In this document: positions 1-64,000 of the stretch, in pieces
How positions within the stretch are numbered: position 1 is the stretch's first letter
How the letters are laid out: each line of letters begins with the position of its first letter
Assembly: GCA_009841075.1 (NCBI GenBank)
Contig: VXMP01000075.1
Location: forward strand, 5,907 to 69,906
Source of the DNA: Acidimicrobiia bacterium
GTDB taxonomy: Bacteria > Actinomycetota > Acidimicrobiia > Spongiisociales > Spongiisociaceae
Reading direction: 5' to 3'
DNA length: 64,000 nt
The notes under the pieces: model-generated
Database searches by the model: none
What the model saw: the letters and a program-made list of their open reading frames with translations, nothing else
Told to the model about the DNA's origin: nothing
Made by a program: the position numbers and the translations under genes

Positions 1-1
1 T

Positions 2-1015
2 CTCGACCGAGAAGCCATTCGTGCCATACCCGACGGGCTTTACACCGCCGAAGGGTTCCTGGATTCGGACGGAGTAGGTGAAGAACCCGTCCGAATCAAG
101 GTTTCTATTGAGGTAGAAGATGAACATTTAAGGTTCGACCTCACCGAGACGGACGGCCCCGGCCAAGGCCCTATCAACTGCGGGGCGGTGCAAACCTTGG
201 CGGCCTGTCGGCTGGCCTTCAAGTATCTGTTCAACTCGAATCAGCCGGTCAACGGGGGCACCTTTCGACCGCTGGAGGTGAAGACCCGGCCCGGATCGGT
301 CCTGAATGCCCACTCCCCCGCCGCCTGCCAGTTCTACTTCACCCCCTTAGGACTGATGATCGACCTGATCTGCGCGGCACTCGCACCCGCCCTACCCGAC
401 ACGGTACCGGCCGCCCACTACGGAGACGGCATGATCTTTCAATTCACCGGCACCCACCCCTCCACCGGAGACCTATTCCTCGACAACGAGCCCCACGTAG
501 GAGGTTGGGGTGCTTCGCAAGGACAGGACGGAGAGGACGGGATGATCTGGACCCTGTCCGGCAACTTTCACGACATGCCCATCGAGGTTTTCGAGTCCAA
601 ATTTCCCGCCCGGATTACGGAATACGGCTACCGCCAGGACTCCGCCGGAGCAGGTCGATGGCGGGGCGGCAACGGCATAATCAGGGAATATCAGATGACC
701 ACCGACACCGAGTTGAGTCTCTGGTTCGAGCGCTCCGGCAACCCGGCCTGGGGCCTGTTCGGCGGCCAAGCCGGACTCCCCCCAAAGGTGGTAATCAACC
801 CGGGAACTCCCAGGGAAGCCCGACACCTCAAAACCAACCGGATGCCTCTCCGTAACGGAGACGTGGTCCGCTGCTATACCGGAGGAGGCGGAGGCTACGG
901 CGATCCCCTGGAACGCGACCCCCAAGACATTGAAGCCGACCTGTCAAACGGCCACATCTCCCCCCACTACGCCCAACAACACCACCGATATGTCACCAGG
1001 AAGAATGGCGGGTGA
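2..1015 (+). CDS. N-methylhydantoinase B / 5-oxoprolinase B-subunit (HyuB) family, C-terminal part; 5' end lies outside the window
   Basis: The frame is open from position 2 and continues into ORF 188..1015. The translation is hydantoinase_B-like (GGTFRP, glycine-rich C-terminus GGGGGYGDP). Confidence 0.8.
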   Translation, partial: LDREAIRAIPDGLYTAEGFLDSDGVGEEPVRIKVSIEVEDEHLRFDLTETDGPGQGPINCGAVQTLAACRLAFKYLFNSNQPVNGGTFRPLEVKTRPGSVLNAHSPAACQFYFTPLGLMIDLICAALAPALPDTVPAAHYGDGMIFQFTGTHPSTGDLFLDNEPHVGGWGASQGQDGEDGMIWTLSGNFHDMPIEVFESKFPARITEYGYRQDSAGAGRWRGGNGIIREYQMTTDTELSLWFERSGNPAWGLFGGQAGLPPKVVINPGTPREARHLKTNRMPLRNGDVVRCYTGGGGGYGDPLERDPQDIEADLSNGHISPHYAQQHHRYVTRKNGG

Positions 1016-1059
1016 TATTTCTCCCTACCAACTACGGTTGGGTTAAGGGCATATCCTTA

Positions 1060-2355
1060 TTACTTGTGCTTGAACCACACCAAGCCCTCACCCCTGGAGA
1101 TCACTGCAACGTCAATCGGACCTCCAATAGATTCGGCACCGGGCGTGAACTTCTCTTTGAAAGAAGCCAGGCTGACCAAGGTTTCAGCCATCTCGCCCAA
1201 ATGCTCCTTCGGTAACCCGGCGACAAGTTCTACCAGAGGCAAGGAATACTGCCTGATCATTGCTTCCATTTCATCATGGGCATTACGAAGGACTACTTCA
1301 GATAGCCCCTGAAGGTCTTTCATCAAAGGCGTAGAGATTGAGTCCGGTGTTCTGTTTTTAATTCGTTCGGAGATAATTTTTGCCTGAGCTTTTAACATTT
1401 TTTCGATTTGCTTATAATGAACTTCTAGAATCTTAGGATGAATCCCATCAATAAGGGTCTTGGAAATTTCGTGTTGTTGAGCGAAGGGAAGAATGGCAGA
1501 AGACTTGGCGTCATTAATTTCGATCATCTCTAACTGACGGGTTTTGACAACATCATCCATCATCTGATCGATAATCCAATGGGCTAGAGAGGGAAATATC
1601 TGATCCTTCCCGAAACCCGTAACAACCATCCCGGTTGAACCGGTCGACCAGTGAGCGGTTCGAAGATTTTGGATAGTCATCCTCCCTATATCCTGTCGGA
1701 TCGCCCTATTCAAAATACCTTCGCCCTGCATAAGCAGTTCGGGCCTCTGGCTAAACCATATATCTAAAAGATCATCCCAGTCATCAATTTTTTTATCAAA
1801 GAGCTCCCAATTTTGTAAAGCCAGGTCTAATTGCCGAAATGCCTTACCTTCATCAAGTCCCGAAACCGGGCCGATCTCAGCAAGATATTCTATCCTAGAC
1901 CGCACTACCTCTTGTAGTTGATGTAAGAAATAGTTTAGTTTTTCACTCCTGGTTCCAGGATGACTTCGTATATAAGTCCCTAGACTAGATCGAGCAAGGT
2001 AACTTAATTGCTCTAACTCATGGAGTATCTCGTTACGCACAAAATTAGTTTGAATCTCAGAAGAAATGTGGCGAGTCATCTGCGATAAAAAGTCAATAAA
2101 ATGCGAGCCGTGCTCTTCGACCGTTGAAAACTGAATTGATTGATTCAGACGTTTGTATTCCTGAACAATCGTCTCCCATGGGATGGGGCCTAGTGAAGAG
2201 GCACCATAGAACATAACTACTATGGGCGGATCAATCGATAACGGTAAGATTTTATTCGCCGTGTTATAGACCTTGGCGTCGCTCGTTAAAGTCACTGCGC
2301 TATCCGCGGCTACCGCCACCCCGTATCTATTCAGAATGGCTATCTCCGCTGTCAT
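1060..2355 (-). CDS. Hypothetical protein from a lower-GC island. The N-terminus resembles proteasome-beta/HslV Ntn hydrolases (MTAEIAILNRYGVAVAADSAVT...NKILPL...MFYGASSLG); the ~300-aa C-terminal region is unknown.
   Basis: The ORF is 1060..2505, but the likely start is the ATG at 2355, preceded by AAGGGA. The body is AT-richer than the flanking DNA. Thr2, Asp17 and Lys34 sit at proteasome catalytic positions. Confidence 0.6.
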   Translation of the reverse strand: MTAEIAILNRYGVAVAADSAVTLTSDAKVYNTANKILPLSIDPPIVVMFYGASSLGPIPWETIVQEYKRLNQSIQFSTVEEHGSHFIDFLSQMTRHISSEIQTNFVRNEILHELEQLSYLARSSLGTYIRSHPGTRSEKLNYFLHQLQEVVRSRIEYLAEIGPVSGLDEGKAFRQLDLALQNWELFDKKIDDWDDLLDIWFSQRPELLMQGEGILNRAIRQDIGRMTIQNLRTAHWSTGSTGMVVTGFGKDQIFPSLAHWIIDQMMDDVVKTRQLEMIEINDAKSSAILPFAQQHEISKTLIDGIHPKILEVHYKQIEKMLKAQAKIISERIKNRTPDSISTPLMKDLQGLSEVVLRNAHDEMEAMIRQYSLPLVELVAGLPKEHLGEMAETLVSLASFKEKFTPGAESIGGPIDVAVISRGEGLVWFKHK

Positions 2356-2496
2356 GATGGGTCCCTTAAAAGGCGGGTTGAGGTTGGGTATAGAAGAGGA
2401 TGTCACATCATAGCTGAAGCGCTGGGCAGGAGGCCTTAACTTTCTGGCCGATTTACAGCCGTGAGGAGCGTCCCCCAGTCCCTCTCTCCGATTGAT

Positions 2497-2537
2497 TATG
2501 TGCAAAAACGGGAACAGATTACGTGCAAAACCAGGAA
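2497..2537 (+). promoter_or_regulatory. Direct repeat TNNGTGCAAAAMC-GGAA x2 in the divergent intergenic region; candidate operator
   Basis: tatGTGCAAAAACGGGAAca and tacGTGCAAAACCAGGAAtg are spaced about 21 nt apart, immediately upstream of the ATPase start at 2566. Confidence 0.35.
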
Positions 2538-2565
2538 TGACTTCGGTTTGCTACCCTAACTCCTC

Positions 2566-3795
2566 ATGGAAGGTTATGTCCCCCGCCTGGTAGACCGGCT
2601 TCTTGAGGAATACATCAAAGAAATCCCCGCCGTCATGGTGGTGGGTCCGCGCGCCTGTGGGAAAACCACCACCGCTCTCCGTCTTGTTCGTAGCGTGGTC
2701 CGGCTTGACTCGGATCAAGCCGCCTCGTTCCGGGCCGGGCCGGATGCGGCGCTACACGGGCGGGAAGAACCCGTACTGCTTGACGAGTGGCAGATGGTGC
2801 CGGAGGTGCTCGGTGCGGTCAAACGAGCCATAGACACCGACCGCCGACCCGGACGCTACCTTATCACCGGATCAGCCCGAACCGACCCGACCGACCGGCT
2901 CTGGCCACTAACCGGTCGGGCGGTAATGCTGCGTATGCACCCTCTGACGGTGGCCGAACAAGAGCATAGGCCCGTGCGCCCGCTGATCGACCGCATAGCG
3001 GAAGGCGAGGAGCCGGTAAAGGTCGAGGGGCCGCCAGTCGACCTGCGCGTCTATCTTCAGATCGCCTTAAAAGGTGGTTTCCCTGAGCCCGCCCTGAAGC
3101 TGAGCGAGTGGGCTGCCAGAGCTTGGCTCGAAAGCTACGCCGACCAGATCGCCCTAAGAGATTCCCGAACTCTCGGCAGCGAACCCGATGCCTACCGGCT
3201 GAAGCGCTACTTGGAGGCTTACGCCATCAACTCAGGACGGATAGTCCAACACAAGACGATCTACGACGCGGCCGGCATCAGCCGAAAGACCGCCTTGGCA
3301 TACGATGCCCTACTAAGCGACCTGATGGTCTTGAACGAGCTGCCGGCTTGGGCGACCAACCGACTCAAGCGGCTCAGCCGGGCTCCCAGGCGCTACCTGG
3401 TCGATTCTGGCCTGCTCGGGGGGATATTACGGGTCGGCATCGACGATGTAATGGCTAACGGCAACCTCCTCGGGACCATGATCGAGACGTTTGTGATAGC
3501 CCAGCTCCAGGCTCAAGCGGCTGTTTCGAGCACCCGCTATCGGCTTTCGCATCTACGGGAGCGCGACGGACGAAGGGAGGTGGACGTGATCGCAGAGTTG
3601 TCAGGAGGAAGGGTGATCGCCATAGAGATAAAGGCCGGGTCAAAGATCAGATCCTCCGATGCCCGACACCTATCGTGGTTGGGCGAGACCATGCAGGAAC
3701 GCTTCGTGGGCGGTGTAGTGCTGCATACCGGTCCCGACACCTACCGACTGGGTGATCGCATATTCGCCACTCCCATATCCACCCTGTGGGCTTAG
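2566..3795 (+). CDS. AAA+ ATPase, DUF4143 family (AAA_14 + DUF4143), paralog 1
   Basis: Walker A GPRACGKTT and Walker B LLDEWQ are present. The architecture is shared with the ORFs at 7238..8383 and 52788..54080. Confidence 0.85.
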   Translation: MEGYVPRLVDRLLEEYIKEIPAVMVVGPRACGKTTTALRLVRSVVRLDSDQAASFRAGPDAALHGREEPVLLDEWQMVPEVLGAVKRAIDTDRRPGRYLITGSARTDPTDRLWPLTGRAVMLRMHPLTVAEQEHRPVRPLIDRIAEGEEPVKVEGPPVDLRVYLQIALKGGFPEPALKLSEWAARAWLESYADQIALRDSRTLGSEPDAYRLKRYLEAYAINSGRIVQHKTIYDAAGISRKTALAYDALLSDLMVLNELPAWATNRLKRLSRAPRRYLVDSGLLGGILRVGIDDVMANGNLLGTMIETFVIAQLQAQAAVSSTRYRLSHLRERDGRREVDVIAELSGGRVIAIEIKAGSKIRSSDARHLSWLGETMQERFVGGVVLHTGPDTYRLGDRIFATPISTLWA

Positions 3796-3914
3796 CCTTC
3801 AAGCACTATTCTTAAGCGATGGATCCGCTGAAGTTTCCCCCGTTTTCAGGATATTCCAGCCGACGGCATGATTCAGTACCATGAGGATCCGGTGCGGACA
3901 CTGCAAGAAGCGGC

Positions 3915-4360
3915 ATGACTCAATCTAAGGCGTTCGGCTCTGTGCTCAAAAATCGTATGGGAAAGACACGAAATCACCAACACCAAAGCCCAAAGCTCAA
4001 CCATCAGTTCTGAAGAGAGATACCACACCTTCAATCCCGAAGAAGGCTCCCGAACCGCCGCAGAAAATAACCCCAACCCCGGTACCTAAGAAAGAAACGA
4101 AACCTCCAACACCGAAGAGTAAACCGAAAGCTCCAACACCGAAGAGAAAGCCGAAGTCTCAACCTCGCAAGGCCGCCAAAAGCCGCCCCCGGCCCGCTGC
4201 CAAAAAGAAGCGTGAATGGCGTCCCGATAGGCATCCAAGTGAATACGGGCGGTTGACAGTCCGGCAACCAGGTAAGCCGGAGAGATTTATTCCGGGTGGT
4301 GGTAAATGCCAATCCTGCGGAATGATATATCTTGCCGATGGTAGGTGCAGGTGTTCCTAA
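3915..4360 (+). pseudogene. Possible frameshifted gene: a short ATG-initiated frame followed out of frame by a Lys/Pro-rich (TPKxKP repeat) open frame ending in a Cys cluster (GGGKCQSCG...CRC)
   Basis: The ATG at 3915 opens a 32-codon frame. The long K/P-rich frame has no start codon and stops at TAA 4358-4360. The region is lower GC. Confidence 0.25.
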
Positions 4361-4443
4361 GCTAAAGCAGTTAGAGGAAGTGCTGTGCCGAAAACGAGGT
4401 TCATACACTTTAAAGTGCCCTCCGTCGGGGTGTTTGATGGACT

Positions 4444-5274
4444 TTACGGGCGAGGCCGCCCCGGGAGGAAGGGGTTGGTCCGCCGCATATAGTCGGCGTA
4501 GCCTGGTCTACGGTCGCCGATGGTTCTCTCCAGCATCGCCACACCGGATATCCGTACCAGCAGATAGTTCATGAGTAAAGGTCCGGCGAATGTCCAGACG
4601 GCACCGGCGGCCAAAGCCACCAGAAAGAAACCCCACCAGACCACGCAGTCGCCGAAGTAGTTGGGATGACGGCTATATCTCCACAGGCCGCTATCCAGAA
4701 CGGCGTGCCGGTTGGTCGGGTCGGAACGAAAGCGGCGAAGCTGAAGGTCGGCAACCGCCTCAAACCTCAAACCGATAGTCCAGACCGCCACCCCCAACCC
4801 GTCCAGCCAACCGAGCGGGCCAGCACCCTGGTCGACCAAAACGGCTTGGATCGGCAGCGACACAACCACTGCCACCGCGCCCTGCAGACCGAACACGATC
4901 AGGAGACTCCACCATTCGAAGGGTGGGTAGCGGCGGCGCATGGAGGCATACCGATAATCCTCCGGTTCTCCCCATTTTCGGACGGTGAGGTGGGCCGAAA
5001 GCCGAACTCCCCAAATCGTCACCATCACCAGCATCAGCACCGAGCGTCCCGACTCCGGTCTGCCGACCTCGGATATATAAAGCACCCAGGCCGATAGGAC
5101 AAACAACATCCCCCAGATGGGATCGACGATAGAAGCATCCCTTTTAGCCAGGCTCAGCAGCCAACCGGCCCCCATGACGATGGCCACGACCGAACCGGTA
5201 ATCAGCAGTCCGGTGGTTATCTGCTCCATAAATATGAGCCTATCGTCACCCGACCGGTTAACCCCGAAGCCCAT
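4444..5274 (-). CDS. DUF1295 / steroid 5-alpha-reductase-like integral membrane protein
   Basis: Multi-TM protein with the family-typical SRHPNYFGD motif, adjacent to the photolyase gene. Confidence 0.8.
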   Translation of the reverse strand: MGFGVNRSGDDRLIFMEQITTGLLITGSVVAIVMGAGWLLSLAKRDASIVDPIWGMLFVLSAWVLYISEVGRPESGRSVLMLVMVTIWGVRLSAHLTVRKWGEPEDYRYASMRRRYPPFEWWSLLIVFGLQGAVAVVVSLPIQAVLVDQGAGPLGWLDGLGVAVWTIGLRFEAVADLQLRRFRSDPTNRHAVLDSGLWRYSRHPNYFGDCVVWWGFFLVALAAGAVWTFAGPLLMNYLLVRISGVAMLERTIGDRRPGYADYMRRTNPFLPGRPRP

Positions 5275-5295
5275 ATCTACGACCGAGGGTATATC

Positions 5296-6693
5296 GTGGC
5301 TGCCATGTCGTCGCGAGCGCTGATCTGGTTCAGAAGGGACTTGCGCCTAGGCGACAATCCCGCCTGGACGTCAGCCTGCACCCGCGATAAAGTCTCCGCA
5401 CTGGTAGTTCTCGAACCAACCCTGCCGGCGGCGGCGGGTCCCTACCGGCGGCGGGCTTATCTATCCGCCGTAGCCGGACTGGAACAAACCCTTCTTTCAA
5501 GAGGAGGCGGACTTAGGGTGTTGAAAGGAAACCCGGCCCGAGAAGTGCCCAAAGTGGCCGCCGAAGTGGGGGCCGAGGTAGTGGTGGTGAACTCGGACGT
5601 CACCCGCTGGTCGAAGCAGCGAGACAACCTGGTGAAAAGTCGGCTGGACATCCCGATGGAAACCCATTGGGGGACTCTGGTCCACCCACCCCGGTCGGTC
5701 CTCACCGCCGCCGGACGACTGTCCAGGGTATTCACCGCCTTCTACCGCCGGTGGATGGCGAAACCCTTGGATATCGAGGCACCTCCGCAACAAACGGAAA
5801 TCCTGGCCCCACCACCGGGGACGGCCCTGGCCGATGCCTATGGCCCCGATCTTCCACCCGCCTGGACCGAACGGCACGCCTGGGATCGCCTGGAACGATG
5901 GCTACCAGAAGCTGATCAATATCCCGAAAATCGGGACTTTCCGGCCAGGGATGCCACCTCCAAGCTATCGGCCGAGCTGCGATTCGGACTGTTGTCTCCC
6001 CGGGCGGTGATGGAGTCGGTAGGTGACCATACGCCGGGACGGGCCGCATACGTCCGGCAGCTGGCCTGGCGGGATTGGTTCGCCCATCTAACCTTCGAGA
6101 ACCCTGACATCGACCAGAAGTCACTTCGTCCCGAGTTCGACCAAATCCGCTGGGCTTCGGGTCCTGATGCCGACTCCGATTTCGAAGCCTGGCGCACCGG
6201 ACGTACCGGATTTCCCATAGTGGACGCGCCGATGCGGGAGTTGGCCGCAACCGGCCGGATGCACAACCGGCTACGGATGATCACCGCTTCCTTTCTTATC
6301 AAGGATCTGCTCATCGACTGGAGACGCGGAGAGCGCTGGTTCCGCAAAATGCTCATAGACGGCGACCTCCCCCAGAACTGCGGTAACTGGCAGTGGGTAG
6401 CCGGCGTCGGCCCTGACGCCGCCCCCTACTTCCGGATTTTCAACCCAATCAAGCAAAGCCACCGCTTCGACCCGAACGGTCACTACCTACGTAAATGGCT
6501 ACCGGAGCTGGCACTGCTCGACAACCGGGCCATCCACGCCCCCTGGGAAGCCAATCCATCCACCCTGGCAGCCGCCGACATTGTCCTCGGAACCACCTAT
6601 CCCCGGCCCATAGTGGATCATGCCGAAGCCCGAAAAGCAACCCTGCACGCCTACCGAAACGCCCTCCCCCACCGACCTCCTCGACGAACCTAA
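5296..6693 (+). CDS. phrB: Deoxyribodipyrimidine (CPD) photolyase
   Basis: GTG start. The N-terminus is ALIWFRRDLRLGDNPAW and the FAD-binding C-terminal block is GNWQWVAGVG...FRIFNPIKQ. Confidence 0.92.
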   Translation: MAAMSSRALIWFRRDLRLGDNPAWTSACTRDKVSALVVLEPTLPAAAGPYRRRAYLSAVAGLEQTLLSRGGGLRVLKGNPAREVPKVAAEVGAEVVVVNSDVTRWSKQRDNLVKSRLDIPMETHWGTLVHPPRSVLTAAGRLSRVFTAFYRRWMAKPLDIEAPPQQTEILAPPPGTALADAYGPDLPPAWTERHAWDRLERWLPEADQYPENRDFPARDATSKLSAELRFGLLSPRAVMESVGDHTPGRAAYVRQLAWRDWFAHLTFENPDIDQKSLRPEFDQIRWASGPDADSDFEAWRTGRTGFPIVDAPMRELAATGRMHNRLRMITASFLIKDLLIDWRRGERWFRKMLIDGDLPQNCGNWQWVAGVGPDAAPYFRIFNPIKQSHRFDPNGHYLRKWLPELALLDNRAIHAPWEANPSTLAAADIVLGTTYPRPIVDHAEARKATLHAYRNALPHRPPRRT

Positions 6694-6773
6694 GGTTCTA
6701 AAAGTGTCACCAATAACGTCCTCAACCTAAGCCTCAAGAAGGCACTAAGGAGTTCCCCCGCCGGCTGGCTTCC

Positions 6774-7145
6774 TCATCCACACATCCTCGCCGCATCCGA
6801 CCAATTCTCCACATCCGACGGTGCCTCCTCCCACATCCGCACGGAGGCTTCCGTCTGACGGGCGGCCGATTCCTGCAGCTGCTCCACCGTATCCGGCGGC
6901 CATTCCGTCATATCCGATCCATACGCCTCCCCCAACGACTGCTGGAACGCCAACTCGGCCTGAACGAGGTGATAGTCCTCACACCATGACATATCGTCCT
7001 CTGCCCCACAGGCAGCCGGCATCATCGCCGTCAACATCACCGCCGCCAACACCCTTACGGCGACCACCACCAAATCGCCCCCCTTCCTAACCTTCCCGGA
7101 AGTCCCCTCCTCAGGTGCTGAGGCTGTCATGCTGTCTCCCATCAC
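6774..7145 (-). CDS. Small putative lipoprotein (signal peptide + AAC lipobox)
   Basis: KVRKGGDLVVVAVRVLAAVMLTAMMPAACGAED; the start may be internal. The overlapping plus-strand ORF is proline-rich noise. Confidence 0.4.
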   Translation of the reverse strand: MMGDSMTASAPEEGTSGKVRKGGDLVVVAVRVLAAVMLTAMMPAACGAEDDMSWCEDYHLVQAELAFQQSLGEAYGSDMTEWPPDTVEQLQESAARQTEASVRMWEEAPSDVENWSDAARMCG

Positions 7146-7237
7146 TCAATAATGGCAATACCATAGCGACCGTACCCCACGCCAACCCTTCACCGGGAAG
7201 CAGCGAGGAATTACAACACCCCTCAACACGGAACCCT

Positions 7238-8383
7238 TCAAGGCCAGAGGCTGTCCTCCGCCAAAGCCTGATGGAAAGTTGCGAGCGGCCACACCTCAAT
7301 ACCCTCTCCCGTGCGAAAAGCGTGGGGGCCGGCGTAGACCAGGATTCGGCGGACCAACCCAGGCAGGTCGGCTATGGCCCGAAGCCCTTTGACCATCGAG
7401 GTGTGGTAACGGCGGGCGGATTTGACCTCGATGGCCAGGTGCTCACCGCCTCGGCTTAGAACGAAATCAACCTCGGTCTGAGACTGGGAGGGTGTCCAGT
7501 AGGCGATTTCCTCATACAAATTAAGATGATCGGAGTGGGCTCGAAGCGCGCCGAACACCCAACCCTCCAGGAGAGGCCCTCTTTCTTCGGCAACAACCGC
7601 TCCTGACCGCCGCTTGAGCGCCCGCACCAACCCCGGATCCACCCAATAAAGCTTCGGTCGGCGACGCTCTCGGATACGTAGTCTGGTGTCCAAGGCGGGT
7701 AGCCGGGTGGCGACCAGGGTGTCTTCCAGGATTTCCAGGTAACCGTTGACGGTGGACCGGGCTATACCGACGTCACGGGCTATACCGGCTGCGTTCAGGA
7801 CTTGAGTGTGCATCAAGGCGGCGATGGGCAGAAAACGGACGAATCCGGCCAGGTTACGAACTGCCGCCTCGGCCCTGATCTCTTCCCTTAGATAGAGCTG
7901 CGTGTAGCTCTCCAGCGTTTCGCGGCGGCTCTCAGAGTCCCAGATCAGAGCGATAGTTCCGTAACGGAGTACCTGATCAAGGTCGAAATCGTCGCCGAGT
8001 TCGTTGGCAGTCAGCGGATACATCAACCGGCGAACCGCTCGGCCGGCCAACAGGTTGGTTCCGGCCGTCTTCAGCCGGCGGGCACTTGATCCCAGCAGGG
8101 CAAATCTGGTACCCCGTTCCTCGATATGGCGATGTACCTCGTTGAGTAGTCCAGGGATCCGCTGTATCTCGTCCACAACTATCCAGCGGTCCGGCGGTTG
8201 CCCGGATACGATCCTCCCGAACAGGGCCGGATCGGCCAGTAAATCGGTATATAGGGTCTCGTCGAGAAGATCAAGACGAAGCGCACCAGGCAACGCGGTA
8301 CGCGCCCAGGTGCTCTTGCCCACCCCTCTTATGCCCAGCAAGAAAAAGCTTTTCTGTGGGATCTGCGCCAGCCTTGGGTACAT
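7238..8383 (-). CDS. AAA+ ATPase, DUF4143 family, paralog 2
   Basis: Walker A GIRGVGKST and Walker B VVDEIQ are present. It is divergent from the Fic gene. Confidence 0.85.
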   Translation of the reverse strand: MYPRLAQIPQKSFFLLGIRGVGKSTWARTALPGALRLDLLDETLYTDLLADPALFGRIVSGQPPDRWIVVDEIQRIPGLLNEVHRHIEERGTRFALLGSSARRLKTAGTNLLAGRAVRRLMYPLTANELGDDFDLDQVLRYGTIALIWDSESRRETLESYTQLYLREEIRAEAAVRNLAGFVRFLPIAALMHTQVLNAAGIARDVGIARSTVNGYLEILEDTLVATRLPALDTRLRIRERRRPKLYWVDPGLVRALKRRSGAVVAEERGPLLEGWVFGALRAHSDHLNLYEEIAYWTPSQSQTEVDFVLSRGGEHLAIEVKSARRYHTSMVKGLRAIADLPGLVRRILVYAGPHAFRTGEGIEVWPLATFHQALAEDSLWP

Positions 8384-8468
8384 TCTGTCGTCAAAAATAG
8401 CCGAAAAATGACGGCTGGCTATACATTTTTCACTGATTTCTGACGATAGCGGTCGGGGAAGCCATAAA

Positions 8469-9533
8469 TTGAAAGCCCAATTTTTCGGTATCCTATTGAA
8501 CGATTTGACGAACCTGACACCTGGCCCTCGAATCGGCCGGCCCAGCCACCTAGCGGTCTATCAACGACTGGATATCCAGATCCGGGAGTTCAACGTTTAT
8601 ATGAGAGGCCTACCCACCCCGATGGAAGCCCCGGATATCTGGGAGGAAATATTGCATTGGGAGACCCATCACTCCACCGCTATCGAGGGAAACCCGCTGA
8701 TTCTTTCCGAGGTGCAACAACTACTTGAAGAAGGTGGGGTGCCGGACAGCCAAAGCTCCAGGGACGACCTGGAAGTCTACGGATACGCAGAAGCCGCGGA
8801 ATGGGTATACGGGCATGCCGCACCTTCGTCGTCGTGGTCGGAGACCGAACCGCTCCTGACCCTGAACGATGTGCGAACGATCCATCACCTGGCTATGACG
8901 CCGATCAGGGAATTGAATCCCCAGCCGACCGCCGACGACCAGGAAACCCCCGGTTCCTATAGAAGGCACGATATCCGGTCCTTCCCCAACGGTATGACCC
9001 CCACCTCCTGGCAGGTCATCCCCGCAGAAATGGCCACCTGGATCGATCAGGCCAACTCCATCCGGCGCGACCACCCGAGGTTTCCGGCGCATCTGGCCGA
9101 CCTGCACTGCCGATTCGAACAAATCCACCCGTTCTTTGACGGTAACGGACGGACAGGTCGTTTGGCTCTCAACCTGATCCTGGTTCGGCTCGGCCTACCA
9201 CCGGCGATCATCCTGAAGCGGGACGGTGTTAAATATCTGCGTGCCCTGCAACGGGCCGACCGAGGCGAACCCGGCACCTTGGGCGGGATTGTGGCCCAGG
9301 CAATCATGGGCACCCTGCATCGACATTTGCTTCCCAAACTGGCCGCACCCGATCAGCTGGTCCCGCTCGAAGCCCTGGAAACCCCTGACATGAGCCTTAA
9401 TAATCTGAAGGTGGTGGCCACTCGGGGACGGATGCGAGCCCTTCGAGGCACCGATAACCAGTGGAGAGGCACCCGCAGCTGGGTGGACGAATATAAGGCC
9501 AGCCGCAAATACCGCGCCGGCCGCAAAAAATAA
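8469..9533 (+). CDS. Fic/Doc (Fido) family protein with an N-terminal inhibitory helix
   Basis: Canonical Fic motif HPFFDGNGRTGR. An upstream STAIEGN sequence matches the (S/T)xxxE(G/N) inhibitory motif. Confidence 0.9.
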   Translation: MKAQFFGILLNDLTNLTPGPRIGRPSHLAVYQRLDIQIREFNVYMRGLPTPMEAPDIWEEILHWETHHSTAIEGNPLILSEVQQLLEEGGVPDSQSSRDDLEVYGYAEAAEWVYGHAAPSSSWSETEPLLTLNDVRTIHHLAMTPIRELNPQPTADDQETPGSYRRHDIRSFPNGMTPTSWQVIPAEMATWIDQANSIRRDHPRFPAHLADLHCRFEQIHPFFDGNGRTGRLALNLILVRLGLPPAIILKRDGVKYLRALQRADRGEPGTLGGIVAQAIMGTLHRHLLPKLAAPDQLVPLEALETPDMSLNNLKVVATRGRMRALRGTDNQWRGTRSWVDEYKASRKYRAGRKK

Positions 9534-9594
9534 ATTTGTTTTGTTCTGATTATTTTCGGTCAAGGTGAACAAATTCGGCGGGTCGGGTGCCTGA

Positions 9595-10155
9595 TTGTTC
9601 GGTATCCTGTTAAACGTCTTGAGCAAACCATCCCCCTCACCAAGGCGCGGCCGTCCCACAAATCTTCAGATCTACGAGCGGCTGGCCACCCAGATACAGG
9701 AGCTCAACGAGCATTTGGGAGGTCTCCCTACTCCGATGGAAGCAGCAGATACCTGGAAAACCATATGGCATGGGGAGGTGCATCACTCGACTGCCATCGA
9801 AGGGAATACGCTGATCCAGAGTGAGGTGGAGGATCTGCTGGAACGTGGCATTGCGCGTGGCAATCGAGCACTGGTTGAGTATATGGAGGTCAAGGGATAC
9901 GCCGACGCTGCGGACTGGGTATATCAGCAGGCCTCGTCTTCTCCGCAAAGATCGGAAGCCGAACCGCTCTTGACCCTCGCCGATGTGCGGATGATCCATA
10001 AAACTAAGTCCCAACTTGCCTGTTCAACCGGGTTCATCCCAAAATCTCCAATTTCTTTTTCAGGCAACCCATACCGCGATTACCCTTCACACGATTGCAA
10101 TGGCCACAAAGCAGTTGCAGATTCTCAATATGATCCGTCCCGCCCTTCGCCTTAG
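9595..10155 (+). pseudogene. Truncated Fic paralog (N-terminal region only, including the inhibitory helix; no Fic catalytic motif)
   Basis: About 60% identity with the N-terminal 140 aa of the upstream Fic, including conserved 5' leader nucleotides. Similarity ends at ...LTLADVRMIH (about position 9995), after which the frame runs into unrelated sequence. Confidence 0.6.
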
Positions 10156-10274
10156 TTGGCGGGTTACCAAATCCAGCAGATCCGTGCGGGCCGTCTGTAG
10201 GGCTACCTCATGGCTAGGTGAGCTAGGCGTGGCTCTTATAGGTGTAGCGATGCCCGGGGTGCCGTATCGCGTGG

Positions 10275-10559
10275 CTAAGGCTTTTCCGTAGTGGGGTCGA
10301 TGATCTTGCCGATTTCGGTAACCACTGTGGCCGGAAAGCCGCTTCGTTCGGCATGCTCGTCGATCAATTCGGGGCTTTCGGTGACGTAGACGCAGAAGGT
10401 CTTGTCGCCGGCGACGTAGCTGTGCTCCCATTGGATGGGTTTGCCTTCCGACTGCATCGCCTTCAGAACCGAGTTGGATTGCCCGGCTGCGGCCCTCAGT
10501 TGATCTCGCTCGGCGGTTCCGATATCCGGAATGTCCCGTTCTATTACAAAGCGGCGCAT
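10275..10559 (-). CDS. DUF4242 (SCO4226-like, nickel-binding) small protein
   Basis: About 94 aa. MRRFVIERDIP...HSYVAGDKTFCVYVTESPE fits the DUF4242 pattern. Confidence 0.5.
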   Translation of the reverse strand: MRRFVIERDIPDIGTAERDQLRAAAGQSNSVLKAMQSEGKPIQWEHSYVAGDKTFCVYVTESPELIDEHAERSGFPATVVTEIGKIIDPTTEKP

Positions 10560-10638
10560 AAATCCTCCTTGAGGCTGGTTGGACTTGACTTTACAGTCCG
10601 GCGAAGTTCGCGCCGGATCAAGACCGGTGAGCCAAACC

Positions 10639-12756
10639 TTAAGACGGGTTGGTCAGGCGGAAGATGTTGACTTCACTGAAGCTGACGTCATTGACCTCAA
10701 AGGTAAGATGGTCGTCCGCACCTCCCAAGGCCTCCTCAAACGTACCTATCGTCACCGACTCCCAGGATTCTTGGCTGGAGGTGCGCAGGAAGAAATGATC
10801 GTTCTGGTCGTAACCGAGGGCGATAACATCATCCCCCGAGGTAAGGGCGACTATCAACCGTGAACCTAGGTCGGTGGCGACCACCCTTCCCCCACCCATA
10901 TCGTCGTCCTCGGCTTTCCTCGCCCAATAGAAACGGGCGGTTGTGCTCCTAGGAGAACCGTCCTCGGCCTCGGCCCTAATCCGCTCCACACCCGTGTCTT
11001 CGGTGTCCCGCCGATAGGTTAAGGAGGCCTCGCCCTGACGGTTGGTAGCCCTCCTTAGTCCGTCCGACAGACCATCCGAATCATCAGAGTAGAAGGTGAT
11101 GGTTTCGTCTGCTACCGGATTGCCGTATTGGTCGGTCAAGGTGGCCGTCACCCGGTTCAAAACCCCCGAACCCTCATCCGAGGCGATCAGATAATTACCG
11201 GCCGGATAGGAAACGATCAGCTTGGAGGGCCGAGACGCTTCATCCGACCAGAAAAGGACCTGATCGGGCTGGCCACTGGGAGGGATGATCAATCGGCTGC
11301 TGCTCTCATCCTGGAAGGGATAATCGGCACTGGCGTCCAGGTCAAGGCGGTGGTTTCGGCCGGGCGATGTCGAAGTATCCGAAAACGCCTGATGGGACCA
11401 AACCGCCTCGCCCGATTGGTTGGTGGTGATCGTCTCACGGGTGGTTCGGGTTCGATTGTCGGTCCCCCTGATGCGAATGGTGAGGTTGATTTCGACTCCC
11501 TCGTGGGAGACCAGACCGCCTTCATCGTCAACCAGCTGGAAGGTGAAGTTCACCCGATTTCCGAACGGAACCAGCTCGGCATTGGCCTTGAGGTCGTCGG
11601 TCACCTTGATGGCCGAGATAAGTTTCACCTCATCTAAAGGAATAAAGTAGCGATCCAAGTTGTCAAGGTCGAAACTGCTACCTTCTGCGCCACTCCAAGC
11701 CCAGATAATCCCAGGTTCAGAACGGGGAGCCACGGTCAACCTGGTGTTTCCGCTTTCGCCGATGAAGTCCTCCGGGTCGATTTCGCAAGCGGTGCCAATC
11801 CCTAGGGCCATAACACTCGATGTGCATCTGCCGTCCTGGTCAAAGTCCTCCTCCGGATCATAAGTAACGAACACGTCTACCAGCTCGTCCTCGACCGGGG
11901 CGAACGAACCATCCCGAACCGACACCATCACCTCGATTTCGCCCCCTGGCTGCTGCACCTGGCTCAGATCGGCCTGAATGGATATACCGGCCGGCCGAAC
12001 GTTGGTGTGTGCCAGGGTTCGGGTAATAAAAGCGGCCATCTGGCCTCGGGTTACGGAAGCATCCGGTTCGAAAGTATTGGCGGTGGCCCCCTTGGTGATC
12101 CCCAGCTCGTAGATTCGGCGGGTGGCCTCATAGGCGAACGCCCCTACCTGGTCGAGGTCCCGAAACACATTGTCGTCAGGCTCTATACCGGCTATGTCGA
12201 AGTCGCCGGGAGCCGGAGGTGCGTATTGGAGGAAAGCGTCCAGGTAGGCGGCCATTTCCTGACGGGTAACCCATTGGTCGGGACGGAACTCTCTGATGGT
12301 TACCCCGTCCATGATGCCGAGCTCGACCAGCTGATTGATCGCGTTACCGGTGGTGGTAGACAGGACAGCGACATCGGCGAAGCCCTGGTCTTGCGGGACG
12401 GGCAAGTCGATACCGGCTACCACCGCCGCCCGTGACAGAAACAGCGCCATCTGCCGTCTCTTGATGGTGTCATTGGGAGAGAACGTGGTGACAGTAGTTC
12501 CCTTGGCGATCCCGTAATAGGCGAGGCAGTTCACCTCTTCCTCGAAAGTATGGTTGACCATGTCGCCGAATCCGGCCGAGCTGGTGGCCGGACCGACACA
12601 GGCGGAGTACCTGGCCGGATGGTCGGCCACCCCATCTACGGCAGCGACCGGCGAAAGGGCGGGAGGATATAGAGCCAACATGGAACCCACCAGAACCATA
12701 AGTATCAAGGCGGTCAGTCGGGCTCGGTGTCTGTTTGCCAGTGCCTTCAACCTCAT
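10639..12756 (-). CDS. Cell-surface protein with a signal peptide and three N-terminal S-layer homology (SLH) domains
   Basis: Three repeats carry SLH signatures (TRQEMAAYL, TRGQMAAFI, RRQMALFL). The C-terminal region is large and has no recognised motif. Confidence 0.8.
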   Translation of the reverse strand: MRLKALANRHRARLTALILMVLVGSMLALYPPALSPVAAVDGVADHPARYSACVGPATSSAGFGDMVNHTFEEEVNCLAYYGIAKGTTVTTFSPNDTIKRRQMALFLSRAAVVAGIDLPVPQDQGFADVAVLSTTTGNAINQLVELGIMDGVTIREFRPDQWVTRQEMAAYLDAFLQYAPPAPGDFDIAGIEPDDNVFRDLDQVGAFAYEATRRIYELGITKGATANTFEPDASVTRGQMAAFITRTLAHTNVRPAGISIQADLSQVQQPGGEIEVMVSVRDGSFAPVEDELVDVFVTYDPEEDFDQDGRCTSSVMALGIGTACEIDPEDFIGESGNTRLTVAPRSEPGIIWAWSGAEGSSFDLDNLDRYFIPLDEVKLISAIKVTDDLKANAELVPFGNRVNFTFQLVDDEGGLVSHEGVEINLTIRIRGTDNRTRTTRETITTNQSGEAVWSHQAFSDTSTSPGRNHRLDLDASADYPFQDESSSRLIIPPSGQPDQVLFWSDEASRPSKLIVSYPAGNYLIASDEGSGVLNRVTATLTDQYGNPVADETITFYSDDSDGLSDGLRRATNRQGEASLTYRRDTEDTGVERIRAEAEDGSPRSTTARFYWARKAEDDDMGGGRVVATDLGSRLIVALTSGDDVIALGYDQNDHFFLRTSSQESWESVTIGTFEEALGGADDHLTFEVNDVSFSEVNIFRLTNPS

Positions 12757-12953
12757 TCCCTCCCGTTTTCGTTTTACCTCTTAGGACGGCTTAAAGGAAT
12801 TGCCATTTTGCGTGTCTCCTGGGATGGTAGCCCGACCAGGTGGTTTTTTAACGTAACCACCGGTTGAGGGGTAATAAACGGGCGGACGAACCAATTGCCC
12901 GACCTCCCTTTACCCTCACTACAGAGACGAGATCCGATCGGAAACGCCGAAGC

Positions 12954-13397
12954 TCAACGGTGCTTGTCTAGTTGGGCGATTTTGTCCAGCCTGCGACGGT
13001 GGCGCTCCTCCCCCGAAAATCGGGCCGACAGGAAGGCTTGGGCCAGCTCCAGGGCGAAATCCGATTCGACCACACGACCCCCTAGACAAAGAACGTTGGC
13101 GTCATCGTGTTCGACCGACTGACGAGCCGAGTAAAGATCATGGGCCAGCGCCGCCCTCACCCCCCGCACCTTGTTGGCGGCGATGGCTGCCCCGATGCCG
13201 GACCCGCAGACCACTATCCCCCGATCGGTCTCGCCTTGTTGAACCGCTTCCGCCACGGCGATGGCCTGATCCGGATAATCGACCGGATCGGTGGAATGGG
13301 TGCCCAGATCGACCACCTCGTGATCGGCTCCGAGGATGGAAGCGAGGAAGGCTTTCAGCGGAAAACCCGCATGATCGGCACCTATAGCGATTTTCAA
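12954..13397 (-). CDS. rpiB: Ribose-5-phosphate isomerase B
   Basis: MKIAIGADHAGF...VVCGSGIGAAIAANK is the RpiB/LacAB signature. Confidence 0.9.
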   Translation of the reverse strand: MKIAIGADHAGFPLKAFLASILGADHEVVDLGTHSTDPVDYPDQAIAVAEAVQQGETDRGIVVCGSGIGAAIAANKVRGVRAALAHDLYSARQSVEHDDANVLCLGGRVVESDFALELAQAFLSARFSGEERHRRRLDKIAQLDKHR

Positions 13398-13474
13398 ATA
13401 CTTCTCCTTGGAGGGTCAACCCGAGAATACCTTCAATAACTTCTGGGGTGTGGGGCGGGGATAGAATCCGGCTC

Positions 13475-14263
13475 ATGGCAGGTCTATCGTTTGAGCCGCG
13501 CAGCTTCCCGAGGATATTGATAACCGCCCCGCTCATGTACCGGCATCGGCTGGGAGTCCTATTGCCGACCGCCGTGGTGCTGGACCTACCCTACGCGGTG
13601 CTCTACTTCGCCCTCGCCCCCGATCCTCCCGCCATTTCTCCCCTTCCTACCAATGCCGAAATCGGAGATTTTCTGCGGGTAATGGGTCCCTGGTTGGTTA
13701 TCCGCCTGCTGATAACCAGCATATTGTTCGCGGCGGTTATTCGGATGGTGGGGGAGGTCTTCCTGGGGGTCAAATCCTCCTGGAGCGAAAACACGGCGGC
13801 CTCTATCAGCCGGATGGCGTCTCTAACCGTTCTGACGGTGGTGTTCTGGGTGGGAGTAACTATGGGATCAGCCCTGTTTGTGCTGCCCGGATTGTTCCTG
13901 GTGGTGTCCTGGAGCGCCTCCTTGGGAGTGCTGATTATCGAAGGGGCGGGTCCGATGGCCGCCTTCAGACGTTCCTGGGAACTCACCTCCGGTCGCCGTC
14001 TGATCGTCTTTGTAACCCTGGTCCCGCTCACCTTCATGGTGGTGGTTACCAACATCCTGATTCTGTTGGTGCTGGGCCCCTTGGGTAACTACCTGGCCGG
14101 CGACCTCGGCGTTTTCCTGGCCTCGGAGCTGGCCTGGGTGGTGACCCAGCCTCTAATCGGCGTGCTGCTGGGGTTGCTTTATATTGATCTGCGGGTACGC
14201 CGGGATCAGCTGAACGCCAACATGCTGACCCGGGAGATGGTGGCCACCTCATTCGACCGCTAG
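13475..14263 (+). CDS. Hypothetical polytopic membrane protein
   Basis: About six hydrophobic segments. The ORF is 13448..14263 and the start is chosen at the MAG ATG. Confidence 0.5.
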   Translation: MAGLSFEPRSFPRILITAPLMYRHRLGVLLPTAVVLDLPYAVLYFALAPDPPAISPLPTNAEIGDFLRVMGPWLVIRLLITSILFAAVIRMVGEVFLGVKSSWSENTAASISRMASLTVLTVVFWVGVTMGSALFVLPGLFLVVSWSASLGVLIIEGAGPMAAFRRSWELTSGRRLIVFVTLVPLTFMVVVTNILILLVLGPLGNYLAGDLGVFLASELAWVVTQPLIGVLLGLLYIDLRVRRDQLNANMLTREMVATSFDR

Positions 14264-14351
14264 CCGGGTAACCTCTTTGTAGAGCTAACCGGTATCCTCT
14301 GGTAGCTCTGACTCCTGAGAAGAAACATCTTGCAGAACGGTTCCTTGTCTT

Positions 14352-14645
14352 ATGCGTATCAGCCCCACCGAGACAGCTGTAACAGTTAAATCCACCGCCC
14401 GTGATGGGGAGTCGGTCGAGATCGACCAGAGCCTGCTGGCCTCCACCCTGGAGTACATTCGTCCCGCCCTCCAATACGACGGAGGCGACCTGATCCTGGA
14501 GGGGGTGGATGAGGACGGAACCGTAAACCTGAACCTGGTGGGTGCCTGCAGCGGATGTCCGATGTCGATGATGACGTTGACGGCGGGGATCGAACGTATC
14601 CTGATCGACCGGGTGCCGGGGGTTACAGCCGTCAAAGCCCTTTGA
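14352..14645 (+). CDS. NifU-like (Nfu) Fe-S cluster scaffold domain protein
   Basis: CxxC motif GACSGCPMS in a NifU C-terminal-type fold sequence. Confidence 0.8.
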   Translation: MRISPTETAVTVKSTARDGESVEIDQSLLASTLEYIRPALQYDGGDLILEGVDEDGTVNLNLVGACSGCPMSMMTLTAGIERILIDRVPGVTAVKAL

Positions 14646-14689
14646 GCCGGTAGGTTTTCGGGGGTGGCGGCCGGTTCAAGAGGTTCAAT

Positions 14690-15478
14690 GTGGTCGAAAC
14701 AGTAGGCAATCGCGCCGAACCGACTGAAAAAGACGTGGAAGATTGGGTGAATCGGGTTCGCCTGGGTGACCGACGCGCCCTGGCCCGGGCCCTGACCCTG
14801 GTGGAAAACGGCCACCCCGACGGCGGTGGCCTGGTGAAGGCGTTCGGGCGGGGCGTCGAACCCGCTTATCGGGTGGGTTTTACCGGTGCACCCGGAGTGG
14901 GTAAGAGCACCCTCATCGCCGGTTTGGTCACCCTCTTGAGAACGGAGGATTTGACGGTGGGGGTATTGGCGGTCGACCCGTCCAGCCCGATCACCGCCGG
15001 GGCCTTGTTGGGCGACCGGATTCGTTTGCAAAACCACGTTGACGATTCCGGGGTGTATGTGCGATCGGCGGCCGGGCGAGGCCACCTGGGCGGGCTCTCT
15101 TCGGCGGCACCACAGATGGCGGAGGTTTTAGCCGGGGCCGGATTCGACCTTTTGCTGATCGAAACGGTGGGAGTAGGGCAATCCGAGGTGGAGATACGGG
15201 ATCAGGTGGATTCGACCGTGGTGATGCTCACGCCAGGTTGGGGAGACTCGATCCAGGTGGGCAAGGCCGGAATATTGGAAATCGGAGACATCTACGTGGT
15301 GAACAAGGCGGATCAGGCCGGCAGTGCCCAAACCCGTCTTGATCTGGAGAGGATGATCCACATGGGCCCGAATCGGTCTTGGCAACCTCCGGTTTTGGAA
15401 ACCATAGCCTTGGAAAAAGAGGGTATAGAAGAGCTGTGGCAGGCCATCGGGGCGCACAGAAGGTTCCTCAAAGGCTAG
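14690..15478 (+). CDS. meaB: Methylmalonyl-CoA mutase-associated GTPase MeaB/ArgK family
   Basis: GxPGVGKST P-loop, ETVGVGQSE and NKAD motifs. Confidence 0.88.
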   Translation: MVETVGNRAEPTEKDVEDWVNRVRLGDRRALARALTLVENGHPDGGGLVKAFGRGVEPAYRVGFTGAPGVGKSTLIAGLVTLLRTEDLTVGVLAVDPSSPITAGALLGDRIRLQNHVDDSGVYVRSAAGRGHLGGLSSAAPQMAEVLAGAGFDLLLIETVGVGQSEVEIRDQVDSTVVMLTPGWGDSIQVGKAGILEIGDIYVVNKADQAGSAQTRLDLERMIHMGPNRSWQPPVLETIALEKEGIEELWQAIGAHRRFLKG

Positions 15479-15593
15479 GCGGTAGCGAATGTCCCAGAGG
15501 ATGAAGGATATGCGCCTCTCGGCTTCAAGTCGGGAGTCGGATTGCCAGCAGGCCAAGGGTATTCTCTGGTAACCCGGATTTGAGGAGAAACCT

Positions 15594-16370
15594 TTGCAAT
15601 ACGTCTCTTACACCACCGAGGGGGCGGTGGGAATAATCGAATTGAATCGTCCCCCGGTAAACGCCCTCTCCGCCGAGGTAGCGGCCAACCTTTACGAAGC
15701 CCTGGAACAAGCCTCGGAGCCGGATATAAGGGCTGTGGTGATGACCGGACGCCCGCACTTCGCAGCCGGGGCCGACATTTCCGCCTTTCAAGCCGCCCAT
15801 CGCTCCGATGATGAAGGAGTTCGGTCGGAGGAAGCGAGCCGCCTGACCGCCGTCATCCGCCAAATGGAGTTGATGGCTCAGCCGATCATTGCGGCCGTGT
15901 TCGGATACGCATTGGGAGGAGGTTTGGAGTTGGCGATGGGTGCCGACTTTCGATACCTGGCCGAAGATGCCCGAGTGGGCCAACCCGAAAGCCGTCTGGG
16001 CATCATCCCTGGAGCAGGGGGAACCCAGCGCCTTACCCGATTGGTGGGGTTCAATCGGGGACGGGAGATCATCTACTCCGGACGTCATCTGGAGGCCCAG
16101 GAAGCCCTGGCGATCGGTCTGGCGGATAAGGTTTTTCCAGCCAAGGATCTGCTGGATGCCGCACTGGCCGATGCCGCCGCCTATGCAAAAGGGCCTTCGG
16201 TGGCGCTGGGAATGGCCAAGCGGGCCATCAACGAAGGCTGGGGTAGGCCGATAGAAGAGGGCATAGCAATCGAAGCGGACGCCTTTGACATCTCTTTCCG
16301 CAGCGACGACGCCAAAGAAGGGGTGGCCGCCTTCCTGGAGAAACGCAAACCGGATTTCAAGGGCAGCTAA
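15594..16370 (+). CDS. Enoyl-CoA hydratase/isomerase (crotonase) family
   Basis: TTG start. Contains GRPHFAAGADI, ALGGGLELAM and the crotonase oxyanion-hole motifs. Confidence 0.88.
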   Translation: MQYVSYTTEGAVGIIELNRPPVNALSAEVAANLYEALEQASEPDIRAVVMTGRPHFAAGADISAFQAAHRSDDEGVRSEEASRLTAVIRQMELMAQPIIAAVFGYALGGGLELAMGADFRYLAEDARVGQPESRLGIIPGAGGTQRLTRLVGFNRGREIIYSGRHLEAQEALAIGLADKVFPAKDLLDAALADAAAYAKGPSVALGMAKRAINEGWGRPIEEGIAIEADAFDISFRSDDAKEGVAAFLEKRKPDFKGS

Positions 16371-16372
16371 GT

Positions 16373-16725
16373 TGACGCTCCTGCTTAGGTTGGTAGGGGC
16401 CGGGGTGGTGCTCCTGGCGGTAGTGGCGTGCGGAGGAGAAGAAAATCCCCACGGCTATGACGGCGTAATCGACTGCGATGAACCGGTCTGGACCTGGGAA
16501 ACCGAATACGACCGAACCTACGAGGCAGAGCTAACCCCCTACGAAGCCATGGTCGATTTCGCCAGGGCATACGAGGATCAGAACCCTTTCGTTCACGTTG
16601 AGAGCTCTCGGACCGCCACGGTAGTGATCGAAGGGAAGGAGGTGGTCTTCGTAAGGGTCTTGGAATTACCTACAGAAACATTCGCAGCAGTAGAAGCCCA
16701 CGGCTGCACCGGCTTTGAAACCTAA
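16373..16725 (+). CDS. Small putative lipoprotein
   Basis: TTG start immediately after the echA stop. Signal peptide LLLRLVGAGVVLLAVVACGG with a lipobox. Confidence 0.4.
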
Positions 16726-16835
16726 ACCCTCCGGTAACGAATAGAGATTATGGATGGGTGCATCGACAACCCGGCCTGGCCGGGCGGTATAAGGTAGGTG
16801 GTGCGGATAATCAGGTTTAGAGGGCCGGAGGGCTT

Positions 16836-17567
16836 ATGGCAGCGGTGATCATCACCGGAGCAGGGTCAGGAATCGGAAGGGCAACCGCTCGCGTGTTCGC
16901 TAGGAAGGGCTGGTCCGTGCTGTGTGCTGATCTGGTGGCGGACGCTGCCCAGAAAACAGCCGCTTCTATAGGCGATCAGGCCCGTTCCTTTGTTCTCGAC
17001 GTCCTAGATGAGGACGGTTGCGATCGGGCTGTTGCGGCGGCGGTCGAACTCGGGGAGCTATCGGCCGTGGTTACCTGTGCGGGCGCGAACGGACGCGCCC
17101 GGGCCGATGAAATGTCCCGCGATATGTTCGAACACATCATGGGCGTAAACGTCACCGGTAGCTTTCTGATCGCCAGGGCAGCCGGGCGGGTCATGATCGA
17201 ACAGGGAACCAGAGGAGCGGTGACACTCATCAGTTCGATCAACGGGGTCCACGCCCTCGCCGGACAGGCCGCCTACGCCACCTCCAAGGGGGCGGTACTC
17301 ATGCTCGCCAAGGTGCTGGCGGTCGACTGGGGGCCCTTCGGGATTCGGGTTAACTCCATAGGCCCGGGCCTTACCGACACCCCGATGGCGGCAGGCATGC
17401 TCGCCGATGAGAAGAAGATGCGCTGGGCCATGGACAGAATACCCTTGAAACGGGTAGCGGATCCGGAGGACATCGGAGAGGTGATCCACTTCCTCTCCTC
17501 GGACTCCGCCCGCCACGTCACCGGGGTCTTCGTGCCGGTGGACGGCGGTTGGTTGACCGGTGCTTGA
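16836..17567 (+). CDS. SDR family oxidoreductase
   Basis: TGAGSGIGRA Rossmann motif and YATSKGAV catalytic Y-x3-K. Confidence 0.88.
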   Translation: MAAVIITGAGSGIGRATARVFARKGWSVLCADLVADAAQKTAASIGDQARSFVLDVLDEDGCDRAVAAAVELGELSAVVTCAGANGRARADEMSRDMFEHIMGVNVTGSFLIARAAGRVMIEQGTRGAVTLISSINGVHALAGQAAYATSKGAVLMLAKVLAVDWGPFGIRVNSIGPGLTDTPMAAGMLADEKKMRWAMDRIPLKRVADPEDIGEVIHFLSSDSARHVTGVFVPVDGGWLTGA

Positions 17568-19653
17568 CGCCGGACTGGTTGAGCAGGTTCGTCCGGCGGA
17601 GGGGGCCGATCCTCTGCTGGAGGTGAGCAACCTCAAGACCGTGTTCAAGACCGACGAGGGGACGGTCGTGGCGGTGGATGATGTCTCCTTCGAGGTAGGC
17701 ACCGGTGAGGTGTTCTCCATAGTCGGTGAATCCGGGTCGGGTAAGTCGGTCACCGCTTTATCCCTTATGGGGCTGATCGGGGGAGGTCGCGGCGAAATAG
17801 CCGAGGGCCGTATCCTGTTCCAGGGCCGTGATCTGATCGCGGAGGGCGAGCGCCGCTGGCGTCACCTACGAGGCCGGGAGATGTCGATGATCTTCCAAGA
17901 CCCCATGACCTCGTTGAATCCGGTTTATACGGTGGGAGATCAGGTGGCCGAGGTAGTTCGGATCCACCAGGACTGCACCCGCGCCGCGGCCATGGAATCG
18001 GCCATCGAGATGCTGGCTCGGGTGGGGATTCCCAATCCCCGCCGCCGGGCGCACGAATATCCACACCAGTTCTCCGGAGGAATGAGGCAGCGGGCCATGA
18101 TCGCCATGGCCATGATCGGGCAACCCCGACTTCTGATCGCCGACGAACCCACTACCGCCCTCGACGTCACGATCCAGGCCCAGATTCTCGAATTGCTGGC
18201 GGATATCCGCAAGGACTACGGAACCTCGATCATCCTCATAACCCATGACCTGGGGGTGGTGGCCGGGTTCAGCGACCGGGTAATGGTTATGTACGGGGGG
18301 CGGGTTCACGAGGTGGGTCCAACCCGAGATATCTACTACCACAGCAGGGGGCCATACACCTGGGGATTGCTGGATACCATCCCTCGATTGGATCGTGATC
18401 CGGGTCTTGATCTGAAGCCCATCGAAGGTAGCGCCCCCTCTCTTATCACGCCGCCACCCGGCTGCCGCTTCGAGCCCCGCTGCCCCTACGCCCAGGAAAT
18501 CTGCCGCACTACCCGTCCCCCGCTCATCGGCAACCGGCCCGACCGCCACCTGACCTCCTGCCACTTCGCCGGAGAGGAGGATTGGCCGGATCGCCGTGAA
18601 ACCTCAACGAGTTCCGAGACGACGGTTCGGATCGGTAGGAAGCCGGGTTCCGAGGTTCTGCTGGAGATTGACGATCTGGTCAAGCACATTCCCATTACGG
18701 GCGGGATGGTTTTCAACCGTCGGGTCGGCTATGTGAAGGCGGTGGACGGGGTTTCGTTGACCATCAACAAGGGCGAAACCTTCGGTTTGGTGGGCGAATC
18801 GGGCTGTGGCAAGACAACCATGGGCCGCCTGATTATGCGGCTGCTTGCGCCCACCGGCGGTCGAATCCGGTATGCAGGCCATGACGTCCTGCGGCTCAAA
18901 GGCGGTGACCTGCGTTCCTACCGCCGAAAAGTGCAGATGGTCTATCAAGATCCGTATGCCTCGCTGAACCCGCGGATGCGCCTCCGTGACATCATTGCCG
19001 AACCGCTGCGGATTCACAACGAGGATACCCGGGCCGGGATCAGGAGACGCGTCCAGTATCTTCTGGAAGTGGTAGGCCTCGACCTCTCCTACGGGTCGAG
19101 GTACCCGCACGAACTATCGGGCGGCCAACGTCAACGAATCGGAATCGCCCGTGCACTGGCCCTCCGCCCCGAGTTGCTGATCCTCGACGAGCCGGTATCC
19201 GCGCTGGACGTTTCTATCCAGGCCCAGATTCTCAACCTGCTGTCCAACCTCCAGAAGGAGTTCGACCTCACCTACCTGATCATCGCCCACGACCTGGCCG
19301 TGGTTCGCCACCTTTCCCAGCGCATCGGGGTGATGTATCTCGGTCGGATAGTGGAGATGGGCGATCGGGAAGAGGTGTACACCCGCCCCACCCATCCCTA
19401 CTCCCAGGCCCTTTTGTCGGCGATCCCGATACCTGATCCCGATCGGGAGAAGGGTCGGATTTTGAGGCGCTTGGCCGGAGATCCGCCCTCACCGTCCGAG
19501 CCGCCCCCGGGTTGTACGTTCCATCCGAGGTGCTGGAAGGCCGAAGCCCGCTGCACCGCCGAGATCCCGGGTTTGGAGGAACGCACTGTCAACGGCTCCT
19601 TGTCCGCCTGCCACTTCGCCGACCTACTCGATTCGGAGGCGACTCACAAATGA
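17560..19653 (+). CDS. Peptide/nickel ABC transporter ATP-binding protein, fused tandem ATPase (DppD/DppF-like)
   Basis: GTG start. Two Walker A motifs ([16 protein letters not shown]), two LSGGQ/LSGGMRQR signatures and the oligopeptide C-terminal Cys motifs. Confidence 0.9.
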
Positions 19654-20639
19654 GGCAGGTTCCGGTAGGCGGCACCGGTTCGTCCGTCGGGGCGATAGGG
19701 CTCGGCACCAACAATTTCGGTTGGCGTCTGGATGCGGCAGAGGTAGGGCAACTCATCGACGAATGCGAAGAGCTCGGTGTCGATTTCCTCGATACGGCCG
19801 ACGTATACGGTGAAGGTCAATCCGAGGAATACATCGGTCGGGCTCTAGAAGGTCGCCGTGAGCGGTTTTTTATAGCCACCAAGGTGGGGCTGCCCTGGGA
19901 AGACGGCTCCCGCCCCGGGGGTCTGTCTCCCGACTACATAATCAACTCCGTGCACGGAAGCCTACGCCGCCTCCGCACCGACTATGTGGACCTCTTGCAA
20001 CTCCACGCCCCGGACGACACCACCCCTATGGAGGATACCTACGAGGCTCTGAACTCGCTGGTTGAGGAAGGGTCGGTGCGGTTCATCGGTTGCTCCAACT
20101 TCATGGCCTGGGAAATGGTGGAATGGATTCTGGCCGCCAAGGCGCAAGGGTGGCCATGGTTCTCGACAGTCCAGTGCGAATTTTCGATGTTGACCAGGGA
20201 CGCCGAAACCGAGATGTTGCCCGGCTGTCGACGCCACGATGTCACGCTGATTCCATATCGCCCGCTCGCGCAGGGCTTCCTCACCGGAAAGTATCTGCAG
20301 GGGGAGGCGGTTCCGGACGACACCCGGCTCGGTTACCAGCCCGCCGCCCGAGATCTACGGCTGACGCCCTTCAACTTTCGGGCGCTCGACACCGTGCGAG
20401 AGGTGGCGGCCGAGCTGGGTTGCACTACCGGCGGGCTGGCCATTGCCTGGCTGCTCACTATGGACCAGGTAGGTCCGGTGATAGCCGGGGCTTCCCGCCT
20501 CGAACAGCTGCGGGAGAACGCCGCTGCTGCGGATATCGTGATTCCCCAGGAAGCGATGTCGAAACTGGCCGAATGCCTGCCGCCTGTTCCGGGCGGGGCA
20601 GTAGCGCCACCCCATATGCGTACCACCTCGGAGGGGTAA
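19651..20639 (+). CDS. Aldo/keto reductase
   Basis: The ATG overlaps the ABC stop (ATGA). AKR signatures include IDTADVYG. Confidence 0.85.
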
Positions 20640-20643
20640 CGGA

Positions 20644-21498
20644 ATGGGGGTGACCAAGCTTCTCCCCGAGGCCATCCACGCCAAAGTCGGATTGGGGACC
20701 GCTCCCCTGGCCATAGAAGGCCGTCCGAATAGGCATCAGGCCGTAAAGGTGATCGAGGCAGCTATAGAGTCCGAGGTTGGTTTGATCGACACGGCGGATG
20801 CCTATTGCATCGACTCCGGCCGGGAACATGGGTATGGAGAGCGTCTGGTGGCGGAGGCCCTGCGATCCGGGTCCGACCGAAAAGGGATAGTGGTGGCTTC
20901 CAAGGTGGGTGAGTGGCGGCCGGGGGACGGTAGTTGGCAGCTGCGGGGGCATCCAAGTTACCTGAGGGAGGCTTGCGAGCGGAGCCTTAAGAACCTGGAG
21001 GTGGAAACGATCGACCTCCTCCAGCTGCACCGTCCCGACCCTGAAGTCCCCATTGAGGAGTCGGTCGGCGAGCTCCACCGTCTTCAACAGGAAGGCAAGG
21101 TCAAACATATCGGCGTCAGCAATGTCACCGCCTCCGAGCTGCAACGCGCCCTGGCGACCGCCCCGATAGCTTCGGTTCAGAACCGGCTCTCGGTGGTTGA
21201 CCACTTCGACCCGAAGGTGGTTGAACTGTGCGAGGATCATGGTCTGGTTTTGATGGCCCACAGCCCGTTCGGAGGCCCGGGTCGGGCAAATCACATCGGT
21301 CGGCATCCCGGTCTTCGGAAAGTGGCGAAGACGCTTGGTGCCAACCCGTTTCAGGTGGCGATTGCCTGGATGCTCCGGCTTTCTCCCACAGTGTTACCTA
21401 TTCCGGGTACTACGAAACCACACCGAGTAGGGGAAAATATGCGAGCGGTTGAACTCGACCTTATGAACGAAGAGGTTTGGGAACCCTTAGCCAGGTAG
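20644..21498 (+). CDS. Aldo/keto reductase (second paralog)
   Basis: IDTADAYC and LLQLHRPDP AKR motifs. Confidence 0.85.
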   Translation: MGVTKLLPEAIHAKVGLGTAPLAIEGRPNRHQAVKVIEAAIESEVGLIDTADAYCIDSGREHGYGERLVAEALRSGSDRKGIVVASKVGEWRPGDGSWQLRGHPSYLREACERSLKNLEVETIDLLQLHRPDPEVPIEESVGELHRLQQEGKVKHIGVSNVTASELQRALATAPIASVQNRLSVVDHFDPKVVELCEDHGLVLMAHSPFGGPGRANHIGRHPGLRKVAKTLGANPFQVAIAWMLRLSPTVLPIPGTTKPHRVGENMRAVELDLMNEEVWEPLAR

Positions 21499-22650
21499 GT
21501 TGCGGCCGCCGCCGGTTGCGCCATACCAATCGATGATGCGTCCGATTCCGCCCTCAAGGTCGGATACGCTCGACACCAGGGAAATCCGCAGATAGCTGGA
21601 AGCTACTTGACCGTAGGCAGTTCCGAAGGTGGTCGAAACGTTCCAGTTGACCAGATCCAGCGACGCCTGCTTCGAGTCCACTCCCTCCGCCAAGGGAACC
21701 ATTAGGAAATAGCCGCCCCCGGGCACGTCCACCTCGATCCCTCCCTCCTTGAACAGCCTGACCGCCAGGTCGCGGCGGTGCTGGTAGCTACGCCTCATCT
21801 CGCCCACGATGTCCTGCGGTCCGGTGATGGCGGCTTCCGCGGCGGCCTGGGTCATGGTCGGCAGACAGGTGACCAGCGGCTCCTGGATTCGGCTCAAGGT
21901 GGGTGCCAGCCACTTGGGTGCCACCACGTAACCGATCCTCCAACCGGTCATGGAGTAGGTCTTCGAGAACGAATAGAGGCCGAGGACGTTTTCGGGGTCT
22001 TTGCCAAAGGCGTTGGCCGGCGATCGACCGTCGAAGATGATCTCGTCGTAGACCTCGTCGGAGAGTAAGGGGAGATCATGGCGGGCCGCCACTTCGACAA
22101 AGGCATCCACCAGCCCATCGCTGAAAACCGAGCCGCTGGGATTGGCCGGGGTGTTGATTATGAGGAGTCCGGTTCGGTCGGTGATCATCGATTCAACCTG
22201 GGCCGGGTCGGGCATAAACCCGTTCGCCGGGTCGAGGGGATAGGGCGTCGGGATCGCCCCGTGCAGACGGGTAAGCATCTCGAAGTGCGGCCAGGTGGGG
22301 TCGGGTAAAAGTATCTCATACCCTGGTTTAACCAGAGTGGACATAATGAGCGAGACGCCCTGGATTCCCCCCTGGGTGATAATGATTTGGTCAGGAGTGA
22401 CATCGAAGCCGTTCACCCGGCGAAGCTTGTCGGCAATCGCCGCCCGCAGGGTTCCAACGCCGCTCGTGTCCGTATAGCCGGAGCCGGCCCGGGCCGAAGC
22501 AACCGCCGCTTCCACCACATGCGCCGGGGTGGGGAAATCGGACTCGCCGATCTCCAGATGGAATATATCGTCTCGGCCCGCAATCAGGTCGAAGATCACA
22601 CGAATCCCCGACATAGGAACGGATTCGGCCCAGTCGGATACCTTTGGCAT
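21487..22650 (-). CDS. PLP-dependent class I/II aminotransferase (aspartate aminotransferase-like)
   Basis: SFSKTYSMTGWRIGY PLP-lysine region. Confidence 0.88.
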   Translation of the reverse strand: MPKVSDWAESVPMSGIRVIFDLIAGRDDIFHLEIGESDFPTPAHVVEAAVASARAGSGYTDTSGVGTLRAAIADKLRRVNGFDVTPDQIIITQGGIQGVSLIMSTLVKPGYEILLPDPTWPHFEMLTRLHGAIPTPYPLDPANGFMPDPAQVESMITDRTGLLIINTPANPSGSVFSDGLVDAFVEVAARHDLPLLSDEVYDEIIFDGRSPANAFGKDPENVLGLYSFSKTYSMTGWRIGYVVAPKWLAPTLSRIQEPLVTCLPTMTQAAAEAAITGPQDIVGEMRRSYQHRRDLAVRLFKEGGIEVDVPGGGYFLMVPLAEGVDSKQASLDLVNWNVSTTFGTAYGQVASSYLRISLVSSVSDLEGGIGRIIDWYGATGGGRNLPG

Positions 22651-22771
22651 TAGGTGCTACCTCTCTAGGGGGGTGTTTTCATGCTAGTTGCTCTGCGCCG
22701 GGGCAAAATGTCGGAAAGGGATTTATGCAGTCCACTGTTAATCCCCGTGATACCACTGAGAGAGGCTTCTG

Positions 22772-25266
22772 TTACCTACCTGAGGCCCGATAGAGAGCGA
22801 TCAGGCCTTCATTGTTGGCGAGGGTATTGATCTGGTCTCGGATGTTGTGGTCTTTCAGGTCTAGACGAAGCAGTCGTCCATCTATCCGGTCCAGAATCTC
22901 GATTCTCCCGAAGCGGTGTCCGTGTTCTTGGGCGTATAGGGCGAGCCCTTTGGCCTTTGCTACCGAGTCGGCTAGATGGGTTCCGTGGGGATCCAGGATG
23001 TCGACAACTATGCGGTCATCGTCTTGTCGGAAGAAAAGGAAATCGGGATAGACCGGCTGGTGTTCCCCATTTCTTCGTTGGTAGGGGAGGGTGAACGACC
23101 AGCTCTTGCGGGCGGGGTTGCGGAGCCAACCAAGACAGCCGGGGATTTCTGCTTTTAGTACAGCCTCTTCCAGGTTATTGAAGTGGTCGGAGAAGGTCCA
23201 GCCCTCGTCAACGTAAACGTGTCTTCCCCAGCCTGAGGCTTCGGCGGAACATTTCCACACCACCCGCTCCGGGTACCTGATTGTTATCAGAGCCGGCTGA
23301 TCGGACGAGCCGGTTATTTCGTGGTATACGGAGCGGCGACTCTCCGGCAGGCCGTCGATTTGTTCCCAATACTCGCTTAGCCATTGCCCAACCCGATCCC
23401 GAGCCAGGTTCTCTACTCCTTCTATGACCTCTGGGGCAAAGAGCAGCACGGCCACTTCAATCTTGGCGTGAGCGATCTGCTCCACATCGTCAATGCCCTC
23501 CACCGCACGTTGCCAGAATTCGTGATGGAGACCTTCTGCGATCTTGCGGCCCGCCTCGACGAATAGGTCGTTGATATTTTCGGACGAGGCCTCCACCTCC
23601 TGCACGGTGGTGTTGACAAACCTCTGTTCTATCAGGTCAAAGACAAGGGTGCCGAAGGTGACCAGTGACTTTTCGCGTACCTTATCCTGGAAGGTCTGAT
23701 CTTGGCGCTTTTCTTCCAGCTTCGACTGAAGGAATGCGCAGATCTCAGATTTGGCAGATGAGACGGCGTACTGATCAATACCGTCGACGCCCAGCGCTCG
23801 GGCCAGGCTCATCAGGCGGCGAACCTGTTTAGCCTTTCTGTGGGTAGGAACCGTGTAGGAGGGTAACTTGGAGAGCGCCTCGAAGATAGCCGCCTTATCG
23901 TCTGCACGATGTAACGTCACCGCCTCGCCGGATTGTTCGACCTCGACCGGAGGTACGTACTCGTGGTCGGAGTCGGTTAGGCGCTCAACCACCGATTGCA
24001 CACCTTGGGCGTCGTAATGGGGAAGGAACAGCGACACCCCGTTGAGGCTTTCGTCCTGGTTGATCCGCCTGGCGAGCGGGGTTCGAACCATCCTGCCGAT
24101 CAGCTGGGCTATGTAGGTGGCGTCCTTGGCCCGGCGGTAGGACATCATCGTCTCGGCCCGGGGGCAGTCCCAGCCGGTGGATAGGGCCGTCTTGAAGAAC
24201 ACCACCCTGACCTCGCGGTCGGCGGCGATCCGGGAGGGGGCGAGGTATTGGATCACGCGGCCATCCAAATCAAGGTGGCTGGCCTCGTCGAAGGAATGGC
24301 GGAACGCCTGGTTCGGCAAGGCGGCGGAAAGTTCCTCGTTGATCGCCTGGATCGCCTGGTTCAGGTCGGTGCGCGTTCCAGGCTTACCCTTCGGCGCGTT
24401 TTCCACTTGGACAATGAAGAGAGGCACCACCGGTCGCTCGCCCTGCTCGGCGCAGTATGTCGCCCAGCGCTCGGTGTAGTCCTTCCAGTGGCGGGTCGCC
24501 GCCCGCAACAGCGTGATGTCGATCTGCTGGTCGTCGGCGCTGTGGTGGAGCACGATCCGCTCCTTCAGCAGGCCGGACTCACGAACCTCGGCCGGCTCGA
24601 CGTGTACCGGATGAACGGTGCGGGATCCGGCTACCAGATCGTTGAACCGTTTAGGGGTGGCCGAAATGCCCAGCACCAGCGGCGAGGCTCGCATCTCGTC
24701 GGTGCCCTTAAGGAACCTTTGGATAATCGTTTCCGCGTTTTTCTCGTCACCTTTGGTTCGCATACCGCGATGGGCCTCGTCGATGATCACCACAAAGCGA
24801 GCACCCATCCGTTCGATGGTGTTGTCTAACGTCTGCCAGATCGTCCACCATTTTTTGTCCCCCAATGTGGTGAGCAGCTTGTCCCGGCCCAGCTTCTGCG
24901 TGTTCAGAAAGTAGAGTCGGCCCGGGCTCAGCACCTCTTGATTGAAGGACGACTCTATGACCTCCATATCCATCGGGGTCAGAACATCGGAGGTGTTGAG
25001 CATCTTGTTGTAGGTCTGGAGGTTCAGTTCGGGCAGGTCGGTGATCCAAAGAAATATGGCTTGGTCATCCGGGCCTTGCTGATGGTCGCCCTGGAGAATC
25101 CGCTCTAGGAGACGGGTGGCGATGACCGTCTTGCCTGCGCCGGTCGGTGCCGAAAGAACCACCGCCTGGGGAGAGTTTGGGCCTGCGATCGAGGCGGCTT
25201 GACGGACCCTGGTGGTCAGGTCTTCCACCGCCGCCTGCTGGAAATCCTTGAGGACCAGCCGCATCA
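22772..25266 (-). CDS. res: Type III restriction enzyme Res subunit (SF2 helicase + C-terminal nuclease-like region)
   Basis: The start is taken at MRLVLKDFQQ (about 25266), not at the far-upstream ATG of the ORF. Motif I is APTGAGKT and motif II (DEAH) is VVIIDEAHRG. Confidence 0.8.
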
Positions 25267-27425
25267 GCCCAGCACCCCCGACCGTTGACGGTGAAGTTGC
25301 GCGAGTAATCCCAGTAGAGCCTCCGGACCTGCAAGTGCTCGGGTAGGGCCTGGCACATCTCAATGAAACCGGCCTCCGAGTTGGTGACCAGCCACACATG
25401 GGTAACAGACGGGCGTGACTCAAGTTCCTTGGTGAACTGGGCCAGATGCTGCTCGTCAAACAGAACTCCGTAGGTGGAGCCATCCGGCAGGGACCAGGGT
25501 GCGTCACCGTCCCACTCCTCGAACTCTCCAACCGATCCGGACGCCATCCACAGAATCGGGACCACCGCGTTGAAATGTCGGCCCAGCTCCACCAGGTCAG
25601 GATCCAGATAGTCGAGACGGAGGAACTCGACATTCTCTTCGAATCCGTCTTCGTAGTTGTGGTCGGAGAGGTATCGGTCGGGGTACTTACCGGAGGGACT
25701 TGTGCCATCCGACCGAATTCCCTTTATCGCGGTCTCGCACCTCGGCTTGGTAACGGCCTCAAAGATGCCCTTCGCCTCGAACTCGGCATCTCCCTTGAAC
25801 ACCCCCCTTTGAGTCCCGGCCAGCGATTTAGCATCCCTGTCGTTTACCTCGTTGTTAGTGACCAAAACACATTGACGCCGACCGCCGTCCTGGGCGTTCA
25901 GTAGTGCGGTAGCGTGGAGGGTGGTGCCGGAACCCGCGAAGAAGTCAAGAATTACCGCGTCGGGTTTGGAGACCACCAGTGCATCCAGCGTATCGCGTAC
26001 CGCGTAAAGGGATTTCGGAAAATCGAATTGACGTCCCCCCAAAAGTTCTCCTAAGAGTTTGGTACCGCCTGTACCGGCGTCATGGCGGGATCGATGCCAC
26101 ATGGTCTTTATACGACGGTCCCGAGCACCCACATATCTAACAGAGAGCACACCCGTGTCTTCATTTCGACTCACCACTTCCAGCAAACCGGCTTCGAGCT
26201 GGTCCTGTAATTTGGCAGAGAGATAAGAAATCGCCCAGGTGCGCCGTTCGGGGTCGAACTTCCCTAACCGGGCCAGGCCACGGTGGGCAAGATCAAGTAA
26301 CTTCTCGCGCCCTAGGCCCCAATTACCCAAGGATTTATCCTTACGGATAGGCCAAGCCACCGGAAATCCTCCAATGGTTAGGTCAACCTCTGGAGTGAGG
26401 AAGTTGTACTCCGAAGGGTCAAGTAGTCCTTGTTCACCCCTTTCCTTGAGGCTCTCCCCCACATCTACGATTCGGCCCTTCTTCGGGTCGATGGCAATCG
26501 GATACACCATATTCGGACGGTCGGAAGGAAGAGCATTAGTTCCACCTCGAAGTAAGGACTTCCATCCAGGTGCTTGCTTTTCGCCTGCAGTATCACCGCC
26601 GAACGTAAACAAATCATCTGGCCTTGACTCAACCCCTGCCTCGCCGAAAAAGACAAAGTGGGCATATTCCTCAACACGCGAAAAGCGCGGCTGGGTCACG
26701 CCTTTCGGGTTGTTCATAATCGTCACCATCTGGTGGTAGGCATCCGGGAACATCTCATCAAGCAGAACGCCCAAATGGTGCACTTCATGCTCGTCGATCG
26801 TTACCACCAGCACCCCGTCCGGCTTCAATAGGTGCCTGGCTAAGCGGAGGCGTTTTTCCATAAACGACAGCCACTTGGAATGGCGGTAGCGATCATTTTC
26901 GTCTACGAAGCGGTTGTTGTACTTCCACGACTTGTCGCCGGTGTTGTACGGAGGGTCGATATAGATGCAATCCACCTTCCCGGCATAGGCGTATGTCAGC
27001 ACCTGCAGGGCATGAAAGTTCTCGCCGTTGATGACCACATGGGCGGGCTTTTCCGGACCTCCCCTCCTCACGTTCCCCACCGGGGTCAGGCCGCAGAAGA
27101 CCTGTTCGTGGAACTGCTTCACCACCAAAAGGTCCTTGACGGGAATCTTGGCTTCCGGCCCGTCGGTTCCCCTCGGGATGACCGTGGCCACACCGTCCTC
27201 GACCTTCAAGACCCGAAATTGGGACAGGTCATCGGGAGTAGTGCGGTTCTGGACGATTTGCCCCGACCGAACCGGATAACCGAACACCGAAACCGTCTCC
27301 GGAATGTGCTCCTCGAAGACCAACCCGAACTGCTTGGTCTTCTTCAGTTCCTTAACCTCTGAGGCGACCTGCTCCCGTAGCGACGGGTCTTCAATCTGGT
27401 CAATCAGGTCTTCTATCTTCGCCAT
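25065..27425 (-). CDS. mod: Type III R-M Mod subunit, N6-adenine DNA methyltransferase
   Basis: DPPY motif IYIDPPYNTG, SAM-binding motif FFAGSGTTLHA, and an NPPY-class layout. The C-terminal ~66 codons look like GC-rich read-through overlapping the res start. Confidence 0.85.
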   Translation of the reverse strand: MAKIEDLIDQIEDPSLREQVASEVKELKKTKQFGLVFEEHIPETVSVFGYPVRSGQIVQNRTTPDDLSQFRVLKVEDGVATVIPRGTDGPEAKIPVKDLLVVKQFHEQVFCGLTPVGNVRRGGPEKPAHVVINGENFHALQVLTYAYAGKVDCIYIDPPYNTGDKSWKYNNRFVDENDRYRHSKWLSFMEKRLRLARHLLKPDGVLVVTIDEHEVHHLGVLLDEMFPDAYHQMVTIMNNPKGVTQPRFSRVEEYAHFVFFGEAGVESRPDDLFTFGGDTAGEKQAPGWKSLLRGGTNALPSDRPNMVYPIAIDPKKGRIVDVGESLKERGEQGLLDPSEYNFLTPEVDLTIGGFPVAWPIRKDKSLGNWGLGREKLLDLAHRGLARLGKFDPERRTWAISYLSAKLQDQLEAGLLEVVSRNEDTGVLSVRYVGARDRRIKTMWHRSRHDAGTGGTKLLGELLGGRQFDFPKSLYAVRDTLDALVVSKPDAVILDFFAGSGTTLHATALLNAQDGGRRQCVLVTNNEVNDRDAKSLAGTQRGVFKGDAEFEAKGIFEAVTKPRCETAIKGIRSDGTSPSGKYPDRYLSDHNYEDGFEENVEFLRLDYLDPDLVELGRHFNAVVPILWMASGSVGEFEEWDGDAPWSLPDGSTYGVLFDEQHLAQFTKELESRPSVTHVWLVTNSEAGFIEMCQALPEHLQVRRLYWDYSRNFTVNGRGCWADAAGPQGFPAGGGGRPDHQGPSSRLDRRPKLSPGGGSFGTDRRRQDGHRHPSPRADSPGRPSARPG

Positions 27426-27438
27426 CTAATTCCGCTGT

Positions 27439-28050
27439 TCAGTAATCTTCGTCCGACTCATCCTCGGCCAGGCCGCAGGGTTGGTCTAGGGGGTGATCCC
27501 ATATTTCGGGGGAGGACACTGCCGTAATCCCTACGTAGTAGGTCCATAACAGGCCGCCCACTCCGCCAAGGGGGCCGTCTACGTAGAGCTCGTAACTGCA
27601 ACGCATGCCTTTATCGGGTCGATCGGGGTCGTATCTGCGATAGTCTATGCACCGGTTGAGGTCGTCCCAATCCGGCCCCTCCTCCCAGCCTTTGAGGCGC
27701 ATCTTATGGCGGCTATCGGGAGGGTTCTTGTGATCCACGGCTTGCACGGCGTAGTCCAGAATCAGCCGACGGGCCTCGTCGACCGTCTCGACTATCACCG
27801 GGACGGCGGCCTCGATCAAACATCCGGTCTGGCTTTCTATCTCCACCGTATAGGCCAAACCGGCGCGGTGTTTAACCCACCGGATTGCTTCCGCCCAGGC
27901 TTCTTTCCTGGTATTAAACACAGGGCTATAGGTTGAGAGAGGCTGTCCGTCAAGGGTAGGTCGATAGCCCTCTTCGGTCCGCTCGGCACCGGGAGTCGGT
28001 AGGTTTTCAAGAGTTATTTCCCTGGATTCGTTATCCCACTTTGTAACCAT
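27439..28050 (-). CDS. Hypothetical 203-aa protein with an acidic C-terminal tail, first gene of the mod-res operon
   Basis: Co-oriented, 13 nt upstream of mod, lower GC like the rest of the island. No recognisable motifs; ends ...AEDESDEDY. Confidence 0.6.
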   Translation of the reverse strand: MVTKWDNESREITLENLPTPGAERTEEGYRPTLDGQPLSTYSPVFNTRKEAWAEAIRWVKHRAGLAYTVEIESQTGCLIEAAVPVIVETVDEARRLILDYAVQAVDHKNPPDSRHKMRLKGWEEGPDWDDLNRCIDYRRYDPDRPDKGMRCSYELYVDGPLGGVGGLLWTYYVGITAVSSPEIWDHPLDQPCGLAEDESDEDY

Positions 28051-28291
28051 GCCGGAACCCTAACGGGAGTATGGGACAGAAACCTTTGGGATCTTCCGGC
28101 GGGGACGACATTTCTCGGGAAGGCTCGGCCCAACGTTGAGCGTACAAGCTCTGTGGAAGGTGGTTACTATTCCAGGCTATGTCGGGGAGGGCTAACTGCG
28201 GGTCCGATGATTCGCCCAACGGTCTGCACCCTCCCTAGACCTGGGCTAGGGTTAAATGACCGGCCGATACCTGGAAGGAGGTAGGTCTGAC

Positions 28292-30031
28292 ATGAAATAC
28301 GTTCAGAATCCCAGCAGGAGGCTTCGGAGCGTGATCGCTCTGGTAGCGGTTTTGGCGCTGGTGGCGGCGGCATGCGGCGAGGACGACCCGGCACCGACCC
28401 CCACAACCGAAGCCATGATGGAAGAGGCAACCACCACCACTACCGAAGCCATGATGGAAGAAACCACTACCACTACCGAAGCCATGATGGAAGAGGATGA
28501 GCATGAGCATGAGGATGAAGACGAACATGCTCATGAAGACGAGGATGAACATGCCCATGAGGATGAGCATGAGGACGAGCACGAGGATGTGGAGCTGGTG
28601 GTGGCCATCGGACAAGACATCACCGTTCGCGACCAGCGCCTTCCTGGAAACTCTGCGGCGGCCTTTTCTGCTAACCGTCACATCACCGAGAGCCTGACCT
28701 TCTTCAACGCCAACGGTTCCGAGCTGATGCCGGTATTGGCTACGAGTTGGGAACAGGTCGAACCCACCCGGTGGCGTTTCCACCTGCGCGAAGGTGTCCA
28801 TTTCCACAACGGAAACGACTTCAACGCCGACACCGCCGTTTATAGCTTCGAGAAGTCTCTCGATCCCGACTTCTCTACCTGGTACGGCTTCGTGATCAAC
28901 CCGGTCATAGCCGGCGTGGAGAAGGTGGACGACTACACGATCGACGTAATAACCAACGCAGCGACGCCGCTACTCCCCAATATGCTGGCCGTGGTCGACA
29001 TGGTCGATCCCGCCTACGATGTCGGAGAGCAGCAAAACATTGCTCCGGTCGGCACCGGGCCTTACATGTTCAACGAGTTCGTACCTCTGTCGCAATATGT
29101 GATGGACCGCAACGAAGACTACTGGGGTGGACATGAGGCATACAGCCGGATCACCTGGCGGATCATTCCGGAGCAGGCGACCCGCGTTCAAGCTCTGCTC
29201 AGCGGCGAGGTTTCGGCGATCAACGCCATCTCAACCGAGAACATCGCCCAGATCGAAGGGGCCGGAGGCTTCACCATCGCCGGTTCGCCGACGACTCGGC
29301 TGATTATGATCGCCCTGCGTAATGATCGGGCACCTCTCGACAACCCACTGGTTCGCCAGGCCATGAATTACGCGGTCGACAAGGCAACCATCGTCGAGGC
29401 GCTACTACCCGGTATCGCGGTACCTGCCAACGGGATTCTCACTTCCAATATCCCGGGTGCAAATGCCGCGTCAGATCCCTTGGGTCCCTGGCCCTACGAT
29501 CCGGACCAGGCCCGGGCACTGCTGGCCGAAGCGGGATACAACGGCGAGCCGATCACCATCGCCATCGGTGCCGGGCGTTACCCGAGCGACGATTTGGTCG
29601 GGCAGGCCGTGGTGGCCCAGCTTGTAGAGGCCGGGCTTAACATCCAGCTCGAGGCGATCGACTACTCGACCATGCAGGCCGAGCTCTCCAACCGGGAGAC
29701 AGCCGCCTATGACGGCTGGCTCCAGGGATGGGGATCGTTCTACCTGTCGCCGACCTACGAGCTCGAAGCCTTTTTCGGAGGTCCGGACGGGGCACTGCCT
29801 TTGTTCTATGACAACCCCGACTACCAGACGGCGATCGAGGCCGCCATCAACGCCGAGAGCCTTGACCAGATGGTCGATCCGGCCAGGACCGCAGAGCGGA
29901 TTGCCTGGGAGGATGCGGGCGGTATCTTCTTGTATTTCCCGGTGGAGAACCTGGCGACCGTAGATTCGATGGAGGGCTTCTCAGCCCGATTTGACGAGTT
30001 CTTCTACTTCTCCGGAACTCATCTGCACTAA
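28292..30031 (+). CDS. ABC transporter substrate-binding lipoprotein (family 5, peptide/nickel type) with an N-terminal TEAMMEE x3 repeat and a His/Asp/Glu-rich tract
   Basis: GGAGG lies 10 nt upstream of the ATG at 28292. Signal peptide plus lipobox AAACG. Three 39-bp tandem repeats and HEDEDEHAHEDE low complexity. The SBP_bac_5 fold sequence follows. Confidence 0.88.
   Translation: MKYVQNPSRRLRSVIALVAVLALVAAACGEDDPAPTPTTEAMMEEATTTTTEAMMEETTTTTEAMMEEDEHEHEDEDEHAHEDEDEHAHEDEHEDEHEDVELVVAIGQDITVRDQRLPGNSAAAFSANRHITESLTFFNANGSELMPVLATSWEQVEPTRWRFHLREGVHFHNGNDFNADTAVYSFEKSLDPDFSTWYGFVINPVIAGVEKVDDYTIDVITNAATPLLPNMLAVVDMVDPAYDVGEQQNIAPVGTGPYMFNEFVPLSQYVMDRNEDYWGGHEAYSRITWRIIPEQATRVQALLSGEVSAINAISTENIAQIEGAGGFTIAGSPTTRLIMIALRNDRAPLDNPLVRQAMNYAVDKATIVEALLPGIAVPANGILTSNIPGANAASDPLGPWPYDPDQARALLAEAGYNGEPITIAIGAGRYPSDDLVGQAVVAQLVEAGLNIQLEAIDYSTMQAELSNRETAAYDGWLQGWGSFYLSPTYELEAFFGGPDGALPLFYDNPDYQTAIEAAINAESLDQMVDPARTAERIAWEDAGGIFLYFPVENLATVDSMEGFSARFDEFFYFSGTHLH
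28405..28600 (+). repeat. Coding tandem repeats (3 x 39 bp TEAMMEE(A/T)TTTT) followed by a GAnGAnCAT (His-Glu-Asp) microrepeat
   Basis: Direct reading: accgaagccatgatggaagag... occurs three times, followed by gatgagcatgag/gaggatgaacatgc periodicity. Confidence 0.8.
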
Positions 30032-30110
30032 TCAAACTTTCTGAAAGTAGCGGGAGGAGGCTAGGCCTTCTTCCGCTACTTTATGGCTATATGACCGATC
30101 GGAGCCCCGG

Positions 30111-31034
30111 TTGACCCTTCGCTATCTTCTACGAAGGTTGCTTCAGGCTCTGATCATCGTTGTCCTGGTCACGGTGGTCGTGTTCGCCCTCGTGAACGTG
30201 GTGCCCGGAGACCCGGCGTTCCTGATCCTTGGAGACGGTGCCACACCTGAGGCGGTAGCCGCCCTCCGTACCCAAATGGGGCTGGACGAACCCCTTTGGA
30301 TCCAATACTTCGAGTACATGAGCGGCATCCTCCAGGGCGATTTCGGCACGTCCGTGGCAGCTCGTCTGCCCGTGTGGGATGTGATCAGGCCGACCCTGGT
30401 TCCTACCGCCATCCTGATCGGCGCTGCGGTGGGCTTGGCGATCGTGGTGGGCATTCCGCTGGGCATTCTCGCCGGGATTAGGCGGGGGACGGCGATTGAC
30501 CGGGGCGCTCTGGTGGTCGCCCTGGCCGGACAGTCGATCCCCGCCTTCTGGCTGGGGCTGATCCTGATCTCGGTGGTGGCCTTCCGTATGGGCCTCCTCC
30601 CTACCTCCGGTTACGGCACCCCCCGGCACCTGATTCTTCCGGCCGTCGCCCTGGCCCCAACGGCCATGGGCATGTTGCTGAGGGTTACCCGCATCGGGAT
30701 GATCGAGTCGCTCGGCGAGGACTACATACTCACCGCCAGGGCCAAAGGGGCCAGGGCAGGTCGGGTCTACCTCAGGCATGCGCTCAAGAACGCGGCCATT
30801 CCGGTGGTGACGATTGTCGGGCTACAGATAGGTGCCCTACTCGGCGGTGCCATTATTACAGAGACGGTGTTTGCCTGGCCCGGAATCGGACGGTTGGCGG
30901 TGAACGCCTTGATAGCCCGCGATTGGCCGGTGGTGCGAACCATCGTGCTGTTCGTTGCTGTCGGCCTGGTGTTCATCAACATCGTCGTCGACCTCGTATA
31001 CGCCCACCTTGACAAACGGGTTCGGTTCGGATGA
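30111..31034 (+). CDS. ABC transporter permease (DppB/OppB-like)
   Basis: Six TM segments and an EAA-like loop, LRHALKNA. Confidence 0.9.
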   Translation: MTLRYLLRRLLQALIIVVLVTVVVFALVNVVPGDPAFLILGDGATPEAVAALRTQMGLDEPLWIQYFEYMSGILQGDFGTSVAARLPVWDVIRPTLVPTAILIGAAVGLAIVVGIPLGILAGIRRGTAIDRGALVVALAGQSIPAFWLGLILISVVAFRMGLLPTSGYGTPRHLILPAVALAPTAMGMLLRVTRIGMIESLGEDYILTARAKGARAGRVYLRHALKNAAIPVVTIVGLQIGALLGGAIITETVFAWPGIGRLAVNALIARDWPVVRTIVLFVAVGLVFINIVVDLVYAHLDKRVRFG

Positions 31035-31930
31035 TCGAAACCACTACGGGCGTATCGGCTGAATCCGTAGGCCGGGCTCGAATATGGCATATCCTATGGC
31101 GGGATGGCCGGCTGGCCCTGGTGGGGGGCAGCATCATCCTCTTGGTCATCGCAGCGGCGATAATCGGCCCGCTGGTCCTGTCGGTCGACCCGCTGACCCA
31201 GGACCTGCTGGGTAGGTTGAACGGGCCGGGCTGGGTGGACGGCCAGGGTGTCCGGCATCTGATGGGCACCGACCCCTTGGGCCGGGATGTCCTGGTGCGG
31301 GTTCTGGTCGGTGCCCGCTACTCACTGGTCATCAGTGCGTCGGCGGTTTTAGGTGCAATTGTGATCGGCAGCGTGGCGGGCTTGGTGGCAGGCTACGTCG
31401 GGGGTTTCGTGGATGACCTGATAATGAGGATCGTCGATGTCCAGCTCAGCTTCCCGGTTGTCCTGCTGGCGCTGGCTCTGGTGGCGATTGTGGGGCCGAG
31501 CGCCGGAAATGTGGTGCTGGTATTCACGCTGACCGGCTGGCCGATCTTCGCGCGGACCACCAGAGCCTCCACCCTGGTTCTCAGATCCCGCGACTTCGTG
31601 GACGCGGCGGTGGGTATGGGTGCCGGATCGCCTACGGTGCTGCGCCGCCACATTCTTCCCAACGGTCTCGGACCATTGACGGTGGTGGCCACCTTTGAGC
31701 TGGCCAAGGTGCTCATATTCGAATCGTCGCTGAGCTTCCTCGGTCTAGGGGTGCAGCCGCCCACCCCCACCTGGGGAAACATGATGTCCGACGGTAGGGG
31801 TTACCTCGAGTCCGCCTGGTGGATCACCTTCTTCCCGGGGATTGTCCTGGTACTCACCGCGGCCGCCACCAACTGGCTCGGAGACGGCCTGAACGCCATT
31901 ATCGATCCCAAGCAACGCCGGCGGCGATGA
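31031..31930 (+). CDS. ABC transporter permease (DppC/OppC-like)
   Basis: Overlaps the upstream permease by 4 nt and has the typical BPD_transp_1 TM pattern. Confidence 0.9.
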   Translation: MIETTTGVSAESVGRARIWHILWRDGRLALVGGSIILLVIAAAIIGPLVLSVDPLTQDLLGRLNGPGWVDGQGVRHLMGTDPLGRDVLVRVLVGARYSLVISASAVLGAIVIGSVAGLVAGYVGGFVDDLIMRIVDVQLSFPVVLLALALVAIVGPSAGNVVLVFTLTGWPIFARTTRASTLVLRSRDFVDAAVGMGAGSPTVLRRHILPNGLGPLTVVATFELAKVLIFESSLSFLGLGVQPPTPTWGNMMSDGRGYLESAWWITFFPGIVLVLTAAATNWLGDGLNAIIDPKQRRRR

Positions 31931-33096
31931 CCCGACCGTCTCGGGTAGGGTTGAGCGACCCCGGCCGGCAGCTTCTTATGCTGGGGGATCAGGTCGGAGA
32001 GGCCGTCGAACGGGTCTTGGGATCCGGGGTTTTCCTGGCCGGATCCGAGAGTGCGGCGCTCGAAGGCGAATTCGCGGCTTGGCTGGGCCGGGACGCCGGG
32101 CTATGCGTGTCGTCAGGATCAAGCGCCTTGGAATCGATGCTCTACGCCCTCGGCGTGGGCAGCGGCGACGCGGTGGCGGTTACCTCCAACCTAGACATCT
32201 CCGCGGTGGCACCGATTGTCCGGTTGGGGGCGGAACCTGCCTGGGTAGACGTAGTGCCCGGCACGACCGGCATGAGCGTGGACGACCTGGACGCCCGCTG
32301 GGATGGCCGAATCCGGGCGATACTGCTCGTACACACCCATGGCTATCCGGCGGCTGCCCAAGCTGCGGCCCGGCTGGGGCGGGAAAAAGGGGTTCCCCTG
32401 ATCGAGGACATCACCCACGCACCCGGGGCCTGGCTGGGAGGGGAGCGCGTGGGTACCTTCGGACGGGCCGCCATTATGAGCTGCGCCCCTACCAAACCTT
32501 TGGCCGCAGTCGGAAGTCTGGGGTTGATCGCAGCCGACGACACCCGGCTGATCCGTAGAGCCCGCGAGTATGCCTCATACGGTTTCGAGCTGGCCGCCTT
32601 GGAGGCGCTCCACCGCGGCCAGGCCGGGCCGCACTTCGACTACGTTACCGCCGGCATCAACGGTCTTCCTGACGAGCTTTCGGCGGCCATTGTCCGGGCG
32701 AAGCTGCCTTTAATGGATGGTTGGGCGGATCGGCGGCGGGCCAAGGCCACCCTTTACGATGATATCTTCGCCCGGGTCGGGCGGGTTCGGGCGGTGCCGG
32801 TGGGATGTCCGTCGAAGTCGGGTTCGGCACCGCGTAGCTATGTGATCCTGGCCGAGGATCGGGACGGCTTGGCGAAGGCTCTGGAGGCACGGAATATCGG
32901 CGTCTCGTATAACTATGTGCCCTCTCTACATCGTCAGCGCATCTTTGCAGCGGATGACCCGGTGGCCTTGCCTGCCACCGATCGTTTGGACGATACGATC
33001 CTCGGTCTTCCCAATGCTCCGGAAAACCGGGACGACGAAACGGAGTATGTGCTGGAAGTGCTCGAATGCTTGCTGACCCAACCTGGGGGCGGTTAG
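31927..33096 (+). CDS. DegT/DnrJ/EryC1/StrS family PLP-dependent aminotransferase
   Basis: The ATG overlaps the permease stop (ATGA). The PLP-lysine region MSCAPTKPL matches the DegT SF(H)PTKNL motif. Confidence 0.8.
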   Translation: MTRPSRVGLSDPGRQLLMLGDQVGEAVERVLGSGVFLAGSESAALEGEFAAWLGRDAGLCVSSGSSALESMLYALGVGSGDAVAVTSNLDISAVAPIVRLGAEPAWVDVVPGTTGMSVDDLDARWDGRIRAILLVHTHGYPAAAQAAARLGREKGVPLIEDITHAPGAWLGGERVGTFGRAAIMSCAPTKPLAAVGSLGLIAADDTRLIRRAREYASYGFELAALEALHRGQAGPHFDYVTAGINGLPDELSAAIVRAKLPLMDGWADRRRAKATLYDDIFARVGRVRAVPVGCPSKSGSAPRSYVILAEDRDGLAKALEARNIGVSYNYVPSLHRQRIFAADDPVALPATDRLDDTILGLPNAPENRDDETEYVLEVLECLLTQPGGG

Positions 33097-33120
33097 ATAA
33101 GGGGCCCGGCCCGGCAAGAA

Positions 33121-34242
33121 TCAGGGTTGGGGAGTACCGGCGAGCAGCCTTCCGGGTGTGTCTACCGTCATCGTCCGCCAACGATTTTCGTCTATCCCCA
33201 CCTCGGTAAAGCGCGGGCGGAGAGTGGTCGGTAGGTGGCCCAGTCCCCAGCCACCCCATTGGCGGGTCATCATCCGGTAGCAGAGATCGTGTGAGAGCAG
33301 GATGCGGTCCCCACGACCCCGCCGCCATAGGTCGGCCACTTCCCGAATCCGGCGGGTGTCCGAGGGAAGCTGGACGAAGGCACCGTCCCGGGTGAATCCG
33401 GTCTGGAACCCGAAAGTGTCGTACTCCAACACTACGCCCCTGGCCAGAAGATCGTCCTGATAACCCGGGTCGTTTCCCGAACCATCCTGATGGCAAAGGA
33501 CCAGCCGGTAGGGATCACCTCCGGCGGCGATGTAGCGTTCAACCGCGGCGATTGTGGGAGGCCGAGCTTCGGGCAGGGCACCGGAGACGACGTGGAGCCA
33601 GACGGAGGCACCGGTTCGAGACGCGGCGATCGCCGCCGCTTCGAGCACCTTGAGCTCGCACCATTCGAACTCCTCGACTCCGATCTCGCCTATGACTCCC
33701 GCCGGTGGGTCGCCGGATTCGGAAGGGGTCAGGTCCGCAACCATCCGGTCGGCCAGATCATCCAGGGATGAGGTATGAACCCAATCGGGATGGGACCGAT
33801 GAACGTAGATACCTGTCGATCCGACCACGTTCACCCCGCTCTGCTTCGCAACCACCGCCAGTGCACCTCGGTCGGGGCCCAGCCCTACGGTGGTGAGGTC
33901 CACTACGGTACGGCCGTTGGCGGCTATGAAGGGCTGGAGTTCGTAGACCGCGTCGGCGGTGGACAGGCGGAGCAGGTTTACTCGGTGGGCGGCCGGCGCA
34001 GCTACCAACCGCCAACGATCGCCGGGATCGAACGGAAGCTGTACCTCGTTTTCTTCCGTACCGGGCCGATAGCGGCAGCCGAAATCGATGATCAGATGCT
34101 CGTGAGGCAGTACAAATCCCAGATCCTGGCGCAGGACCGGCCCGAGAACGGTCTGGGCGACCTCGGGAGGAAGGCGCGAGGACCCTCCGTTGGTCATTCT
34201 GGGCCGCCGCCCGGGGATATGCCTTGGGTGCGGGTTATCCAA
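33121..34242 (-). CDS. Phosphotriesterase (PTE) family TIM-barrel metal-dependent hydrolase
   Basis: GFVLPHEHL metal-binding motif and PTE-like length. The true start may be the internal ATG at about 34197. Confidence 0.8.
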   Translation of the reverse strand: MDNPHPRHIPGRRPRMTNGGSSRLPPEVAQTVLGPVLRQDLGFVLPHEHLIIDFGCRYRPGTEENEVQLPFDPGDRWRLVAAPAAHRVNLLRLSTADAVYELQPFIAANGRTVVDLTTVGLGPDRGALAVVAKQSGVNVVGSTGIYVHRSHPDWVHTSSLDDLADRMVADLTPSESGDPPAGVIGEIGVEEFEWCELKVLEAAAIAASRTGASVWLHVVSGALPEARPPTIAAVERYIAAGGDPYRLVLCHQDGSGNDPGYQDDLLARGVVLEYDTFGFQTGFTRDGAFVQLPSDTRRIREVADLWRRGRGDRILLSHDLCYRMMTRQWGGWGLGHLPTTLRPRFTEVGIDENRWRTMTVDTPGRLLAGTPQP

Positions 34243-34425
34243 AAAGCCATATCAAGCCCGTCTCCACGAATTTCTTCTCGCCTGCTCCCAAAGGGTAGTG
34301 AGGGCTTAATCGGCGGCCGCCCTCTACCGGGTCCGCTCTCGCGCCCGAAAAATCAGGGCTAGAGTTCAATGGTCGTTCCCATTACCTCGACTTCCCAAGA
34401 GACCATTCAATCGGAGGTTAACTTC

Positions 34426-35490
34426 ATGTCGGATCGGGCCCGCATCGCTCTCTCGATATCCACCAGATCGAACGGAACCGCACCCACGCTGGCTACCTAC
34501 CGTGGCTTCATGCTCGGATTCGAGGCCCTGGCCGCCGACCGCGATCTGGGAGTGCCGCTGGACTGGGTGCTGCTGGACGATCACGGTGACACCCGACAGT
34601 CGGCCCTGCTCGCCGAGACGGTGGTGGCCGACCCGAGGTTCGTCGGGGTGGTCGGTCCGATGGGCTCTTCCGAGGCTTTTGCCAATGCGCCGATCTTCAG
34701 CGCCGGTGGGCTCCTCCAGGTGAGCCCGTGTGCGTCGCATCCCGATCTGTGCCGGAAGGGCTACCAAACCTTCCACCGGCTGGTGGCCAACGAGGAGACC
34801 CAGGGAGGGGCTCTGGCCAGGCTGGCCATCAACCAACTCCAGGCCCGAAAGGTCGCAGTGGTACACGACTCGGATGCCTTCGGTGTGTCGGTGGCCGACA
34901 ACTTCTGCTCGGCGTTCGAGAGTATCGGGGGGTCGGTGTCTACCCGGGTTTCGATCAGCAAAACCGCTACCGAGTTCGAAAACCTGGCCCAGGAAGTGGC
35001 CGCGTCCGACCCGGAAACCGTCTTCTTCGGAGTGCACGCCACGGAAGGTCTTCTGGTGTCGGCGGCTATCCGGGCCACGGGTTGTTCGGTGCCTTTCCTC
35101 GGCACGGACGGGCTGAAGACGTCTTTCTTCCTCGGCGGCGGCGACCCTGGCCAGGAGGCTGTTCACACCCACACCGGTGCCGATTTTCGCCGCCTTGAGT
35201 CGGCCCGATCCTTTCGGGAGCGGTATGTGGCGGCCTATCCGGAGGACAGTACCTACAGCCCTGAGGCCTACGACAGCGTGATGATGATCGGAGAGGCACT
35301 TAAACAAGCCGGTTCGGTATCTCGGCCGCAGGTTCTGGAAGCCTTCGCCGACCTCACCCCCTACCAGGGTATTACCGGTACGGTGTCATTTGACGAGGTC
35401 GGGGAACGGGTGGACGCTCCCGTCAGCTGGTACCGGGTGGCCAGGCAGGACGGGGAGAGGGTTATGAACTATCAAGGGGTGGTGGTCTGA
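34426..35490 (+). CDS. Periplasmic-binding-protein type I (LivJ/AmiC family) ligand-binding protein without an obvious signal peptide
   Basis: PBP1 fold sequence. The N-terminus MSDRARIALSIST has no hydrophobic leader, which suggests a cytoplasmic AmiC-like sensor. Confidence 0.75.
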   Translation: MSDRARIALSISTRSNGTAPTLATYRGFMLGFEALAADRDLGVPLDWVLLDDHGDTRQSALLAETVVADPRFVGVVGPMGSSEAFANAPIFSAGGLLQVSPCASHPDLCRKGYQTFHRLVANEETQGGALARLAINQLQARKVAVVHDSDAFGVSVADNFCSAFESIGGSVSTRVSISKTATEFENLAQEVAASDPETVFFGVHATEGLLVSAAIRATGCSVPFLGTDGLKTSFFLGGGDPGQEAVHTHTGADFRRLESARSFRERYVAAYPEDSTYSPEAYDSVMMIGEALKQAGSVSRPQVLEAFADLTPYQGITGTVSFDEVGERVDAPVSWYRVARQDGERVMNYQGVVV

Positions 35491-35530
35491 GGACTACCTA
35501 GCCCTTTAACAAGTCGGAGAAAGGCGGATC

Positions 35531-36472
35531 ATGGCTTCAAAGAGCACCAAGGTTATCGAGGTGGTAGACGCCGACGGCGTGGTAGCGAAGATTCCTATCG
35601 GGACCGCGATCGGCGACAACGGCGGCCCGGGCTTGGCGGTGATCGGGGGGGTTCACGGGACCGAATATGCGGCTCAGGAAGGGACTGTGGAGTTCTGGAA
35701 CGAGATTGACGCTTCCAAGCTGCGCGGATCGGTTCGGGTGGTGCTGTGCGCCGACACCTTGGCTCTCGAAGGCCACAGCGCCTACGTGAATCCGGTGGAC
35801 GGCAAGAACCTCAACCGGGTCTGGCCGGGTGATCCGAACGGGACCATCACCGACCGGATCGCCCATGCCATCACCACCCAGGTCATCTCTCATTCGGACG
35901 TGGTGATCGACGTCCACGGTGGAGAATGGGACGAGGACATCGGCTGTTTCATCATCACCCACGCAGTGGGAGACGAGGACCTGGACCGGCGTACCCTCGA
36001 GCTGTCGATGGCCCTCGGCTTCACCTTCGTCGAGGTTACCGATGCCAACGGCCCGATCCTCGGCGTGGGGACCGGATCCGGCGAGGCGATGAAAGGTGGT
36101 AGGCCTGCCCTGACCCTGGAAGCCGGAGGGGTAGCCCGCCGGGAGCGCCGCTACATAGACGCCCACAAATATGCCCTCCGTAATGCCCTGCACCATATGG
36201 GGATTCTCGATGGCGACCCGATCATGTGGGACGGAGAACCGATCCTTCTGGACCATGGGATTCTCATGAAGACCACCGAGGGCGGTATTTACCAGCCTGC
36301 GGTCGAGGTCGGTCAGTGGATCGAAGAGGGAGCGGTTTTCGCCCGGGTGCTTTCCTATTCGGGTGAGGTGCTCGAAGAGATTTTGGCCCCCGAAGCCGGG
36401 ACCGTGCTCGACGTGATCGTGGCTCGGGCCATCAAACCGGACGGCTTCGGGGGCAAGATAGGCGTACTCTGA
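35531..36472 (+). CDS. Succinylglutamate desuccinylase / aspartoacylase (AstE/AspA) family zinc deacylase
   Basis: AVIGGVHGTEYAAQE, NLNRVWPG and DVHGGE zinc-ligand motifs. Confidence 0.8.
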   Translation: MASKSTKVIEVVDADGVVAKIPIGTAIGDNGGPGLAVIGGVHGTEYAAQEGTVEFWNEIDASKLRGSVRVVLCADTLALEGHSAYVNPVDGKNLNRVWPGDPNGTITDRIAHAITTQVISHSDVVIDVHGGEWDEDIGCFIITHAVGDEDLDRRTLELSMALGFTFVEVTDANGPILGVGTGSGEAMKGGRPALTLEAGGVARRERRYIDAHKYALRNALHHMGILDGDPIMWDGEPILLDHGILMKTTEGGIYQPAVEVGQWIEEGAVFARVLSYSGEVLEEILAPEAGTVLDVIVARAIKPDGFGGKIGVL

Positions 36473-36484
36473 GAAGGGGCGAAC

Positions 36485-37255
36485 ATGGGTGTAAGAGGAC
36501 GGGTGGCGATAGTCACCGGTGGGGCCGGGGGGATCGGATTCGGAATTGCCGACCACCTCGCCGAATCCGGTGCCCGGGTGGCGATCTTCGACCGTGATCC
36601 GGAGGGCACCGCCAAAGCCGCCCAACGGCTAACGGAAACCCACGGGAGCGGCTCGGCCACCTCGGCGGTGGTTGACCTGACCGACCGCGCCGACGTGGGC
36701 CGGGCGGTTTCGAACCTCAAGGAGGCGTTCGGTTCGATCGATATCGTGGTCAACAACGCCGGCGTTATCACCCCGCCGACGGCTATCGAGGAATTGTCCG
36801 AACGGGATTGGGATTGGGTTATGAACACCAATATCCGGTCCCAATATCTCCTGTGCGGCGCGGTGGTTCCTCATATGAAGGCGGCGGGATTCGGGCGAAT
36901 CGTCAACATCGCTTCGAGAAGTTGGCTGGGCGGAACCGGGTTGAGCAACTATGCGGCGTCGAAGGGTGCGGTGGTGGCCTTCACCCGTAGCCTGGCCATC
37001 GAGCTCGGACCGGCCGGAATCACCGCCAACTGCGTGTCTCCGACCCTGGTGGTAACGCCACTTTTCCTCAATACACCGGAATCCGATCAGGCGGCGGTTA
37101 TGGCCCGGGTGGCCCGCCAGCCGATCGCCCGGCCCGGCACGCCCCGAGACATCGCCCAAGCCGTGAAGTTTTTCGCCGACGAGAACTCGTCCTACATCAC
37201 CGGCCAGCACCTCTACGTCGGGGGCGGGGGCGACCTGGTATACAGCACCCCGTAG
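36485..37255 (+). CDS. SDR family oxidoreductase (FabG-like)
   Basis: TGGAGGIG, NNAG and YAASKGAV motifs. Confidence 0.88.
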   Translation: MGVRGRVAIVTGGAGGIGFGIADHLAESGARVAIFDRDPEGTAKAAQRLTETHGSGSATSAVVDLTDRADVGRAVSNLKEAFGSIDIVVNNAGVITPPTAIEELSERDWDWVMNTNIRSQYLLCGAVVPHMKAAGFGRIVNIASRSWLGGTGLSNYAASKGAVVAFTRSLAIELGPAGITANCVSPTLVVTPLFLNTPESDQAAVMARVARQPIARPGTPRDIAQAVKFFADENSSYITGQHLYVGGGGDLVYSTP

Positions 37256-37263
37256 ATGGCTTC

Positions 37264-38124
37264 GTGATCGTTGATTTTCGGGTCCATCCCCCTTTTAAGT
37301 CGCTAAACGGCATCCATTTCTTCCGGCCCAGACCGAGGGTGGAGGATCCGGTGAGCGGGAATCCTTTTGTCCACGGTCGAGAGACTCCCGCCTCTTTTCA
37401 CGATCGATCCCTGGACACCTACCTAGCCGAGATGGAGGCGGCCGGGATTGACCATGCGGTCATCTCGGGCCAGCACGTTGACGAGAAGTGGGGCAGTTCC
37501 AGCAACGACGACGTTGCCGAGCTGGTGCGGATAGGTGAGGGCCGATTCTCCGGATTCGCCGGCCTCCAGCCGCACGCCCCCGATCTGATGGCAGAAGCCA
37601 GGCGCTCCGTTCACGATCTCGGGCTGGTAGGGATCGCGCTCACGCCTGGTTGGGCCGACCCGCCGGTGCGGGAAGACGATCAGTTGCTGATGGAACTTTA
37701 TCGTTGGTGTTCGGACCAAGGTGTCCCGGTGATGGTGACCAGCTCGCACTTCATCGGGCCGGATATGCTCTATGCCCACCCGGTCTATCTGCAGCGGGTG
37801 GCGCTCCGGTTTCCCCAGCTCACGTTGATCGTGGCGCACGCTTCCTGGCCTTGGACCACGGCGGTTTGCGCCTTGGCGATGAGGTGCACCAACGTTTACC
37901 TGATGCCTGAGTTCTATATGTATCTTCCCAACATGCCGGGCAGTCGAGACTACGTGGACGCCGCCAACGGCTTCCTCAAACATCGTATGCTCTACTCGTC
38001 CTGTTATCCCTCCAACAGCCTTGCCCAGGCGCTGGAGCACTTTCGCGCCCTGGAGCTAACCGATTCGGCCCGGGAGCACCTTCTTTCCATAAATGCCGTC
38101 CGGTTGCTGGGTCTCGAAGGGTGA
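37264..38124 (+). CDS. Amidohydrolase-2 (ACMSD-like) family metal-dependent hydrolase
   Basis: About 286 aa with a TIM-barrel amidohydrolase_2-like pattern (HxH-type N-terminus, the conserved H of VAHASWPW, a C-terminal D). Confidence 0.6.
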   Translation: MIVDFRVHPPFKSLNGIHFFRPRPRVEDPVSGNPFVHGRETPASFHDRSLDTYLAEMEAAGIDHAVISGQHVDEKWGSSSNDDVAELVRIGEGRFSGFAGLQPHAPDLMAEARRSVHDLGLVGIALTPGWADPPVREDDQLLMELYRWCSDQGVPVMVTSSHFIGPDMLYAHPVYLQRVALRFPQLTLIVAHASWPWTTAVCALAMRCTNVYLMPEFYMYLPNMPGSRDYVDAANGFLKHRMLYSSCYPSNSLAQALEHFRALELTDSAREHLLSINAVRLLGLEG

Positions 38125-38861
38125 ATAGCCCGCCGGTCGCTCTGATCACCGGGGGTGCGGGCGACATCGCGCTGGGTTCGGCTATCAGGCTGGCCGGAAT
38201 CGGGATGAGGACGGTACTGGCCGACATCTCCGCCGAACGGCTCGATGCAGCTGCGGAGTCGGTACGGACCGCGGGCGGTAGCTGCGATCAGCGGGTGGTG
38301 GACCTGTCATCCCCCGAGGCCTGCGTGGCCCTGGTGGAAGAAGTATGGGACGACATAGGGCCGATCACCGCGGTACTCAACGCCGCGGCGGTGACCCATC
38401 GCGCCCTGATCCATGAGTTCACCCCGAGCATGTGGGAAAAGCTGGTGTCGGTGAACCTGTCCTCGGTGTTCTGGATCTGCCGGTCGGCCATCGGGCGGAT
38501 GCTGGACGAAGGGAAGGGGGGCGTGATCGTCAACCTCGGCTCTGTTTCGGGTATCCGAGGTATTGCCGGCACCCCGGCCTACTCCGCCACCAAGGGAGGT
38601 GTGGTGGCCCTCTCCCGGGCTCTCGCTCTCGACTACGCCCGCAACGGCATCCGGGTGCACGTTCTGACCCCTCCCGCCATCGACACCCGCCTCTACCGGG
38701 CGATGTTCGCCTCCAAAGCCGACCCGGTCCGAGCGCGGGCCGAATACGAAGCCGGAGAGGCGGCAGGACGGGTACTGACCGTCGCCGAGATAGCGTCTCT
38801 GATCGAGTTCTTGGTTCGGGGGGAGGGCCCGGCCTTTTCGCCGGATCCGCTGGTTTGGTGA
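38121..38861 (+). CDS. SDR family oxidoreductase
   Basis: Overlaps the previous gene by 4 nt. TGGAGDIA Rossmann motif and YSATKGGV catalytic motif. Confidence 0.85.
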   Translation: MNSPPVALITGGAGDIALGSAIRLAGIGMRTVLADISAERLDAAAESVRTAGGSCDQRVVDLSSPEACVALVEEVWDDIGPITAVLNAAAVTHRALIHEFTPSMWEKLVSVNLSSVFWICRSAIGRMLDEGKGGVIVNLGSVSGIRGIAGTPAYSATKGGVVALSRALALDYARNGIRVHVLTPPAIDTRLYRAMFASKADPVRARAEYEAGEAAGRVLTVAEIASLIEFLVRGEGPAFSPDPLVW

Positions 38862-38879
38862 TCGACCCCGATCCGATCC

Positions 38880-39365
38880 CTACTGTTCGATCCGTTGTTT
38901 CAGGGCTTTCAGGTTGCCGGACCAGATACGGGCGAAGACCAACCTGCCCACCCGGGCCCCGAACGGGCCGCCGAAGCGCAGGGGAAATCGGATCTGCTCC
39001 TGCCACCTCAGCCGGCAAAGTCCGGGTTTGGTCTCGGAGAGCTCGAAGCGGCCGGTTCCCTGGAACAGGCCGGCATGACGACCGGCTACCGTCTTCAGAT
39101 ACTCCACCTCGGTGATCTCGAAACGGTCGGTAGCCCGAAGCGGCCCAACCCGGGTTTCGATCAGAAGCACCACGCCCACCCCCTCCCGCTGATCGTTTAC
39201 GAAGCGGATGGCATAGGCATCCTTCATCCACTCGGTATGCGAGGCGAAGTCGACCAGCTCCGACCAAATCCTTTCCGGGGAGGCTTCGATATCCACGCCG
39301 ACGGTGAGGCGAACCTCCGACTGTCGCCTTATCCAGCGGCCTAAACCCCGCCCCGAATTGCTCAT
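38880..39365 (-). CDS. SRPBCC (polyketide cyclase/START-like) family protein
   Basis: 161 aa with a ...PERIWSELVDF...W...-type SRPBCC pattern. Confidence 0.6.
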   Translation of the reverse strand: MSNSGRGLGRWIRRQSEVRLTVGVDIEASPERIWSELVDFASHTEWMKDAYAIRFVNDQREGVGVVLLIETRVGPLRATDRFEITEVEYLKTVAGRHAGLFQGTGRFELSETKPGLCRLRWQEQIRFPLRFGGPFGARVGRLVFARIWSGNLKALKQRIEQ

Positions 39366-39369
39366 TGTC

Positions 39370-40602
39370 CTATCCGCACAGGGAGCGGGCCAAAGGCGTG
39401 GGGTTGATGGACGCTCCCCCGCCGGGCTGGTATTCCCAGTGGAGATGGGGGATATGGGCCGGTGCGTTACCCGTTGTCCCCACGATCCCCAGCGCCTCGC
39501 CTGCAGAAACCTGTAGGCCGACCTCCAGGCCGGGTGCCCAGGCGTCCAGATGGGCGTAGTAGTAAACGTCGCCGCTGTTCCCCTCCAGCGTGGCCGTTAT
39601 GCCTCCCCGACCCCCGTTGAACATTCGGACGATGATCCCGTCTTCCGCGGCCACCACCGGGATCCCTCGGTCCGCCAGGATGTCCACCCCTTGATGGGTC
39701 CGGCCGCCGGAGCGAGGAGCTCCCCAGGTATCGGTGAACGAGTGGAAGCCGTCTACCGGACAGGTCGTAGCCCCGGCGGAGGGAGTGACAACCGGGGTGA
39801 TAGTGGGCGTGAACGGTAGGGTGGTATCGGTGACCTGAACCGGGGTGGAAGTGGTGGTGGGAAGGGTGGTGGTGACCTCGGTAGTGGTAGTGGTGGTGGA
39901 AGGCGGGATGGTGGTGGTGGTGCTGGTGGCCAGGAAGGCGGCTCTTTCCGCTGCCTCCCGTTCCGCTGCCTCCTGGGCCAGGCGGGCGGCTTCCTCCCGG
40001 GCCAGCTCTTCGGCTCGACGCTCCTCAAGAAGGTCGTAAAGCTCCTGGCCGGCGGCGAGGCGTTCGTTCAAGGTCACCGAAAGCTCCTCCAGGCGATTCA
40101 ACACCATCTGGTGCTCGGCCCGGTCTTGTTGAAGCTGATCCAGGGCCTCGTTGATCTGGGAGGTCAGCACCAGCAGGCTGTTGAAGAGGCTCTGATCCCG
40201 CTCCCGAACGTCTTCGATGTACTCCACCCGGGTGTCGATATCAGCCGGCGAGGTCAGCAGCAACAAGGCCACCAGCTCGTTGCTGGTCGGGTTGCTCATG
40301 TAGAGGTCGGCCGCCCGCTCTCGGATCAGGTTCTGGAGGGCGATCTGCTCGACGGTGTAACCGATTATCGAAGCCTCCAGCTGCTCGATCCGGTTGGCCA
40401 GATCGGCGTCGGTAGCCCAGGCGGCCTGATAATCCTCGGAAAGCTGAAACACCTCGGCCTGGATACGGGCCAGCTCGGCTTCCACCCTGGTCAGCTCCTC
40501 CTCGGTGGTCTGAGCCGGAACGGAAACACCGGCCAGTACCACCGCCAATAGCGCCAACAGCAGGACGCGGAGACGAAAAAATCCCGAAGTCATGCCGACC
40601 AT
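39370..40602 (-). CDS. M23 family metallopeptidase with an N-terminal coiled coil and a Thr/Pro-rich linker
   Basis: Signal peptide, a heptad-rich region, a TTTTIPPSTTTTTTEVTTT linker, and HQGVD...HLHWE M23 zinc motifs. Confidence 0.85.
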   Translation of the reverse strand: MVGMTSGFFRLRVLLLALLAVVLAGVSVPAQTTEEELTRVEAELARIQAEVFQLSEDYQAAWATDADLANRIEQLEASIIGYTVEQIALQNLIRERAADLYMSNPTSNELVALLLLTSPADIDTRVEYIEDVRERDQSLFNSLLVLTSQINEALDQLQQDRAEHQMVLNRLEELSVTLNERLAAGQELYDLLEERRAEELAREEAARLAQEAAEREAAERAAFLATSTTTTIPPSTTTTTTEVTTTLPTTTSTPVQVTDTTLPFTPTITPVVTPSAGATTCPVDGFHSFTDTWGAPRSGGRTHQGVDILADRGIPVVAAEDGIIVRMFNGGRGGITATLEGNSGDVYYYAHLDAWAPGLEVGLQVSAGEALGIVGTTGNAPAHIPHLHWEYQPGGGASINPTPLARSLCG

Positions 40603-40657
40603 TTTGCCCGAAAGGGTGGATTGTATGCGTCAATCTCGAAGGGCCAACAGCTTCTGA

Positions 40658-41029
40658 TCACTCGATAATGATTGTCCGTTGCCTCAGTATCCGTATTCCC
40701 ATCCGGCGGATCCCTTCTCGGACGATGGGGATCATCAGGGCAAACCCCACTGAATCGGTCAGGAATCCCGGGGTCAGCAAAAAGGCCCCGCCCACCAGAA
40801 CCATGGCCCCGTGTACCAGGGCGGCACCAGGAAGAACGCCCGAACCAAGATCGTCTTGCAGCTGGTTCCACACCGAGAAGCCCTGCTGACGAACCATAAG
40901 GGCACCGACGACGGCGGTGAGGGCTATGAATAAAATCATCAGGGCCAAACCGATCCGGCGTTCCACATATATGAACAGCACCAGCTCCAGAATCGGGACA
41001 ACCAGGAAAGCGGCCATAATTGCTCTCAT
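40658..41029 (-). CDS. fxsA: FxsA family cytoplasmic membrane protein
   Basis: About 120 aa with two N-terminal TM helices and a FxsA-like LLTPGFLTD motif. Confidence 0.75.
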   Translation of the reverse strand: MRAIMAAFLVVPILELVLFIYVERRIGLALMILFIALTAVVGALMVRQQGFSVWNQLQDDLGSGVLPGAALVHGAMVLVGGAFLLTPGFLTDSVGFALMIPIVREGIRRMGIRILRQRTIIIE

Positions 41030-41163
41030 AGGGCCAGCTTACTCCAGGAGGCTGCCGAAAAAGACGGCGGTGCTTGGCCCACTATTACATCCAACCGTGG
41101 TTTCTTTTCCTGCTTAGTGGCCAACCGGATATTTTTCAGCCCCCTCCTCGGTATCATTATCCG

Positions 41164-42519
41164 ATGCCCGATCTGCGCCGACTTCCCTCCGTTGACGCGC
41201 TGGCCAGAGACCTGATCGAACAGGTAGAGGGGGTTTTGCCTACCGTCCTGGCGGTGGAGATAGCCCGGCGTAGCGTCGAGTTCGCCCGTTCCGCCGCCCG
41301 AGAGGGCCGGACTATTGACCCGGAGAAAGAGGCCCTCCTTGAAGCCGCCCGCCTGTCGAAAACCCGTCTGAAAAGGGTGATCAACGTCACCGGCGTGATC
41401 CTTCATACCAACCTGGGGCGAGCCCCTCTCCACCCCTTGGCCGCCGGGGAGGCCCGGCAGGCAGCTACCGGTTATGGGAACCTGGAGTTTGACCTGACCG
41501 AAGGCCGGCGGGGTTCCAGAGGGTTCTATCTTTCCCTGCTACTGGCCGGGCTGACCGGGGCCGAAGCTGCCTTGGTGGTGAACAACAACGCCGCCGCCCT
41601 GTTCCTGATTCTGCACACACTGGCTTCCGGAAAACCGGTGCCGGTGTCAAGGGGAGAGTTGATCGAGATCGGAGGTTCTTATCGGCTTCCTCGGCTTATG
41701 TCCGCTGCCGGGGCGCAGCTGGTGGAGGTCGGCACCACCAACCGAACCCGGCTTTCCGACTACGCCGAGGCGATATCCCACCCAACCGCCCTGTTGCTCA
41801 AGGTCCATCCCTCCAACTATCGGGTCATGGGGTTTGCTGAGGAAACCACCTTGTCGGGACTGGTCGCCCTGGGCCGAGAACACGACCTGCCGGTGGTCTA
41901 TGACGTGGGGAGTGGGCTGTTGGACGCCGAGGTACCCTGGTTATCAGGCCCCCCGCCGGCTTGGGTCGGGAACGAACCCGGCGTCCGGCAAGTGCTGGCC
42001 GAGGGGGCCGACCTGGTGGCCTTCTCCGGGGACAAGCTCTGGGGAGGATGTCAGGCCGGAATCATCGTCGGTCGAGCCGACCTGGTGGACCGACTCCGAT
42101 CCAATCCGGTGGCTCGGGCGGTCCGTATAAACGGACCCACCATTGCCGCCCTAACCCACACCGCCGAGCTGTACGCGGAGGGAAGAGGCCGGGAGATACC
42201 CTTCTGGGAGATGATCTCCCGGCCGGTCGAGGTGCTGACCGAACGGTTGCAACGGATCGCCGATCAGTCGGGTGTGACGGCAGAGGTTCGGATGTCGGAG
42301 GCGGTGGCCGGGGCCGGATCGGTGCCGGGGATGACCGTCCCCTCACCGGTGCTGGTGCTCGCCAACCGGGGAGAGTCGCTCTGGGCCGAGCTGGTCGGAT
42401 CGGATCCGGCAGTGGTGGCCCGGCGGATGGCCGGTGATCTGCTGATCGACCTGCGGGCCGTGGCCGAAGAAGACGACGCCACCCTGGCATCCACGCTAAG
42501 CAGGTTATGCCGGTCGTAG
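41164..42519 (+). CDS. selA: L-seryl-tRNA(Sec) selenium transferase
   Basis: The start MPDLRRLPSVDAL is typical of SelA. The PLP fold and NVTGVILHTNLG are present. The track ORF begins earlier at 41074. Confidence 0.9.
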   Translation: MPDLRRLPSVDALARDLIEQVEGVLPTVLAVEIARRSVEFARSAAREGRTIDPEKEALLEAARLSKTRLKRVINVTGVILHTNLGRAPLHPLAAGEARQAATGYGNLEFDLTEGRRGSRGFYLSLLLAGLTGAEAALVVNNNAAALFLILHTLASGKPVPVSRGELIEIGGSYRLPRLMSAAGAQLVEVGTTNRTRLSDYAEAISHPTALLLKVHPSNYRVMGFAEETTLSGLVALGREHDLPVVYDVGSGLLDAEVPWLSGPPPAWVGNEPGVRQVLAEGADLVAFSGDKLWGGCQAGIIVGRADLVDRLRSNPVARAVRINGPTIAALTHTAELYAEGRGREIPFWEMISRPVEVLTERLQRIADQSGVTAEVRMSEAVAGAGSVPGMTVPSPVLVLANRGESLWAELVGSDPAVVARRMAGDLLIDLRAVAEEDDATLASTLSRLCRS

Positions 42520-44312
42520 GAACCGGCGGACACGTCGACCACGGCAAGTCCACCCTGGTACAGGCCTTGACCGGGCGCGATCCGGACCGCTGGAAGGAAG
42601 AAAAGGAACGAGGGCTCACCATCGACCTGGGGTTTGCCTGGACCACCCTCGGAAACCAGGAAGTTTCCTTCGTGGACGTGCCCGGCCATGAGCGGTTCAT
42701 AAAGAACATGCTGGCCGGCAGCGGCGGGTTCGATGTGGCTTTGTTGGTGGTAGCCGCTGACGAGGGCTGGATGCCTCAGTCCGAGGAGCACCTGGCCGGA
42801 TTGGACCTGCTGGATATTCGGAACGGTGTAGTGGCCTTGACCAAGATCGACCGGGCCGATCCCGATCTGATCGAGTTATCCATGCTGGAGGTGGAGGAAC
42901 GCCTGGAGGGCACCTCGCTGGAAGGGAGCCCCATCATCCCGGTTTCCGCTCTGACCGGGGAGGGGCTAGACCGGCTCTGCTCCTCTCTGGCCGAGAAGGT
43001 GGCGGCAGCCAACCGCTATGACGATGCCGTCACCCGTTTATGGATCGACCGGGTCTTCCCGATCGCCGGGGCGGGAACCGTGGTCACCGGCACCCTGGTA
43101 GGGGGAACCCTACGGGTGGGCGAGGAGGTGGAAATACTCCCTGATGCCGGCAAAGGTCGGATACGGTCGCTGCAGGCTCACGAGACCGAACGCAATCAGA
43201 TCGGGGCAGGAACCCGAACCGCGGTGGGGGTGGCCGGACCGGATAGGGACCGGATTGCCCGAGGGTCGATGTTGGGACGACCCGGCGAGTGGCTTACTGG
43301 CCGCCGCCGCCTGGTGGTTTATCGGACGGCGCGCTACGTTAAGCGTCCCCTATCCGGTCGGGGCGCATATCAGCTACATCTGGGGAGCGGGGCCTGGCCG
43401 GTTCGGCTGGTTCCCGCCGGTGAGGTTGAGGATCAAAAGGTGGGTGTGTTGATAACCGATCATCCGCTGCCGGTCAAAATGGGCGACCGCTTTATCCTCC
43501 GGGACGTGGGTAGAAGGCTGATCGTGGCCGGGGGACAGATTCTGGACCCGGCAGCACCGAGCCGGACGGCCGAAGCCAACCGGGCGGCCAAGGCGCTGAT
43601 ACCGGCTTTGAACCTGAGACCGGACCGCCAAGCCACCGCCCTGCTCGAATGGAGGGGGGCAGAGCGACCATCCGTTCTGTCGGCTCATTCGGGGGGAGGG
43701 ATTCCGGAAAAAGCGGTGGGTTCCGCCGAATGGATTCTGAGTAGGAGCTACGCCCAACGCCTGATCCACCTGGCGCAGCAGGTGGTAGCGGACTTCCATC
43801 GAGAAAACCATCTTCGGCCGGGAATGCCCAAAGCCAGCCTGTCCAGCCAACTGGGGATAGGACTGGAAACCCTGGCCGCCGTCCTATCTCTTACCGACCG
43901 GCTCCGAGCGCGGGGGTCGGTGGTAGCGCAGGTCGGTTTTGGTCCCCGTCTCCACCCCTCCGAAGAAAGTGAGTGGGAACGGATCAGAACCGTTCTGGAA
44001 TCAACCTATCCCACGGTGCCCAAACTGCAGGAGATCGGAGCTGAGGCCGAGCTAGTCCATGCCTTGGCAAGAGAAGGGCGCTTGATCCGGATCTCCGAGG
44101 ATTTTGTCTATCTCCCCCTACAGGTCGAGGCGCTTCTCGACCGACTAAGAGAACTTTCGGACGGGTTTACGGTGGCCGACTTTCGGGACGCAACCGGCCT
44201 CACCCGCAAGTACGCGGTCCCGTTTCTGGAATGGACGGATCGGCAAGGGATAACCACTCGGCATCAAAACGAACGCACCTTCACCGGCGATGCCGAGGGA
44301 AGCGTCAGTTGA
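42507..44312 (+). CDS. selB: Selenocysteine-specific translation elongation factor
   Basis: GTPase motifs GHVDHGKST, DVPGHE and TKID, plus the long winged-helix C-terminus. Confidence 0.92.
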   Translation: MPVVGTGGHVDHGKSTLVQALTGRDPDRWKEEKERGLTIDLGFAWTTLGNQEVSFVDVPGHERFIKNMLAGSGGFDVALLVVAADEGWMPQSEEHLAGLDLLDIRNGVVALTKIDRADPDLIELSMLEVEERLEGTSLEGSPIIPVSALTGEGLDRLCSSLAEKVAAANRYDDAVTRLWIDRVFPIAGAGTVVTGTLVGGTLRVGEEVEILPDAGKGRIRSLQAHETERNQIGAGTRTAVGVAGPDRDRIARGSMLGRPGEWLTGRRRLVVYRTARYVKRPLSGRGAYQLHLGSGAWPVRLVPAGEVEDQKVGVLITDHPLPVKMGDRFILRDVGRRLIVAGGQILDPAAPSRTAEANRAAKALIPALNLRPDRQATALLEWRGAERPSVLSAHSGGGIPEKAVGSAEWILSRSYAQRLIHLAQQVVADFHRENHLRPGMPKASLSSQLGIGLETLAAVLSLTDRLRARGSVVAQVGFGPRLHPSEESEWERIRTVLESTYPTVPKLQEIGAEAELVHALAREGRLIRISEDFVYLPLQVEALLDRLRELSDGFTVADFRDATGLTRKYAVPFLEWTDRQGITTRHQNERTFTGDAEGSVS

Positions 44313-44553
44313 TGAGCATGATCTCTTTGCGCTCGGCCTCGGTAAACCCGCCCCAGATCCCGAATGGTTCTCGGATTTCCAGGGCATATTCCAGGCATTC
44401 CTGCTTGACCGAACAGGCGTTACATACCGCCCGGGCCTTGATCTCCCGGCGCTCGCGCTCGTCCTTCCGCTCGAACTTGCTCGGTGGAAAGAAGAGATGC
44501 GAATAGTTATTCCGACATCGGGCGTGGAGATGCCATGAATCGTCGTAGTCCAT
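44305..44553 (-). CDS. WhiB-family (Wbl) Fe-S transcription factor
   Basis: Four Cys residues (C-x30-C-x2-C-x5-C) and the GIWGG turn motif. The gene is AT-richer than the flanks. Confidence 0.85.
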   Translation of the reverse strand: MDYDDSWHLHARCRNNYSHLFFPPSKFERKDERERREIKARAVCNACSVKQECLEYALEIREPFGIWGGFTEAERKEIMLIN

Positions 44554-44639
44554 GCGATGGACCGCCTTCCCTACTCCGCTAAGTTGTCTGTTTGGTTAAC
44601 GTACCGCAAAAACCGGTGGCGAGAAGGGGAGTTTTTCGC

Positions 44640-44700
44640 GTTCCGGTGACTTTCTTTCGCGTTCTCGGAAGTTTCCAGGTCTTTAAGCACCCACCGCCGG
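44640..44700 (+). promoter_or_regulatory. Direct repeats TTTCGCGTTC(C/T)(C)GG x2 plus a GGAAGTTTCC palindrome in the whiB/HEPN divergent intergenic region
   Basis: gagtttttcgcgttccggtgactttctttcgcgttctcggaagtttcc read directly. Confidence 0.35.
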
Positions 44701-44771
44701 CGGGGCTTGACAGTTGCGGGACAGCGCCCGGACTCGCGCCGGGACCTTGTAGGCTGGGGGTGGGCACTGCT

Positions 44772-45218
44772 ATGAAACTGAACACCGACTATCTCACGCG
44801 TTCCATCAATGCCTTGGAGTCCGCCTACAACCATCTGAGCAGGCAAACTCCGGACGAGGAAGTGGCCGATTTGTCGGGCATAGTCCTGTATGACATATTC
44901 CGAGCAGCCTGCGTGAAGGAATTTGAGATCATCCTTGAACAGTGCGGGAGCATTTTGAGAAAGCGGCTGCGGCCTTATATGGCCTCCAACCGCCAGGCAG
45001 ATCGGCTGACCTTTAATAACACTTTCAGGCGATCCGCCAAGCACGGGCTTATCACGGTGGAGGCCTGTGAACGATGGCTCGGATATCGAGAAATCCGCAA
45101 CGATACGGCCCATCACTATGGTGCCAATTATGCGGAAGCCGCCCTGGGGGTTCTGTCCGGGTTTATAGAAGACGCCAAACACATTGTGGAAGTCCTGGCG
45201 ACGCCCTTCGATGAGTGA
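44772..45218 (+). CDS. HEPN-domain protein (HepT-like toxin of a HEPN/MNT pair; NTase substrate-binding family)
   Basis: The start is chosen at MKLNTDYL. The RNDTAHHY R-x4-HxY HEPN motif is present. The track ORF begins at an upstream TTG (44592). Confidence 0.75.
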   Translation: MKLNTDYLTRSINALESAYNHLSRQTPDEEVADLSGIVLYDIFRAACVKEFEIILEQCGSILRKRLRPYMASNRQADRLTFNNTFRRSAKHGLITVEACERWLGYREIRNDTAHHYGANYAEAALGVLSGFIEDAKHIVEVLATPFDE

Positions 45219-45537
45219 AGCATTGGACCTTCCCACCCGCTACCGGGAGCAGATAGAAGCCCTTTTACGCAGGCACGTCCCGGAAGTGGAAGTCTGGGCC
45301 TATGGAAGTCGGGTCAATGGACTTGGCCACGACGCCAGCGACTTGGACCTGGTTTTGAGGGGCCCTGGCCTAAAACCTATTGCTTTAGGCGAAATAGCCG
45401 ATCTGGCCAAAGGTTTTGAACAATCCACTATCCCGATCCTGATTGAAGCCCGAGACTGGGCCAGACTCCCCAAAAGTTTTCAGCAAGAAATCGAACAGAA
45501 CTATGTGGTGCTTCGAAAGGCCGGAGCGATTGGATAA
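45211..45537 (+). CDS. Minimal nucleotidyltransferase (MntA-like antitoxin)
   Basis: GSRVNGLGHDASDLDL matches the GS-x9-DxD NTase motif. The start overlaps the HEPN stop (ATGA-type coupling). Confidence 0.8.
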   Translation: MSEALDLPTRYREQIEALLRRHVPEVEVWAYGSRVNGLGHDASDLDLVLRGPGLKPIALGEIADLAKGFEQSTIPILIEARDWARLPKSFQQEIEQNYVVLRKAGAIG

Positions 45538-45609
45538 CCCTTTGCTGATAAATTGGGTTTAGAATGTAATATATAACGAAGGTTCACCAGTTTGAGGAGG
45601 TCTTGTATA

Positions 45610-46539
45610 ATGTCACGGTTTTTTACTACCCGGTTTCTTACTATAGCAGCAATCACTTCAACGGCCGCCACTGTAGTTGCAGTGTGTATTTTGGTTTTCA
45701 TTACCTTTTTATCCGATCACACCCCTTTGGCTCCTGACCAGGGGAGAGGACAGGCCTATACGATTTGGCTGGTTGATCGGGCGCTGGACCGCTATGAGGA
45801 TGACGGGTTGGGGGCCACGCTTGACTACTACAACAGTCCGGCGAGCTTGGATGGCTCCTGGTATGTGTTCGTGGCCAATCAGGACGGCACCCTCATCGGA
45901 CATTACGACCCTGAAGTGCGTGGTCAATCGCTCGCCGGCCCGCTCGGCACCGATGTCACCGGCTATGAGTTCGGCCGGGCGATGGTTGAGGCGAGCGAGC
46001 AAGGACGCTGGGTCAGCTACGTCTTTAACAATCCGGAGACAGGCCAACCGCAGCGCAAGCATGCCTGGGTGGTCCGCCACGACGGCTATCTGTTCGGTTC
46101 CGGCTGGTATGAACACGCCCGATACGCACCTCCGCCACCCTCCAAGACTAACGCCCCCGCCTACACGGTCTGGCTGGTTGACGAGGCGCTGGCCCGCTAC
46201 GAACGCGACGGTGCCGAGGCGACCATCGAGTACTACAACTCACCTCGGGCGTTGGACGGCCGCTGGTACGTCTTCGTCCTGGAAGATCGGGACGACGGCC
46301 TGTATGCGGTCGCCAACTCCAACCGGCCCGACCTGGTGGGAACTACCTACAAACGCATCGATTCGAGCGGATACGACTACGGGGCCGCCTTCGAACAGAC
46401 CGTTGACGGTGGGGCGGGCCAGTGGGTGTCGTACCTTTTCACCCATCCCGAAACCCGTGAGGATGCTCCCAAACACACCTGGATCGTGCGGCGCGACGAC
46501 CTGCTTTTCGGGGCGGGCTGGTACGAAGGCATCAAGTAA
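45610..46539 (+). CDS. Secreted/membrane-anchored protein with two tandem single-Cache_2 (sCache_2)-like repeats and no output domain
   Basis: GGAGG lies 9 nt upstream. An N-terminal TM/signal segment is followed by two ~150-aa repeats (YYNSP..LDG.WYVFV...GQWVSY.F..PET......W......LFG.GWYE). Confidence 0.55.
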   Translation: MSRFFTTRFLTIAAITSTAATVVAVCILVFITFLSDHTPLAPDQGRGQAYTIWLVDRALDRYEDDGLGATLDYYNSPASLDGSWYVFVANQDGTLIGHYDPEVRGQSLAGPLGTDVTGYEFGRAMVEASEQGRWVSYVFNNPETGQPQRKHAWVVRHDGYLFGSGWYEHARYAPPPPSKTNAPAYTVWLVDEALARYERDGAEATIEYYNSPRALDGRWYVFVLEDRDDGLYAVANSNRPDLVGTTYKRIDSSGYDYGAAFEQTVDGGAGQWVSYLFTHPETREDAPKHTWIVRRDDLLFGAGWYEGIK

Positions 46540-46679
46540 AGGATCGGCTACCGACCAGATGAAAGCCAAACCTAGTCGTTGGTTCGTCTCGGCGCTCACC
46601 TGACCCCCGATTACCGCCGCAGTCACGGTGCCGATACCGAACTCCCTCCTGGGCGGAGCGCCGATACTATACGAATCAT

Positions 46680-47795
46680 GTGCCGGAGGGTTCGGAGAAA
46701 AATAACGCCGAGGGCCATCCGGTGGAGTTGAACCGGCTCCTCTGCGAAATTGGTCCGGCTGACCGGTCGGCCATGCGCAAGGCGGCCCTCCGGCAGAAGA
46801 CTCTTACCAAACCGCCCGGCAGCCTGGGCCGACTGGAGGAGGTGGCGGGACGACTGGCCGGAATCTTGGGGGTGGAGCGGCCGGTTATCCGGGGGAAGGC
46901 GGTCCTGATAGCAGGAGGCGATCACGGGGTGGTAGCTCAAGGTGTGAGCGGCTATCCCCAGGAAGTGACCCGCCAAATGCTCCTTAACATCTTGGAGGGT
47001 GGGGCGGCGATCTCCGTGCTGACCAGGTTGGGTGGCGTGCGGCGCTTGGTGGTAGACGCCGGAATAGCGGGTCGTCAACTCCCCGATCATGCCGAGCTTC
47101 GTTCGTTGAGGATCCGGCCGGGAACCGACGACATCACTCGTGGACCGGCCATGTCCACCGACGAGGCGGTGCGGTGCGTGGAGGCCGGGGCAGACTTAGC
47201 AATCGAGTTGGCCAACTCGAAGGTGGATCTAATCGCCACCGGAGAAATGGGGATCGGCAACACCACTCCATCCAGCGCCATTACCTCGGCCATTACCGGC
47301 TGCGGTCCGGTCGAAACCACCGGGCCGGGCACCGGACGCACCCCTTCGGAGCTACACCACAAGGTTTCGATGGTCAAAAAGGCGCTGGATCGCAACCGTC
47401 CCGATCCGTCAGACCCGATCGACGTTCTTGCCAAGGTAGGGGGTTTGGAAATCGGGGTTCTGGCCGGAGTGGTGCTGGGTGCGACTCGGATGCGACGAGC
47501 GGTGGTACTGGACGGTTTCATCTCCGGCGCGGCTGCACTCATCGCGCAAGGATTGTCCCCGGATTCAGGCGACTACATGATCGCCTCGCATCTGTCGGCC
47601 GAACCGGGCCATCGTCTGGTGCTGGACCGGCTTGGTTTGGACCCACTGCTGGATTTGAGGTTGCGCCTGGGAGAAGGGACCGGCGCGGTGCCGGCCATGG
47701 GCATCGTGGAGGCAGCCGCCCGGTGTCTCACCGAAATGGCCACCTTCCAGGAAGCGGGAGTTTTGGAAGGAACAGAAAAGCAGACCGGCGAATGA
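46680..47795 (+). CDS. cobT: Nicotinate-nucleotide--dimethylbenzimidazole phosphoribosyltransferase
   Basis: KPPGSLGRLEE and GEMGIGNTT CobT motifs. Confidence 0.9.
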   Translation: MPEGSEKNNAEGHPVELNRLLCEIGPADRSAMRKAALRQKTLTKPPGSLGRLEEVAGRLAGILGVERPVIRGKAVLIAGGDHGVVAQGVSGYPQEVTRQMLLNILEGGAAISVLTRLGGVRRLVVDAGIAGRQLPDHAELRSLRIRPGTDDITRGPAMSTDEAVRCVEAGADLAIELANSKVDLIATGEMGIGNTTPSSAITSAITGCGPVETTGPGTGRTPSELHHKVSMVKKALDRNRPDPSDPIDVLAKVGGLEIGVLAGVVLGATRMRRAVVLDGFISGAAALIAQGLSPDSGDYMIASHLSAEPGHRLVLDRLGLDPLLDLRLRLGEGTGAVPAMGIVEAAARCLTEMATFQEAGVLEGTEKQTGE

Positions 47796-48613
47796 AATCT
47801 TTTCAGGCGGCGATGCGGTTTCTTACCATCCTTCCGGGCCCATTGCGCCCTTCTGAAAACGCCCTGTCCGATAGCCCATACTGGTTTCCGGTAGTGGGTC
47901 TCTTCATCGGCGGGATAGTCGCCCTTGTCGACGCCTCGTTTCGTCTCCTGCAGGGACTGGTGCGGTTCGGTGACCTGGGTTGGCACGAGATGGACGGTGC
48001 GGGGTTGTCTCTGCTCCTGGAAGGGGTAGTTCCCTTGGCGCTCCTGGCCGTTATCACCGGTGGGCTCCACCTGGACGGCTTCATGGACTGCTGCGACGGG
48101 TTGCTACGGGTGGAAGATCGAAAGACCCGTCTGTCCACTATGCGGGATCCACGGGTGGGGGCCTATGCGGTCATCGGGGTGGTGGTGCTCCTCTTGGCCA
48201 AGGGGACAGCTCTGGCCGCATTACCGATAGAAAGCCGATTGTGGACTATCGTCCTGATTCCCGGTCTTTCCCGTTGGGCCATCCTCCTGGTAATGAGCAG
48301 GTTTCCCTATGTGCGTGAATCCGGGATCGGAAGGCCCTTCCTCTCGGCCGGCCGAGCGAGGCCTCTTCTGATCGGTTCTGCTATCGCCTTGCCCGCCGCC
48401 CTCGCCCTGACCGGCGGTTTCGGCTTGATCCTGCTGGGCACGGCGGCCTTGACAGGATGGGCGGTAGGTAGGTGGTCGAACCGGCTTATAGGCGGCGTAA
48501 CCGGCGACGTCTACGGCGCAACCTGCGAAATCAGCGAAACCGCCCTGTTTTTCGTAGCCGCCCTGATAACACTGGCCAACCCCTCGCTTCTCAGCTCCCC
48601 CCTCTTGCCTTAG
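47792..48613 (+). CDS. cobS: Adenosylcobinamide-GDP ribazoletransferase (cobalamin synthase)
   Basis: The start MKSFQAAMRFLTILP overlaps the cobT stop (ATGA). It is a multi-TM CobS. The track ORF at 47174 is a read-through extension. Confidence 0.85.
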   Translation: MKSFQAAMRFLTILPGPLRPSENALSDSPYWFPVVGLFIGGIVALVDASFRLLQGLVRFGDLGWHEMDGAGLSLLLEGVVPLALLAVITGGLHLDGFMDCCDGLLRVEDRKTRLSTMRDPRVGAYAVIGVVVLLLAKGTALAALPIESRLWTIVLIPGLSRWAILLVMSRFPYVRESGIGRPFLSAGRARPLLIGSAIALPAALALTGGFGLILLGTAALTGWAVGRWSNRLIGGVTGDVYGATCEISETALFFVAALITLANPSLLSSPLLP

Positions 48614-48691
48614 CCCATCTCACCAGGGCTGCCTCAAATCCAAGGTTTGGTGTCACACCTCGTCTGATTCCTAAACCCTATCCTCTCCGGT

Positions 48692-50182
48692 ATGGGTGCC
48701 ATCATGATCCAGGGGACTGCTTCAAGTGCAGGTAAGTCGTTGTTGGTGGCCGGGCTATGCCGTCTGGGGGTGCGGCGGGGTCTGTCCGTCTCTCCTTTCA
48801 AGCCCCAGAACATGTCCAACAACGCCGCCGCCTGTCCGGATGGTGGAGAGATCGGTCGGGCGCAAGCTCTACAGGCTCGGGCAGCCGGGGTAATACCCCA
48901 TCCTGACCTCAATCCGATCCTGATCAAACCGCAGTCTGATCGCACCGCTCAGCTGGTGGTAAACGGCACCCCCTACGGGCTGCTCCGTCCCGGGGATTAC
49001 CTCACCGACCGGGGCGGCTTGCTGGACCTGGTGATTACCAGCTTCGACAAGCTGAAGGCGAATCACGATCTGGTGGTGGTGGAGGGTGCGGGAAGTCCGG
49101 CGGAGACCAACCTGCGCTCCCGAGACATCGCCAATATGGGCTTCGCCAGGAGAGCGGGTGTCCCGGTTTTTCTGGTCGGCGACATTGACCGTGGTGGGGT
49201 AATCGCCTCCCTGGTGGGCACCCATACGGTCCTGGAGAAGGCGGACGTGGCTCTGATCAAAGGTTTCATCATCAACAAGTTCCGAGGCGATCCCTCCATT
49301 TTCGATTCGGCCGTCAGCCTGATCGAAGAGCGCACCGGTTGGCCGTGCCGGGGAATAGTCCCGTGGATTGCTCAGGCCGGCCATCTTCCATCCGAAGATG
49401 CGGTGAGCTTCCCCGAAGCCGTAGAGTCGAGTTCCTCAGAGCCCGACTCCGTCCCCCGACTTCGGATAGCCGTGCCCCTTCTCAGCCGGATTTCCAATCA
49501 TGACGATCTCGATCCTCTCATGGCAGAAGATGGGGTGGAGTGCGTGATGGTTCGCCCGGGTCGGCCGATTCCCCGAAGGGTTGACCTGATCCTCCTACTG
49601 GGCACCAAGTCCACCATCGGCGACTTGGATTTCTGTCGCGAGCAGGGATGGGATCACGACATCATCGCCCATGCCCGATCCGGCGGACACGTATTCGGGA
49701 TATGCGGGGGAATGCAGATGCTGGGCTGTTCTGTGGAGGATCCGGCCGGAGTAGACGGCCCGGTCCGACAGGTTCCCGGCTTGGGACTACTTAACATCCG
49801 GACAGTGATGGGTGAGACCAAAATAGTCCGTGAATCCTCCGGTATATGCACGGTTTCCGGAGAGGAGGTGCATGGTTATGAGATACACAACGGGCGGAGC
49901 TCGGGACCCGATCTGGTTCGGCCTCTCCTGCATCTGGCTTCCGGACCCGATGGCGGACAAAGCCCGGATGGGCGAATCGGCGGGGTGCAGGTCCACGGCC
50001 TCTTCGCCAACGACCGTTATCGGCGGGCCTGGTTGACCCGTCTTGGTGCCCAATCCGACCAGTACCTGGAATACGAGACCCGGGTGGAGGCGGCCCTGGA
50101 TGAGTTGGCATCCGCTCTGGAAGAGGCGATAGACGTGGAAGCCCTTTTCCAGGAAGCCCTTGAACCAACCGTTCGCCCATGA
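48692..50182 (+). CDS. cobQ: Cobyric acid synthase
   Basis: MIQGTASSAGKS P-loop and a C-terminal glutamine amidotransferase with GICGGMQMLG. Confidence 0.9.
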   Translation: MGAIMIQGTASSAGKSLLVAGLCRLGVRRGLSVSPFKPQNMSNNAAACPDGGEIGRAQALQARAAGVIPHPDLNPILIKPQSDRTAQLVVNGTPYGLLRPGDYLTDRGGLLDLVITSFDKLKANHDLVVVEGAGSPAETNLRSRDIANMGFARRAGVPVFLVGDIDRGGVIASLVGTHTVLEKADVALIKGFIINKFRGDPSIFDSAVSLIEERTGWPCRGIVPWIAQAGHLPSEDAVSFPEAVESSSSEPDSVPRLRIAVPLLSRISNHDDLDPLMAEDGVECVMVRPGRPIPRRVDLILLLGTKSTIGDLDFCREQGWDHDIIAHARSGGHVFGICGGMQMLGCSVEDPAGVDGPVRQVPGLGLLNIRTVMGETKIVRESSGICTVSGEEVHGYEIHNGRSSGPDLVRPLLHLASGPDGGQSPDGRIGGVQVHGLFANDRYRRAWLTRLGAQSDQYLEYETRVEAALDELASALEEAIDVEALFQEALEPTVRP

Positions 50183-50751
50183 GGGAGGCAGGTCGGCCTT
50201 CGGAGCTGATCCTCATACTGGGTGGGGCTCGTTCCGGCAAGAGCGCCGCCGCCGAGCAGTTAGCCCCATCCGGTAGTCGGGTGTTGTTTGTAGCTACCGC
50301 CGAACCGCTGGATGAGGCGATGCGGCAGCGCATTCAGGCCCACCGCAGGCACCGACCGGATCATTGGGACACGGCGGAGATCCCCATGCTGCATCAAGGT
50401 GACGAACTCCGCTCTTCGGCCGCCCGATACGACACCTTCATAGTGGACTGTCTGACCCTTTGGATCAGCAACCTGATGCTCTCCCTCGGCCCGGGTTCTG
50501 ACGCAGATGTGGAGGCCGAAACCGCCACCTCCCGCCTTCTCGACCTGATGGCTGAGGAGGGTGGTAGATGGATCCTGGTCAGCAACGAGGTGGGGCAAGG
50601 CATCGTGCCGAACAACCCGCTGGGAAGGGAATACCGGGATGTTCTCGGACGGGTCAACCAGCAGGTGGCGTCACGAGCCGACCAGGTGCTGCTGATGGTG
50701 GCCGGTTTGCCGATCGACCTGAAGTCCGTCACCACACCGTTAAACCGGTGA
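50179..50751 (+). CDS. cobU: Bifunctional adenosylcobinamide kinase / adenosylcobinamide-phosphate guanylyltransferase
   Basis: ILGGARSGKS P-loop. The start overlaps the cobQ stop (ATGA). Confidence 0.88.
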   Translation: MREAGRPSELILILGGARSGKSAAAEQLAPSGSRVLFVATAEPLDEAMRQRIQAHRRHRPDHWDTAEIPMLHQGDELRSSAARYDTFIVDCLTLWISNLMLSLGPGSDADVEAETATSRLLDLMAEEGGRWILVSNEVGQGIVPNNPLGREYRDVLGRVNQQVASRADQVLLMVAGLPIDLKSVTTPLNR

Positions 50752-50825
50752 TATCCCAACAGGAATCCCACATAGTCAATAGGGCGGAAAGGTCATATAA
50801 CGCCTGGACAGAACAGGCAAAATCC

Positions 50826-52562
50826 CTAAGCCACCTGGTATTCGAGCAGGGACGACTTACCTAGCATTTCGATAAAACGTACCCTCAGGCTGACGCCGTT
50901 TACATCGGTCAGCATCAGGACTTGGCCCAGCTTGAAATTAACCGGCTGAGACTTGCCTTCGTCAACGGCAACGTTGGCTGTGTATAGGTAGGTTCTTTCC
51001 AGGGTGTCGAGAATCGGGTTTAGCCTCCCGGCCAGGCCGGGAAGGTGGCCAGTTCCTTCCGTGAATATCGCAGACCCGCCGCCCGGCAGCTCGGTTAGCT
51101 CTATAGCCAGTTCCTGGGGTGGCTGCCAAGCCTTCTCTACATACCCGACCAAACCAGGGGCACCGCATAACACTGTTATGGGAAGTTCGGAGTGAAAACG
51201 AAAGTGGGCACGTCCGAAAGTGTCGGTTTCTTCTGCCATCCAGGTTCCGTTCGGATAATGAGCCACCACCTTTACGCCGCTTTTTGGCCGGCCCTGGACG
51301 CTTACTGTTACAACCCCCTTCAAGTCTTCGGTCGGTGGAGGAGCAGAGGGGATGGTCAGGCGGAGCTCAACACCATCTAATAGCTCGTAACGTGGTTCTT
51401 GTCCGGTGAGGGAAAGCGTGTCGCGGTAGATAATCCTGACCCCTTCGCCACGCTCCTGCAGGAAATAGCGGCGATTGCCCGAACCAGGAACCTCCCCGAT
51501 TTCCAGTAGGCGGAGTATGGAGGCCAGGGTTTCGTTACGAGTGGCCTGACGGTCGCGCATCGCGTCAATAGATAGCGTGTTGGGGAGGGTGCCGGGAGAA
51601 TATAACTCCAGCCGATCATCGAATATAAACATCCTCGTCTTGGCGTTCTCTATGGAATAGTCCCGATGCACCACCGCATTTACCACCGCCTCGAACAACG
51701 ACCGTTCACTGAACTGTGGTACCTCGACAAATCCCGGCGTTCTCCGCGCCGACACCCGTGTATTGAAACGGGCGAACTTCACAGCTTGCCGAATCTGTCG
51801 ATCCAGAGGCCCGGTGATGGTGGAGGCGTCGTGTTGTTCCGCGCTGTCGAGAGCCGTTCCCCTATAGCGAACCGCTTCGATTAATGCACCTCTCAGGTAA
51901 AGGTGCGGCTTTTCGGTGCAAAGCAGTACACCTGCCACCGTGGCCCGCGACACACCCTCGTCATCGATATCCAACAGACCTAGCTTCAAGAGTTGGTTCT
52001 GCACCGACTCCTCGGAACGGGAGCTAAGGAAACGGTCGATTAGTTCTGTATCCAAGGTGCGAAAGCCAGTCCGGTCTACCATTGTTTCATCAGGGCCTTT
52101 AAGTCCGGCTCGACCGCGGTGCTGGAACAGCCGGTACAGAGCGGAGGGCGATAGCTGCCTCTTGGAACTGCCTTGTCTTTGAAGGTATCCGCCCGGACTG
52201 CGGTGAACCAAATCGCTTCTAGGGATATCCACTACCAGCACCATTCCCTGCTCCAGGGCGAACTTATGGGTAAAAAAGTGAAGGGGTGGATCTATGCTAT
52301 CGGCGCAAACCTCACTTATGAAGGCCTCTGCCTTCCCTAGACCTTCCCGATCCAGTGAACCAACCTCCCCCTGGTCTGTCACACCGAGAAACAGAGTGCC
52401 TCCCATAGTGTTGCCTAAAGCGGCCAACTCGTCGGCCATAGTCTCTCTTCTGGGTGACACCAAGCGCCCGTCTTGAATCTTGACGTCCTTGAACTCGATC
52501 CGAGTGTCCTCGCCGAGCAACAAACGCTCTCGCACCAACTCCTTGGTCCAAATTACGGCCAT
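50826..52562 (-). CDS. AlbA_2 (Schlafen-like DNA-binding) + HATPase_c_4 (RecG-C-terminal-like) protein with an extra ~170-aa C-terminal domain of unknown function
   Basis: The N-terminus has EDTRIEFK. The mid region has AVVNAVVHRDYS. The C-terminal region has no recognisable motifs. Confidence 0.7.
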   Translation of the reverse strand: MAVIWTKELVRERLLLGEDTRIEFKDVKIQDGRLVSPRRETMADELAALGNTMGGTLFLGVTDQGEVGSLDREGLGKAEAFISEVCADSIDPPLHFFTHKFALEQGMVLVVDIPRSDLVHRSPGGYLQRQGSSKRQLSPSALYRLFQHRGRAGLKGPDETMVDRTGFRTLDTELIDRFLSSRSEESVQNQLLKLGLLDIDDEGVSRATVAGVLLCTEKPHLYLRGALIEAVRYRGTALDSAEQHDASTITGPLDRQIRQAVKFARFNTRVSARRTPGFVEVPQFSERSLFEAVVNAVVHRDYSIENAKTRMFIFDDRLELYSPGTLPNTLSIDAMRDRQATRNETLASILRLLEIGEVPGSGNRRYFLQERGEGVRIIYRDTLSLTGQEPRYELLDGVELRLTIPSAPPPTEDLKGVVTVSVQGRPKSGVKVVAHYPNGTWMAEETDTFGRAHFRFHSELPITVLCGAPGLVGYVEKAWQPPQELAIELTELPGGGSAIFTEGTGHLPGLAGRLNPILDTLERTYLYTANVAVDEGKSQPVNFKLGQVLMLTDVNGVSLRVRFIEMLGKSSLLEYQVA

Positions 52563-52787
52563 GACTTCAGCTTATACCTCGTTGAGTATTCGGTGTCTAA
52601 ATAGCCAAGAAAGACAATAATTGGGGCGTCCAATATGGCTACGCCCCCGGCACCTTCCGGCTGGTACGACCATGGCCTGTACTGGAGTACGGCGAGGTCT
52701 GCGCTTTAGAAACCGGCAAGACGACCGTGCCGAGATGAGAACGGCTTACATCATGGCAAGCCTACGTTCGGGTATATGTCCTCGTGT

Positions 52788-54080
52788 TCAGGGGCCTAAT
52801 AAGGCGGCGGGGACTACCGCAATGCCATCTTGGTTTCGGTAGGCGTGGTGGCCGGTGGTAATGATCATGGTGTCCACCAGCCCGGGGCCGAGTTGTCGGG
52901 CGAGCCAGCGCAGGTGGGCGGTATCCTGGCGGGTGGGCACGGCTGTCAGTTTCACTTCGATCCCCAGTACTTTCCCTTCATGCTCCACGATCAGATCAAC
53001 CTCTCGTAGGTCATTCCAGGTTCTTAGGTGGCCCACTCGGGCCTGATGAGCCTGGGCGTAGACCCGCACGCTCTGGGTCACCAACGACTCGAACATAGCG
53101 CCAAGCAGCGGGCCGATGTGGAAGGACGGGACGGGTCGCTCGGATGGGTTTGGTGACAACAATCCTTCAGCGGAAACGTTCAGTAAACGGGCGGCCAGCG
53201 CAGGATCAGCAAGGTGATGTTTGGGTCCACGCTTCAACCTTCTCAACGAGGTACCCCACGGCTGCCAGGCCGGAACCGGCTCGACCAGCCACATCGCCTC
53301 CAGTAGGTCGCGATAGACCGCGGTAGTGGTCTTGGCCGGTTTGCCGCCCTCCGCCGGAGTCGAGGCATCCAAAATTGCCTCATACGAAGCAGTTGTGGCG
53401 GTGGCGGCGGCGTATGCGGTCATCCAGCGTCGCATGGTGGAGGGGCGTCGCAACCTACGGCCCATCAAGCCCACTTCGTGATCAACTACCCGATCCAAAT
53501 AACCATCAAATCGGACCGACCGAAGTTTGCTATCCGTCGTTTTCATACCCGGGAAACCCCCTTCCAGGATCTCCTTGACGTAGTCGGACAACCCCACCTC
53601 CGTTTGCCCACTAATCCTGGAACGGCCCCCGGCCAGCAAACGTCCCAGGCTCACGGTCGGCGTTTCCAAGCCTCTTTCCGATAGAGATATGGGCCGCATC
53701 CTCAACGTCACAATTCGTCCGGCACCCGAGTGGGTTGGCAGAGTGGCCGGACCGGTTGATCCGGTGAGCAGAAACCGTCCCGGTGCCGGGTTCTCGTCCA
53801 CAGCGCGACGCACCAGGTCCCACGAGTAGGGATAACGCTGCCATTCGTCGATCAGAACCGGCGGCTCTCCGACCGTCAACCGGCCCGGATCGGCTTGAGT
53901 AAGTGCCATAGTCTGGGGATCGTCCAGGTTGTGGACGGTTCGTGCCCGCCGAAGGGCAGTGCGCGTCTTGCCCACCGCCCGGGGACCGTTGATGCAGATG
54001 GCCGGCAAACCACCCAACATCCAGTCCAACTCCTGGTCAACTACCCGAGATAGGTAGGCACCGCTTTCCGAAACAGGCAT
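52788..54080 (-). CDS. AAA+ ATPase, DUF4143 family, paralog 3
   Basis: Walker A GPRAVGKTR and Walker B LIDEWQ. Co-oriented with the 86-aa ORF upstream and the AlbA_2 gene downstream. Confidence 0.85.
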   Translation of the reverse strand: MPVSESGAYLSRVVDQELDWMLGGLPAICINGPRAVGKTRTALRRARTVHNLDDPQTMALTQADPGRLTVGEPPVLIDEWQRYPYSWDLVRRAVDENPAPGRFLLTGSTGPATLPTHSGAGRIVTLRMRPISLSERGLETPTVSLGRLLAGGRSRISGQTEVGLSDYVKEILEGGFPGMKTTDSKLRSVRFDGYLDRVVDHEVGLMGRRLRRPSTMRRWMTAYAAATATTASYEAILDASTPAEGGKPAKTTTAVYRDLLEAMWLVEPVPAWQPWGTSLRRLKRGPKHHLADPALAARLLNVSAEGLLSPNPSERPVPSFHIGPLLGAMFESLVTQSVRVYAQAHQARVGHLRTWNDLREVDLIVEHEGKVLGIEVKLTAVPTRQDTAHLRWLARQLGPGLVDTMIITTGHHAYRNQDGIAVVPAALLGP

Positions 54081-54140
54081 TGATCCCTTTCCCTTCGATT
54101 AGTGGGAGTGTGGGAATATGTCCTTCTATGCTACTAATTC

Positions 54141-54401
54141 TCAGGTTTCTGCGCTACAAATTCTCGGACGTTCGTAAATCCTCGTAAGTGACTGTCCGAA
54201 CCTGAACACAGCTTCCGGCAGATGTTCCAGGCGAAGCCCCCCGAACGGTGGTTCAGAAAGATAAATGGGGTAATGGTCTCCGTCGGGAAACCGGAAGTGG
54301 GTTCTCACCAGTAGGTGGCCGTCCGGGTGCTGGTCAACAGCCACGTCCCTACAGAGGTTTTCGCACAATTTTTCCCTAAGGGTATACAGGTCAGGTATCA
54401 T
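54141..54401 (-). CDS. Hypothetical 86-aa protein
   Basis: ORF 60 nt upstream of ATPase paralog 3, same strand. No motif recognised. Confidence 0.35.
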   Translation of the reverse strand: MIPDLYTLREKLCENLCRDVAVDQHPDGHLLVRTHFRFPDGDHYPIYLSEPPFGGLRLEHLPEAVFRFGQSLTRIYERPRICSAET

Positions 54402-54563
54402 CAGAGCATCCTCGATTGTTTACTAACGGCCTTGATTATGGCTAGCTTAATTTGATCCTCTTTGATACTTGCAGCGAAGTTCTTGGGTCTGTATAGGATG
54501 GTTCAAAGGAGTTGTCCTTGCCCATTGGCGATGGGCGGGGTGGCAGGTTAAGGCGGCGTTTAT

Positions 54564-54974
54564 ATGGTGATACAGCAGGCGAGGGACTTTATCGCGGCCA
54601 ACCATCGGGGTGTTTTGCTCACCTTTCGAGCGGATGGGGCACCTCAGATGTCTCCGATCCTGGCCAACGTCGACCAAGGGGGCTTCGTTGTGGTGTCGAG
54701 TCGGGAGACCGCCTACAAGGTCAAGAACCTGGAGCGGGATCCGAGGGCATCTCTTTGTATGTTCGTCGACCGCTTCTATGGACAGTGGTTCCAGGTGGAT
54801 GGGGTGGCTGAGGTTGTTCGGCTTCCCGAGGCCATGGAACCGCTGGTCGACTATTACCGGAGCGTCTCGGGCGAGCATCCCGATTGGGAGGAGTATCGGG
54901 AGGCGATGCGGCGGGAGAGGCGCGTACTTATCCGAATATCGGTTCAAAGGGCCGGGCCTACCCGACACGGTTAG
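54564..54974 (+). CDS. PPOX-class (pyridoxamine 5'-phosphate oxidase-like) F420-dependent enzyme family protein
   Basis: About 136 aa with a split-barrel pattern similar to actinobacterial Rv1155-type proteins (GVLLTF.ADG.PQ..P). Confidence 0.65.
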   Translation: MVIQQARDFIAANHRGVLLTFRADGAPQMSPILANVDQGGFVVVSSRETAYKVKNLERDPRASLCMFVDRFYGQWFQVDGVAEVVRLPEAMEPLVDYYRSVSGEHPDWEEYREAMRRERRVLIRISVQRAGPTRHG

Positions 54975-55019
54975 ATTCCCGGCCGGTCGGTGCGTCTTAC
55001 GAACCACAAGAAGGTTCTG

Positions 55020-55107
55020 CGGAGGGGGTGGGATTCGAACCCACGAGGGGGGATACCCCTACGGCATTTCGAATGCCGCGCACTAGACCAGCCTATGCGA
55101 CCCCTCC
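55020..55107 (-). tRNA. tRNA-Ser (anticodon CGA)
   Basis: Manual fold: acceptor GGAGGGG/CCCCTCC; anticodon stem CGGCA/TGCCG with loop TTCGAAA; a long variable arm; T-loop GGTTCGAATCC. Confidence 0.85.
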
Positions 55108-55158
55108 CACAGGGAACCGGATTCTACCCCGTCAACCGGGAATTGCGCCCGGGTTCCG

Positions 55159-55614
55159 TCAGCGGAGGTTGTTTTTGAAGAAGTCGACCAAAAGGATGCT
55201 GCACTCCTCTTCAAGCATTCCGGACACTATTTCGATGTGATGGTTCAGCCGAGGATCTTGGGGAAGATTGTAAAGGCTCCAGGCGGCACCGGTTTTGAGG
55301 TCGGCCGCCCCGTACACGAGGCGCTTGATGCGGGCCGCCACCGCTGCTCCTGCACACATCGGGCAGGGTTCCAATGTGACCACCAAGGTATGGCCTTCAA
55401 GCCGCCACCGACCGGTCTGGCGGGCGGCTTGCGACAGCACCAACATCTCGGCATGGGCTGTGGGGTCCTGGGCCTCTTCGCGGCGGTTGTGATCGGAAGC
55501 GAGCGTTCTTCCTTGGGGATCAACCAGTACCGCGCCAACCGGAACATCGCCATGTGCCGGGGCTTGGGAGGCTTCCGCCAAGGCCTCTTCCATTTTTTGT
55601 TTCCAGTTGGTCAT
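55159..55614 (-). CDS. tadA: tRNA-specific adenosine deaminase
   Basis: HAEMLV and PCPMCAGA zinc-binding motifs. The start is chosen at MTNWKQ; the ORF is extended to 55824. Confidence 0.88.
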   Translation of the reverse strand: MTNWKQKMEEALAEASQAPAHGDVPVGAVLVDPQGRTLASDHNRREEAQDPTAHAEMLVLSQAARQTGRWRLEGHTLVVTLEPCPMCAGAAVAARIKRLVYGAADLKTGAAWSLYNLPQDPRLNHHIEIVSGMLEEECSILLVDFFKNNLR

Positions 55615-56001
55615 GGGGCTGCGGTAGCTAGGGGACTGCCGTGCGGCCCGTCGTCGAGTGCGGATTTTGGGGCCTGGAACGGCCGGTGGCTCGGGCCCGG
55701 TGACCTTACGGCAACCGATTCCTTCGTTTAGGGCTGCTTCCTCCCGGACCTGACCCGGTTGGCGAGGGTTAGGTAGCGTATGGGCCTGACCTTCATCGCT
55801 CGTACCGATCCGGTTTCCCGCCATCTCGGCATCCTTCGACGGGCGTCCGCCCCGCCTGTAGAGGGTTTCGGGTTACAGGACACCCCTAGCGTCCCGCGTT
55901 GCACGACTTCTCAAGTCTACCCGCCCTTTTCGCTCCCCGCCCGGCCCGCTTTTGCCCGGCGGCACGCGTAGAGGTCGGACTTCCTTTAATATTCAAGGGC
56001 T

Positions 56002-56091
56002 GGAGGGGTCGCATAGTCCGGTCTAGTGCGCACGCTTGGAAAGCGTGTAGGCGTGTTAAGCGTCTCGTGGGTTCGAATCCCACTCCCTCCG
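56002..56091 (+). tRNA. tRNA-Ser (anticodon GGA)
   Basis: Manual fold: acceptor GGAGGGG/TCCCTCC; anticodon stem CACGC/GCGTG with loop TTGGAAA; a long variable arm; T-loop GGTTCGAATCC. Confidence 0.85.
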
Positions 56092-56125
56092 CTCTTCATT
56101 CCGGTGACACCCATCGTGGCGACCA

Positions 56126-57145
56126 TTACCCCGGTGGGTTGATCCTGATCCTTGACTCCCATATGTTGTCCTCTGCATCAAGTTCGTCTTCCACCACGGT
56201 CAGCTTCAAGGTCAGCAGATACTCGGCTCCTGGCTCCACGGCGATAGGATCGAACGCCCTTGAACCGATCTCCCCGGCGGCCAGGTCGATGCCCGGGCTT
56301 TCTATCGAAGGTCCGGCCTCCCCGTCTTCTTTGCGAACGGTTGCCCTGATCGCTAGGCCTTTCTGATCCACATTGCCCCGGTTTCCGGCGACCACGCTGA
56401 ACTGCAGTCGCTCGGTCGAGGGGAAGAGAATCTCGCCCTCGCTGCCCAGGCCTCCGGCCGGCAAAGGATCGAACACCACCTGCAGGATGGCCACGTCCCT
56501 TCTCACCCCCATGGCCGTACTGCTACGAATGGTTCGGGCCAGCCTCTCCCCGTTCAACAACGGACGCTGGTTGGTTATGAAAGAAACGCTGGGGATATCT
56601 CCCACCACGGCCAGGTCTTCCGCCAGTTCTGTCGCCCGACTGAAAAAGCGGGCATAAACCAGGTCGCCGACTCGGATCTGGGCTATCGACCCTCCTAGCC
56701 GGTCAACCGGAACCGAGCCGGTCGGATCGTCGGCTGCTGCGGTTACGGCCGCCCGAAAGTCGGCTAAACCTACCTCCCAAGAACCCAACGCCACCCACAT
56801 CAACTCGTGTATGGCCGTGACCGATTCCGGAGCTTCGATCTGCCGGAAACGGTCTAGCTCCGCCCCCAGCTCCTCCGACAAACGGTTCATAAGAACATCA
56901 AAGTCATCCCGGCTGATGAAGCGAAGCTCGTCTCCTACCAGCCGCCTAAAGCCGGCCGAAACCTCCTCCACCCCTTGCAACACAATCCGTATCTCGTCGA
57001 CAAAGGCGACCTCTCGTCGGGCATCCATTCCACGGTCGTTAACCAAAACCGCCAGGCCGACCAGGGCGGCCAGAACCACCGTCAACCCCCACCACCATCC
57101 CCGCCTACCCCGGGGCCTTCTTCTGGACGAATATCCGATGCTCAC
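56126..57145 (-). CDS. Hypothetical membrane-anchored protein (single N-terminal TM)
   Basis: The ORF's upstream part overlaps the CCA gene. A GTG start near 57145 follows the CCA stop. Contains a WWWGLTVVLAALVGLAVL TM segment. Confidence 0.5.
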   Translation of the reverse strand: MSIGYSSRRRPRGRRGWWWGLTVVLAALVGLAVLVNDRGMDARREVAFVDEIRIVLQGVEEVSAGFRRLVGDELRFISRDDFDVLMNRLSEELGAELDRFRQIEAPESVTAIHELMWVALGSWEVGLADFRAAVTAAADDPTGSVPVDRLGGSIAQIRVGDLVYARFFSRATELAEDLAVVGDIPSVSFITNQRPLLNGERLARTIRSSTAMGVRRDVAILQVVFDPLPAGGLGSEGEILFPSTERLQFSVVAGNRGNVDQKGLAIRATVRKEDGEAGPSIESPGIDLAAGEIGSRAFDPIAVEPGAEYLLTLKLTVVEDELDAEDNIWESRIRINPPG

Positions 57146-57149
57146 CCGT

Positions 57150-58586
57150 TCACCCGTTCTCCGGCCCTGCGGTTTCTGCATCCTCGGGCGGGGGGTCGCC
57201 CGGATCGGGAAGTCCTTGCGCGATAGCCCAGTCCCTAAGATCGGAATAGGCTTCGACCCGATTAAAAGGGCCTTGTTCGATTCGCCTATCAAGCAGCATC
57301 TTCAGAACGGTACCGACCATAGGGCCGGGATCAAGGTTCAGGTAGTCCATGACTTCGTTGCCGTTTAGAGGTGGACGAATCGCATCGAGTTCCTCCTGGG
57401 CACGAAGGGCTTCGATCCTTTCCTCCAGCTCGTCGAGGTGGCGCTGGATGCGGCGGGCCCGCTGGTCGTTGCGGGTGGTCACATCGCATCGGGCCAGCTG
57501 GTTGAGCCGGTTCAGCAGGTGGCCTGCATCCCGAACGTAGCGCCGAACCGCCGAATCGGTCCAGCCCATCTTGAAGGTGTGGGCTCGCATATGAAGGAAC
57601 ACCAGCTCCGCCACATCGTTAACGATTTTTTTGGGATAGCGCAGTTTTTTAAGACGACGGCGGGTCATCCGTGCTCCAATCACCTCGTGGTGATAGAAGG
57701 TGACCTTAGAACCCTCGAAGCGGCGGGTGGCGGGCTTGCCGACATCATGGAAAAGCGCGGCCAGCCGAAGAACCAGGTCGGGCTCTGTCTTGGCCAGTAC
57801 CGCCAGAGAATGGGCCAGCACATCCTTATGCCGATGGAAGGGATCTTCGATCATGGCCAATCCGTCTATTTCGGGAATGAACTCGGCCGACAATCCGGAT
57901 TCGATCACAGCCAACAGGGCGGGAACCGGATTTTCGGCCACCACCAGCTTGGAAAACTCGTCCCGTATTCGCTCTTGGCTGATCGTTCCCAGCCTCTTCT
58001 TAAGGCGGGTCACCGCTTCGAGTTCGGCCTTGGCGGGACGGAATCCCAGTTCGGCCATGAACCGGAACAGCCGAACCATCCGCAGGGGATCGTCGGAAAA
58101 CGACAGATCCGGACCGGCCGGGGTTTTTATGACTCCGGCGGCCAGGTCGGCCACCCCGTTGAAGGGATCCACCAGATGAGGAGTTTCATGACCCAGGCGG
58201 AGGGCGATGGCGTTTATGGTGAAATCTCGTCGCTCCAGGTCGGATTCTATGGAATCGCCGAACGTCACGGACGGATGTCGGCTCTCGGGCTCATAGATTT
58301 CGGCTCGAAAGGTGGTTATCTGGCACTCGGTTCCCTCCTTGATGAGACCGATCGTCCCGAACCTTTCTCCGGTTGTGAACAGATGGTCGGCCCAGTCCCT
58401 GAAGAGGGGTTTCATTTGGTCGGGACGAGCGTTGGTGGCGTAGTCGAAATCGGAGGCCTCCCGACCCAGCAGGGCATCACGAACCGACCCTCCCACCAGG
58501 TAGACCTCGAATCCGGCGCGGTTTAATATCTCCGCCAACCGGCGGTTGATTCCACGGTCTAGCCAATTCAAACGGTCGGGAATCAT
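57150..58586 (-). CDS. cca: CCA tRNA nucleotidyltransferase (poly(A) polymerase family with HD domain)
   Basis: GGSVRDALLGR...DFD polymerase-beta motif and an HD domain (FHDVGK). Confidence 0.88.
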   Translation of the reverse strand: MIPDRLNWLDRGINRRLAEILNRAGFEVYLVGGSVRDALLGREASDFDYATNARPDQMKPLFRDWADHLFTTGERFGTIGLIKEGTECQITTFRAEIYEPESRHPSVTFGDSIESDLERRDFTINAIALRLGHETPHLVDPFNGVADLAAGVIKTPAGPDLSFSDDPLRMVRLFRFMAELGFRPAKAELEAVTRLKKRLGTISQERIRDEFSKLVVAENPVPALLAVIESGLSAEFIPEIDGLAMIEDPFHRHKDVLAHSLAVLAKTEPDLVLRLAALFHDVGKPATRRFEGSKVTFYHHEVIGARMTRRRLKKLRYPKKIVNDVAELVFLHMRAHTFKMGWTDSAVRRYVRDAGHLLNRLNQLARCDVTTRNDQRARRIQRHLDELEERIEALRAQEELDAIRPPLNGNEVMDYLNLDPGPMVGTVLKMLLDRRIEQGPFNRVEAYSDLRDWAIAQGLPDPGDPPPEDAETAGPENG

Positions 58587-58689
58587 TGATCGGACGCGAT
58601 CGGTCGAGGAAAGTGCTGCAAAATATCGCGTTGGCCCGCTAACAGAAAACGAAACCCGGTTTGAGCCTGCCCGAGCCCCGTCTCTCTCT

Positions 58690-59709
58690 TCAGCACTCTC
58701 CTAGGTCCCACGCCCGGGCTGCCTCTCGCCTCACCCGCTCCAAAGTGGCATAGGCGAGCTTGGAGGAACGAAAGCGACGGTCTTCGCCGGGGACGACCAA
58801 CCCGGCCGCCCCGGCCAAGGTGGCCGTAACGGAAGCGGTTATGGCATCCGGGTCGTAGCCCCCTTCAAGGAAGCAGATGGTTCGTCCCGGCTTAACCAGA
58901 CCGACCAGATTTCGGGCCATGAAGGCGTAATCGGAGGGGAGCAGACGCAGGCCCGCCAGCGGATCATCGGCATGGGCGTCGTATCCGGCGCTGATAAGCA
59001 ACCAGTCGGGCTCAAACCGAGCCGCTACCGGCAGAATCGGGTCGTGGAAGGCGGCTCGGTAAACGTCGCCGGCGGCCCCGACCGGAAAGGGCAGATCCAG
59101 GGTGGTTCTGGCCCCAGGGTGGGCGGTCATGTCCACTATCCCTCCCGTACCTGGGTAAAAGGGGTATTGGTGGGTGGAGATGTAGAGGAGGTCTTCTTCG
59201 TGTTGGAACATCTCCTCCGTGGCGTTGCCGTGATGAACATCCCAATCCATTATCACCACCCGGTTGCCTTGTTCCAGGAGTAGGGCGGCGGTGACCGCCA
59301 CGCTGTTGAACAAGCAGAACCCCATCGCCAAGCCGGGACGGGCATGGTGTCCGGGTGGCCTTACGCTAAGAAAGGCCAGGTCGGCGGAGCCTTCCTGCAG
59401 GCGCTCCACCGCCATCGGACCGGCACCTGCGGCTCGGATGGCCGCCTCCCAGGAAGCCGGAACCGCCGCCGTGTCGGGATCCAGTCGACCCCCTCCGGCG
59501 GCGCAGAAGCGTTCTATATAGTCCACATAGGCCGGATCGTGCACCTTCTCCAACAACCCCCGCTCTACCTGCGGGGCGGTCGCCTCCTCCACCTGTACCG
59601 GAGCGTTGCGCACCCCCTCTAAGGCTGCTACCACCCGCTGCGGTCGCTCGGGATGTCCCCAGCCGGCATCGTGCTGTTCAAAAACGGGATGGGTTACCGC
59701 TAATACCCT
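58690..59709 (-). CDS. Histone deacetylase / acetoin utilisation (AcuC) family deacetylase
   Basis: RPPGHHA, DWDVHHGNAT and YPFYPGTGG HDAC motifs. The start is chosen at MRVLAVTHP. Confidence 0.85.
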   Translation of the reverse strand, partial: RVLAVTHPVFEQHDAGWGHPERPQRVVAALEGVRNAPVQVEEATAPQVERGLLEKVHDPAYVDYIERFCAAGGGRLDPDTAAVPASWEAAIRAAGAGPMAVERLQEGSADLAFLSVRPPGHHARPGLAMGFCLFNSVAVTAALLLEQGNRVVIMDWDVHHGNATEEMFQHEEDLLYISTHQYPFYPGTGGIVDMTAHPGARTTLDLPFPVGAAGDVYRAAFHDPILPVAARFEPDWLLISAGYDAHADDPLAGLRLLPSDYAFMARNLVGLVKPGRTICFLEGGYDPDAITASVTATLAGAAGLVVPGEDRRFRSSKLAYATLERVRREAARAWDLGEC

Positions 59710-60407
59710 CATAAGGTGCCAGGCTAATAGAGGGGATGGGGATTGATACCGGTATGGATGGTTCCCGAGAGATATATCCGGCTGGTTGATAGGGGCCGAT
59801 TTGTCGGGAAGCCCGGGTTTCGGCGGGCCGAACCACTCCAAGAAGAGGTGGGCCCTTGAAGCCTGGATCGGACCGACGGAGAAGGCATTCGAAAGGTATT
59901 AGATCGGTTTTTTCGCGTTCCCGAAATTAGGGGTTGAAAATGTCCCTCGGGCATGATACGTAGGGTGTTGCCAAGCACCGAAGGCCGGGTAAGAGGTAGG
60001 TATCCCGATCGGATCCCCGGCAATTGAGGGAACATATTTGTATGGAGCGAACAGCCGAACCGTAGTCTCCCGGCTTCAGTCCGGGCATGGCCGACCACGC
60101 TCCGAATCAGGTGGTGCGAGGCGGGGGAGGGGAACCCAGCGAAGCTGGGCGGCGTGTGTGATTTTTGTCAATAGGCGGCATTTTCCCAGGTTATAGCCCT
60201 TTTCTACAAACCCTGGAGGAGAGGGTGTTTTTACTGAAAAAAGGTCGCCCCTTAGGTTCAGGACGTTGTCTTTAGCACTGTAAGCCATAGGGTTCGAGGG
60301 GAGGGGGTTGGGTTGAAGCCTCGGCCTAGCTCGGCGGATTCCGGCTAAGCAAAGTAGTTACCATCTCAATCAATCAGTAAACGGCCCTTCTCAAGGACAG
60401 GCCCACT

Positions 60408-61739
60408 ATGCCTCCTCCCATTCCCTCCCGCTATCGGTTGGAGATTCGCCTCGGCAGAAACGAGGACATCGAAGAATGGTTTGCTACCGATCTGGAATTG
60501 GACCGACCGGTTCTGATCCGTTTGATTGGGCCGGAAGCCCCTACAGCCCGAGGGAAGGATTTCCTTACCGCCGTCCGGCGGGCGTCTCGTATCAGCCATA
60601 CCCACGTGGCGGCGGTTTTCGCCGCGGACCACGCCCGGGGGTCCTACTACGCCGTGACCGAATGGGTGGGAGGCACCACCTTGTCGGACCAGCAGAACGG
60701 GGGTCGGCATCTGAAGCCGGCCGAGCTGCTTTCCAACGCCGCGGGTTTGGCCGACGGCCTGGCCTCCTTACATGCCGAGAAGGTTATCCACGGCGCGATC
60801 GACGCCGATGCCATCCTTTATACCCAAGGGCAAACGGCCAAACTGGGTGGGTTCGGACAAAAGATCAGGCACGGCTCTCCGAAGGGGGATGTTCGGGCCT
60901 TGGCCGAAACCTTGGAGACCGCCTTCACCCGAAAGCCGTCCGGCTTGGTCGCCCCTTCCGAGGTGATCGATCGCCTGCCTGCGCCGGTTGACGAGGCCCT
61001 TCGATCCGCTCAAGCCGGACGGCTCGACGCCCGGGAATTGGCTAATCGGCTTTCAAAGGTTTCCTACCCTCCCCCGGCCTCCGGATCTTTCGGTTGGTCT
61101 TGGCGTTCCCTGCTTCCGGTCGGGTTGGTAGGACTCCTTGCGGCCCTCCTGATCTGGGCAGGAACCGTGGTGGATACCAGTCCCTCCCCCTCACTCGAGG
61201 TGTCCGCCCTGCCACTTCCGAACGTCTTGCCCGGACCGGAACCCGACGGCGGGTTGTCCCCTGCAACCGAGGAACCGATTCCACCCGTAGACGCGGAACC
61301 AGGGCCGGCCGTGCCGGTGGTAGTGGAGGAGATAATTGATTTCGATCCGCTGGGAGACAATGCGGAAAACCCCGATCTACTGGAGTTTTTATTCGACGAA
61401 GATCCGGCCACCGATTGGGAGACCGAGGGTTACCTTGACCCGCTTCCGCTCCTCAAAGACGGGGTGGGATTGGTGTTTGAAATAACCGGAACGCCTTCAC
61501 TGCTGGAGTTGATGGGCCTATCGGAGGGAACCGCCTTTCGCCTGATGCGGGCCGAATCTTTGGTCGAGGTGGGGTCCTCCGATTGGGAGGTCATCGCCGA
61601 GGAAAAGGCCGGCGCGGGTACTCTCCGGATCCCCTTGCCTCCCTTCCGAGACGGGGTGTGGCTCCTTTGGCTTATCGAACTTCCTTTAGACGGAGATCGC
61701 TACCGTTCCAGGCTGGGTGAAGCCGAGTTCCATAACTGA
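60408..61739 (+). CDS. Membrane protein with an N-terminal protein-kinase-like (probably pseudokinase) domain, one TM segment and a C-terminal extracytoplasmic domain
   Basis: The kinase-like fold is YRLEIRLGRNEDIEEWFATDLELDRPVLIRLI. No VAIK Lys or HRD is present, and LGGFG stands in place of DFG. A TM segment lies at LLPVGLVGLLAALLIWAG. Confidence 0.6.
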   Translation: MPPPIPSRYRLEIRLGRNEDIEEWFATDLELDRPVLIRLIGPEAPTARGKDFLTAVRRASRISHTHVAAVFAADHARGSYYAVTEWVGGTTLSDQQNGGRHLKPAELLSNAAGLADGLASLHAEKVIHGAIDADAILYTQGQTAKLGGFGQKIRHGSPKGDVRALAETLETAFTRKPSGLVAPSEVIDRLPAPVDEALRSAQAGRLDARELANRLSKVSYPPPASGSFGWSWRSLLPVGLVGLLAALLIWAGTVVDTSPSPSLEVSALPLPNVLPGPEPDGGLSPATEEPIPPVDAEPGPAVPVVVEEIIDFDPLGDNAENPDLLEFLFDEDPATDWETEGYLDPLPLLKDGVGLVFEITGTPSLLELMGLSEGTAFRLMRAESLVEVGSSDWEVIAEEKAGAGTLRIPLPPFRDGVWLLWLIELPLDGDRYRSRLGEAEFHN

Positions 61740-61771
61740 GCCTGCAGTAGGAAACATCACATAGAGGAACC

Positions 61772-62131
61772 TTGGGGTGTGCGCCCGCTAACCTGCCTCC
61801 TGTGGAAGAGAGCTACGCCGCTCGCTTTGCCGACTTCCTAGAGGAGCTGGCACAAAAAATCCGTTCGCTTACTGTGGACCGCCTCCGACGGGGGGTCGTC
61901 TACGTCAGCTTCGGGTTAATTGCTGCAGTGTTAGTATTGATAGCGATATTATTTATTTTAATCGGAATTTTTCGCCTGATATCAATAATCACAGGCGTAA
62001 CGGGTGCCTATGCCCTCATAGGTGGATTATTTCTGGTGGCCGGGTTGTTGTCATTGCGTAAGGGAAAGAAAATCCTCGAAAGTCCCATTGAGCCTAAGGA
62101 GAACTCCGCCCCCACCGAAGGCGAATCATGA
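61772..62131 (+). CDS. Small two-TM membrane protein (actinobacterial holin-X-like)
   Basis: 119 aa with two hydrophobic helices in an AT-richer segment. Its stop overlaps the trxB start (ATGA). Confidence 0.45.
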
Positions 62132-63072
62132 CCGAAAACGTAATAATCATCGGATCCGGCCCGGCCGGTCTAACGGCGGCTCTATACGCGGCCCGCGCCG
62201 ACCTTTCCCCTTTGGTTTTTGAAGGGATAAACGCGGGTGGCCAGCTTATGATCACCACCGACGTCGAGAACTATCCCGGGTTTCCGGATGGAATCATGGG
62301 TCCCGAGGTAATGGAACGCTTTCGCAAACAGGCGGCACGTTTCGGAGCCCGGCTGGTCGCCTCCGACGTAACCTCGGTCGATTTTTCTTCCCGTCCATTT
62401 AGGGTCGAGGTGGGATCGGACCACCATCTGGCCCGGACGGTAATCATCGCCACCGGGGCTACGGCTCGGTTTCTCGGCATCCCGGGAGAAGAAGAGCTGA
62501 TAGGTCGGGGGGTGTCGGCCTGCGCCACCTGCGACGGATTCTTCTTCCGCAACAAGAGCCTGGTGGTGGTGGGCGGCGGCGATTCGGCCATGGAAGAAGC
62601 CCTTTTTCTCACTAAGTTTGCGACCAAGGTGACCATTGTGCACCGCCGCGACAAGTTCCGCGCCTCGCGAATAATGGCCGCCCGAGCCCTGTCCAACGAG
62701 AAAATCGAGGTACTTTGGAATACCACCGTAGAAGAGGTTCTGGGACAGTCACACGTAACCGGGGTAGTTCTGCGAGATGTGCACAACTGCACTACCCGCC
62801 GTTTCGCAACCGACGGCCTATTCATTGCGATTGGGCACACACCCAATACCGAGCTTTTTGACGGCCAAATCGATCTCGATGAATCCGGCTACATTCGACT
62901 ACCCGGCCCCGGCACTATGACCAACATTGAGGGGGTCTTCGCCTCGGGCGACGTGGCCGACCGGATTTACCGTCAAGCTGTCACCGCGGCGGGAACCGGC
63001 TGCGCAGCGGCTATAGACGCCGAACGTTGGCTCGAAGGGCAGGAAGAAAAATCGCATGGAATCATCCATTGA
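62128..63072 (+). CDS. trxB: Thioredoxin-disulfide reductase
   Basis: GSGPAG FAD motif, CATC redox centre and GGGDSA NADPH motif. Confidence 0.92.
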
Positions 63073-63111
63073 ACAACACACGCACCGTTCCTAAAGGAGG
63101 AGTAAAGCGGT

Positions 63112-63435
63112 ATGTCCGATGTAATAACCCTTACCGATAGTAGTTTTGAACAGGCGGTCGGGACCGATCAGCCGGTGCTGGTCGACTTCTGGGCGGAGTG
63201 GTGTGGGCCATGCCGTCTGGTTGCTCCGGTACTGGCCGAAATTGCCGAGGAACATGGTGACCGGATCACCATCGCCAAGCTCAACATAGACGAGAACTCC
63301 CAAACTCCTTTCCAATATCAGGTGATGAGCATTCCCACCATGGTGGTTTTCCAAAACGGGGTGGAGAAGAAGCGGATCGTCGGTGCCCGTCCCAAGGGGG
63401 CCATCCTGTCGGAGCTTCAGGAGTGGATTACCTGA
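63112..63435 (+). CDS. trxA: Thioredoxin
   Basis: WAEWCGPCR active site. Confidence 0.92.
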   Translation: MSDVITLTDSSFEQAVGTDQPVLVDFWAEWCGPCRLVAPVLAEIAEEHGDRITIAKLNIDENSQTPFQYQVMSIPTMVVFQNGVEKKRIVGARPKGAILSELQEWIT

Positions 63436-63447
63436 TCATTAATTGGG

Positions 63448-63463
63448 CGGGCCCGCCCCCGTG
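63448..63463. terminator. GC-rich palindrome (GGGCGGGCCCGCCC) between convergent trxA and parB; candidate bidirectional terminator hairpin
   Basis: Perfect palindrome read directly. It is not followed by a T-run, so factor-independent termination is uncertain. Confidence 0.3.
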
Positions 63464-63477
63464 GTTGTGCTTGCCGG

Positions 63478-64000
63478 TCAGGAGGGAAAGAAACGGCGGT
63501 AGACCCCTTCCAGCTGGTCCAGGCTATTGAACCGCAGCACCATTCGGACGTCGTCTGATCCCTTCTTGCGGGCCTTATAGCGGATTTCGACCGGGGTTCC
63601 GAGCTGCTCGGAGAGGCGGTTTTCGAGCTCAACTATCACCGCCGGGCGAGGTTCCGGCAACTTCGGTCGTTTGGGATCGCCCTTTATCTTCTTGCCAAGC
63701 TTCACCGCTTCCTCGAGCCTGCGTACCGACCATCCTTCATCAACCGTCCGATTCGCCAAATGTTCGGCCAGGGCGTCGTCTTCCAGCCCCAGCAACGCCC
63801 GGGCGTGGCCGGCGGAAAGCTCTTTAGCTGCCACCAAGGCCTGGATGGAGGGGCTCAGCCTAAGCAGACGCAGGGCGTTGGTAACAGCCGCCCGGCTTCG
63901 GCCCACCTGTGAGCCGATCTCGGCATGGGTCATTCCGAATTCTTCCTCCAGCTGATGGAAGGCGGCCGCCTCCTCCAGGGGGTTGAGGTCTTGGCGTAAC
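63478..64000 (-). CDS. parB: ParB/Spo0J chromosome partitioning protein, C-terminal part; 5' end lies beyond the window
   Basis: HTH region GRSRAAVTNALRLLRL. The frame stays open to the window edge. Confidence 0.88.
   Translation of the reverse strand, partial: LRQDLNPLEEAAAFHQLEEEFGMTHAEIGSQVGRSRAAVTNALRLLRLSPSIQALVAAKELSAGHARALLGLEDDALAEHLANRTVDEGWSVRRLEEAVKLGKKIKGDPKRPKLPEPRPAVIVELENRLSEQLGTPVEIRYKARKKGSDDVRMVLRFNSLDQLEGVYRRFFPS

What the first reader, a model, noticed from the sequence alone, without database searches (positions are those of the whole stretch)
25065..25290. Mod reading frame overruns the Res start by ~200 nt; a G5 homopolymer would restore a canonical TGATG junction
As given, mod has no stop until 25065, and its last ~66 codons (CWADAAGPQGFPAGGGGRPDHQ...) look like GC-rich noise overlapping the well-supported res N-terminus (MRLVLKDFQQ...APTGAGKT). 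On the coding strand, ...AAC GGT CGG GGG TGC TGG GCT GAT GCG G... contains a G5 run (plus-strand C5 at about 25275-25279). With one extra G the frame reads ...N G R G V L G TGA, and the stop overlaps the res ATG (TGATG), which is the classic mod-res coupling. This is either an assembly homopolymer error or a genuine slip-strand (phase-variable-like) site altering the Mod C-terminus.
Basis: seen in the sequence. Interest (0 to 1): 0.55.

Follow-up and report, generated by a model that had tools for sequence, protein, structure and literature searches.

The report
One-base deletion at mod–res junction
One sponge-associated Acidimicrobiia strain has lost a single C near the end of its Type III-like DNA methyltransferase gene, so the gene runs 200 bases into the restriction gene; this is an ordinary frameshift lesion, not a phase-variation switch.

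Summary
On the minus strand, mod (27425..25065, 786 aa) has no stop until 200 nt past the res ATG (25264..25262), and a G5 run lies at 25279..25275.

The missing base is a C, not a G. Ten loci from 99%-identical strains all read GGTCCGGGGGTG (C2G5). They give a 720-aa Mod ending NGPGVLG, with its TGA overlapping the res ATG (TGATG). The window lineage alone reads GGTC-GGGGGTG (C1G5).

All 120 listed homologues stop matching at about residue 716. The 69-residue tail shows off-frame codon composition and matches no protein family.

In 72 of 76 more distant genomes the mod stop and res start overlap by 1–4 nt or lie at most 12 nt apart. None has a long overlap.

G5 is constant among relatives, is below the 9-base criterion used to call mod genes phase-variable, and occurs about 130 times in the window. 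Phase variation is therefore not supported.

An independent Logan assembly of SRR9841446 and an ENA assembly carry the same deletion. The window has no other private coding indel in about 32 kb. I therefore favour a genuine strain-specific mutation (about 0.65) over a consensus error (about 0.3).

The inferred effect is an intact Mod core with a junk tail and lost mod–res translational coupling. Interest is low.

The parts
25065..27425 (-). mod reading frame as it stands in the window: 786 aa plus stop. It is a Type III-family beta-class N6-adenine methyltransferase, deposited in the public record as MYD04948.1.
   Evidence: ORF list and translation. Pfam N6_N4_Mtase. Full-length match to PADLOC MTase_III PDLC03645, residues 1-713 of the 720-aa relative against profile positions 1-705 of 709. 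Exact look-up of the protein.
25275..27425 (-). The part of mod that is homologous to relatives (codons 1-717). It carries the catalytic motifs IDPPYNTG (about residues 156-163) and DFFAGSGT (about 494-501), with the target-recognition region between them.
   Evidence: All 120 listed homologues cover only 91% of the 786-aa query and are about 700-722 aa long. Conserved columns run up to F711. Solved Type III Mods 6k0w, 7dsu and 4zcf align at these motifs.
25280..25280 (-). Deletion site. This is the single remaining C of what is CC in all relatives (codon Pro716 CCG becomes C-G, read as Arg CGG plus a frameshift).
   Evidence: Alignment of the window with L001-L005 shows one gap column and everything else identical. 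BLAST gap listing. Tract census: ten loci C2G5, window lineage C1G5.
25275..25279 (-). G5 run (plus-strand C5). Its length is unchanged between the window and all close relatives. In the intact gene it belongs to codons CCG GGG GTG (Pro-Gly-Val).
   Evidence: More distant relatives use non-homopolymeric codons for the same residues.
25065..25274 (-). Aberrant out-of-frame tail of Mod: 69 codons (CWADAAGPQGFPAGGGG...SARPG) plus the stop at 25067..25065. It is translated from the 5' end of res in the wrong frame.
   Evidence: GC by codon position is 0.74/0.75/0.49 in the mod frame, against 0.74/0.48/0.75 for the same DNA in the res frame. The genes as a whole give 0.62-0.64/0.39-0.40/0.67-0.73. 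No Pfam match. No homologue shares the tail.
25262..25266 (-). Ancestral TGATG junction. TGA (25266..25264) is the mod stop in relatives and is out of frame here. ATG (25264..25262) is the res start.
   Evidence: Read directly. In relatives the genes were called as mod ...8163 and res 8163... with a 1-nt overlap (junction strings).
22772..25264 (-). res: 830 aa plus stop. It has an N-terminal SF2 helicase-type ATPase with Walker A APTGAGKT and DEAH box IIDEAH. Its amino-acid sequence is 100% identical to Res of strains with an intact junction.
   Evidence: Translation. Pfam ResIII and DEAD. Weak PADLOC REase_III match. The exact 830-aa protein is found on intact-junction contigs. tblastn alignments in 70 or more genomes begin at residue 1.
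25265..25708 (-). Spurious upstream extension of the res frame: 148 codons open back to an ATG at 25708, lying inside mod. The public record annotates Res as 978 aa from here (MYD04947.1).
   Evidence: ORF 22772..25708. The translation is low-complexity and non-homologous. The 978-aa member sits in the same cluster, where the other complete members are 830 aa.
27439..28050 (-). 203-aa ORF 13 nt upstream of mod, on the same strand. It has no family match and is found only in this lineage. It is about 90% identical between strains whose flanking DNA is about 99.9% identical.
   Evidence: no families. tblastn hits only the close relatives, at 90% identity. Mismatches cluster at 27500-28500.
26280..26636 (-). 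Cluster of 14 amino-acid replacements (residues 264-382) in the Mod target-recognition region relative to P0001. It lies inside a nucleotide-divergent patch at about 25500-27000.
   Evidence: Residue differences. Mismatches per 500-nt bin are 7, 25 and 20 inside the patch, against 0-2 elsewhere.

Best explanation
This is a genuine, strain-private one-base deletion. One C is lost from the CC of codon Pro716 (CCG), five codons before the natural end of the mod gene of a Type III-family restriction-modification operon in a sponge-associated Acidimicrobiia bacterium.

**Normal state (shown).** In all relatives mod ends ...FTVNGPGVLG-TGA, and the TGA shares its A with the res ATG (TGATG). Ribosomes finishing mod can therefore restart on res.

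**State in the window (shown).** The deletion moves mod into a frame with no stop for 69 codons. The result is a 786-aa Mod whose conserved core and specificity region are intact, followed by a Gly/Pro/Arg-rich tail that has never been under selection and is read from the res 5' end in the wrong frame.

**Consequences (inferred, not shown).**
- Mod probably still methylates.
- Termination-reinitiation coupling to res is lost, and mod-translating ribosomes now run across the res start. Res output relative to Mod is probably lowered, so restriction is attenuated while protection is kept.
- Such a lesion is easily tolerated and is a common way for R-M systems to decay.

The G5 run is incidental: it is the Pro-Gly-Val codons. 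It is not a slippage switch.
For: **The ancestral state is C2G5.** Ten loci from 99%-identical strains, carrying three different Mod alleles (P0001, P0122, P0010), all read CAACGGTCCGGGGGTGCTGGGCTGATGCGG. Only the window and the contig SRR9841446_5469 read C1G5.

**Homology ends at the lesion.**
- All 120 listed homologues cover 91% of the query and are about 700-722 aa long.
- The closest ones end NGPGVLG(E).
- The PADLOC MTase_III profile ends at residue 713.

**The tail is off-frame.** Its codon-position GC has the off-frame signature, and it has no Pfam match.

**Tight junctions are the family rule.** Across 76 genomes from many phyla, 46 overlap by 4 nt (ATGA, GTGA or TTGA), 3 overlap by 1 nt and 23 have a gap of 0-12 nt. 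The 4 larger gaps include 3 with inserted genes. None has a long overlap.

**The deletion is probably real rather than an artefact.**
- The Logan assembly of run SRR9841446 is 100% identical to the window over window 19772..32050, including the deletion.
- An ENA assembly (66,024-bp contig) carries the 743-aa truncated res call that is seen elsewhere only on the frameshifted Logan contig.
- The window has zero gaps against L100 (15.4 kb) and against L106 and L107 (13.4 kb each).
- Over about 32 kb, its only other private 1-nt indel is intergenic, at 16803.

**The lesion is recent or tolerated.** Res is 100% identical in amino-acid sequence to Res of intact strains.
Against: - No read-level data could be inspected.
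- The NCBI, ENA and Logan assemblies may all derive from the same reads or sample. They exclude an assembler artefact but not a library-specific error or a minority/majority mixture.
- Only one contig outside the source MAG was actually read across the junction. Contigs of the same strain from SRR9841447 and ERZ23491995 end before it.
- The functional consequences (Mod still active, Res reduced) are inference only.
- The unchanged res sequence is equally what a sequencing error would give.
Confidence: 0.65

Rival explanations
1. It is a sequencing or consensus error. The organism really has CC (C2G5), a 720-aa Mod and the TGATG junction, and one C was dropped in the assembled sequence.
For: - The flanking 120 nt are otherwise identical to ten intact relatives.
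- res shows no secondary decay and is 100% identical in amino-acid sequence.
- The lesion sits beside a G5 run in GC-rich DNA.
- All assemblies that carry it may share the same reads.
Against: - At least two other assembly pipelines (Logan and ENA) reproduce it.
- The dropped base is in a 2-base run, not in the 5-base homopolymer where length errors are expected.
- The window shows no other private coding indel in about 32 kb of comparison, so the assembly is not indel-prone.
Confidence: 0.3
2. It is a slip-strand, phase-variable site. The G run changes length at high frequency, toggling the Mod C-terminus and mod-res coupling.
For: - A homopolymer lies at the frame-change point.
- Type III mod genes are the classic phase-variable methyltransferases (PMC5909438).
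- By direct reading, C2G5 or C1G6 gives the coupled state, C1G5 gives the overrun, and C1G4 would give an in-frame Mod-Res fusion.
Against: - The G run is 5 in all ten relative loci and in the window lineage. The difference is in the adjacent C.
- G5 is far below the 9-base criterion for mononucleotide tracts.
- 133 such 5-base runs exist in this window alone.
- The run is not conserved at the nucleotide level in relatives at 60-79% identity.
- It lies 5 codons from the stop, so it cannot switch Mod off.
Confidence: 0.03
3. The long C-terminal extension, or recoding across it, is functional. Either the tail is a real domain, or ribosomes slip -1 on the G5 run to make a fixed ratio of normal to extended Mod.
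For: In principle a P-site Gly-tRNA on GGG could re-pair one base back within GGGGG and restore ...RGVLG-TGA. This is inference from the sequence.
Against: - No homologue carries the tail.
- Its composition is off-frame.
- There is no family match.
- There is no canonical X XXY YYZ slippery heptamer.
- The arrangement is private to one strain, so nothing suggests selection for it.
Confidence: 0.02

Closest known systems
Type III restriction-modification systems (EcoP15I/EcoP1I type: mod followed by res)
   Same: - Mod is a beta-class N6-adenine methyltransferase, with DPPY ahead of FxGxG and a variable region between them.
- It gives a full-length match to a PADLOC MTase_III profile.
- It shows sequence similarity to the solved Type III Mods 6k0w, 7dsu and 4zcf.
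- Res has the ResIII/DEAD helicase-type ATPase.
- The gene order is mod then res, with a tightly coupled stop-start junction across the family.
   Different: - Res matches Type III REase profiles only weakly (37 bits).
- Its C-terminal 300 residues match no Pfam family in the local copy, and it has no solved relative by sequence. The nuclease domain is therefore not verified.
- Mod is about 75 residues longer than EcoP15I Mod (720 against 644 aa).
- In this window the coupling junction is broken by the deletion.
Phase-variable Type III mod genes (phasevarions: modA, modH and others)
   Same: It is a Type III-family mod gene with a mononucleotide G run at the place where the frame changes.
   Different: - Phasevarion tracts are at least 9 bases long for mononucleotides, and their length varies between and within strains (PMC5909438).
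- Here the run is 5 bases and invariant in all ten relative loci and the window lineage.
- It lies at the extreme 3' end of the gene.
- The actual change is in the neighbouring CC.
Frameshift-inactivated or attenuated R-M genes in natural isolates (ordinary mutational decay of defence genes)
   Same: It is a single-base indel private to one strain, inside an otherwise conserved R-M operon. The likely effect falls on the restriction side while methylation is kept.
   Different: Nothing distinctive. The lesion is at the gene junction rather than inside res, so both catalytic cores remain intact.

Membership tests
Type III restriction-modification system | Mod is a beta-class N6-adenine DNA methyltransferase: motif IV (DPPY) lies N-terminal to motif I (FxGxG), with the target-recognition region between them. 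| tested here: met
   IDPPYNTG at about residues 156-163 and DFFAGSGT at about 494-501 in the translation. Pfam N6_N4_Mtase at 2.3e-23. PADLOC MTase_III PDLC03645 at 3.5e-143 over the full length. PDB Type III Mods 6k0w, 7dsu and 4zcf hit at these motifs.
Type III restriction-modification system | Res carries an SF2 helicase-type ATPase (Walker A, DEAH). | tested here: met
   Pfam ResIII at 2.5e-16 and DEAD at 7e-9 over residues 4-206. APTGAGKT and IIDEAH are present in the translation.
Type III restriction-modification system | Res carries a C-terminal PD-(D/E)xK endonuclease domain. | tested here: inconclusive
   No Pfam match in the last 300 residues at E<=1. No solved relative by sequence. 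The only related record is a precomputed hit to PF27151 (YagJ) on the identical Res of relatives. No structure prediction was run.
Type III restriction-modification system | mod lies immediately upstream of res in one operon, with adjacent or overlapping stop and start. | tested here: met
   The feature is met in the family and in all close relatives. These show a TGATG 1-nt overlap in ten loci, and 72 of 76 distant loci have an overlap or a gap of at most 12 nt. In the window itself the order is kept, but the mod stop is displaced 200 nt into res.
Type III restriction-modification system | Biochemistry: hemi-methylation of an asymmetric site, and ATP-dependent cleavage that needs two inversely oriented unmethylated sites. 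| not testable with these tools
   This needs methylome data and enzyme assays.
Phase-variable mod gene (phasevarion) | A simple sequence repeat in the mod ORF that is long enough for high-frequency slippage (mononucleotide tract of at least 9 bases). | tested here: not met
   The run is G5. The criterion is taken from PMC5909438.
Phase-variable mod gene (phasevarion) | Repeat tract length varies among strains or assemblies. | tested here: not met
   G5 in all ten relative loci and in the window lineage. The only difference is C2 against C1 next to the run.
Phase-variable mod gene (phasevarion) | The frame change switches Mod expression on and off. | tested here: not met
   The shift occurs at codon 716 of 720, after every conserved column of the family (last invariant column F711). 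The catalytic and recognition parts are untouched.

The most novel reading that the evidence does not exclude
The deletion may be an adaptive restriction-alleviation lesion linked to a change of specificity.

This strain alone combines two features:
- a recombined Mod target-recognition patch, with 14 replacements at residues 264-382 and 52 nucleotide differences in 1.5 kb against almost none in the flanks;
- an uncoupled res.

Lowering Res translation by breaking the TGATG coupling would let a cell survive the moment when its chromosome is not yet methylated at the new sites. On this reading the junction frameshift was selected rather than being neutral decay.
Probability: 0.08. Interest if true: 0.4.

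Novelty: already known. Interest (0 to 1): 0.1.

Why it matters
The biological significance is small. It is one more example of a defence operon carrying a private frameshift.

The practical value is for annotation. The public record for this MAG lists a 786-aa Mod (MYD04948.1) and a 978-aa Res (MYD04947.1). The last 69 residues of the former and the first 148 residues of the latter are out-of-frame artefacts.

The true products in the lineage are 720 aa and 830 aa.

The family-wide survey also documents that stop-start coupling of mod and res (mostly ATGA) is strongly conserved across phyla in this Type III-like family.

Tried and rejected
- **Exact-pattern scans gave nothing.** I scanned genome contigs and metagenome contigs for the junction with a variable tract (CACCGTCAACGGT N{0,4} GGGGTGCTGGGCTGATGCGG). 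There were no matches. These collections simply do not hold this lineage, so the result is uninformative.
- **No within-sample polymorphism found.** I looked for it by finding contigs that carry the exact 830-aa Res or the 720-aa Mod. None came from SRR9841446 or SRR9841447, so there is no evidence of a co-occurring intact allele. This is a weak test, because it sees only assembled and gene-called contigs.
- **Other contigs of the same strain stop short.** The contigs from SRR9841447 and ERZ23491995 end before the junction.
- **Sequencing platform could not be confirmed.** I tried to read the likely source paper (10.1038/s41396-020-0591-9), but it is not held. The link of 'ENGE20-1' and the SRR98414xx runs to an Illumina sponge-metagenome study rests on my memory only.
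- **G5 as a conserved Shine-Dalgarno-like element for res.** I considered and rejected this. The run lies 10 nt from the ATG and is not conserved at the nucleotide level in relatives at 60-79% identity. Many family members do have purine-rich GGAGG-like sequence just before the res start.
- **The tail as a real domain.** Rejected.
Full report
**What is in the sequence**

On the minus strand there is an operon of three same-strand ORFs:
- a 203-aa ORF at 28050..27439;
- mod at 27425..25065 (786 aa);
- res, whose homology-supported start is the ATG at 25264..25262 and which ends at 22772 (830 aa).

Just before the res start, the mod frame reads ...AAC GGT CGG GGG TGC TGG GCT GAT GCG..., with the G5 run at 25279..25275. 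From there mod continues for 69 further codons (CWADAAGPQGFPAGGGG...) to a stop at 25067..25065, which is 200 nt inside res.

One extra base at the tract would give ...N G x G V L G TGA, with the TGA overlapping the ATG (TGATG).

The run itself is not unusual. The window has 159 G or C runs of 5 or more bases.

**What the genes are**

- **Mod:**
  - It has Pfam N6_N4_Mtase.
  - It gives a full-length match to a PADLOC Type III methyltransferase profile: 3.5e-143, residues 1-713 against profile positions 1-705 of 709.
  - It also hits the solved Type III Mods 6k0w, 7dsu and 4zcf at the DPPY and FxGxG motifs.
- **Res:**
  - It has the ResIII/DEAD ATPase, with APTGAGKT and IIDEAH.
  - Its matches to Type III REase profiles are weak.
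  - Its C-terminal 300 residues match nothing in Pfam, and it has no solved relative by sequence.
- **Classification:** I file the operon as a Type III-family R-M system whose nuclease domain is unverified.
- **Source:**
  - The window comes from an Acidimicrobiia MAG on a 73,807-bp contig.
  - The public proteins are MYD04948.1 (Mod, 786 aa) and MYD04947.1 (Res, annotated as 978 aa).

**Where homology ends**

- A search of the 786-aa Mod returned 8000 relatives.
  - All 120 listed cover about 91% of the query (89-91% for the full-length ones).
  - Nearly all are 700-722 aa long.
- The closest relative, P0001, is 97% identical and 720 aa long. It ends ...RNFTVNGPGVLG, where the window reads ...RNFTVNGRGCWADAAG....
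- In an alignment of 37 relatives the last invariant column is F711, and the consensus ends NxPGxL.
- The 69-residue tail has GC by codon position of 0.74/0.75/0.49.
  - The same DNA read in the res frame gives 0.74/0.48/0.75, which is the pattern of real genes here.
  - The tail has no family match, so it is out-of-frame res sequence.

**Which base is missing**

I fetched the DNA that encodes P0001 from five assemblies and aligned the junctions. The 120 nt are identical to the window except for one column: the relatives read GGTCCGGGGGTG and the window reads GGTC-GGGGGTG.

Five further loci carrying two other Mod alleles (P0122 and P0010) read the same as the relatives.

| Sequence set | Tract |
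|---|---|
| Ten relative loci | C2G5 |
| Window and contig SRR9841446_5469 | C1G5 |

(Census.)

The lesion is therefore the loss of one C from codon Pro716 (CCG). It is not a change in the G run. The intact genes were called as mod and res with a 1-nt overlap at TGATG.

**Is the tight junction typical of the family?**

I collected 80 loci from species-representative genomes across many phyla. In each I located the mod stop and the res start by homology.

| Junction type | Loci (of 76 scorable) |
|---|---|
| 4-nt overlap (ATGA, GTGA, TTGA) | 46 |
| 1-nt overlap | 3 |
| Gap of 0-12 nt | 23 |
| Larger gap (3 of these have genes inserted between mod and res) | 4 |

(Counts.) No locus has a long overlap. 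The arrangement in the window is an exception private to one strain.

In relatives at 60-79% identity the Pro-Gly-Val residues are encoded by CCC GGA GTC or CCG GGG ACA. The G5 run is thus a by-product of codon choice, not a conserved element.

**Real mutation or error?**

Reads could not be inspected. The indirect evidence favours a real mutation:
- The Logan assembly of run SRR9841446 is an independent pipeline.
  - Its 17,773-bp contig is 100% identical to the window over window 19772..32050, including the deletion.
- An ENA assembly with a 66,024-bp contig carries the 743-aa truncated res call.
  - That call is otherwise seen only on the frameshifted Logan contig.
- The assembly is not indel-prone.
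  - Over 13.9 kb around the operon, the only other gaps against relatives lie in a divergent patch at 28033-28094.
  - Over window 1-18,500 there are zero gaps against L100 (15.4 kb) and against L106 and L107 (13.4 kb each).
  - The one other window-private 1-nt indel, at 16803, is intergenic.
- The lost base belongs to a 2-base run, not to the homopolymer where length errors would be expected.

Against this, all three assemblies may share the same reads. Res is also 100% identical in protein sequence to Res of intact strains, which fits either a very recent mutation or an error.

I put a genuine mutation at about 0.65 and a consensus error at about 0.3.

**Phase variation**

This reading is not supported:
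- The G run has the same length in all ten relative loci and in the window lineage.
- It is well below the 9-base threshold used to call mononucleotide tracts in Type III mod genes phase-variable (PMC5909438).
- It lies after every conserved column of Mod, so it could not act as an on/off switch.

**Likely consequences (inference)**

- The Mod core and recognition region are intact, so methylation is probably retained. Relatives tolerate up to about 20 extra C-terminal residues (two loci show about 120), which suggests the end of the protein is permissive.
- The termination-reinitiation coupling at TGATG is lost.
  - Ribosomes translating mod now run through the res start and stop 200 nt downstream.
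  - This should lower Res output relative to Mod.
- That would be a harmless, restriction-attenuating state.

A more interesting but unsupported reading links this to the strain's recombined recognition region. That region has 14 replacements at residues 264-382 and 52 nucleotide differences in 1.5 kb, within a background that is about 99.9% identical.

**Verdict**

This is an ordinary one-base frameshift lesion, or less likely a consensus error, at the mod-res junction of a Type III-like R-M operon.
- The base identified as missing (G) was wrong.
- The slippage idea fails its tests.

Noticed in passing
window 25265-25708 (- strand): The res reading frame stays open for 148 codons upstream of the true ATG, inside mod. 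The public record annotates Res as 978 aa from the ATG at 25708 (MYD04947.1), whereas relatives and the homology evidence give 830 aa. This is an annotation artefact that accompanies the frameshift.
   Followed up: yes
window 25500-27000 (Mod residues about 264-382); also P0010 and P0011: The mod gene is mosaic. Against 99.9%-identical flanks, the window's allele has 52 nucleotide differences and 14 residue changes packed into the target-recognition region. Alleles P0010 and P0011 keep identical N- and C-termini but have a wholly different central third (about residues 220-590). This looks like recombinational shuffling of specificity domains between strains.
   Followed up: partly
window 27439-28094 (203-aa ORF and its 5' region, - strand): The ORF 13 nt upstream of mod has no match in Pfam, NCBIfam or PADLOC. 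It is absent from all 80 distant mod-res loci. It is only about 90% identical between strains whose flanking DNA is nearly identical, with two compensating 1-nt indels at 28033 and 28039. It is a fast-evolving, lineage-specific companion gene of unknown role.
   Followed up: partly
L024, L058, L072 (between mod and res): In three distant genomes extra DNA has been inserted exactly at the mod-res junction: 775, 486 and 852 nt. L058 appears to carry two small ORFs and L072 one ORF of about 280 aa. This breaks the usual overlap.
   Followed up: no
window about 33166 / L001 1-260: Synteny with the relative GCA_026702865.1 ends at window 33166. There the relative carries an IS481-family transposase gene (LZ_Tnp_IS481 and HTH domains).
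   Followed up: no
window 14300-14323 and 15477-15590: A pair of compensating 1-nt indels lies 23 nt apart, near the 3' end of the minus-strand ORF 14285..15085. A short, highly divergent, indel-rich patch follows at 15477-15590. Both distinguish the window from some relatives (L101-L103) but not from others (L100, L106 and L107 show no gaps).
   Followed up: no
window 2566-3795 and 7238-8383; a third copy is seen only in relatives (395 aa, e.g. L100 19236-20423, beyond the window start): The neighbourhood holds several paralogous AAA_14/DUF4143 ATPase genes (381 and 409 aa in the window, 395 aa in relatives), together with a Fic-domain gene.
   Followed up: no

Follow-up and report, generated by a model that had tools for sequence, protein, structure and literature searches.

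What is the function of a 203-aa protein without recognisable motifs, encoded as the first gene of an operon that continues with the mod and res genes of a Type III-like restriction-modification (R-M) system? This gene, ORF203, lies in a 64,000-nt stretch of contig VXMP01000075.1 from an Acidimicrobiia bacterium, the whole of which we refer to as the window. Its position just before mod, on the same strand and with the same lower GC, had been taken to imply co-function, with ORF203 as a specificity, regulatory or anti-self factor, and possibly as a new accessory component of a Type III-like defence system. Here we follow ORF203 through its relatives, its upstream element, its neighbours and its strain alleles. 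The family to which it belongs is found repeatedly at the head of restriction-nuclease operons. That part of the proposal which concerned operon linkage and an association with defence therefore stands, whereas ORF203 turns out not to be specific to Type III systems.

An orphan family of acidic proteins

The gene was recovered where the original prediction had placed it, on the minus strand and 13 nt before mod, and both termini of the encoded protein were reproduced exactly (Table 1). An identical 13-nt gap separates ORF203 from mod in loci L027-L030, L038, L039, L042 and L044. Downstream, mod encodes a Type III methyltransferase (PADLOC MTase_III, 5e-146; Pfam N6_N4_Mtase), and the product of res is a ResIII/DEAD helicase with a YagJ-type, nuclease-like C-terminus according to Pfam and PADLOC. 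Because the gap is so short, and because neither a promoter nor a terminator was found between the two genes, ORF203 and mod-res are almost certainly co-transcribed, judging from the sequence of the junction. A sigma-70 promoter scan of positions 22400-28500 gave 0 matches, an Rfam search of positions 22000-29000 came back empty, and the boundaries of the island showed neither direct nor inverted flanking repeats of a convincing kind. The lower GC that ORF203 was said to have in common with mod holds modestly: GC3 is 0.652 in both genes, against 0.727 in res and 0.71-0.78 in the flanking genes. Furthermore, the reading frame is conserved, and it must be considered more than a chance ORF because it has 59 homologous clusters, because its alleles differ with a dN/dS of about 0.3, and because AlphaFold2 models its product with a pLDDT of 83.9.

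Table 1. Features of the ORF203 locus. Nucleotide positions are those of the window; residue numbers are those of the ORF203 protein.
Feature	Position	Strand	Remarks
ORF203 CDS, 203 aa	27439..28050	minus	ATG to TGA
ORF203-mod junction, acagcggaattag, 13 nt	27426..27438	minus	Too short to contain a promoter or a terminator
Type III mod, downstream cargo gene 1	25065..27425	minus	ATG at 27425; ORF203 stop 13 nt upstream
Type III-like res, downstream cargo gene 2	22772..25264	minus	830 aa from MRLVLKDFQ
Predicted PafBC/RecA-NDp-type promoter, TGTCCC-ATACTCCCGT-TAGGGT	28057..28078	minus	TGTCCCATACTCCCGTTAGGGT matches the 22-nt motif
TGTC box ('-26 element')	28078-28075	minus	
-10 element TAGGGT	28062-28057	minus	
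6-nt spacer TCCGGC and ATG	28048..28056	minus	6 nt separate the -10 from the start codon
Allelic replacement tract, about 450 nt	27640..28095	minus	Promoter spacer and ORF203 codons ~1-135
N-terminal extension (beta-hairpin and helix)	residues ~1-60		AlphaFold2 model
Autonomous alpha/beta core	residues ~60-195		AlphaFold2 model
Disordered acidic tail EDESDEDY	residues ~195-203		

With a pI of 4.57 and a net charge of -17, the ORF203 protein of the window is strongly acidic, and so is its family throughout (median pI 4.8 and net charge -15 among 45 members). The acidic tail noted in the original prediction is likewise a property of the family, its character being conserved in composition. In addition to the pLDDT given above, the AlphaFold2 model of the full protein reaches a pTM of 0.77, and a model of the core only (residues 60-197) reaches a pLDDT of 87.3, with a beta-beta-beta-alpha ... 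beta-beta-beta topology. This core is also encoded separately in relatives, in the form of a 140-155-aa paralogue, and these short paralogues are monophyletic in the family tree. An alignment of 45 family sequences contains 24 invariant columns, including C77, W128, W169 and W184.

The statement that no motif is recognisable in ORF203 was confirmed by profile and structure searches alike. Pfam, NCBIfam and PADLOC gave 0 matches and PHROGs gave noise only, and no helix-turn-helix (HTH) or other DNA-binding domain was present according to Pfam and NCBIfam. With Foldseek, neither the full protein nor the core found a match, the best E being 0.16 against the PDB and 0.009 against BFVD, with TM values of at most 0.3. 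Several candidates surfaced below threshold and were rejected as noise: MoaE in 7 of the 45 members (best E = 0.008, always over one stretch, in a scan at E <= 5), DUF6894 in two of the 45 (Pfam, E <= 5), and the GLP-1 receptor, to which the family profile gave chance matches at E >= 0.7 among the PDB sequences. Residues ~64-106, for which a resemblance to a HicB-like or TTHA1013-like antitoxin fold was considered, gave no such Pfam match at E <= 5 in any of the 45 members, and this fold was absent among the Foldseek matches of both the full protein and the core. ORF203 is, then, a protein without a known relative, with a confidently predicted fold that has no solved match.

The 59 homologous clusters were retrieved, at 37-74% identity, by searching 5.8 billion proteins with a word index. 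Nearly all of them are 195-250 aa long, none contains a Pfam domain, and the only annotation that they carry is 'hypothetical protein' from Acidimicrobiia metagenome-assembled genomes. When 1.84 billion cluster representatives were searched exhaustively with an HMM, no more than 29 matches came back, all of them family members or fragments thereof. In the set of species-representative genomes, 19 carry the family gene, each at one locus, and all 19 belong to sponge-associated Acidimicrobiia (Ca. Aldehydirespirator, Ca. Spongiisociaceae and the SB06xx/APA/RHO bins), while no relatives of ORF203 were found on the viral contigs of IMG/VR. Complete chromosomes with a family member include OZ253564.1, OY760694.1, OZ244836.1 and OZ220709.1. 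ORF203 belongs to a narrow orphan family of sponge-associated Acidimicrobiia.

The element upstream of the family gene

Every family gene that has an upstream intergenic region, with the exception of the full-length copy of L015, is preceded by TGTC-N12-TAnnnT, followed after 6-8 nt by ATG or GTG, and the short tandem paralogues also carry this 22-nt element right before their start codon. Of 30 distinct family promoters, 24 have 7 nt between the -10 and the ATG, three have 6 nt and three have 8 nt. A search for the form TGTCAC-N10-TAnnnT on both strands of 530 kb of non-redundant loci gave 25 sites, each of them 7+/-1 nt ahead of the start of a family gene; the variant TGTC boxes of the window, L034, L035 and L022 are likewise located at family starts. 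Further box matches in the window, at 51005, 48651 and 52377, were discarded for being at chance level, wrongly spaced or inside an ORF. All 30 distinct promoters match tGTC..(N10)tA(N3)T, where the conservation of TGTC is forced by the TGTC-requiring pattern with which they were gathered; the unforced ACACCC positions are 87-100% conserved. The 25 nt upstream of TGTC carry about 0.0-0.6 bits per position and contain no -35, and the element as a whole is promoter-like and non-palindromic. ORF extensions before many of the family genes 'translate' to an identical peptide and in the window this reading is interrupted by an in-frame stop, which suggests that conserved DNA is seen here and not coding sequence. 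Furthermore, with a -10 that ends this close to the ATG, the mRNA would be leaderless, with a predicted start at the A of the ATG.

Such an architecture is known from mycobacteria. The in-vivo motif of PafBC-dependent promoters is tGTCgg(N10)tA(N3)T, with a strictly conserved GTC, a SigA -10 and, instead of a -35, a '-26 element' (PMC8635444), and an earlier consensus for RecA-NDp, via which PafBC acts (PMC6789036), reads tTGTCRgtg-8nt-TAnnnT (PMC5656591). PafBC is present in almost every actinobacterial species (PMC8635444). With TGTC at about -26, an N10-12 spacer, TAnnnT and no -35, the promoters of this regulon and those of the ORF203 family are alike (PMC8635444, PMC5656591), and the family element has, by its sequence, the architecture of a PafBC/RecA-NDp promoter. 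There are differences as well. The box of the family is extended to TGTCACACCC, which goes beyond the mycobacterial consensus, so that a private regulator is possible, and the TGTCCC of the window departs from the TGTCR of the RecA-NDp consensus. Moreover, regulation is in our case a prediction, and, according to the HMM search, ORF203 is without homologues in mycobacteria, as in every other group outside the sponge Acidimicrobiia.

The same box is not confined to the family gene. All 12 DUF222-HNH (13E12-type) genes of the clade-A loci, which are described below, are preceded by TGTCACACCC-CTATGG-GATACT-6nt-ATG. The homologous 13E12 genes of M. tuberculosis are induced by DNA damage, contain RecA-NDp and are under its control (PMC3381160), which provides a check of the promoter assignment that is independent of the family gene. 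A motif scan of the family loci found no box belonging to McrB, McrC, mod or res themselves.

Neighbours and strain alleles

In order to see what lies behind the family gene, 44 loci were gathered and reduced to 29 non-redundant ones, of which the neighbours were typed with tblastn probes, Pfam and PADLOC. The usual downstream partner is McrBC-HNH: McrB-McrC followed by DUF222-HNH is present in 12 of the 29 loci, and a degraded McrBC in one more. DUF222-HNH alone follows in five, mod-res in three, and in the remaining eight the family gene stands alone. In most McrBC loci of clade A the McrB frame opens 2-50 nt past the stop of the family gene, and in L009 and L013, from which McrBC is gone, the HNH gene lies 6-75 nt behind it. 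The three loci with mod-res amount to a single chromosomal locus in three strain alleles, represented by the window (identical to L027-L030), by L037-L039 and by L042-L044. The stand-alone copies are intact and have kept their promoter. Their downstream genes (a 5'-nucleotidase-like protein, an amidase, a Pro/Thr-rich protein, an FAD oxidoreductase and a Fic protein, the last combined in one locus with a convergent type IIG R-M enzyme) are mutually unrelated, cannot be recognised as defence genes, gave no PADLOC matches and revealed no shared hidden partner. Both flanks of the family gene vary among genomes.

In the family tree, McrBC-HNH contexts fall into clade A, stand-alone copies into clade B and the window group into clade C; L034, at 74% identity the closest outgroup to the window protein, is stand-alone. 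Since context tracks clades, the family has become associated with nucleases independently only about twice. Of the clade-A loci, three of the six without McrBC have a damaged family gene versus none of the 12 with McrBC, a contrast for which a one-sided Fisher test gives p of about 0.025, on loci that are phylogenetically non-independent. The lesions are a stop at W169 in L016, a frameshift in L025 and a deleted tail in L009, the last of which may be collateral to the deletion of McrBC itself. Decay of the family gene after loss of McrBC suggests functional coupling. Conversely, the copies of clade B and L034 are intact without an adjacent nuclease, which weakens the case for a nuclease-dependent role.

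Seen from the other side, at least 8000 proteins from many phyla belong to the Mod family at E <= 1e-30, versus about 60 clusters for the ORF203 family. Mods that are 97% and 70% identical to that of the window lie in the window's own chromosomal locus, each with the 203-aa family gene 13 nt upstream, and a 75%-identical Mod (L040/L041) is found together with its Res in an unrelated context, without the family gene. Neither the Mod nor the Res of the window is present in any of the 26 family loci outside this chromosomal locus. Given that mod-res occurs without ORF203 and ORF203 without mod-res, neither needs the other. Co-occurrence with this Mod/Res clade, as would be expected from the original prediction, is thus limited to one chromosomal locus with three strain alleles, and homologues without any R-M context exist at eight loci, including L034. 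The disparity in family size, the L040/L041 cassette that lacks the gene, and the linkage at a single locus all speak against ORF203 as an accessory component of Type III systems.

A comparison of strains points in the same direction. Over 11 kb, identity between the window and L038 amounts to 98.96%, and the differences cluster in two places. One is the replacement tract at the start of ORF203 (Table 1), where divergence from L038 and L042 is far above that of the rest of the locus: dS amounts to 0.25-0.33 in codons 1-110 of ORF203 versus 0.002-0.012 in the flanking genes, dN/dS in the tract is about 0.3 (0.36 for the window versus L038), and the window and L038 proteins differ at 20 of the 203 aa. 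The other is found in codons 201-400 of mod, with a dS of 0.22; relative to L042, a block of about 1 kb within mod is replaced outright. Positive selection in ORF203 was considered and rejected, as a divergent patch that combines a high dS with a dN/dS of about 0.3 denotes an imported allele. By this signature, the divergent patches are imported alleles under purifying selection. A single replacement event is too few to speak of diversifying selection, yet it resembles the pattern of the Mod target recognition domain (TRD). The TGTC box and TAGGGT are unchanged between the strain alleles, and five of the ten spacer bases differ. As for specificity, L038 and L042 have the same ORF203 allele and different central blocks (TRD) in Mod, and the window has a different ORF203 allele. 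Alleles of ORF203 and blocks of Mod therefore assort independently, without the co-variation that a specificity factor would imply, and a partnership of this kind is disfavoured. ORF203 is neither a subunit of the Type III system nor its specificity factor.

A proposed leader gene for nuclease cassettes and its alternatives

The explanation that we favour, and to which we would give an even chance, is that ORF203 is an autonomous, damage-inducible and leaderless leader gene, behind which nuclease cassettes have been recruited. DNA damage or ssDNA would activate a WYL-type activator, which in turn would switch on leaderless transcription of the family gene, as predicted from its upstream element. 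On at least two occasions, nuclease cassettes would have come to lie immediately after this leader gene: in most genomes McrB-McrC, followed by a DUF222-HNH gene of the 13E12 type that has a box of its own, and in the genome of the window Type III mod-res, which, most likely co-transcribed with ORF203, would become damage-inducible as well. What the cassettes captured would thus be the family promoter, with the family gene itself an autonomous gene of the damage response. Its protein may serve as a protein-binding modulator that restrains or directs the co-induced nucleases during this response, as the charge, the acidic tail and the decay after McrBC loss suggest. ORF203 would accordingly act on these nucleases by binding protein and probably not DNA, which is the least supported step of the explanation. 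Taken further, the family could represent a new class of damage-induced, protein-binding and DNA-mimic-like modulators of NTP-dependent restriction nucleases, a cis-encoded guard by which McrBC or Type III enzymes would be restrained or licensed during chromosome repair, or by which the sensing of ssDNA would be coupled to restriction; we put this forward as a tentative and rather improbable extension.

Placing restriction under a regulator that responds to DNA damage is not without precedent. DdaA, a WYL activator of Moraxellaceae, induces R-M and CRISPR systems on DNA damage; in Acinetobacter its motif is present at 27% of R-M promoters, and treatment with mitomycin C increases both the transcription of R-M systems and the protection from phages (PMC12392091). 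WYL regulators are also found together with defence islands (PMC9122601). The arrangement predicted here is similar to the control exerted by DdaA and by regulators of the BrxR/CapW type in that restriction would likewise fall under a DNA-damage/ssDNA-responsive regulator. It differs from them in that no regulator gene is adjacent and the link runs via a promoter-bearing leader gene, and from DdaA in that it concerns a lineage of Actinomycetota and McrBC and Type III systems.

An alternative that we consider unlikely, and yet the least so of those to be weighed, is that ORF203 is an obligate accessory: a guard, an antitoxin-like inhibitor or a restriction-alleviation factor that binds McrBC or Res/Mod, for instance via its acidic, DNA-mimicking tail, and allows them to operate safely. 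This would fit a family gene that is the first cistron and lies tight against McrB or mod, an acidic protein with an acidic tail, the decay of the gene in three of six loci without McrBC, and an allele-replacement hotspot like that of the neighbouring Mod TRD, as is expected of defence genes. It fits poorly with the eight loci in which an intact copy and its promoter are kept with no recognisable nuclease nearby, with the vastly wider spread of the Mod clade and of McrBC, and with the related mod-res cassette of L040 (75% identity), which does without the family gene. ArdA, Ocr, Ral and Lar are small, strongly acidic proteins like ORF203, and restriction alleviation has a link to DNA damage. 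Strong acidity is indeed what the ORF203 family has in common with ArdA, Ocr and ArdB, but it has no homology to these or to antitoxins in Pfam, NCBIfam, PADLOC or PHROGs, and neither sequence nor fold resembles ArdA, Ocr, Ral or Lar. In contrast to ArdA and Ocr, ORF203 is chromosomal, present at one locus per genome and absent from viral contigs, and its gene lies in cis to the nuclease and not on an invading element.

Much the same question of first-gene position arises for controller (C) proteins. These proteins, small at about 80 aa and of the HTH type, bind to C-boxes that are palindromic, and their genes typically come first in an R-M operon. That ORF203 would be such a transcription factor, or else a specificity factor of the Type III system, has little beyond this position to recommend it, and we regard it as highly improbable: ORF203 has 203 aa, is strongly acidic and lacks an HTH or other DNA-binding domain, the element upstream of it is promoter-like and non-palindromic, unlike a C-box, McrBC systems have no methylase that would need timed expression, and the common ORF203 allele of L038 and L042 goes with different TRDs. 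A regulatory role, as originally suggested, is likewise unlikely to be exerted by DNA binding, given the net charge of the family and the absence of an HTH. Hardly more credible is a separate DNA-recognition module that gives a motor-nuclease its target. LlaI.R1 and BsuMI.R1 provide a precedent with their R1-R2-R3 organisation, R1 being a two-domain, ERCC4-like, basic DNA binder of 331 aa that is paired with a short McrB motor (bioRxiv 10.64898/2026.08.31.748284). Like R1, the family gene is a separate, small and co-oriented gene directly upstream of an McrB-like motor, in 12 loci. The resemblance ends there: where R1 has basic surfaces, the relatives of ORF203 are acidic, of about 205 aa and, to go by the published description of R1, of an unrelated predicted topology; their partner McrBs are not short motors, measuring 531-943 aa with an N-terminal DUF8426; and the family gene is also found before mod-res, before HNH or alone.

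The reading in which the neighbourhood means least would have ORF203 as a lineage-specific gene of unrelated function at the edge of a variable island, with an ordinary or private promoter, no link to damage and a meaningless adjacency. We hold it to be somewhat less likely still than the obligate accessory. In its favour are the variable flanks on both sides of the gene, a context that follows phylogeny, and a conserved box that is longer than the PafBC consensus. Yet the invariant GTC, the N10 spacing and the missing -35 match the PafBC motif exactly (PMC8635444), the box recurs on 13E12-type HNH genes, of which the mycobacterial representatives are known RecA-NDp targets (PMC3381160), and two different nuclease cassettes have been inserted 2-50 nt from the family stop.

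If ORF203 is a damage-inducible leader gene, and its promoter is what it is predicted to be, then McrBC, Type III R-M and 13E12-type HNH genes would all be wired into a PafBC-type, ssDNA-triggered damage response, in hosts that are uncultured sponge-symbiont Actinomycetota. The link between damage response and phage defence, experimentally shown so far in Moraxellaceae, would then extend to Actinomycetota, and the enigmatic damage-induced 13E12 genes of mycobacteria might gain a possible defence-related context. Damage-regulated defence loci as such are known; what would be new is one that is built around an orphan leader protein. At the least, the locus serves as a warning for annotation, as adjacency alone does not make ORF203 a Type III component.

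On the chromosome, ORF203, mod and res are flanked by ABC-transporter and aminotransferase genes. The mod gene of the window, unlike the allele of L038, which is not frameshifted, has a 1-nt deletion near 25281, by which its ORF is lengthened from about 720 to 786 aa.

Strain alleles of mod and its junction with res

The mod gene of the window differs from other strain alleles of the same mod-res locus, here L038 and L042. In comparison with these strains, it has lost 1 nt at ~25281 (minus strand; GGTCCGGGGG reduced to GGT-CGGGGG), which is 16 nt ahead of the normal stop codon. The mod ORF consequently runs to 786 aa, against 711-722 aa without the deletion, and this extension makes it overlap res by 200 nt, the TGATG coupling of the mod stop to the res start being absent from the window. 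The full 786-aa form of Mod is also encoded by L027 and L028, which are independently assembled contigs.

A further difference is an allelic central block (26800-26220 versus L038, 26644-25650 versus L042) between strains that are otherwise 97-99% identical. For L038 this block gives a dS of 0.22, while for L042 no blastn alignment to the window block could be obtained. This looks like swapping of target-recognition domains, which would alter specificity.

Short paralogues and the predicted promoter box

The family of ORF203, the 203-aa acidic gene ahead of mod, includes short paralogues of 140-155 aa without the N-terminal ~60 residues. They form a single clade, and lie either upstream of a full-length copy, in tandem with it, or in its place, most of them with their own predicted TGTC-N12-TAnnnT promoter. 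Approximately 50-90 nt upstream of that promoter, a conserved inverted repeat, ATGACAAT(C/G)AATGTCAT, is present at L014, L015, L017 and L021, within a divergent intergenic region of which the other flanking gene encodes a 175-aa coiled-coil protein; possibly, it is an operator.

The box is shared with the DUF222-HNH (13E12-type) genes, which carry TGTCACACCC-CTATGG-GATACT-6nt-ATG, and box and predicted leaderless geometry are identical to those of the family genes. Within the window, the only other match to TGTCR-N11-TAnnnT lies at 51005 (+ strand), inside the Schlafen gene, and the number of matches is at chance level. At L005, one of the stand-alone loci, the genes behind the family gene encode a Fic/DOC protein and an Eco57I-like type IIG R-M enzyme, the latter gene being convergent.

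Coordinates of features in the window and at collected loci (L0xx)
Feature	Location	Strand
Short paralogues	L012-L015, L017, L018, L020-L022, L032 (example L032:9527-9970)	
DUF222-HNH genes with box	L002:14806, L008:16966, L009:10636, L031:14629, L032:16259, and 7 more	
Fic/DOC and Eco57I-like type IIG R-M genes	L005:10953-12140 and 12858-16025	
Schlafen AlbA_2 + HATPase_c_4, 578 aa	window 50826-52562	minus
SBP_bac_5 solute-binding protein	window 28256-30031	+
481-aa ORF	window 1060-2505	minus
tRNA-Ser (CGA)	window 55019-55107	minus
tRNA-Ser (GGA)	window 56002-56092	+

Other features of the window

The N-terminal region of the SBP_bac_5 protein (28390-28597) holds three tandem TTEAMMEE units, then a His/Glu/Asp-rich HEDEDEH repeat, and may be a metal-binding low-complexity linker. 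GC content dips to 0.449 at 1001-2000, within the 481-aa ORF, which has no Pfam match and is adjoined by an AAA_14/DUF4143 ATPase gene (regions 1001-2505 and 2566-3795); this ATPase family also occurs near the family-gene loci L033, L035 and L036. The two tRNA-Ser genes are on opposite strands, with ~0.9 kb between them.

Follow-up and report, generated by a model that had tools for sequence, protein, structure and literature searches.

An orphan Schlafen-GHKL protein with a C-terminal all-beta module and its probably independent neighbours in an Acidimicrobiia genome

The window analysed here is a 64,000-nucleotide stretch of DNA from an Acidimicrobiia bacterium, and the locus of interest consists of three genes on its minus strand. 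ORF86 (54141..54401), an ORF call of 86 aa, is followed after 60 nt by a 430-aa DUF4143/AAA_14 ATPase (paralogue 3; 52788..54080, ORF call and Pfam) and after a further 225 nt by a 578-aa prokaryotic Schlafen protein (50826..52562) which is composed of a Schlafen nuclease domain, a linker, a GHKL ATPase domain and a C-terminal all-beta module, as delineated by the ORF, Pfam, Foldseek and homologues. The CobU gene (50179..50751, plus strand) flanks the locus on the Schlafen side and a divergent PNPOx_N gene identified by Pfam (54564..54974, plus strand) on the ORF86 side. This layout agrees with the sequence-only reading, which described a co-oriented trio with the same two gaps, set between a cob gene and a divergent PPOX-type gene, and which counted the ATPase as the third DUF4143 paralogue; the two other paralogues are present in the window at 2566..3795 (plus strand) and 7238..8383 (minus strand). 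A tRNA-Ser(cga) gene detected by ARAGORN (55019..55107, minus strand), which went unmentioned in that reading and is given here as context only, is located just past the PNPOx gene and borders the variable islet. The stretch from the tRNA-Ser to the ATPase is unlike in sequence between the window and the related contig L122, and a search around the islet for flanking direct repeats or an att-like repeat found none. GC3 is lowest in the region for ORF86 (0.563), followed by the Schlafen gene (0.615) and the ATPase (0.680), with neighbouring host genes at 0.65-0.73.

A Pfam search with ORF86 returns nothing at E<=0.01, and its alignment to the DUF1828 profile covers positions 1-17 of 91 with E=0.18. 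A tblastn alignment pairs it with L023:16253-17035, an intact homologue which matches DUF1828 with E=9.7e-16 and relative to which ORF86 has a 48-aa internal deletion and is truncated after approximately residue 127. Judging from this alignment, ORF86 is a degraded remnant of a DUF1828 gene of about 260 aa which has suffered the internal deletion and lost its C-terminal half. It is missing from L122, the closest relative to keep the ATPase-Schlafen pair, and its intact or less decayed homologues elsewhere are located near type III Res genes.

The ATPase matches Pfam AAA_14 and DUF4143, and its sequence contains Walker A (GPRAVGKT) and Walker B (VLIDEW) motifs as well as a C-terminal D...ExK nuclease-like motif; DUF4143 has been placed in the PD-(D/E)XK superfamily (PMC3424549). 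The protein matches the PADLOC model PDLC04790, which represents PDC-S01 (COG1373), over nearly the whole length of the profile (E=7.5e-76, positions 10-417 of 422), and both are single genes that occur in varied contexts. PDC-S01 has the status of a candidate system, and it is the sole defence-type neighbour of the Schlafen gene in the window; a literature search found no report of anti-phage activity for DUF4143 proteins. Homologues of the ATPase with 67-68% identity have unrelated neighbours, namely transposase, integrase and toxin-antitoxin genes, a tandem DUF4143 copy or housekeeping genes. The ATPase is thus an independent stand-alone gene of a family with several copies in this genome, and it is tied to the Schlafen gene by adjacency alone, in this lineage.

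The sequence-only reading had suggested that the trio could be an undescribed ATPase-dependent module. One version of this idea is that the ATPase and the Schlafen protein, as two genes or as three with ORF86, form a defence module specific to this lineage. The shared orientation and the gaps of 225 nt and 60 nt would fit such a module, no convincing terminator was found between the genes, and the order of ATPase and Schlafen gene is kept in two related contigs, L121 with an ATPase of 98% identity and the more distantly related L122 with one of 86%. In addition, DUF4143 ATPases elsewhere (P0149, P0182 and P0269) carry the C-terminal module of the Schlafen protein as a fusion, which gives the two families a partner domain in common; however, a common module argues for alternative effectors on one sensor rather than for cooperating partners. 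The main evidence against the module comes from a survey of 80 loci from other species which encode a homologue of the 578-aa protein, with a range of 10 kb. A DUF4143 ATPase is adjacent to the Schlafen gene in none of these independent loci and is found anywhere within 10 kb in only six, and the pair is kept in contigs of the same lineage only. The three-gene order is therefore not conserved, and the genes are independently distributed in relatives. A population variant carries a nonsense change in the ATPase (G285*) while the Schlafen protein is identical, the GC3 values of the two genes differ, and the presence of three DUF4143 paralogues within 64 kb makes chance adjacency likely. Together with the unrelated contexts of the ATPase homologues and the decay of ORF86, this renders a lineage-specific module unlikely, and the original three-gene proposal does not hold, so that no follow-up is needed on what appears to be a chance adjacency.

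The Schlafen protein can be divided into three parts. Residues 18-137 (52152..52511, minus strand) match Pfam SLFN_AlbA_2 (PF04326; E=7.6e-14, above the gathering score), an assignment backed by structural matches to the N-domains of mammalian SLFN proteins. The catalytic motif E18-x4-E23-x-K25, read from the translation as E18-DTRI-E23-F-K25 (52488..52511, minus strand), fits the Ex4(E/D)xK consensus (PMC13056530), and in an alignment of 24 homologues (A1) neither E18 nor K25 varies, while E23 reaches a conservation of at least 90%. Pfam HATPase_c_4 (PF13749) matches residues 309-403 (E=1.4e-14) and defines a GHKL (Bergerat-fold) ATPase domain at residues ~286-405 (51348..51707, minus strand). 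This is the most conserved segment of the protein, with a mean pairwise identity of 83%, and E291-x3-N295, D315...S322-P-G324 and G372-E-G374 are invariant in A1. These residues may correspond to the GHKL motifs, with N-box (E291-x3-N295) and G-box patterns, an assignment made by eye in a protein whose model confidence is below 50 over residues 325-381. About 270 residues, comprising the linker and the GHKL domain, separate the Schlafen domain from the C-terminal module, and the last ~175 residues have no Pfam assignment. The structure model of the full-length protein is reliable only at the C-terminus (pTM 0.36). Foldseek identifies as the best solved-structure match DIP2311 of Corynebacterium diphtheriae (PDB 3LMM), an AlbA_2-HATPase_c_4 protein, and also the nuclease domains of SLFN13, SLFN14, SLFN11 and SLFN12. 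The match to 3LMM extends over ~435 aligned columns (E=3e-12) and implies that the N-terminal ~400 residues have the 3LMM architecture; the deposited chains of 3LMM are 477-556 residues long. Full-length homologues form more than 120 clusters from many phyla, with 97-100% length coverage and 61-71% identity. Source annotations of homologues read 'transcriptional regulator' or 'putative DNA binding domain-containing protein'.

The 578-aa protein belongs to the prokaryotic Schlafens and has the published 'Schlatpase' pairing of SLFN and GHKL domains. The sequence-only reading had recognised an AlbA_2/HATPase_c_4 protein of a Schlafen-like type found in defence contexts; this part holds, whereas its membership of a trio does not. 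Bacterial Schlafens are known to provide anti-phage defence via trigger-activated tRNA cleavage, and in pSlfn5 an Ig-like C-terminal domain acts as the phage sensor (Perez Taboada et al. 2026, Nat Microbiol, PMC13056530). Like pSlfn1-55 of that study, the window protein carries an N-terminal SLFN_AlbA_2 domain with the Ex4(E/D)xK motif and belongs to a family that is frequent among defence genes and fused to accessory or sensor domains, here the GHKL domain and a 168-aa beta module. The fusion of Schlafen to a histidine-kinase-like (GHKL) domain is the commonest pSlfn architecture (PMC13056530). At the fold level there is a further likeness to pSlfn5, since the additional C-terminal domain is Ig-like. 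However, pSlfn5 has no GHKL domain and its Schlafen domain is fused directly to the sensor, whereas the window protein has the GHKL domain and a linker in between. In the SLFN-pAgo system RzAgo, the Schlatpase drives ATP-dependent tetramerisation, which activates the nuclease; Schlatpase C-terminal tails are mostly HTH, followed by TPR and Ig-like domains, sponge-associated Poribacteria have stand-alone Schlatpase genes in their restriction-modification (R-M) operons, and closely related modules are joined to the specificity subunit of a type I R-M system (bioRxiv 10.64898/2026.05.29.728809). The window protein shares with RzAgo the order of PF04326 and PF13749 in one chain and has conserved residues that resemble GHKL motifs, and the PADLOC pAgo model PDLC02394 matches its residues 167-396; unlike RzAgo, it has no Argonaute core and carries the beta module in the sensor position. 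Tetramerisation is known for RzAgo only and is assumed for the window protein.

The C-terminal module (residues 411-578; 50829..51332, minus strand), defined by an AF2 model, Foldseek and profile searches, is a putative sensor or regulatory part. The prediction confirms that the extension is folded, with very high confidence (pLDDT 96.3, pTM 0.90), and that it is all-beta. Subdomain 1 (~411-490) forms a transthyretin/CarboxypepD_reg-like Ig sandwich and subdomain 2 (~491-578) is likewise of beta structure. Foldseek matches in the PDB are confined to the first ~80 aa, subdomain 2 and the whole module are without a solved-structure match, which also sets the module apart from 3LMM, and a profile search of PDB sequences with the module returned nothing significant. 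The statement of the sequence-only reading that the extension has no recognisable motif is only roughly right, as its first half has a weak CarboxypepD_reg match (E=0.043) and some homologues carry a precomputed annotation of PF13620. As a unit, the module is absent from Pfam and PADLOC. The extension had also been called novel, which stands as far as a real, folded domain without a Pfam or PADLOC unit is concerned but not beyond, given the more than 120 full-length clusters and the 2026 literature on Schlafen-GHKL proteins with Ig-like tails. The module is found in 496 representative proteins. N-terminal partners among 74 long hits include HATPase_c_4 (16), TIR_2 (12), SLFN_AlbA_2 (8), TIR (6), DUF4143 (5), caspase, PIN_8 and Pkinase (3 each) and SEFIR, ThsB_TIR, CAP12/Pycsar TIR and Trypsin_2 (2 each), and PADLOC models match only the N-terminal effector parts of these proteins. 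This range of fusions has the pattern of a swappable sensor, as far as domain composition indicates. The two subdomains have mean pairwise identities of 0.72-0.74 and are as conserved as the nuclease domain (0.72), in contrast to the sensor of pSlfn5, which is the variable part of that protein. The function of the module may therefore lie in assembly or in the binding of a conserved ligand and not in the recognition of a fast-evolving phage protein.

The neighbourhood survey links the Schlafen gene to type III R-M systems. Res genes (ResIII and RE_endonuc) are present in 36 of the 80 loci, and in 32 of them the distance between Res and the Schlafen gene is at most 400 bp, the two being invariably co-directional; Mod genes (N6_N4_Mtase) are present in 32 loci. 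Res and/or Mod occur within 10 kb in 37 loci, often together with HepT/MNT toxin-antitoxin genes, and the linked loci belong to several phyla and several chromosomal contexts with two gene orders (Res-Slfn-Mod and Slfn-Res...Mod). Since neither Res nor Mod is found within 10 kb in the remaining 43 loci, the linkage is frequent and not obligatory. The window copy has no adjacent Res or Mod, which makes it an orphan; the nearest type III system is ~23 kb away and belongs to a different subfamily. The publications consulted contain no description of type III R-M linkage for Schlafen-GHKL genes, and the R-M linkage reported for Schlatpases is to type I.

PrrC and RloC are anticodon nucleases that are tied to R-M loci, PrrC being found in type Ic systems. 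In the R-M-linked loci, the Schlafen protein resembles them as an NTPase-coupled, probable tRNase inside an R-M operon which could plausibly fire if restriction is neutralised. The folds are unrelated, with an ABC-type ATPase and ACNase in place of GHKL and Schlafen domains, and the analogy concerns gene position only, from which the window copy differs by lying outside any R-M operon. The type III linkage suggests that the protein backs up restriction as a PrrC-like second line, or at least that the genes are mobilised together, and the recurrent, co-directional nature of the linkage makes the back-up hypothesis directly testable. Another reading of the same data is that the main role of the 578-aa protein is an accessory or regulatory one within type III R-M systems, for example binding DNA as a regulator or modulating Res/Mod, and that the window copy is a functionless leftover. 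Its same-strand position directly beside Res in 32 of 80 loci, the annotation of homologues as regulators or DNA-binding proteins, the fusion of related Schlatpase modules to a type I specificity subunit and the missing Res and Mod in the window would all be in keeping with this role. Yet the nuclease motif is strictly conserved, the orphan copy included, and the protein remains full-length and uniformly constrained although 43 of 80 loci have no R-M genes within 10 kb. In place of the C-terminal HTH that proteins of the 'regulator' class typically have, the protein carries the all-beta module, which is also found on TIR, caspase and PIN effectors without an R-M role. A primarily regulatory function is hence rather improbable.

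With domain content, motif conservation, module fold, neighbour statistics, the decay of ORF86 and the fusion partners of the module as direct observations, the locus as a whole is probably best explained as a small variable islet between cobU and tRNA-Ser that holds three evolutionarily independent items, one of them an orphan Schlafen immune nuclease. By homology the N-terminal Schlafen domain would be an RNase, most likely a tRNase, while the GHKL domain may drive ATP-dependent oligomerisation that assembles the active nuclease and the two-subdomain beta module may bind the trigger or serve as a regulatory part. In a type III R-M operon such a protein would act as a PrrC-like back-up, assuming a functional tie to the system, and the window copy would have lost its R-M partner. 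Only two of seven Schlafen systems tested in E. coli were protective, and both are DUF262 or Ig-like fusions without a histidine-kinase/GHKL domain (PMC13056530). Defence by a stand-alone Schlatpase is thus an extrapolation from SLFN-pAgo.

The lack of protection by the histidine-kinase-type Schlafens tested is also consistent with the protein having no immune role, being instead a housekeeping or stress RNase/ATPase or a decaying gene in an islet of genomic debris. The finding that 30.4% of prokaryotic Schlafen genes lie away from known defence genes (PMC13056530), the decaying neighbours in the form of the ORF86 remnant and the ATPase nonsense variant, and the homologues that are split or pseudogenised at loci L059 and L070 point in the same direction. 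However, the Schlafen ORF in the window is intact and full-length with all invariant residues present, and the protein is identical across five assemblies. Furthermore, 60-71% identity across phyla combined with a foreign-like composition indicates that the gene has repeatedly been transferred horizontally and retained, as defence genes typically are, and a non-immune function is regarded as very unlikely.

A more far-reaching reading, which is offered tentatively and as distinctly less probable than the orphan immune nuclease itself, joins these strands. The module would be an undescribed and widely shuffled sensor of prokaryotic immunity that combines with eight or more classes of effector (Schlafen-GHKL, several types of TIR, caspase, PIN, trypsin, protein kinase and the DUF4143 ATPase-nuclease) and, given its lack of hypervariability, would respond to a conserved cue. 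The Schlafen version in type III operons would serve as a PrrC-like guard that stops translation upon restriction failure, and horizontal spread between phyla may have occurred in a common sponge-microbiome habitat, as judged from MAG and sample names. The Schlafen-GHKL subfamily is large and very well conserved and adds to a family characterised only in 2026, and the 578-aa protein may be well suited to studying the triggering of stand-alone 'Schlatpases'. That TIR, caspase, PIN, kinase and DUF4143 proteins all carry the module suggests that they sense by a shared logic, one that merits characterisation. A cultured example of the module is a TIR protein encoded on a Sinorhizobium plasmid, within a TIR gene cluster.

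The three co-oriented genes picked out by the sequence-only reading are present as it described them. All lie on the minus strand and comprise ORF86, a reading frame of 86 aa (54141..54401), a 430-aa ATPase with Pfam AAA_14 and DUF4143 domains (52788..54080) and a 578-aa Schlafen protein (50826..52562) in which Pfam assigns SLFN_AlbA_2 to residues 18-137 and HATPase_c_4 to residues 309-403, with a gap of 60 nt between the first two genes and of 225 nt between the ATPase and Schlafen genes. This islet is flanked by CobU (50179..50751) on one side and by a divergent PNPOx_N gene (Pfam; 54564..54974) on the other, beyond which lies a minus-strand tRNA-Ser(cga) gene (55019..55107). Integration of an island at this tRNA gene was considered and rejected, since the region 50500-55300 holds no att-like direct repeats and the called genes on the flanks include no annotated integrase. 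No promoter-like sites were detected with a sigma-70 consensus that is possibly not valid for the host, and terminator-like sites were fewer than expected from shuffled sequence. CobU added nothing as a synteny marker in metagenome contigs, where its relatives are at most 54% identical. The segment from the tRNA-Ser(cga) gene to the ATPase gene is wholly different in the related contig L122, which marks this as a recombination-prone spot. In the window the stretch 55019-56092 holds a tadA deaminase gene between two tRNA-Ser genes, cga (-) and gga (+).

The trio had been proposed to be an undescribed ATPase-dependent module, an idea that is rejected by the statistics of neighbouring genes from both the Schlafen and the ATPase side. 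A family alignment of the 578-aa protein, scanned against a genome collection, yielded 80 loci from other species, most of them with 10-kb flanks. When searched by tblastn with all three ATPases of the window, six of the 80 contained a DUF4143 gene, and in none did it adjoin the Schlafen gene, from which even the closest is separated by over 1.5 kb; two of the loci contain ORF86-like sequence. ATPase homologues at 67-68% identity sit among unrelated genes, namely a transposase plus an RHH gene, HicA plus an integrase, a second, tandem DUF4143 gene beside a tRNA synthetase, or metabolic genes, and the contig of a 75% identical homologue stops just past the gene and is uninformative on the downstream side. 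The order of ATPase and Schlafen genes is kept only in contigs of the same lineage (L121 and L122, with ATPases 98% and 86% identical), and L122 carries unrelated sequence in place of the stretch with ORF86 and the PNPOx gene. The conserved three-gene order that had been looked for is thus not borne out, and the genes are independently distributed among relatives.

Chance adjacency is unsurprising given three DUF4143 paralogues in 64 kb, which also point to an expanded DUF4143 family in the source genome; the two others are intact (2566-3795, plus strand; 7238-8383, minus strand). A 481-aa reading frame without a Pfam match (1060..2505, minus strand) adjoins the first of these. The ATPase of the trio has a Walker A motif (GPRAVGKT), a Walker B motif (VLIDEW) and a C-terminal D...ExK, and PMC3424549 lists DUF4143 under the PD-(D/E)XK superfamily. 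In a population variant from another sample (L118, a 6.3-kb contig) the ATPase carries a nonsense mutation, G285* (window position 53228, position 377 in L118). All six SNPs of this contig fall within the ATPase gene (53228-53515) and the Schlafen protein is unchanged, a clustering suggestive of relaxed constraint or of recombination with a paralogue. The ATPase would act alone, if at all. Of side interest are the linkage of the Schlafen gene to type III restriction-modification and its shuffled C-terminal module.

Clustering of flanking ORFs showed that the recurrent neighbours of the Schlafen gene are a protein of about 1,016 aa with ResIII and RE_endonuc domains (Res) and an N6_N4 methyltransferase (Mod), which together are a type III restriction-modification system. 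According to tblastn, 36 of the 80 loci contain Res, always on the same strand as the Schlafen gene and in 32 cases no more than 400 bp from it, and 32 of the 80 contain Mod. Two gene orders occur, Res-Slfn-Mod and Slfn-Res...Mod, and HepT/MNT toxin-antitoxin pairs often sit between the Schlafen gene and Mod; type III operons with a Schlafen gene appear to be accretion sites for defence genes. Such HEPN ribonuclease and nucleotidyltransferase insertions were noted in L005, L011, L016-L019, L028, L032, L061, L062 and L076. Precomputed Pfam matches also reveal adjoining small genes for NTP_transf_2/MTPAP-like and NTase_sub_bind proteins in the window (~44775-45537, plus strand; L116:13026-13737), a nucleotidyltransferase/HEPN-type toxin-antitoxin-like pair upstream of the cob genes.

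The loci with Res or Mod occupy several kinds of chromosomal context in a wide range of taxa, among them Latescibacterota, Terriglobia, Binatia, Entotheonella, Gammaproteobacteria, Rhodobacterales, Gemmatimonadetes and Acidimicrobiia. The remaining loci are solo Schlafen copies in varied contexts. Two Acidimicrobiia chromosomes (L002 and L003) have the Schlafen gene at the same site with downstream genes in common, whereas upstream L002 alone has Res-DUF1828-Mod and L003 has metabolic genes; this is a snapshot in which the restriction-modification part was lost or replaced and the Schlafen gene kept. Identity within the 578-aa family is 60-71% between distant phyla, including Acidimicrobiia, Latescibacterota, Binatia, Acidobacteriota, Gammaproteobacteria, Entotheonella and Rhodothermales, and many of the MAG names are typical of sponge microbiomes, which looks like habitat-wide horizontal transfer; a sponge origin of many loci is read from MAG, taxon and sample names only (APA_bin, RHO3_bin, Spongiisociaceae, Entotheonella, ENGE20, ROBB21).

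The Schlafen copy in the window is an orphan without its type III partner. Neither Res nor Mod adjoins it by tblastn, no remnants of Res, Mod or the L002 cassette genes were found within the islet, and nucleotide similarity to other loci ends at the Schlafen coding sequence. The window does encode a type III system about 23 kb away (22772..27425, minus strand), consisting of a 978-aa Res-like ORF with a ResIII helicase domain (22772..25708, minus strand) and a Mod-like ORF with an N6_N4_Mtase domain (25065..27425, minus strand). It belongs to another subfamily, because its Res has no tblastn match to the Schlafen-linked Res and its Mod is about 30% identical to the Schlafen-linked counterpart.

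ORF86 has no significant family match in Pfam or NCBIfam. A homologue of 260 aa (L023:16253-17035) is a genuine member of DUF1828 (E=9.7e-16), and compared with it ORF86 lacks residues 61-108, including a conserved SDRGHTLMHISY stretch, and stops at about residue 127. The internal deletion and early end identify ORF86 as the remnant of a DUF1828 gene, and its interpretation as a small regulator or antitoxin is rejected. Homologues of ORF86 have type III Res genes nearby, one lying between Res and Mod in L002 and another beside a Res fragment in L023, and GC3 is low in both ORF86 (0.563) and the Schlafen gene (0.615) relative to the surrounding host genes (0.65-0.73; ATPase 0.680). Together these features suggest that ORF86 and the Schlafen gene arrived on a restriction-modification-linked cassette which later decayed.

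The 578-aa protein itself belongs to a large existing subfamily within the prokaryotic Schlafen/Schlatpase proteins, which were described in 2026. Over 120 clusters of proteins align with 97-100% of its length and share 61-71% identity with it, an identical match is annotated as deriving from an Acidimicrobiia MAG, and the family alignment is strongly conserved throughout, including the C-terminus. Its N-terminal E18-x4-E23-x-K25 corresponds to the Ex4(E/D)xK catalytic motif of human and prokaryotic Schlafen RNases (PMC13056530), and by inspection the invariant E291/N295, D315...G324 and G372/G374 fit putative GHKL nucleotide-binding boxes. The full-length AF2 model is of low quality except at the C-terminus (pTM 0.36); its structural matches are to 3LMM, an AlbA_2-HATPase_c_4 protein (E=3e-12), and to the SLFN13, 14, 11 and 12 nuclease domains. 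NCBIfam gave no hits for any protein of the trio; the PADLOC pAgo model matches residues 167-396 of the 578-aa protein because the recently described SLFN-pAgo begins with the same SLFN+GHKL (Schlatpase) supradomain. The architecture class is already known from published descriptions: bacterial Schlafens are tRNases that respond to phage triggers and whose sensor domains can be swapped (PMC13056530), the GHKL domain mediates ATP-dependent tetramerisation, and the C-terminal tails of Schlatpases are mostly HTH, followed by TPR and Ig-like domains (bioRxiv 10.64898/2026.05.29.728809). Histidine-kinase-type Schlafens gave no protection in E. coli against the phage panel used, and 30% of prokaryotic Schlafen genes have no known defence genes nearby (PMC13056530). 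In L059 (an Acidimicrobiia locus, L059:9989-11738, 244 + 355 aa) and L070 the homologue is split into at least two ORFs, so that pseudogenisation is under way in some relatives.

Pfam leaves about 175 C-terminal residues unassigned, and the earlier claim of a novel extension holds in part: the extension is real and folded, and it is not new to the window protein, being a hallmark of the large existing subfamily. AF2 prediction of the domain alone from 46 sequences gave an all-beta unit of two subdomains (pLDDT 96.3, pTM 0.90), by which a low-complexity or disordered tail is rejected. Foldseek against the PDB matched the first ~80 residues only, to transthyretin-like, CarboxypepD_reg and CnaB-type Ig sandwiches (E ~1e-3), and found no match to the whole module; a profile search of PDB sequences was empty and BFVD returned only generic tail-fibre Ig hits. 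Exhaustive HMMER of 1.84 billion representative proteins found the module in 496 proteins, mostly at the C-terminus and at times in two or three tandem copies. No phage record carries it. Among 74 long hits examined with Pfam, the N-terminal fusion partners are HATPase_c_4 (16), TIR_2 (12), SLFN_AlbA_2 (8), TIR (6), DUF4143 (5), AAA_14, caspase (Peptidase_C14), PIN_8 and Pkinase (3 each), and CAP12/Pycsar TIR, SEFIR, ThsB_TIR, PIN_12 and Trypsin_2 (2 each). The PADLOC models ThsB, SpbK, PD-T4-6, caspase and PDC-S01 match the N-terminal effector parts and never the module, and one example from a cultured organism, a TIR protein of 734 aa, is encoded on a plasmid of Sinorhizobium chiapasense within a group of clustered TIR genes. 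Five representative proteins (P0121, P0123, P0124, P0129 and P0133) have two or three tandem modules behind a kinase or trypsin-like protease domain; no PADLOC model matches P0124 or P0133. The fusion pattern is as expected for a sensor or regulatory module common to single-chain immune proteins. Two observations complicate this reading. Conservation of the module equals that of the nuclease domain, unlike the variable sensor of the prokaryotic Schlafen pSlfn5, and its presence on DUF4143 ATPases suggests that ATPase and Schlatpase are alternative effectors of one sensor rather than partners.

In the proposed mode of action the C-terminal module would bind a trigger or control assembly in some other way, and activation would lead to tRNA cleavage and translation arrest in infected cells. 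In type III operons the Schlafen protein may serve as a second line behind restriction. PrrC, also cited in PMC13056530, is an anticodon nuclease that is encoded inside a type Ic locus and unleashed by phage anti-restriction. The place of the Schlafen family inside restriction-modification operons resembles that of PrrC in position and probable chemistry, not by homology.
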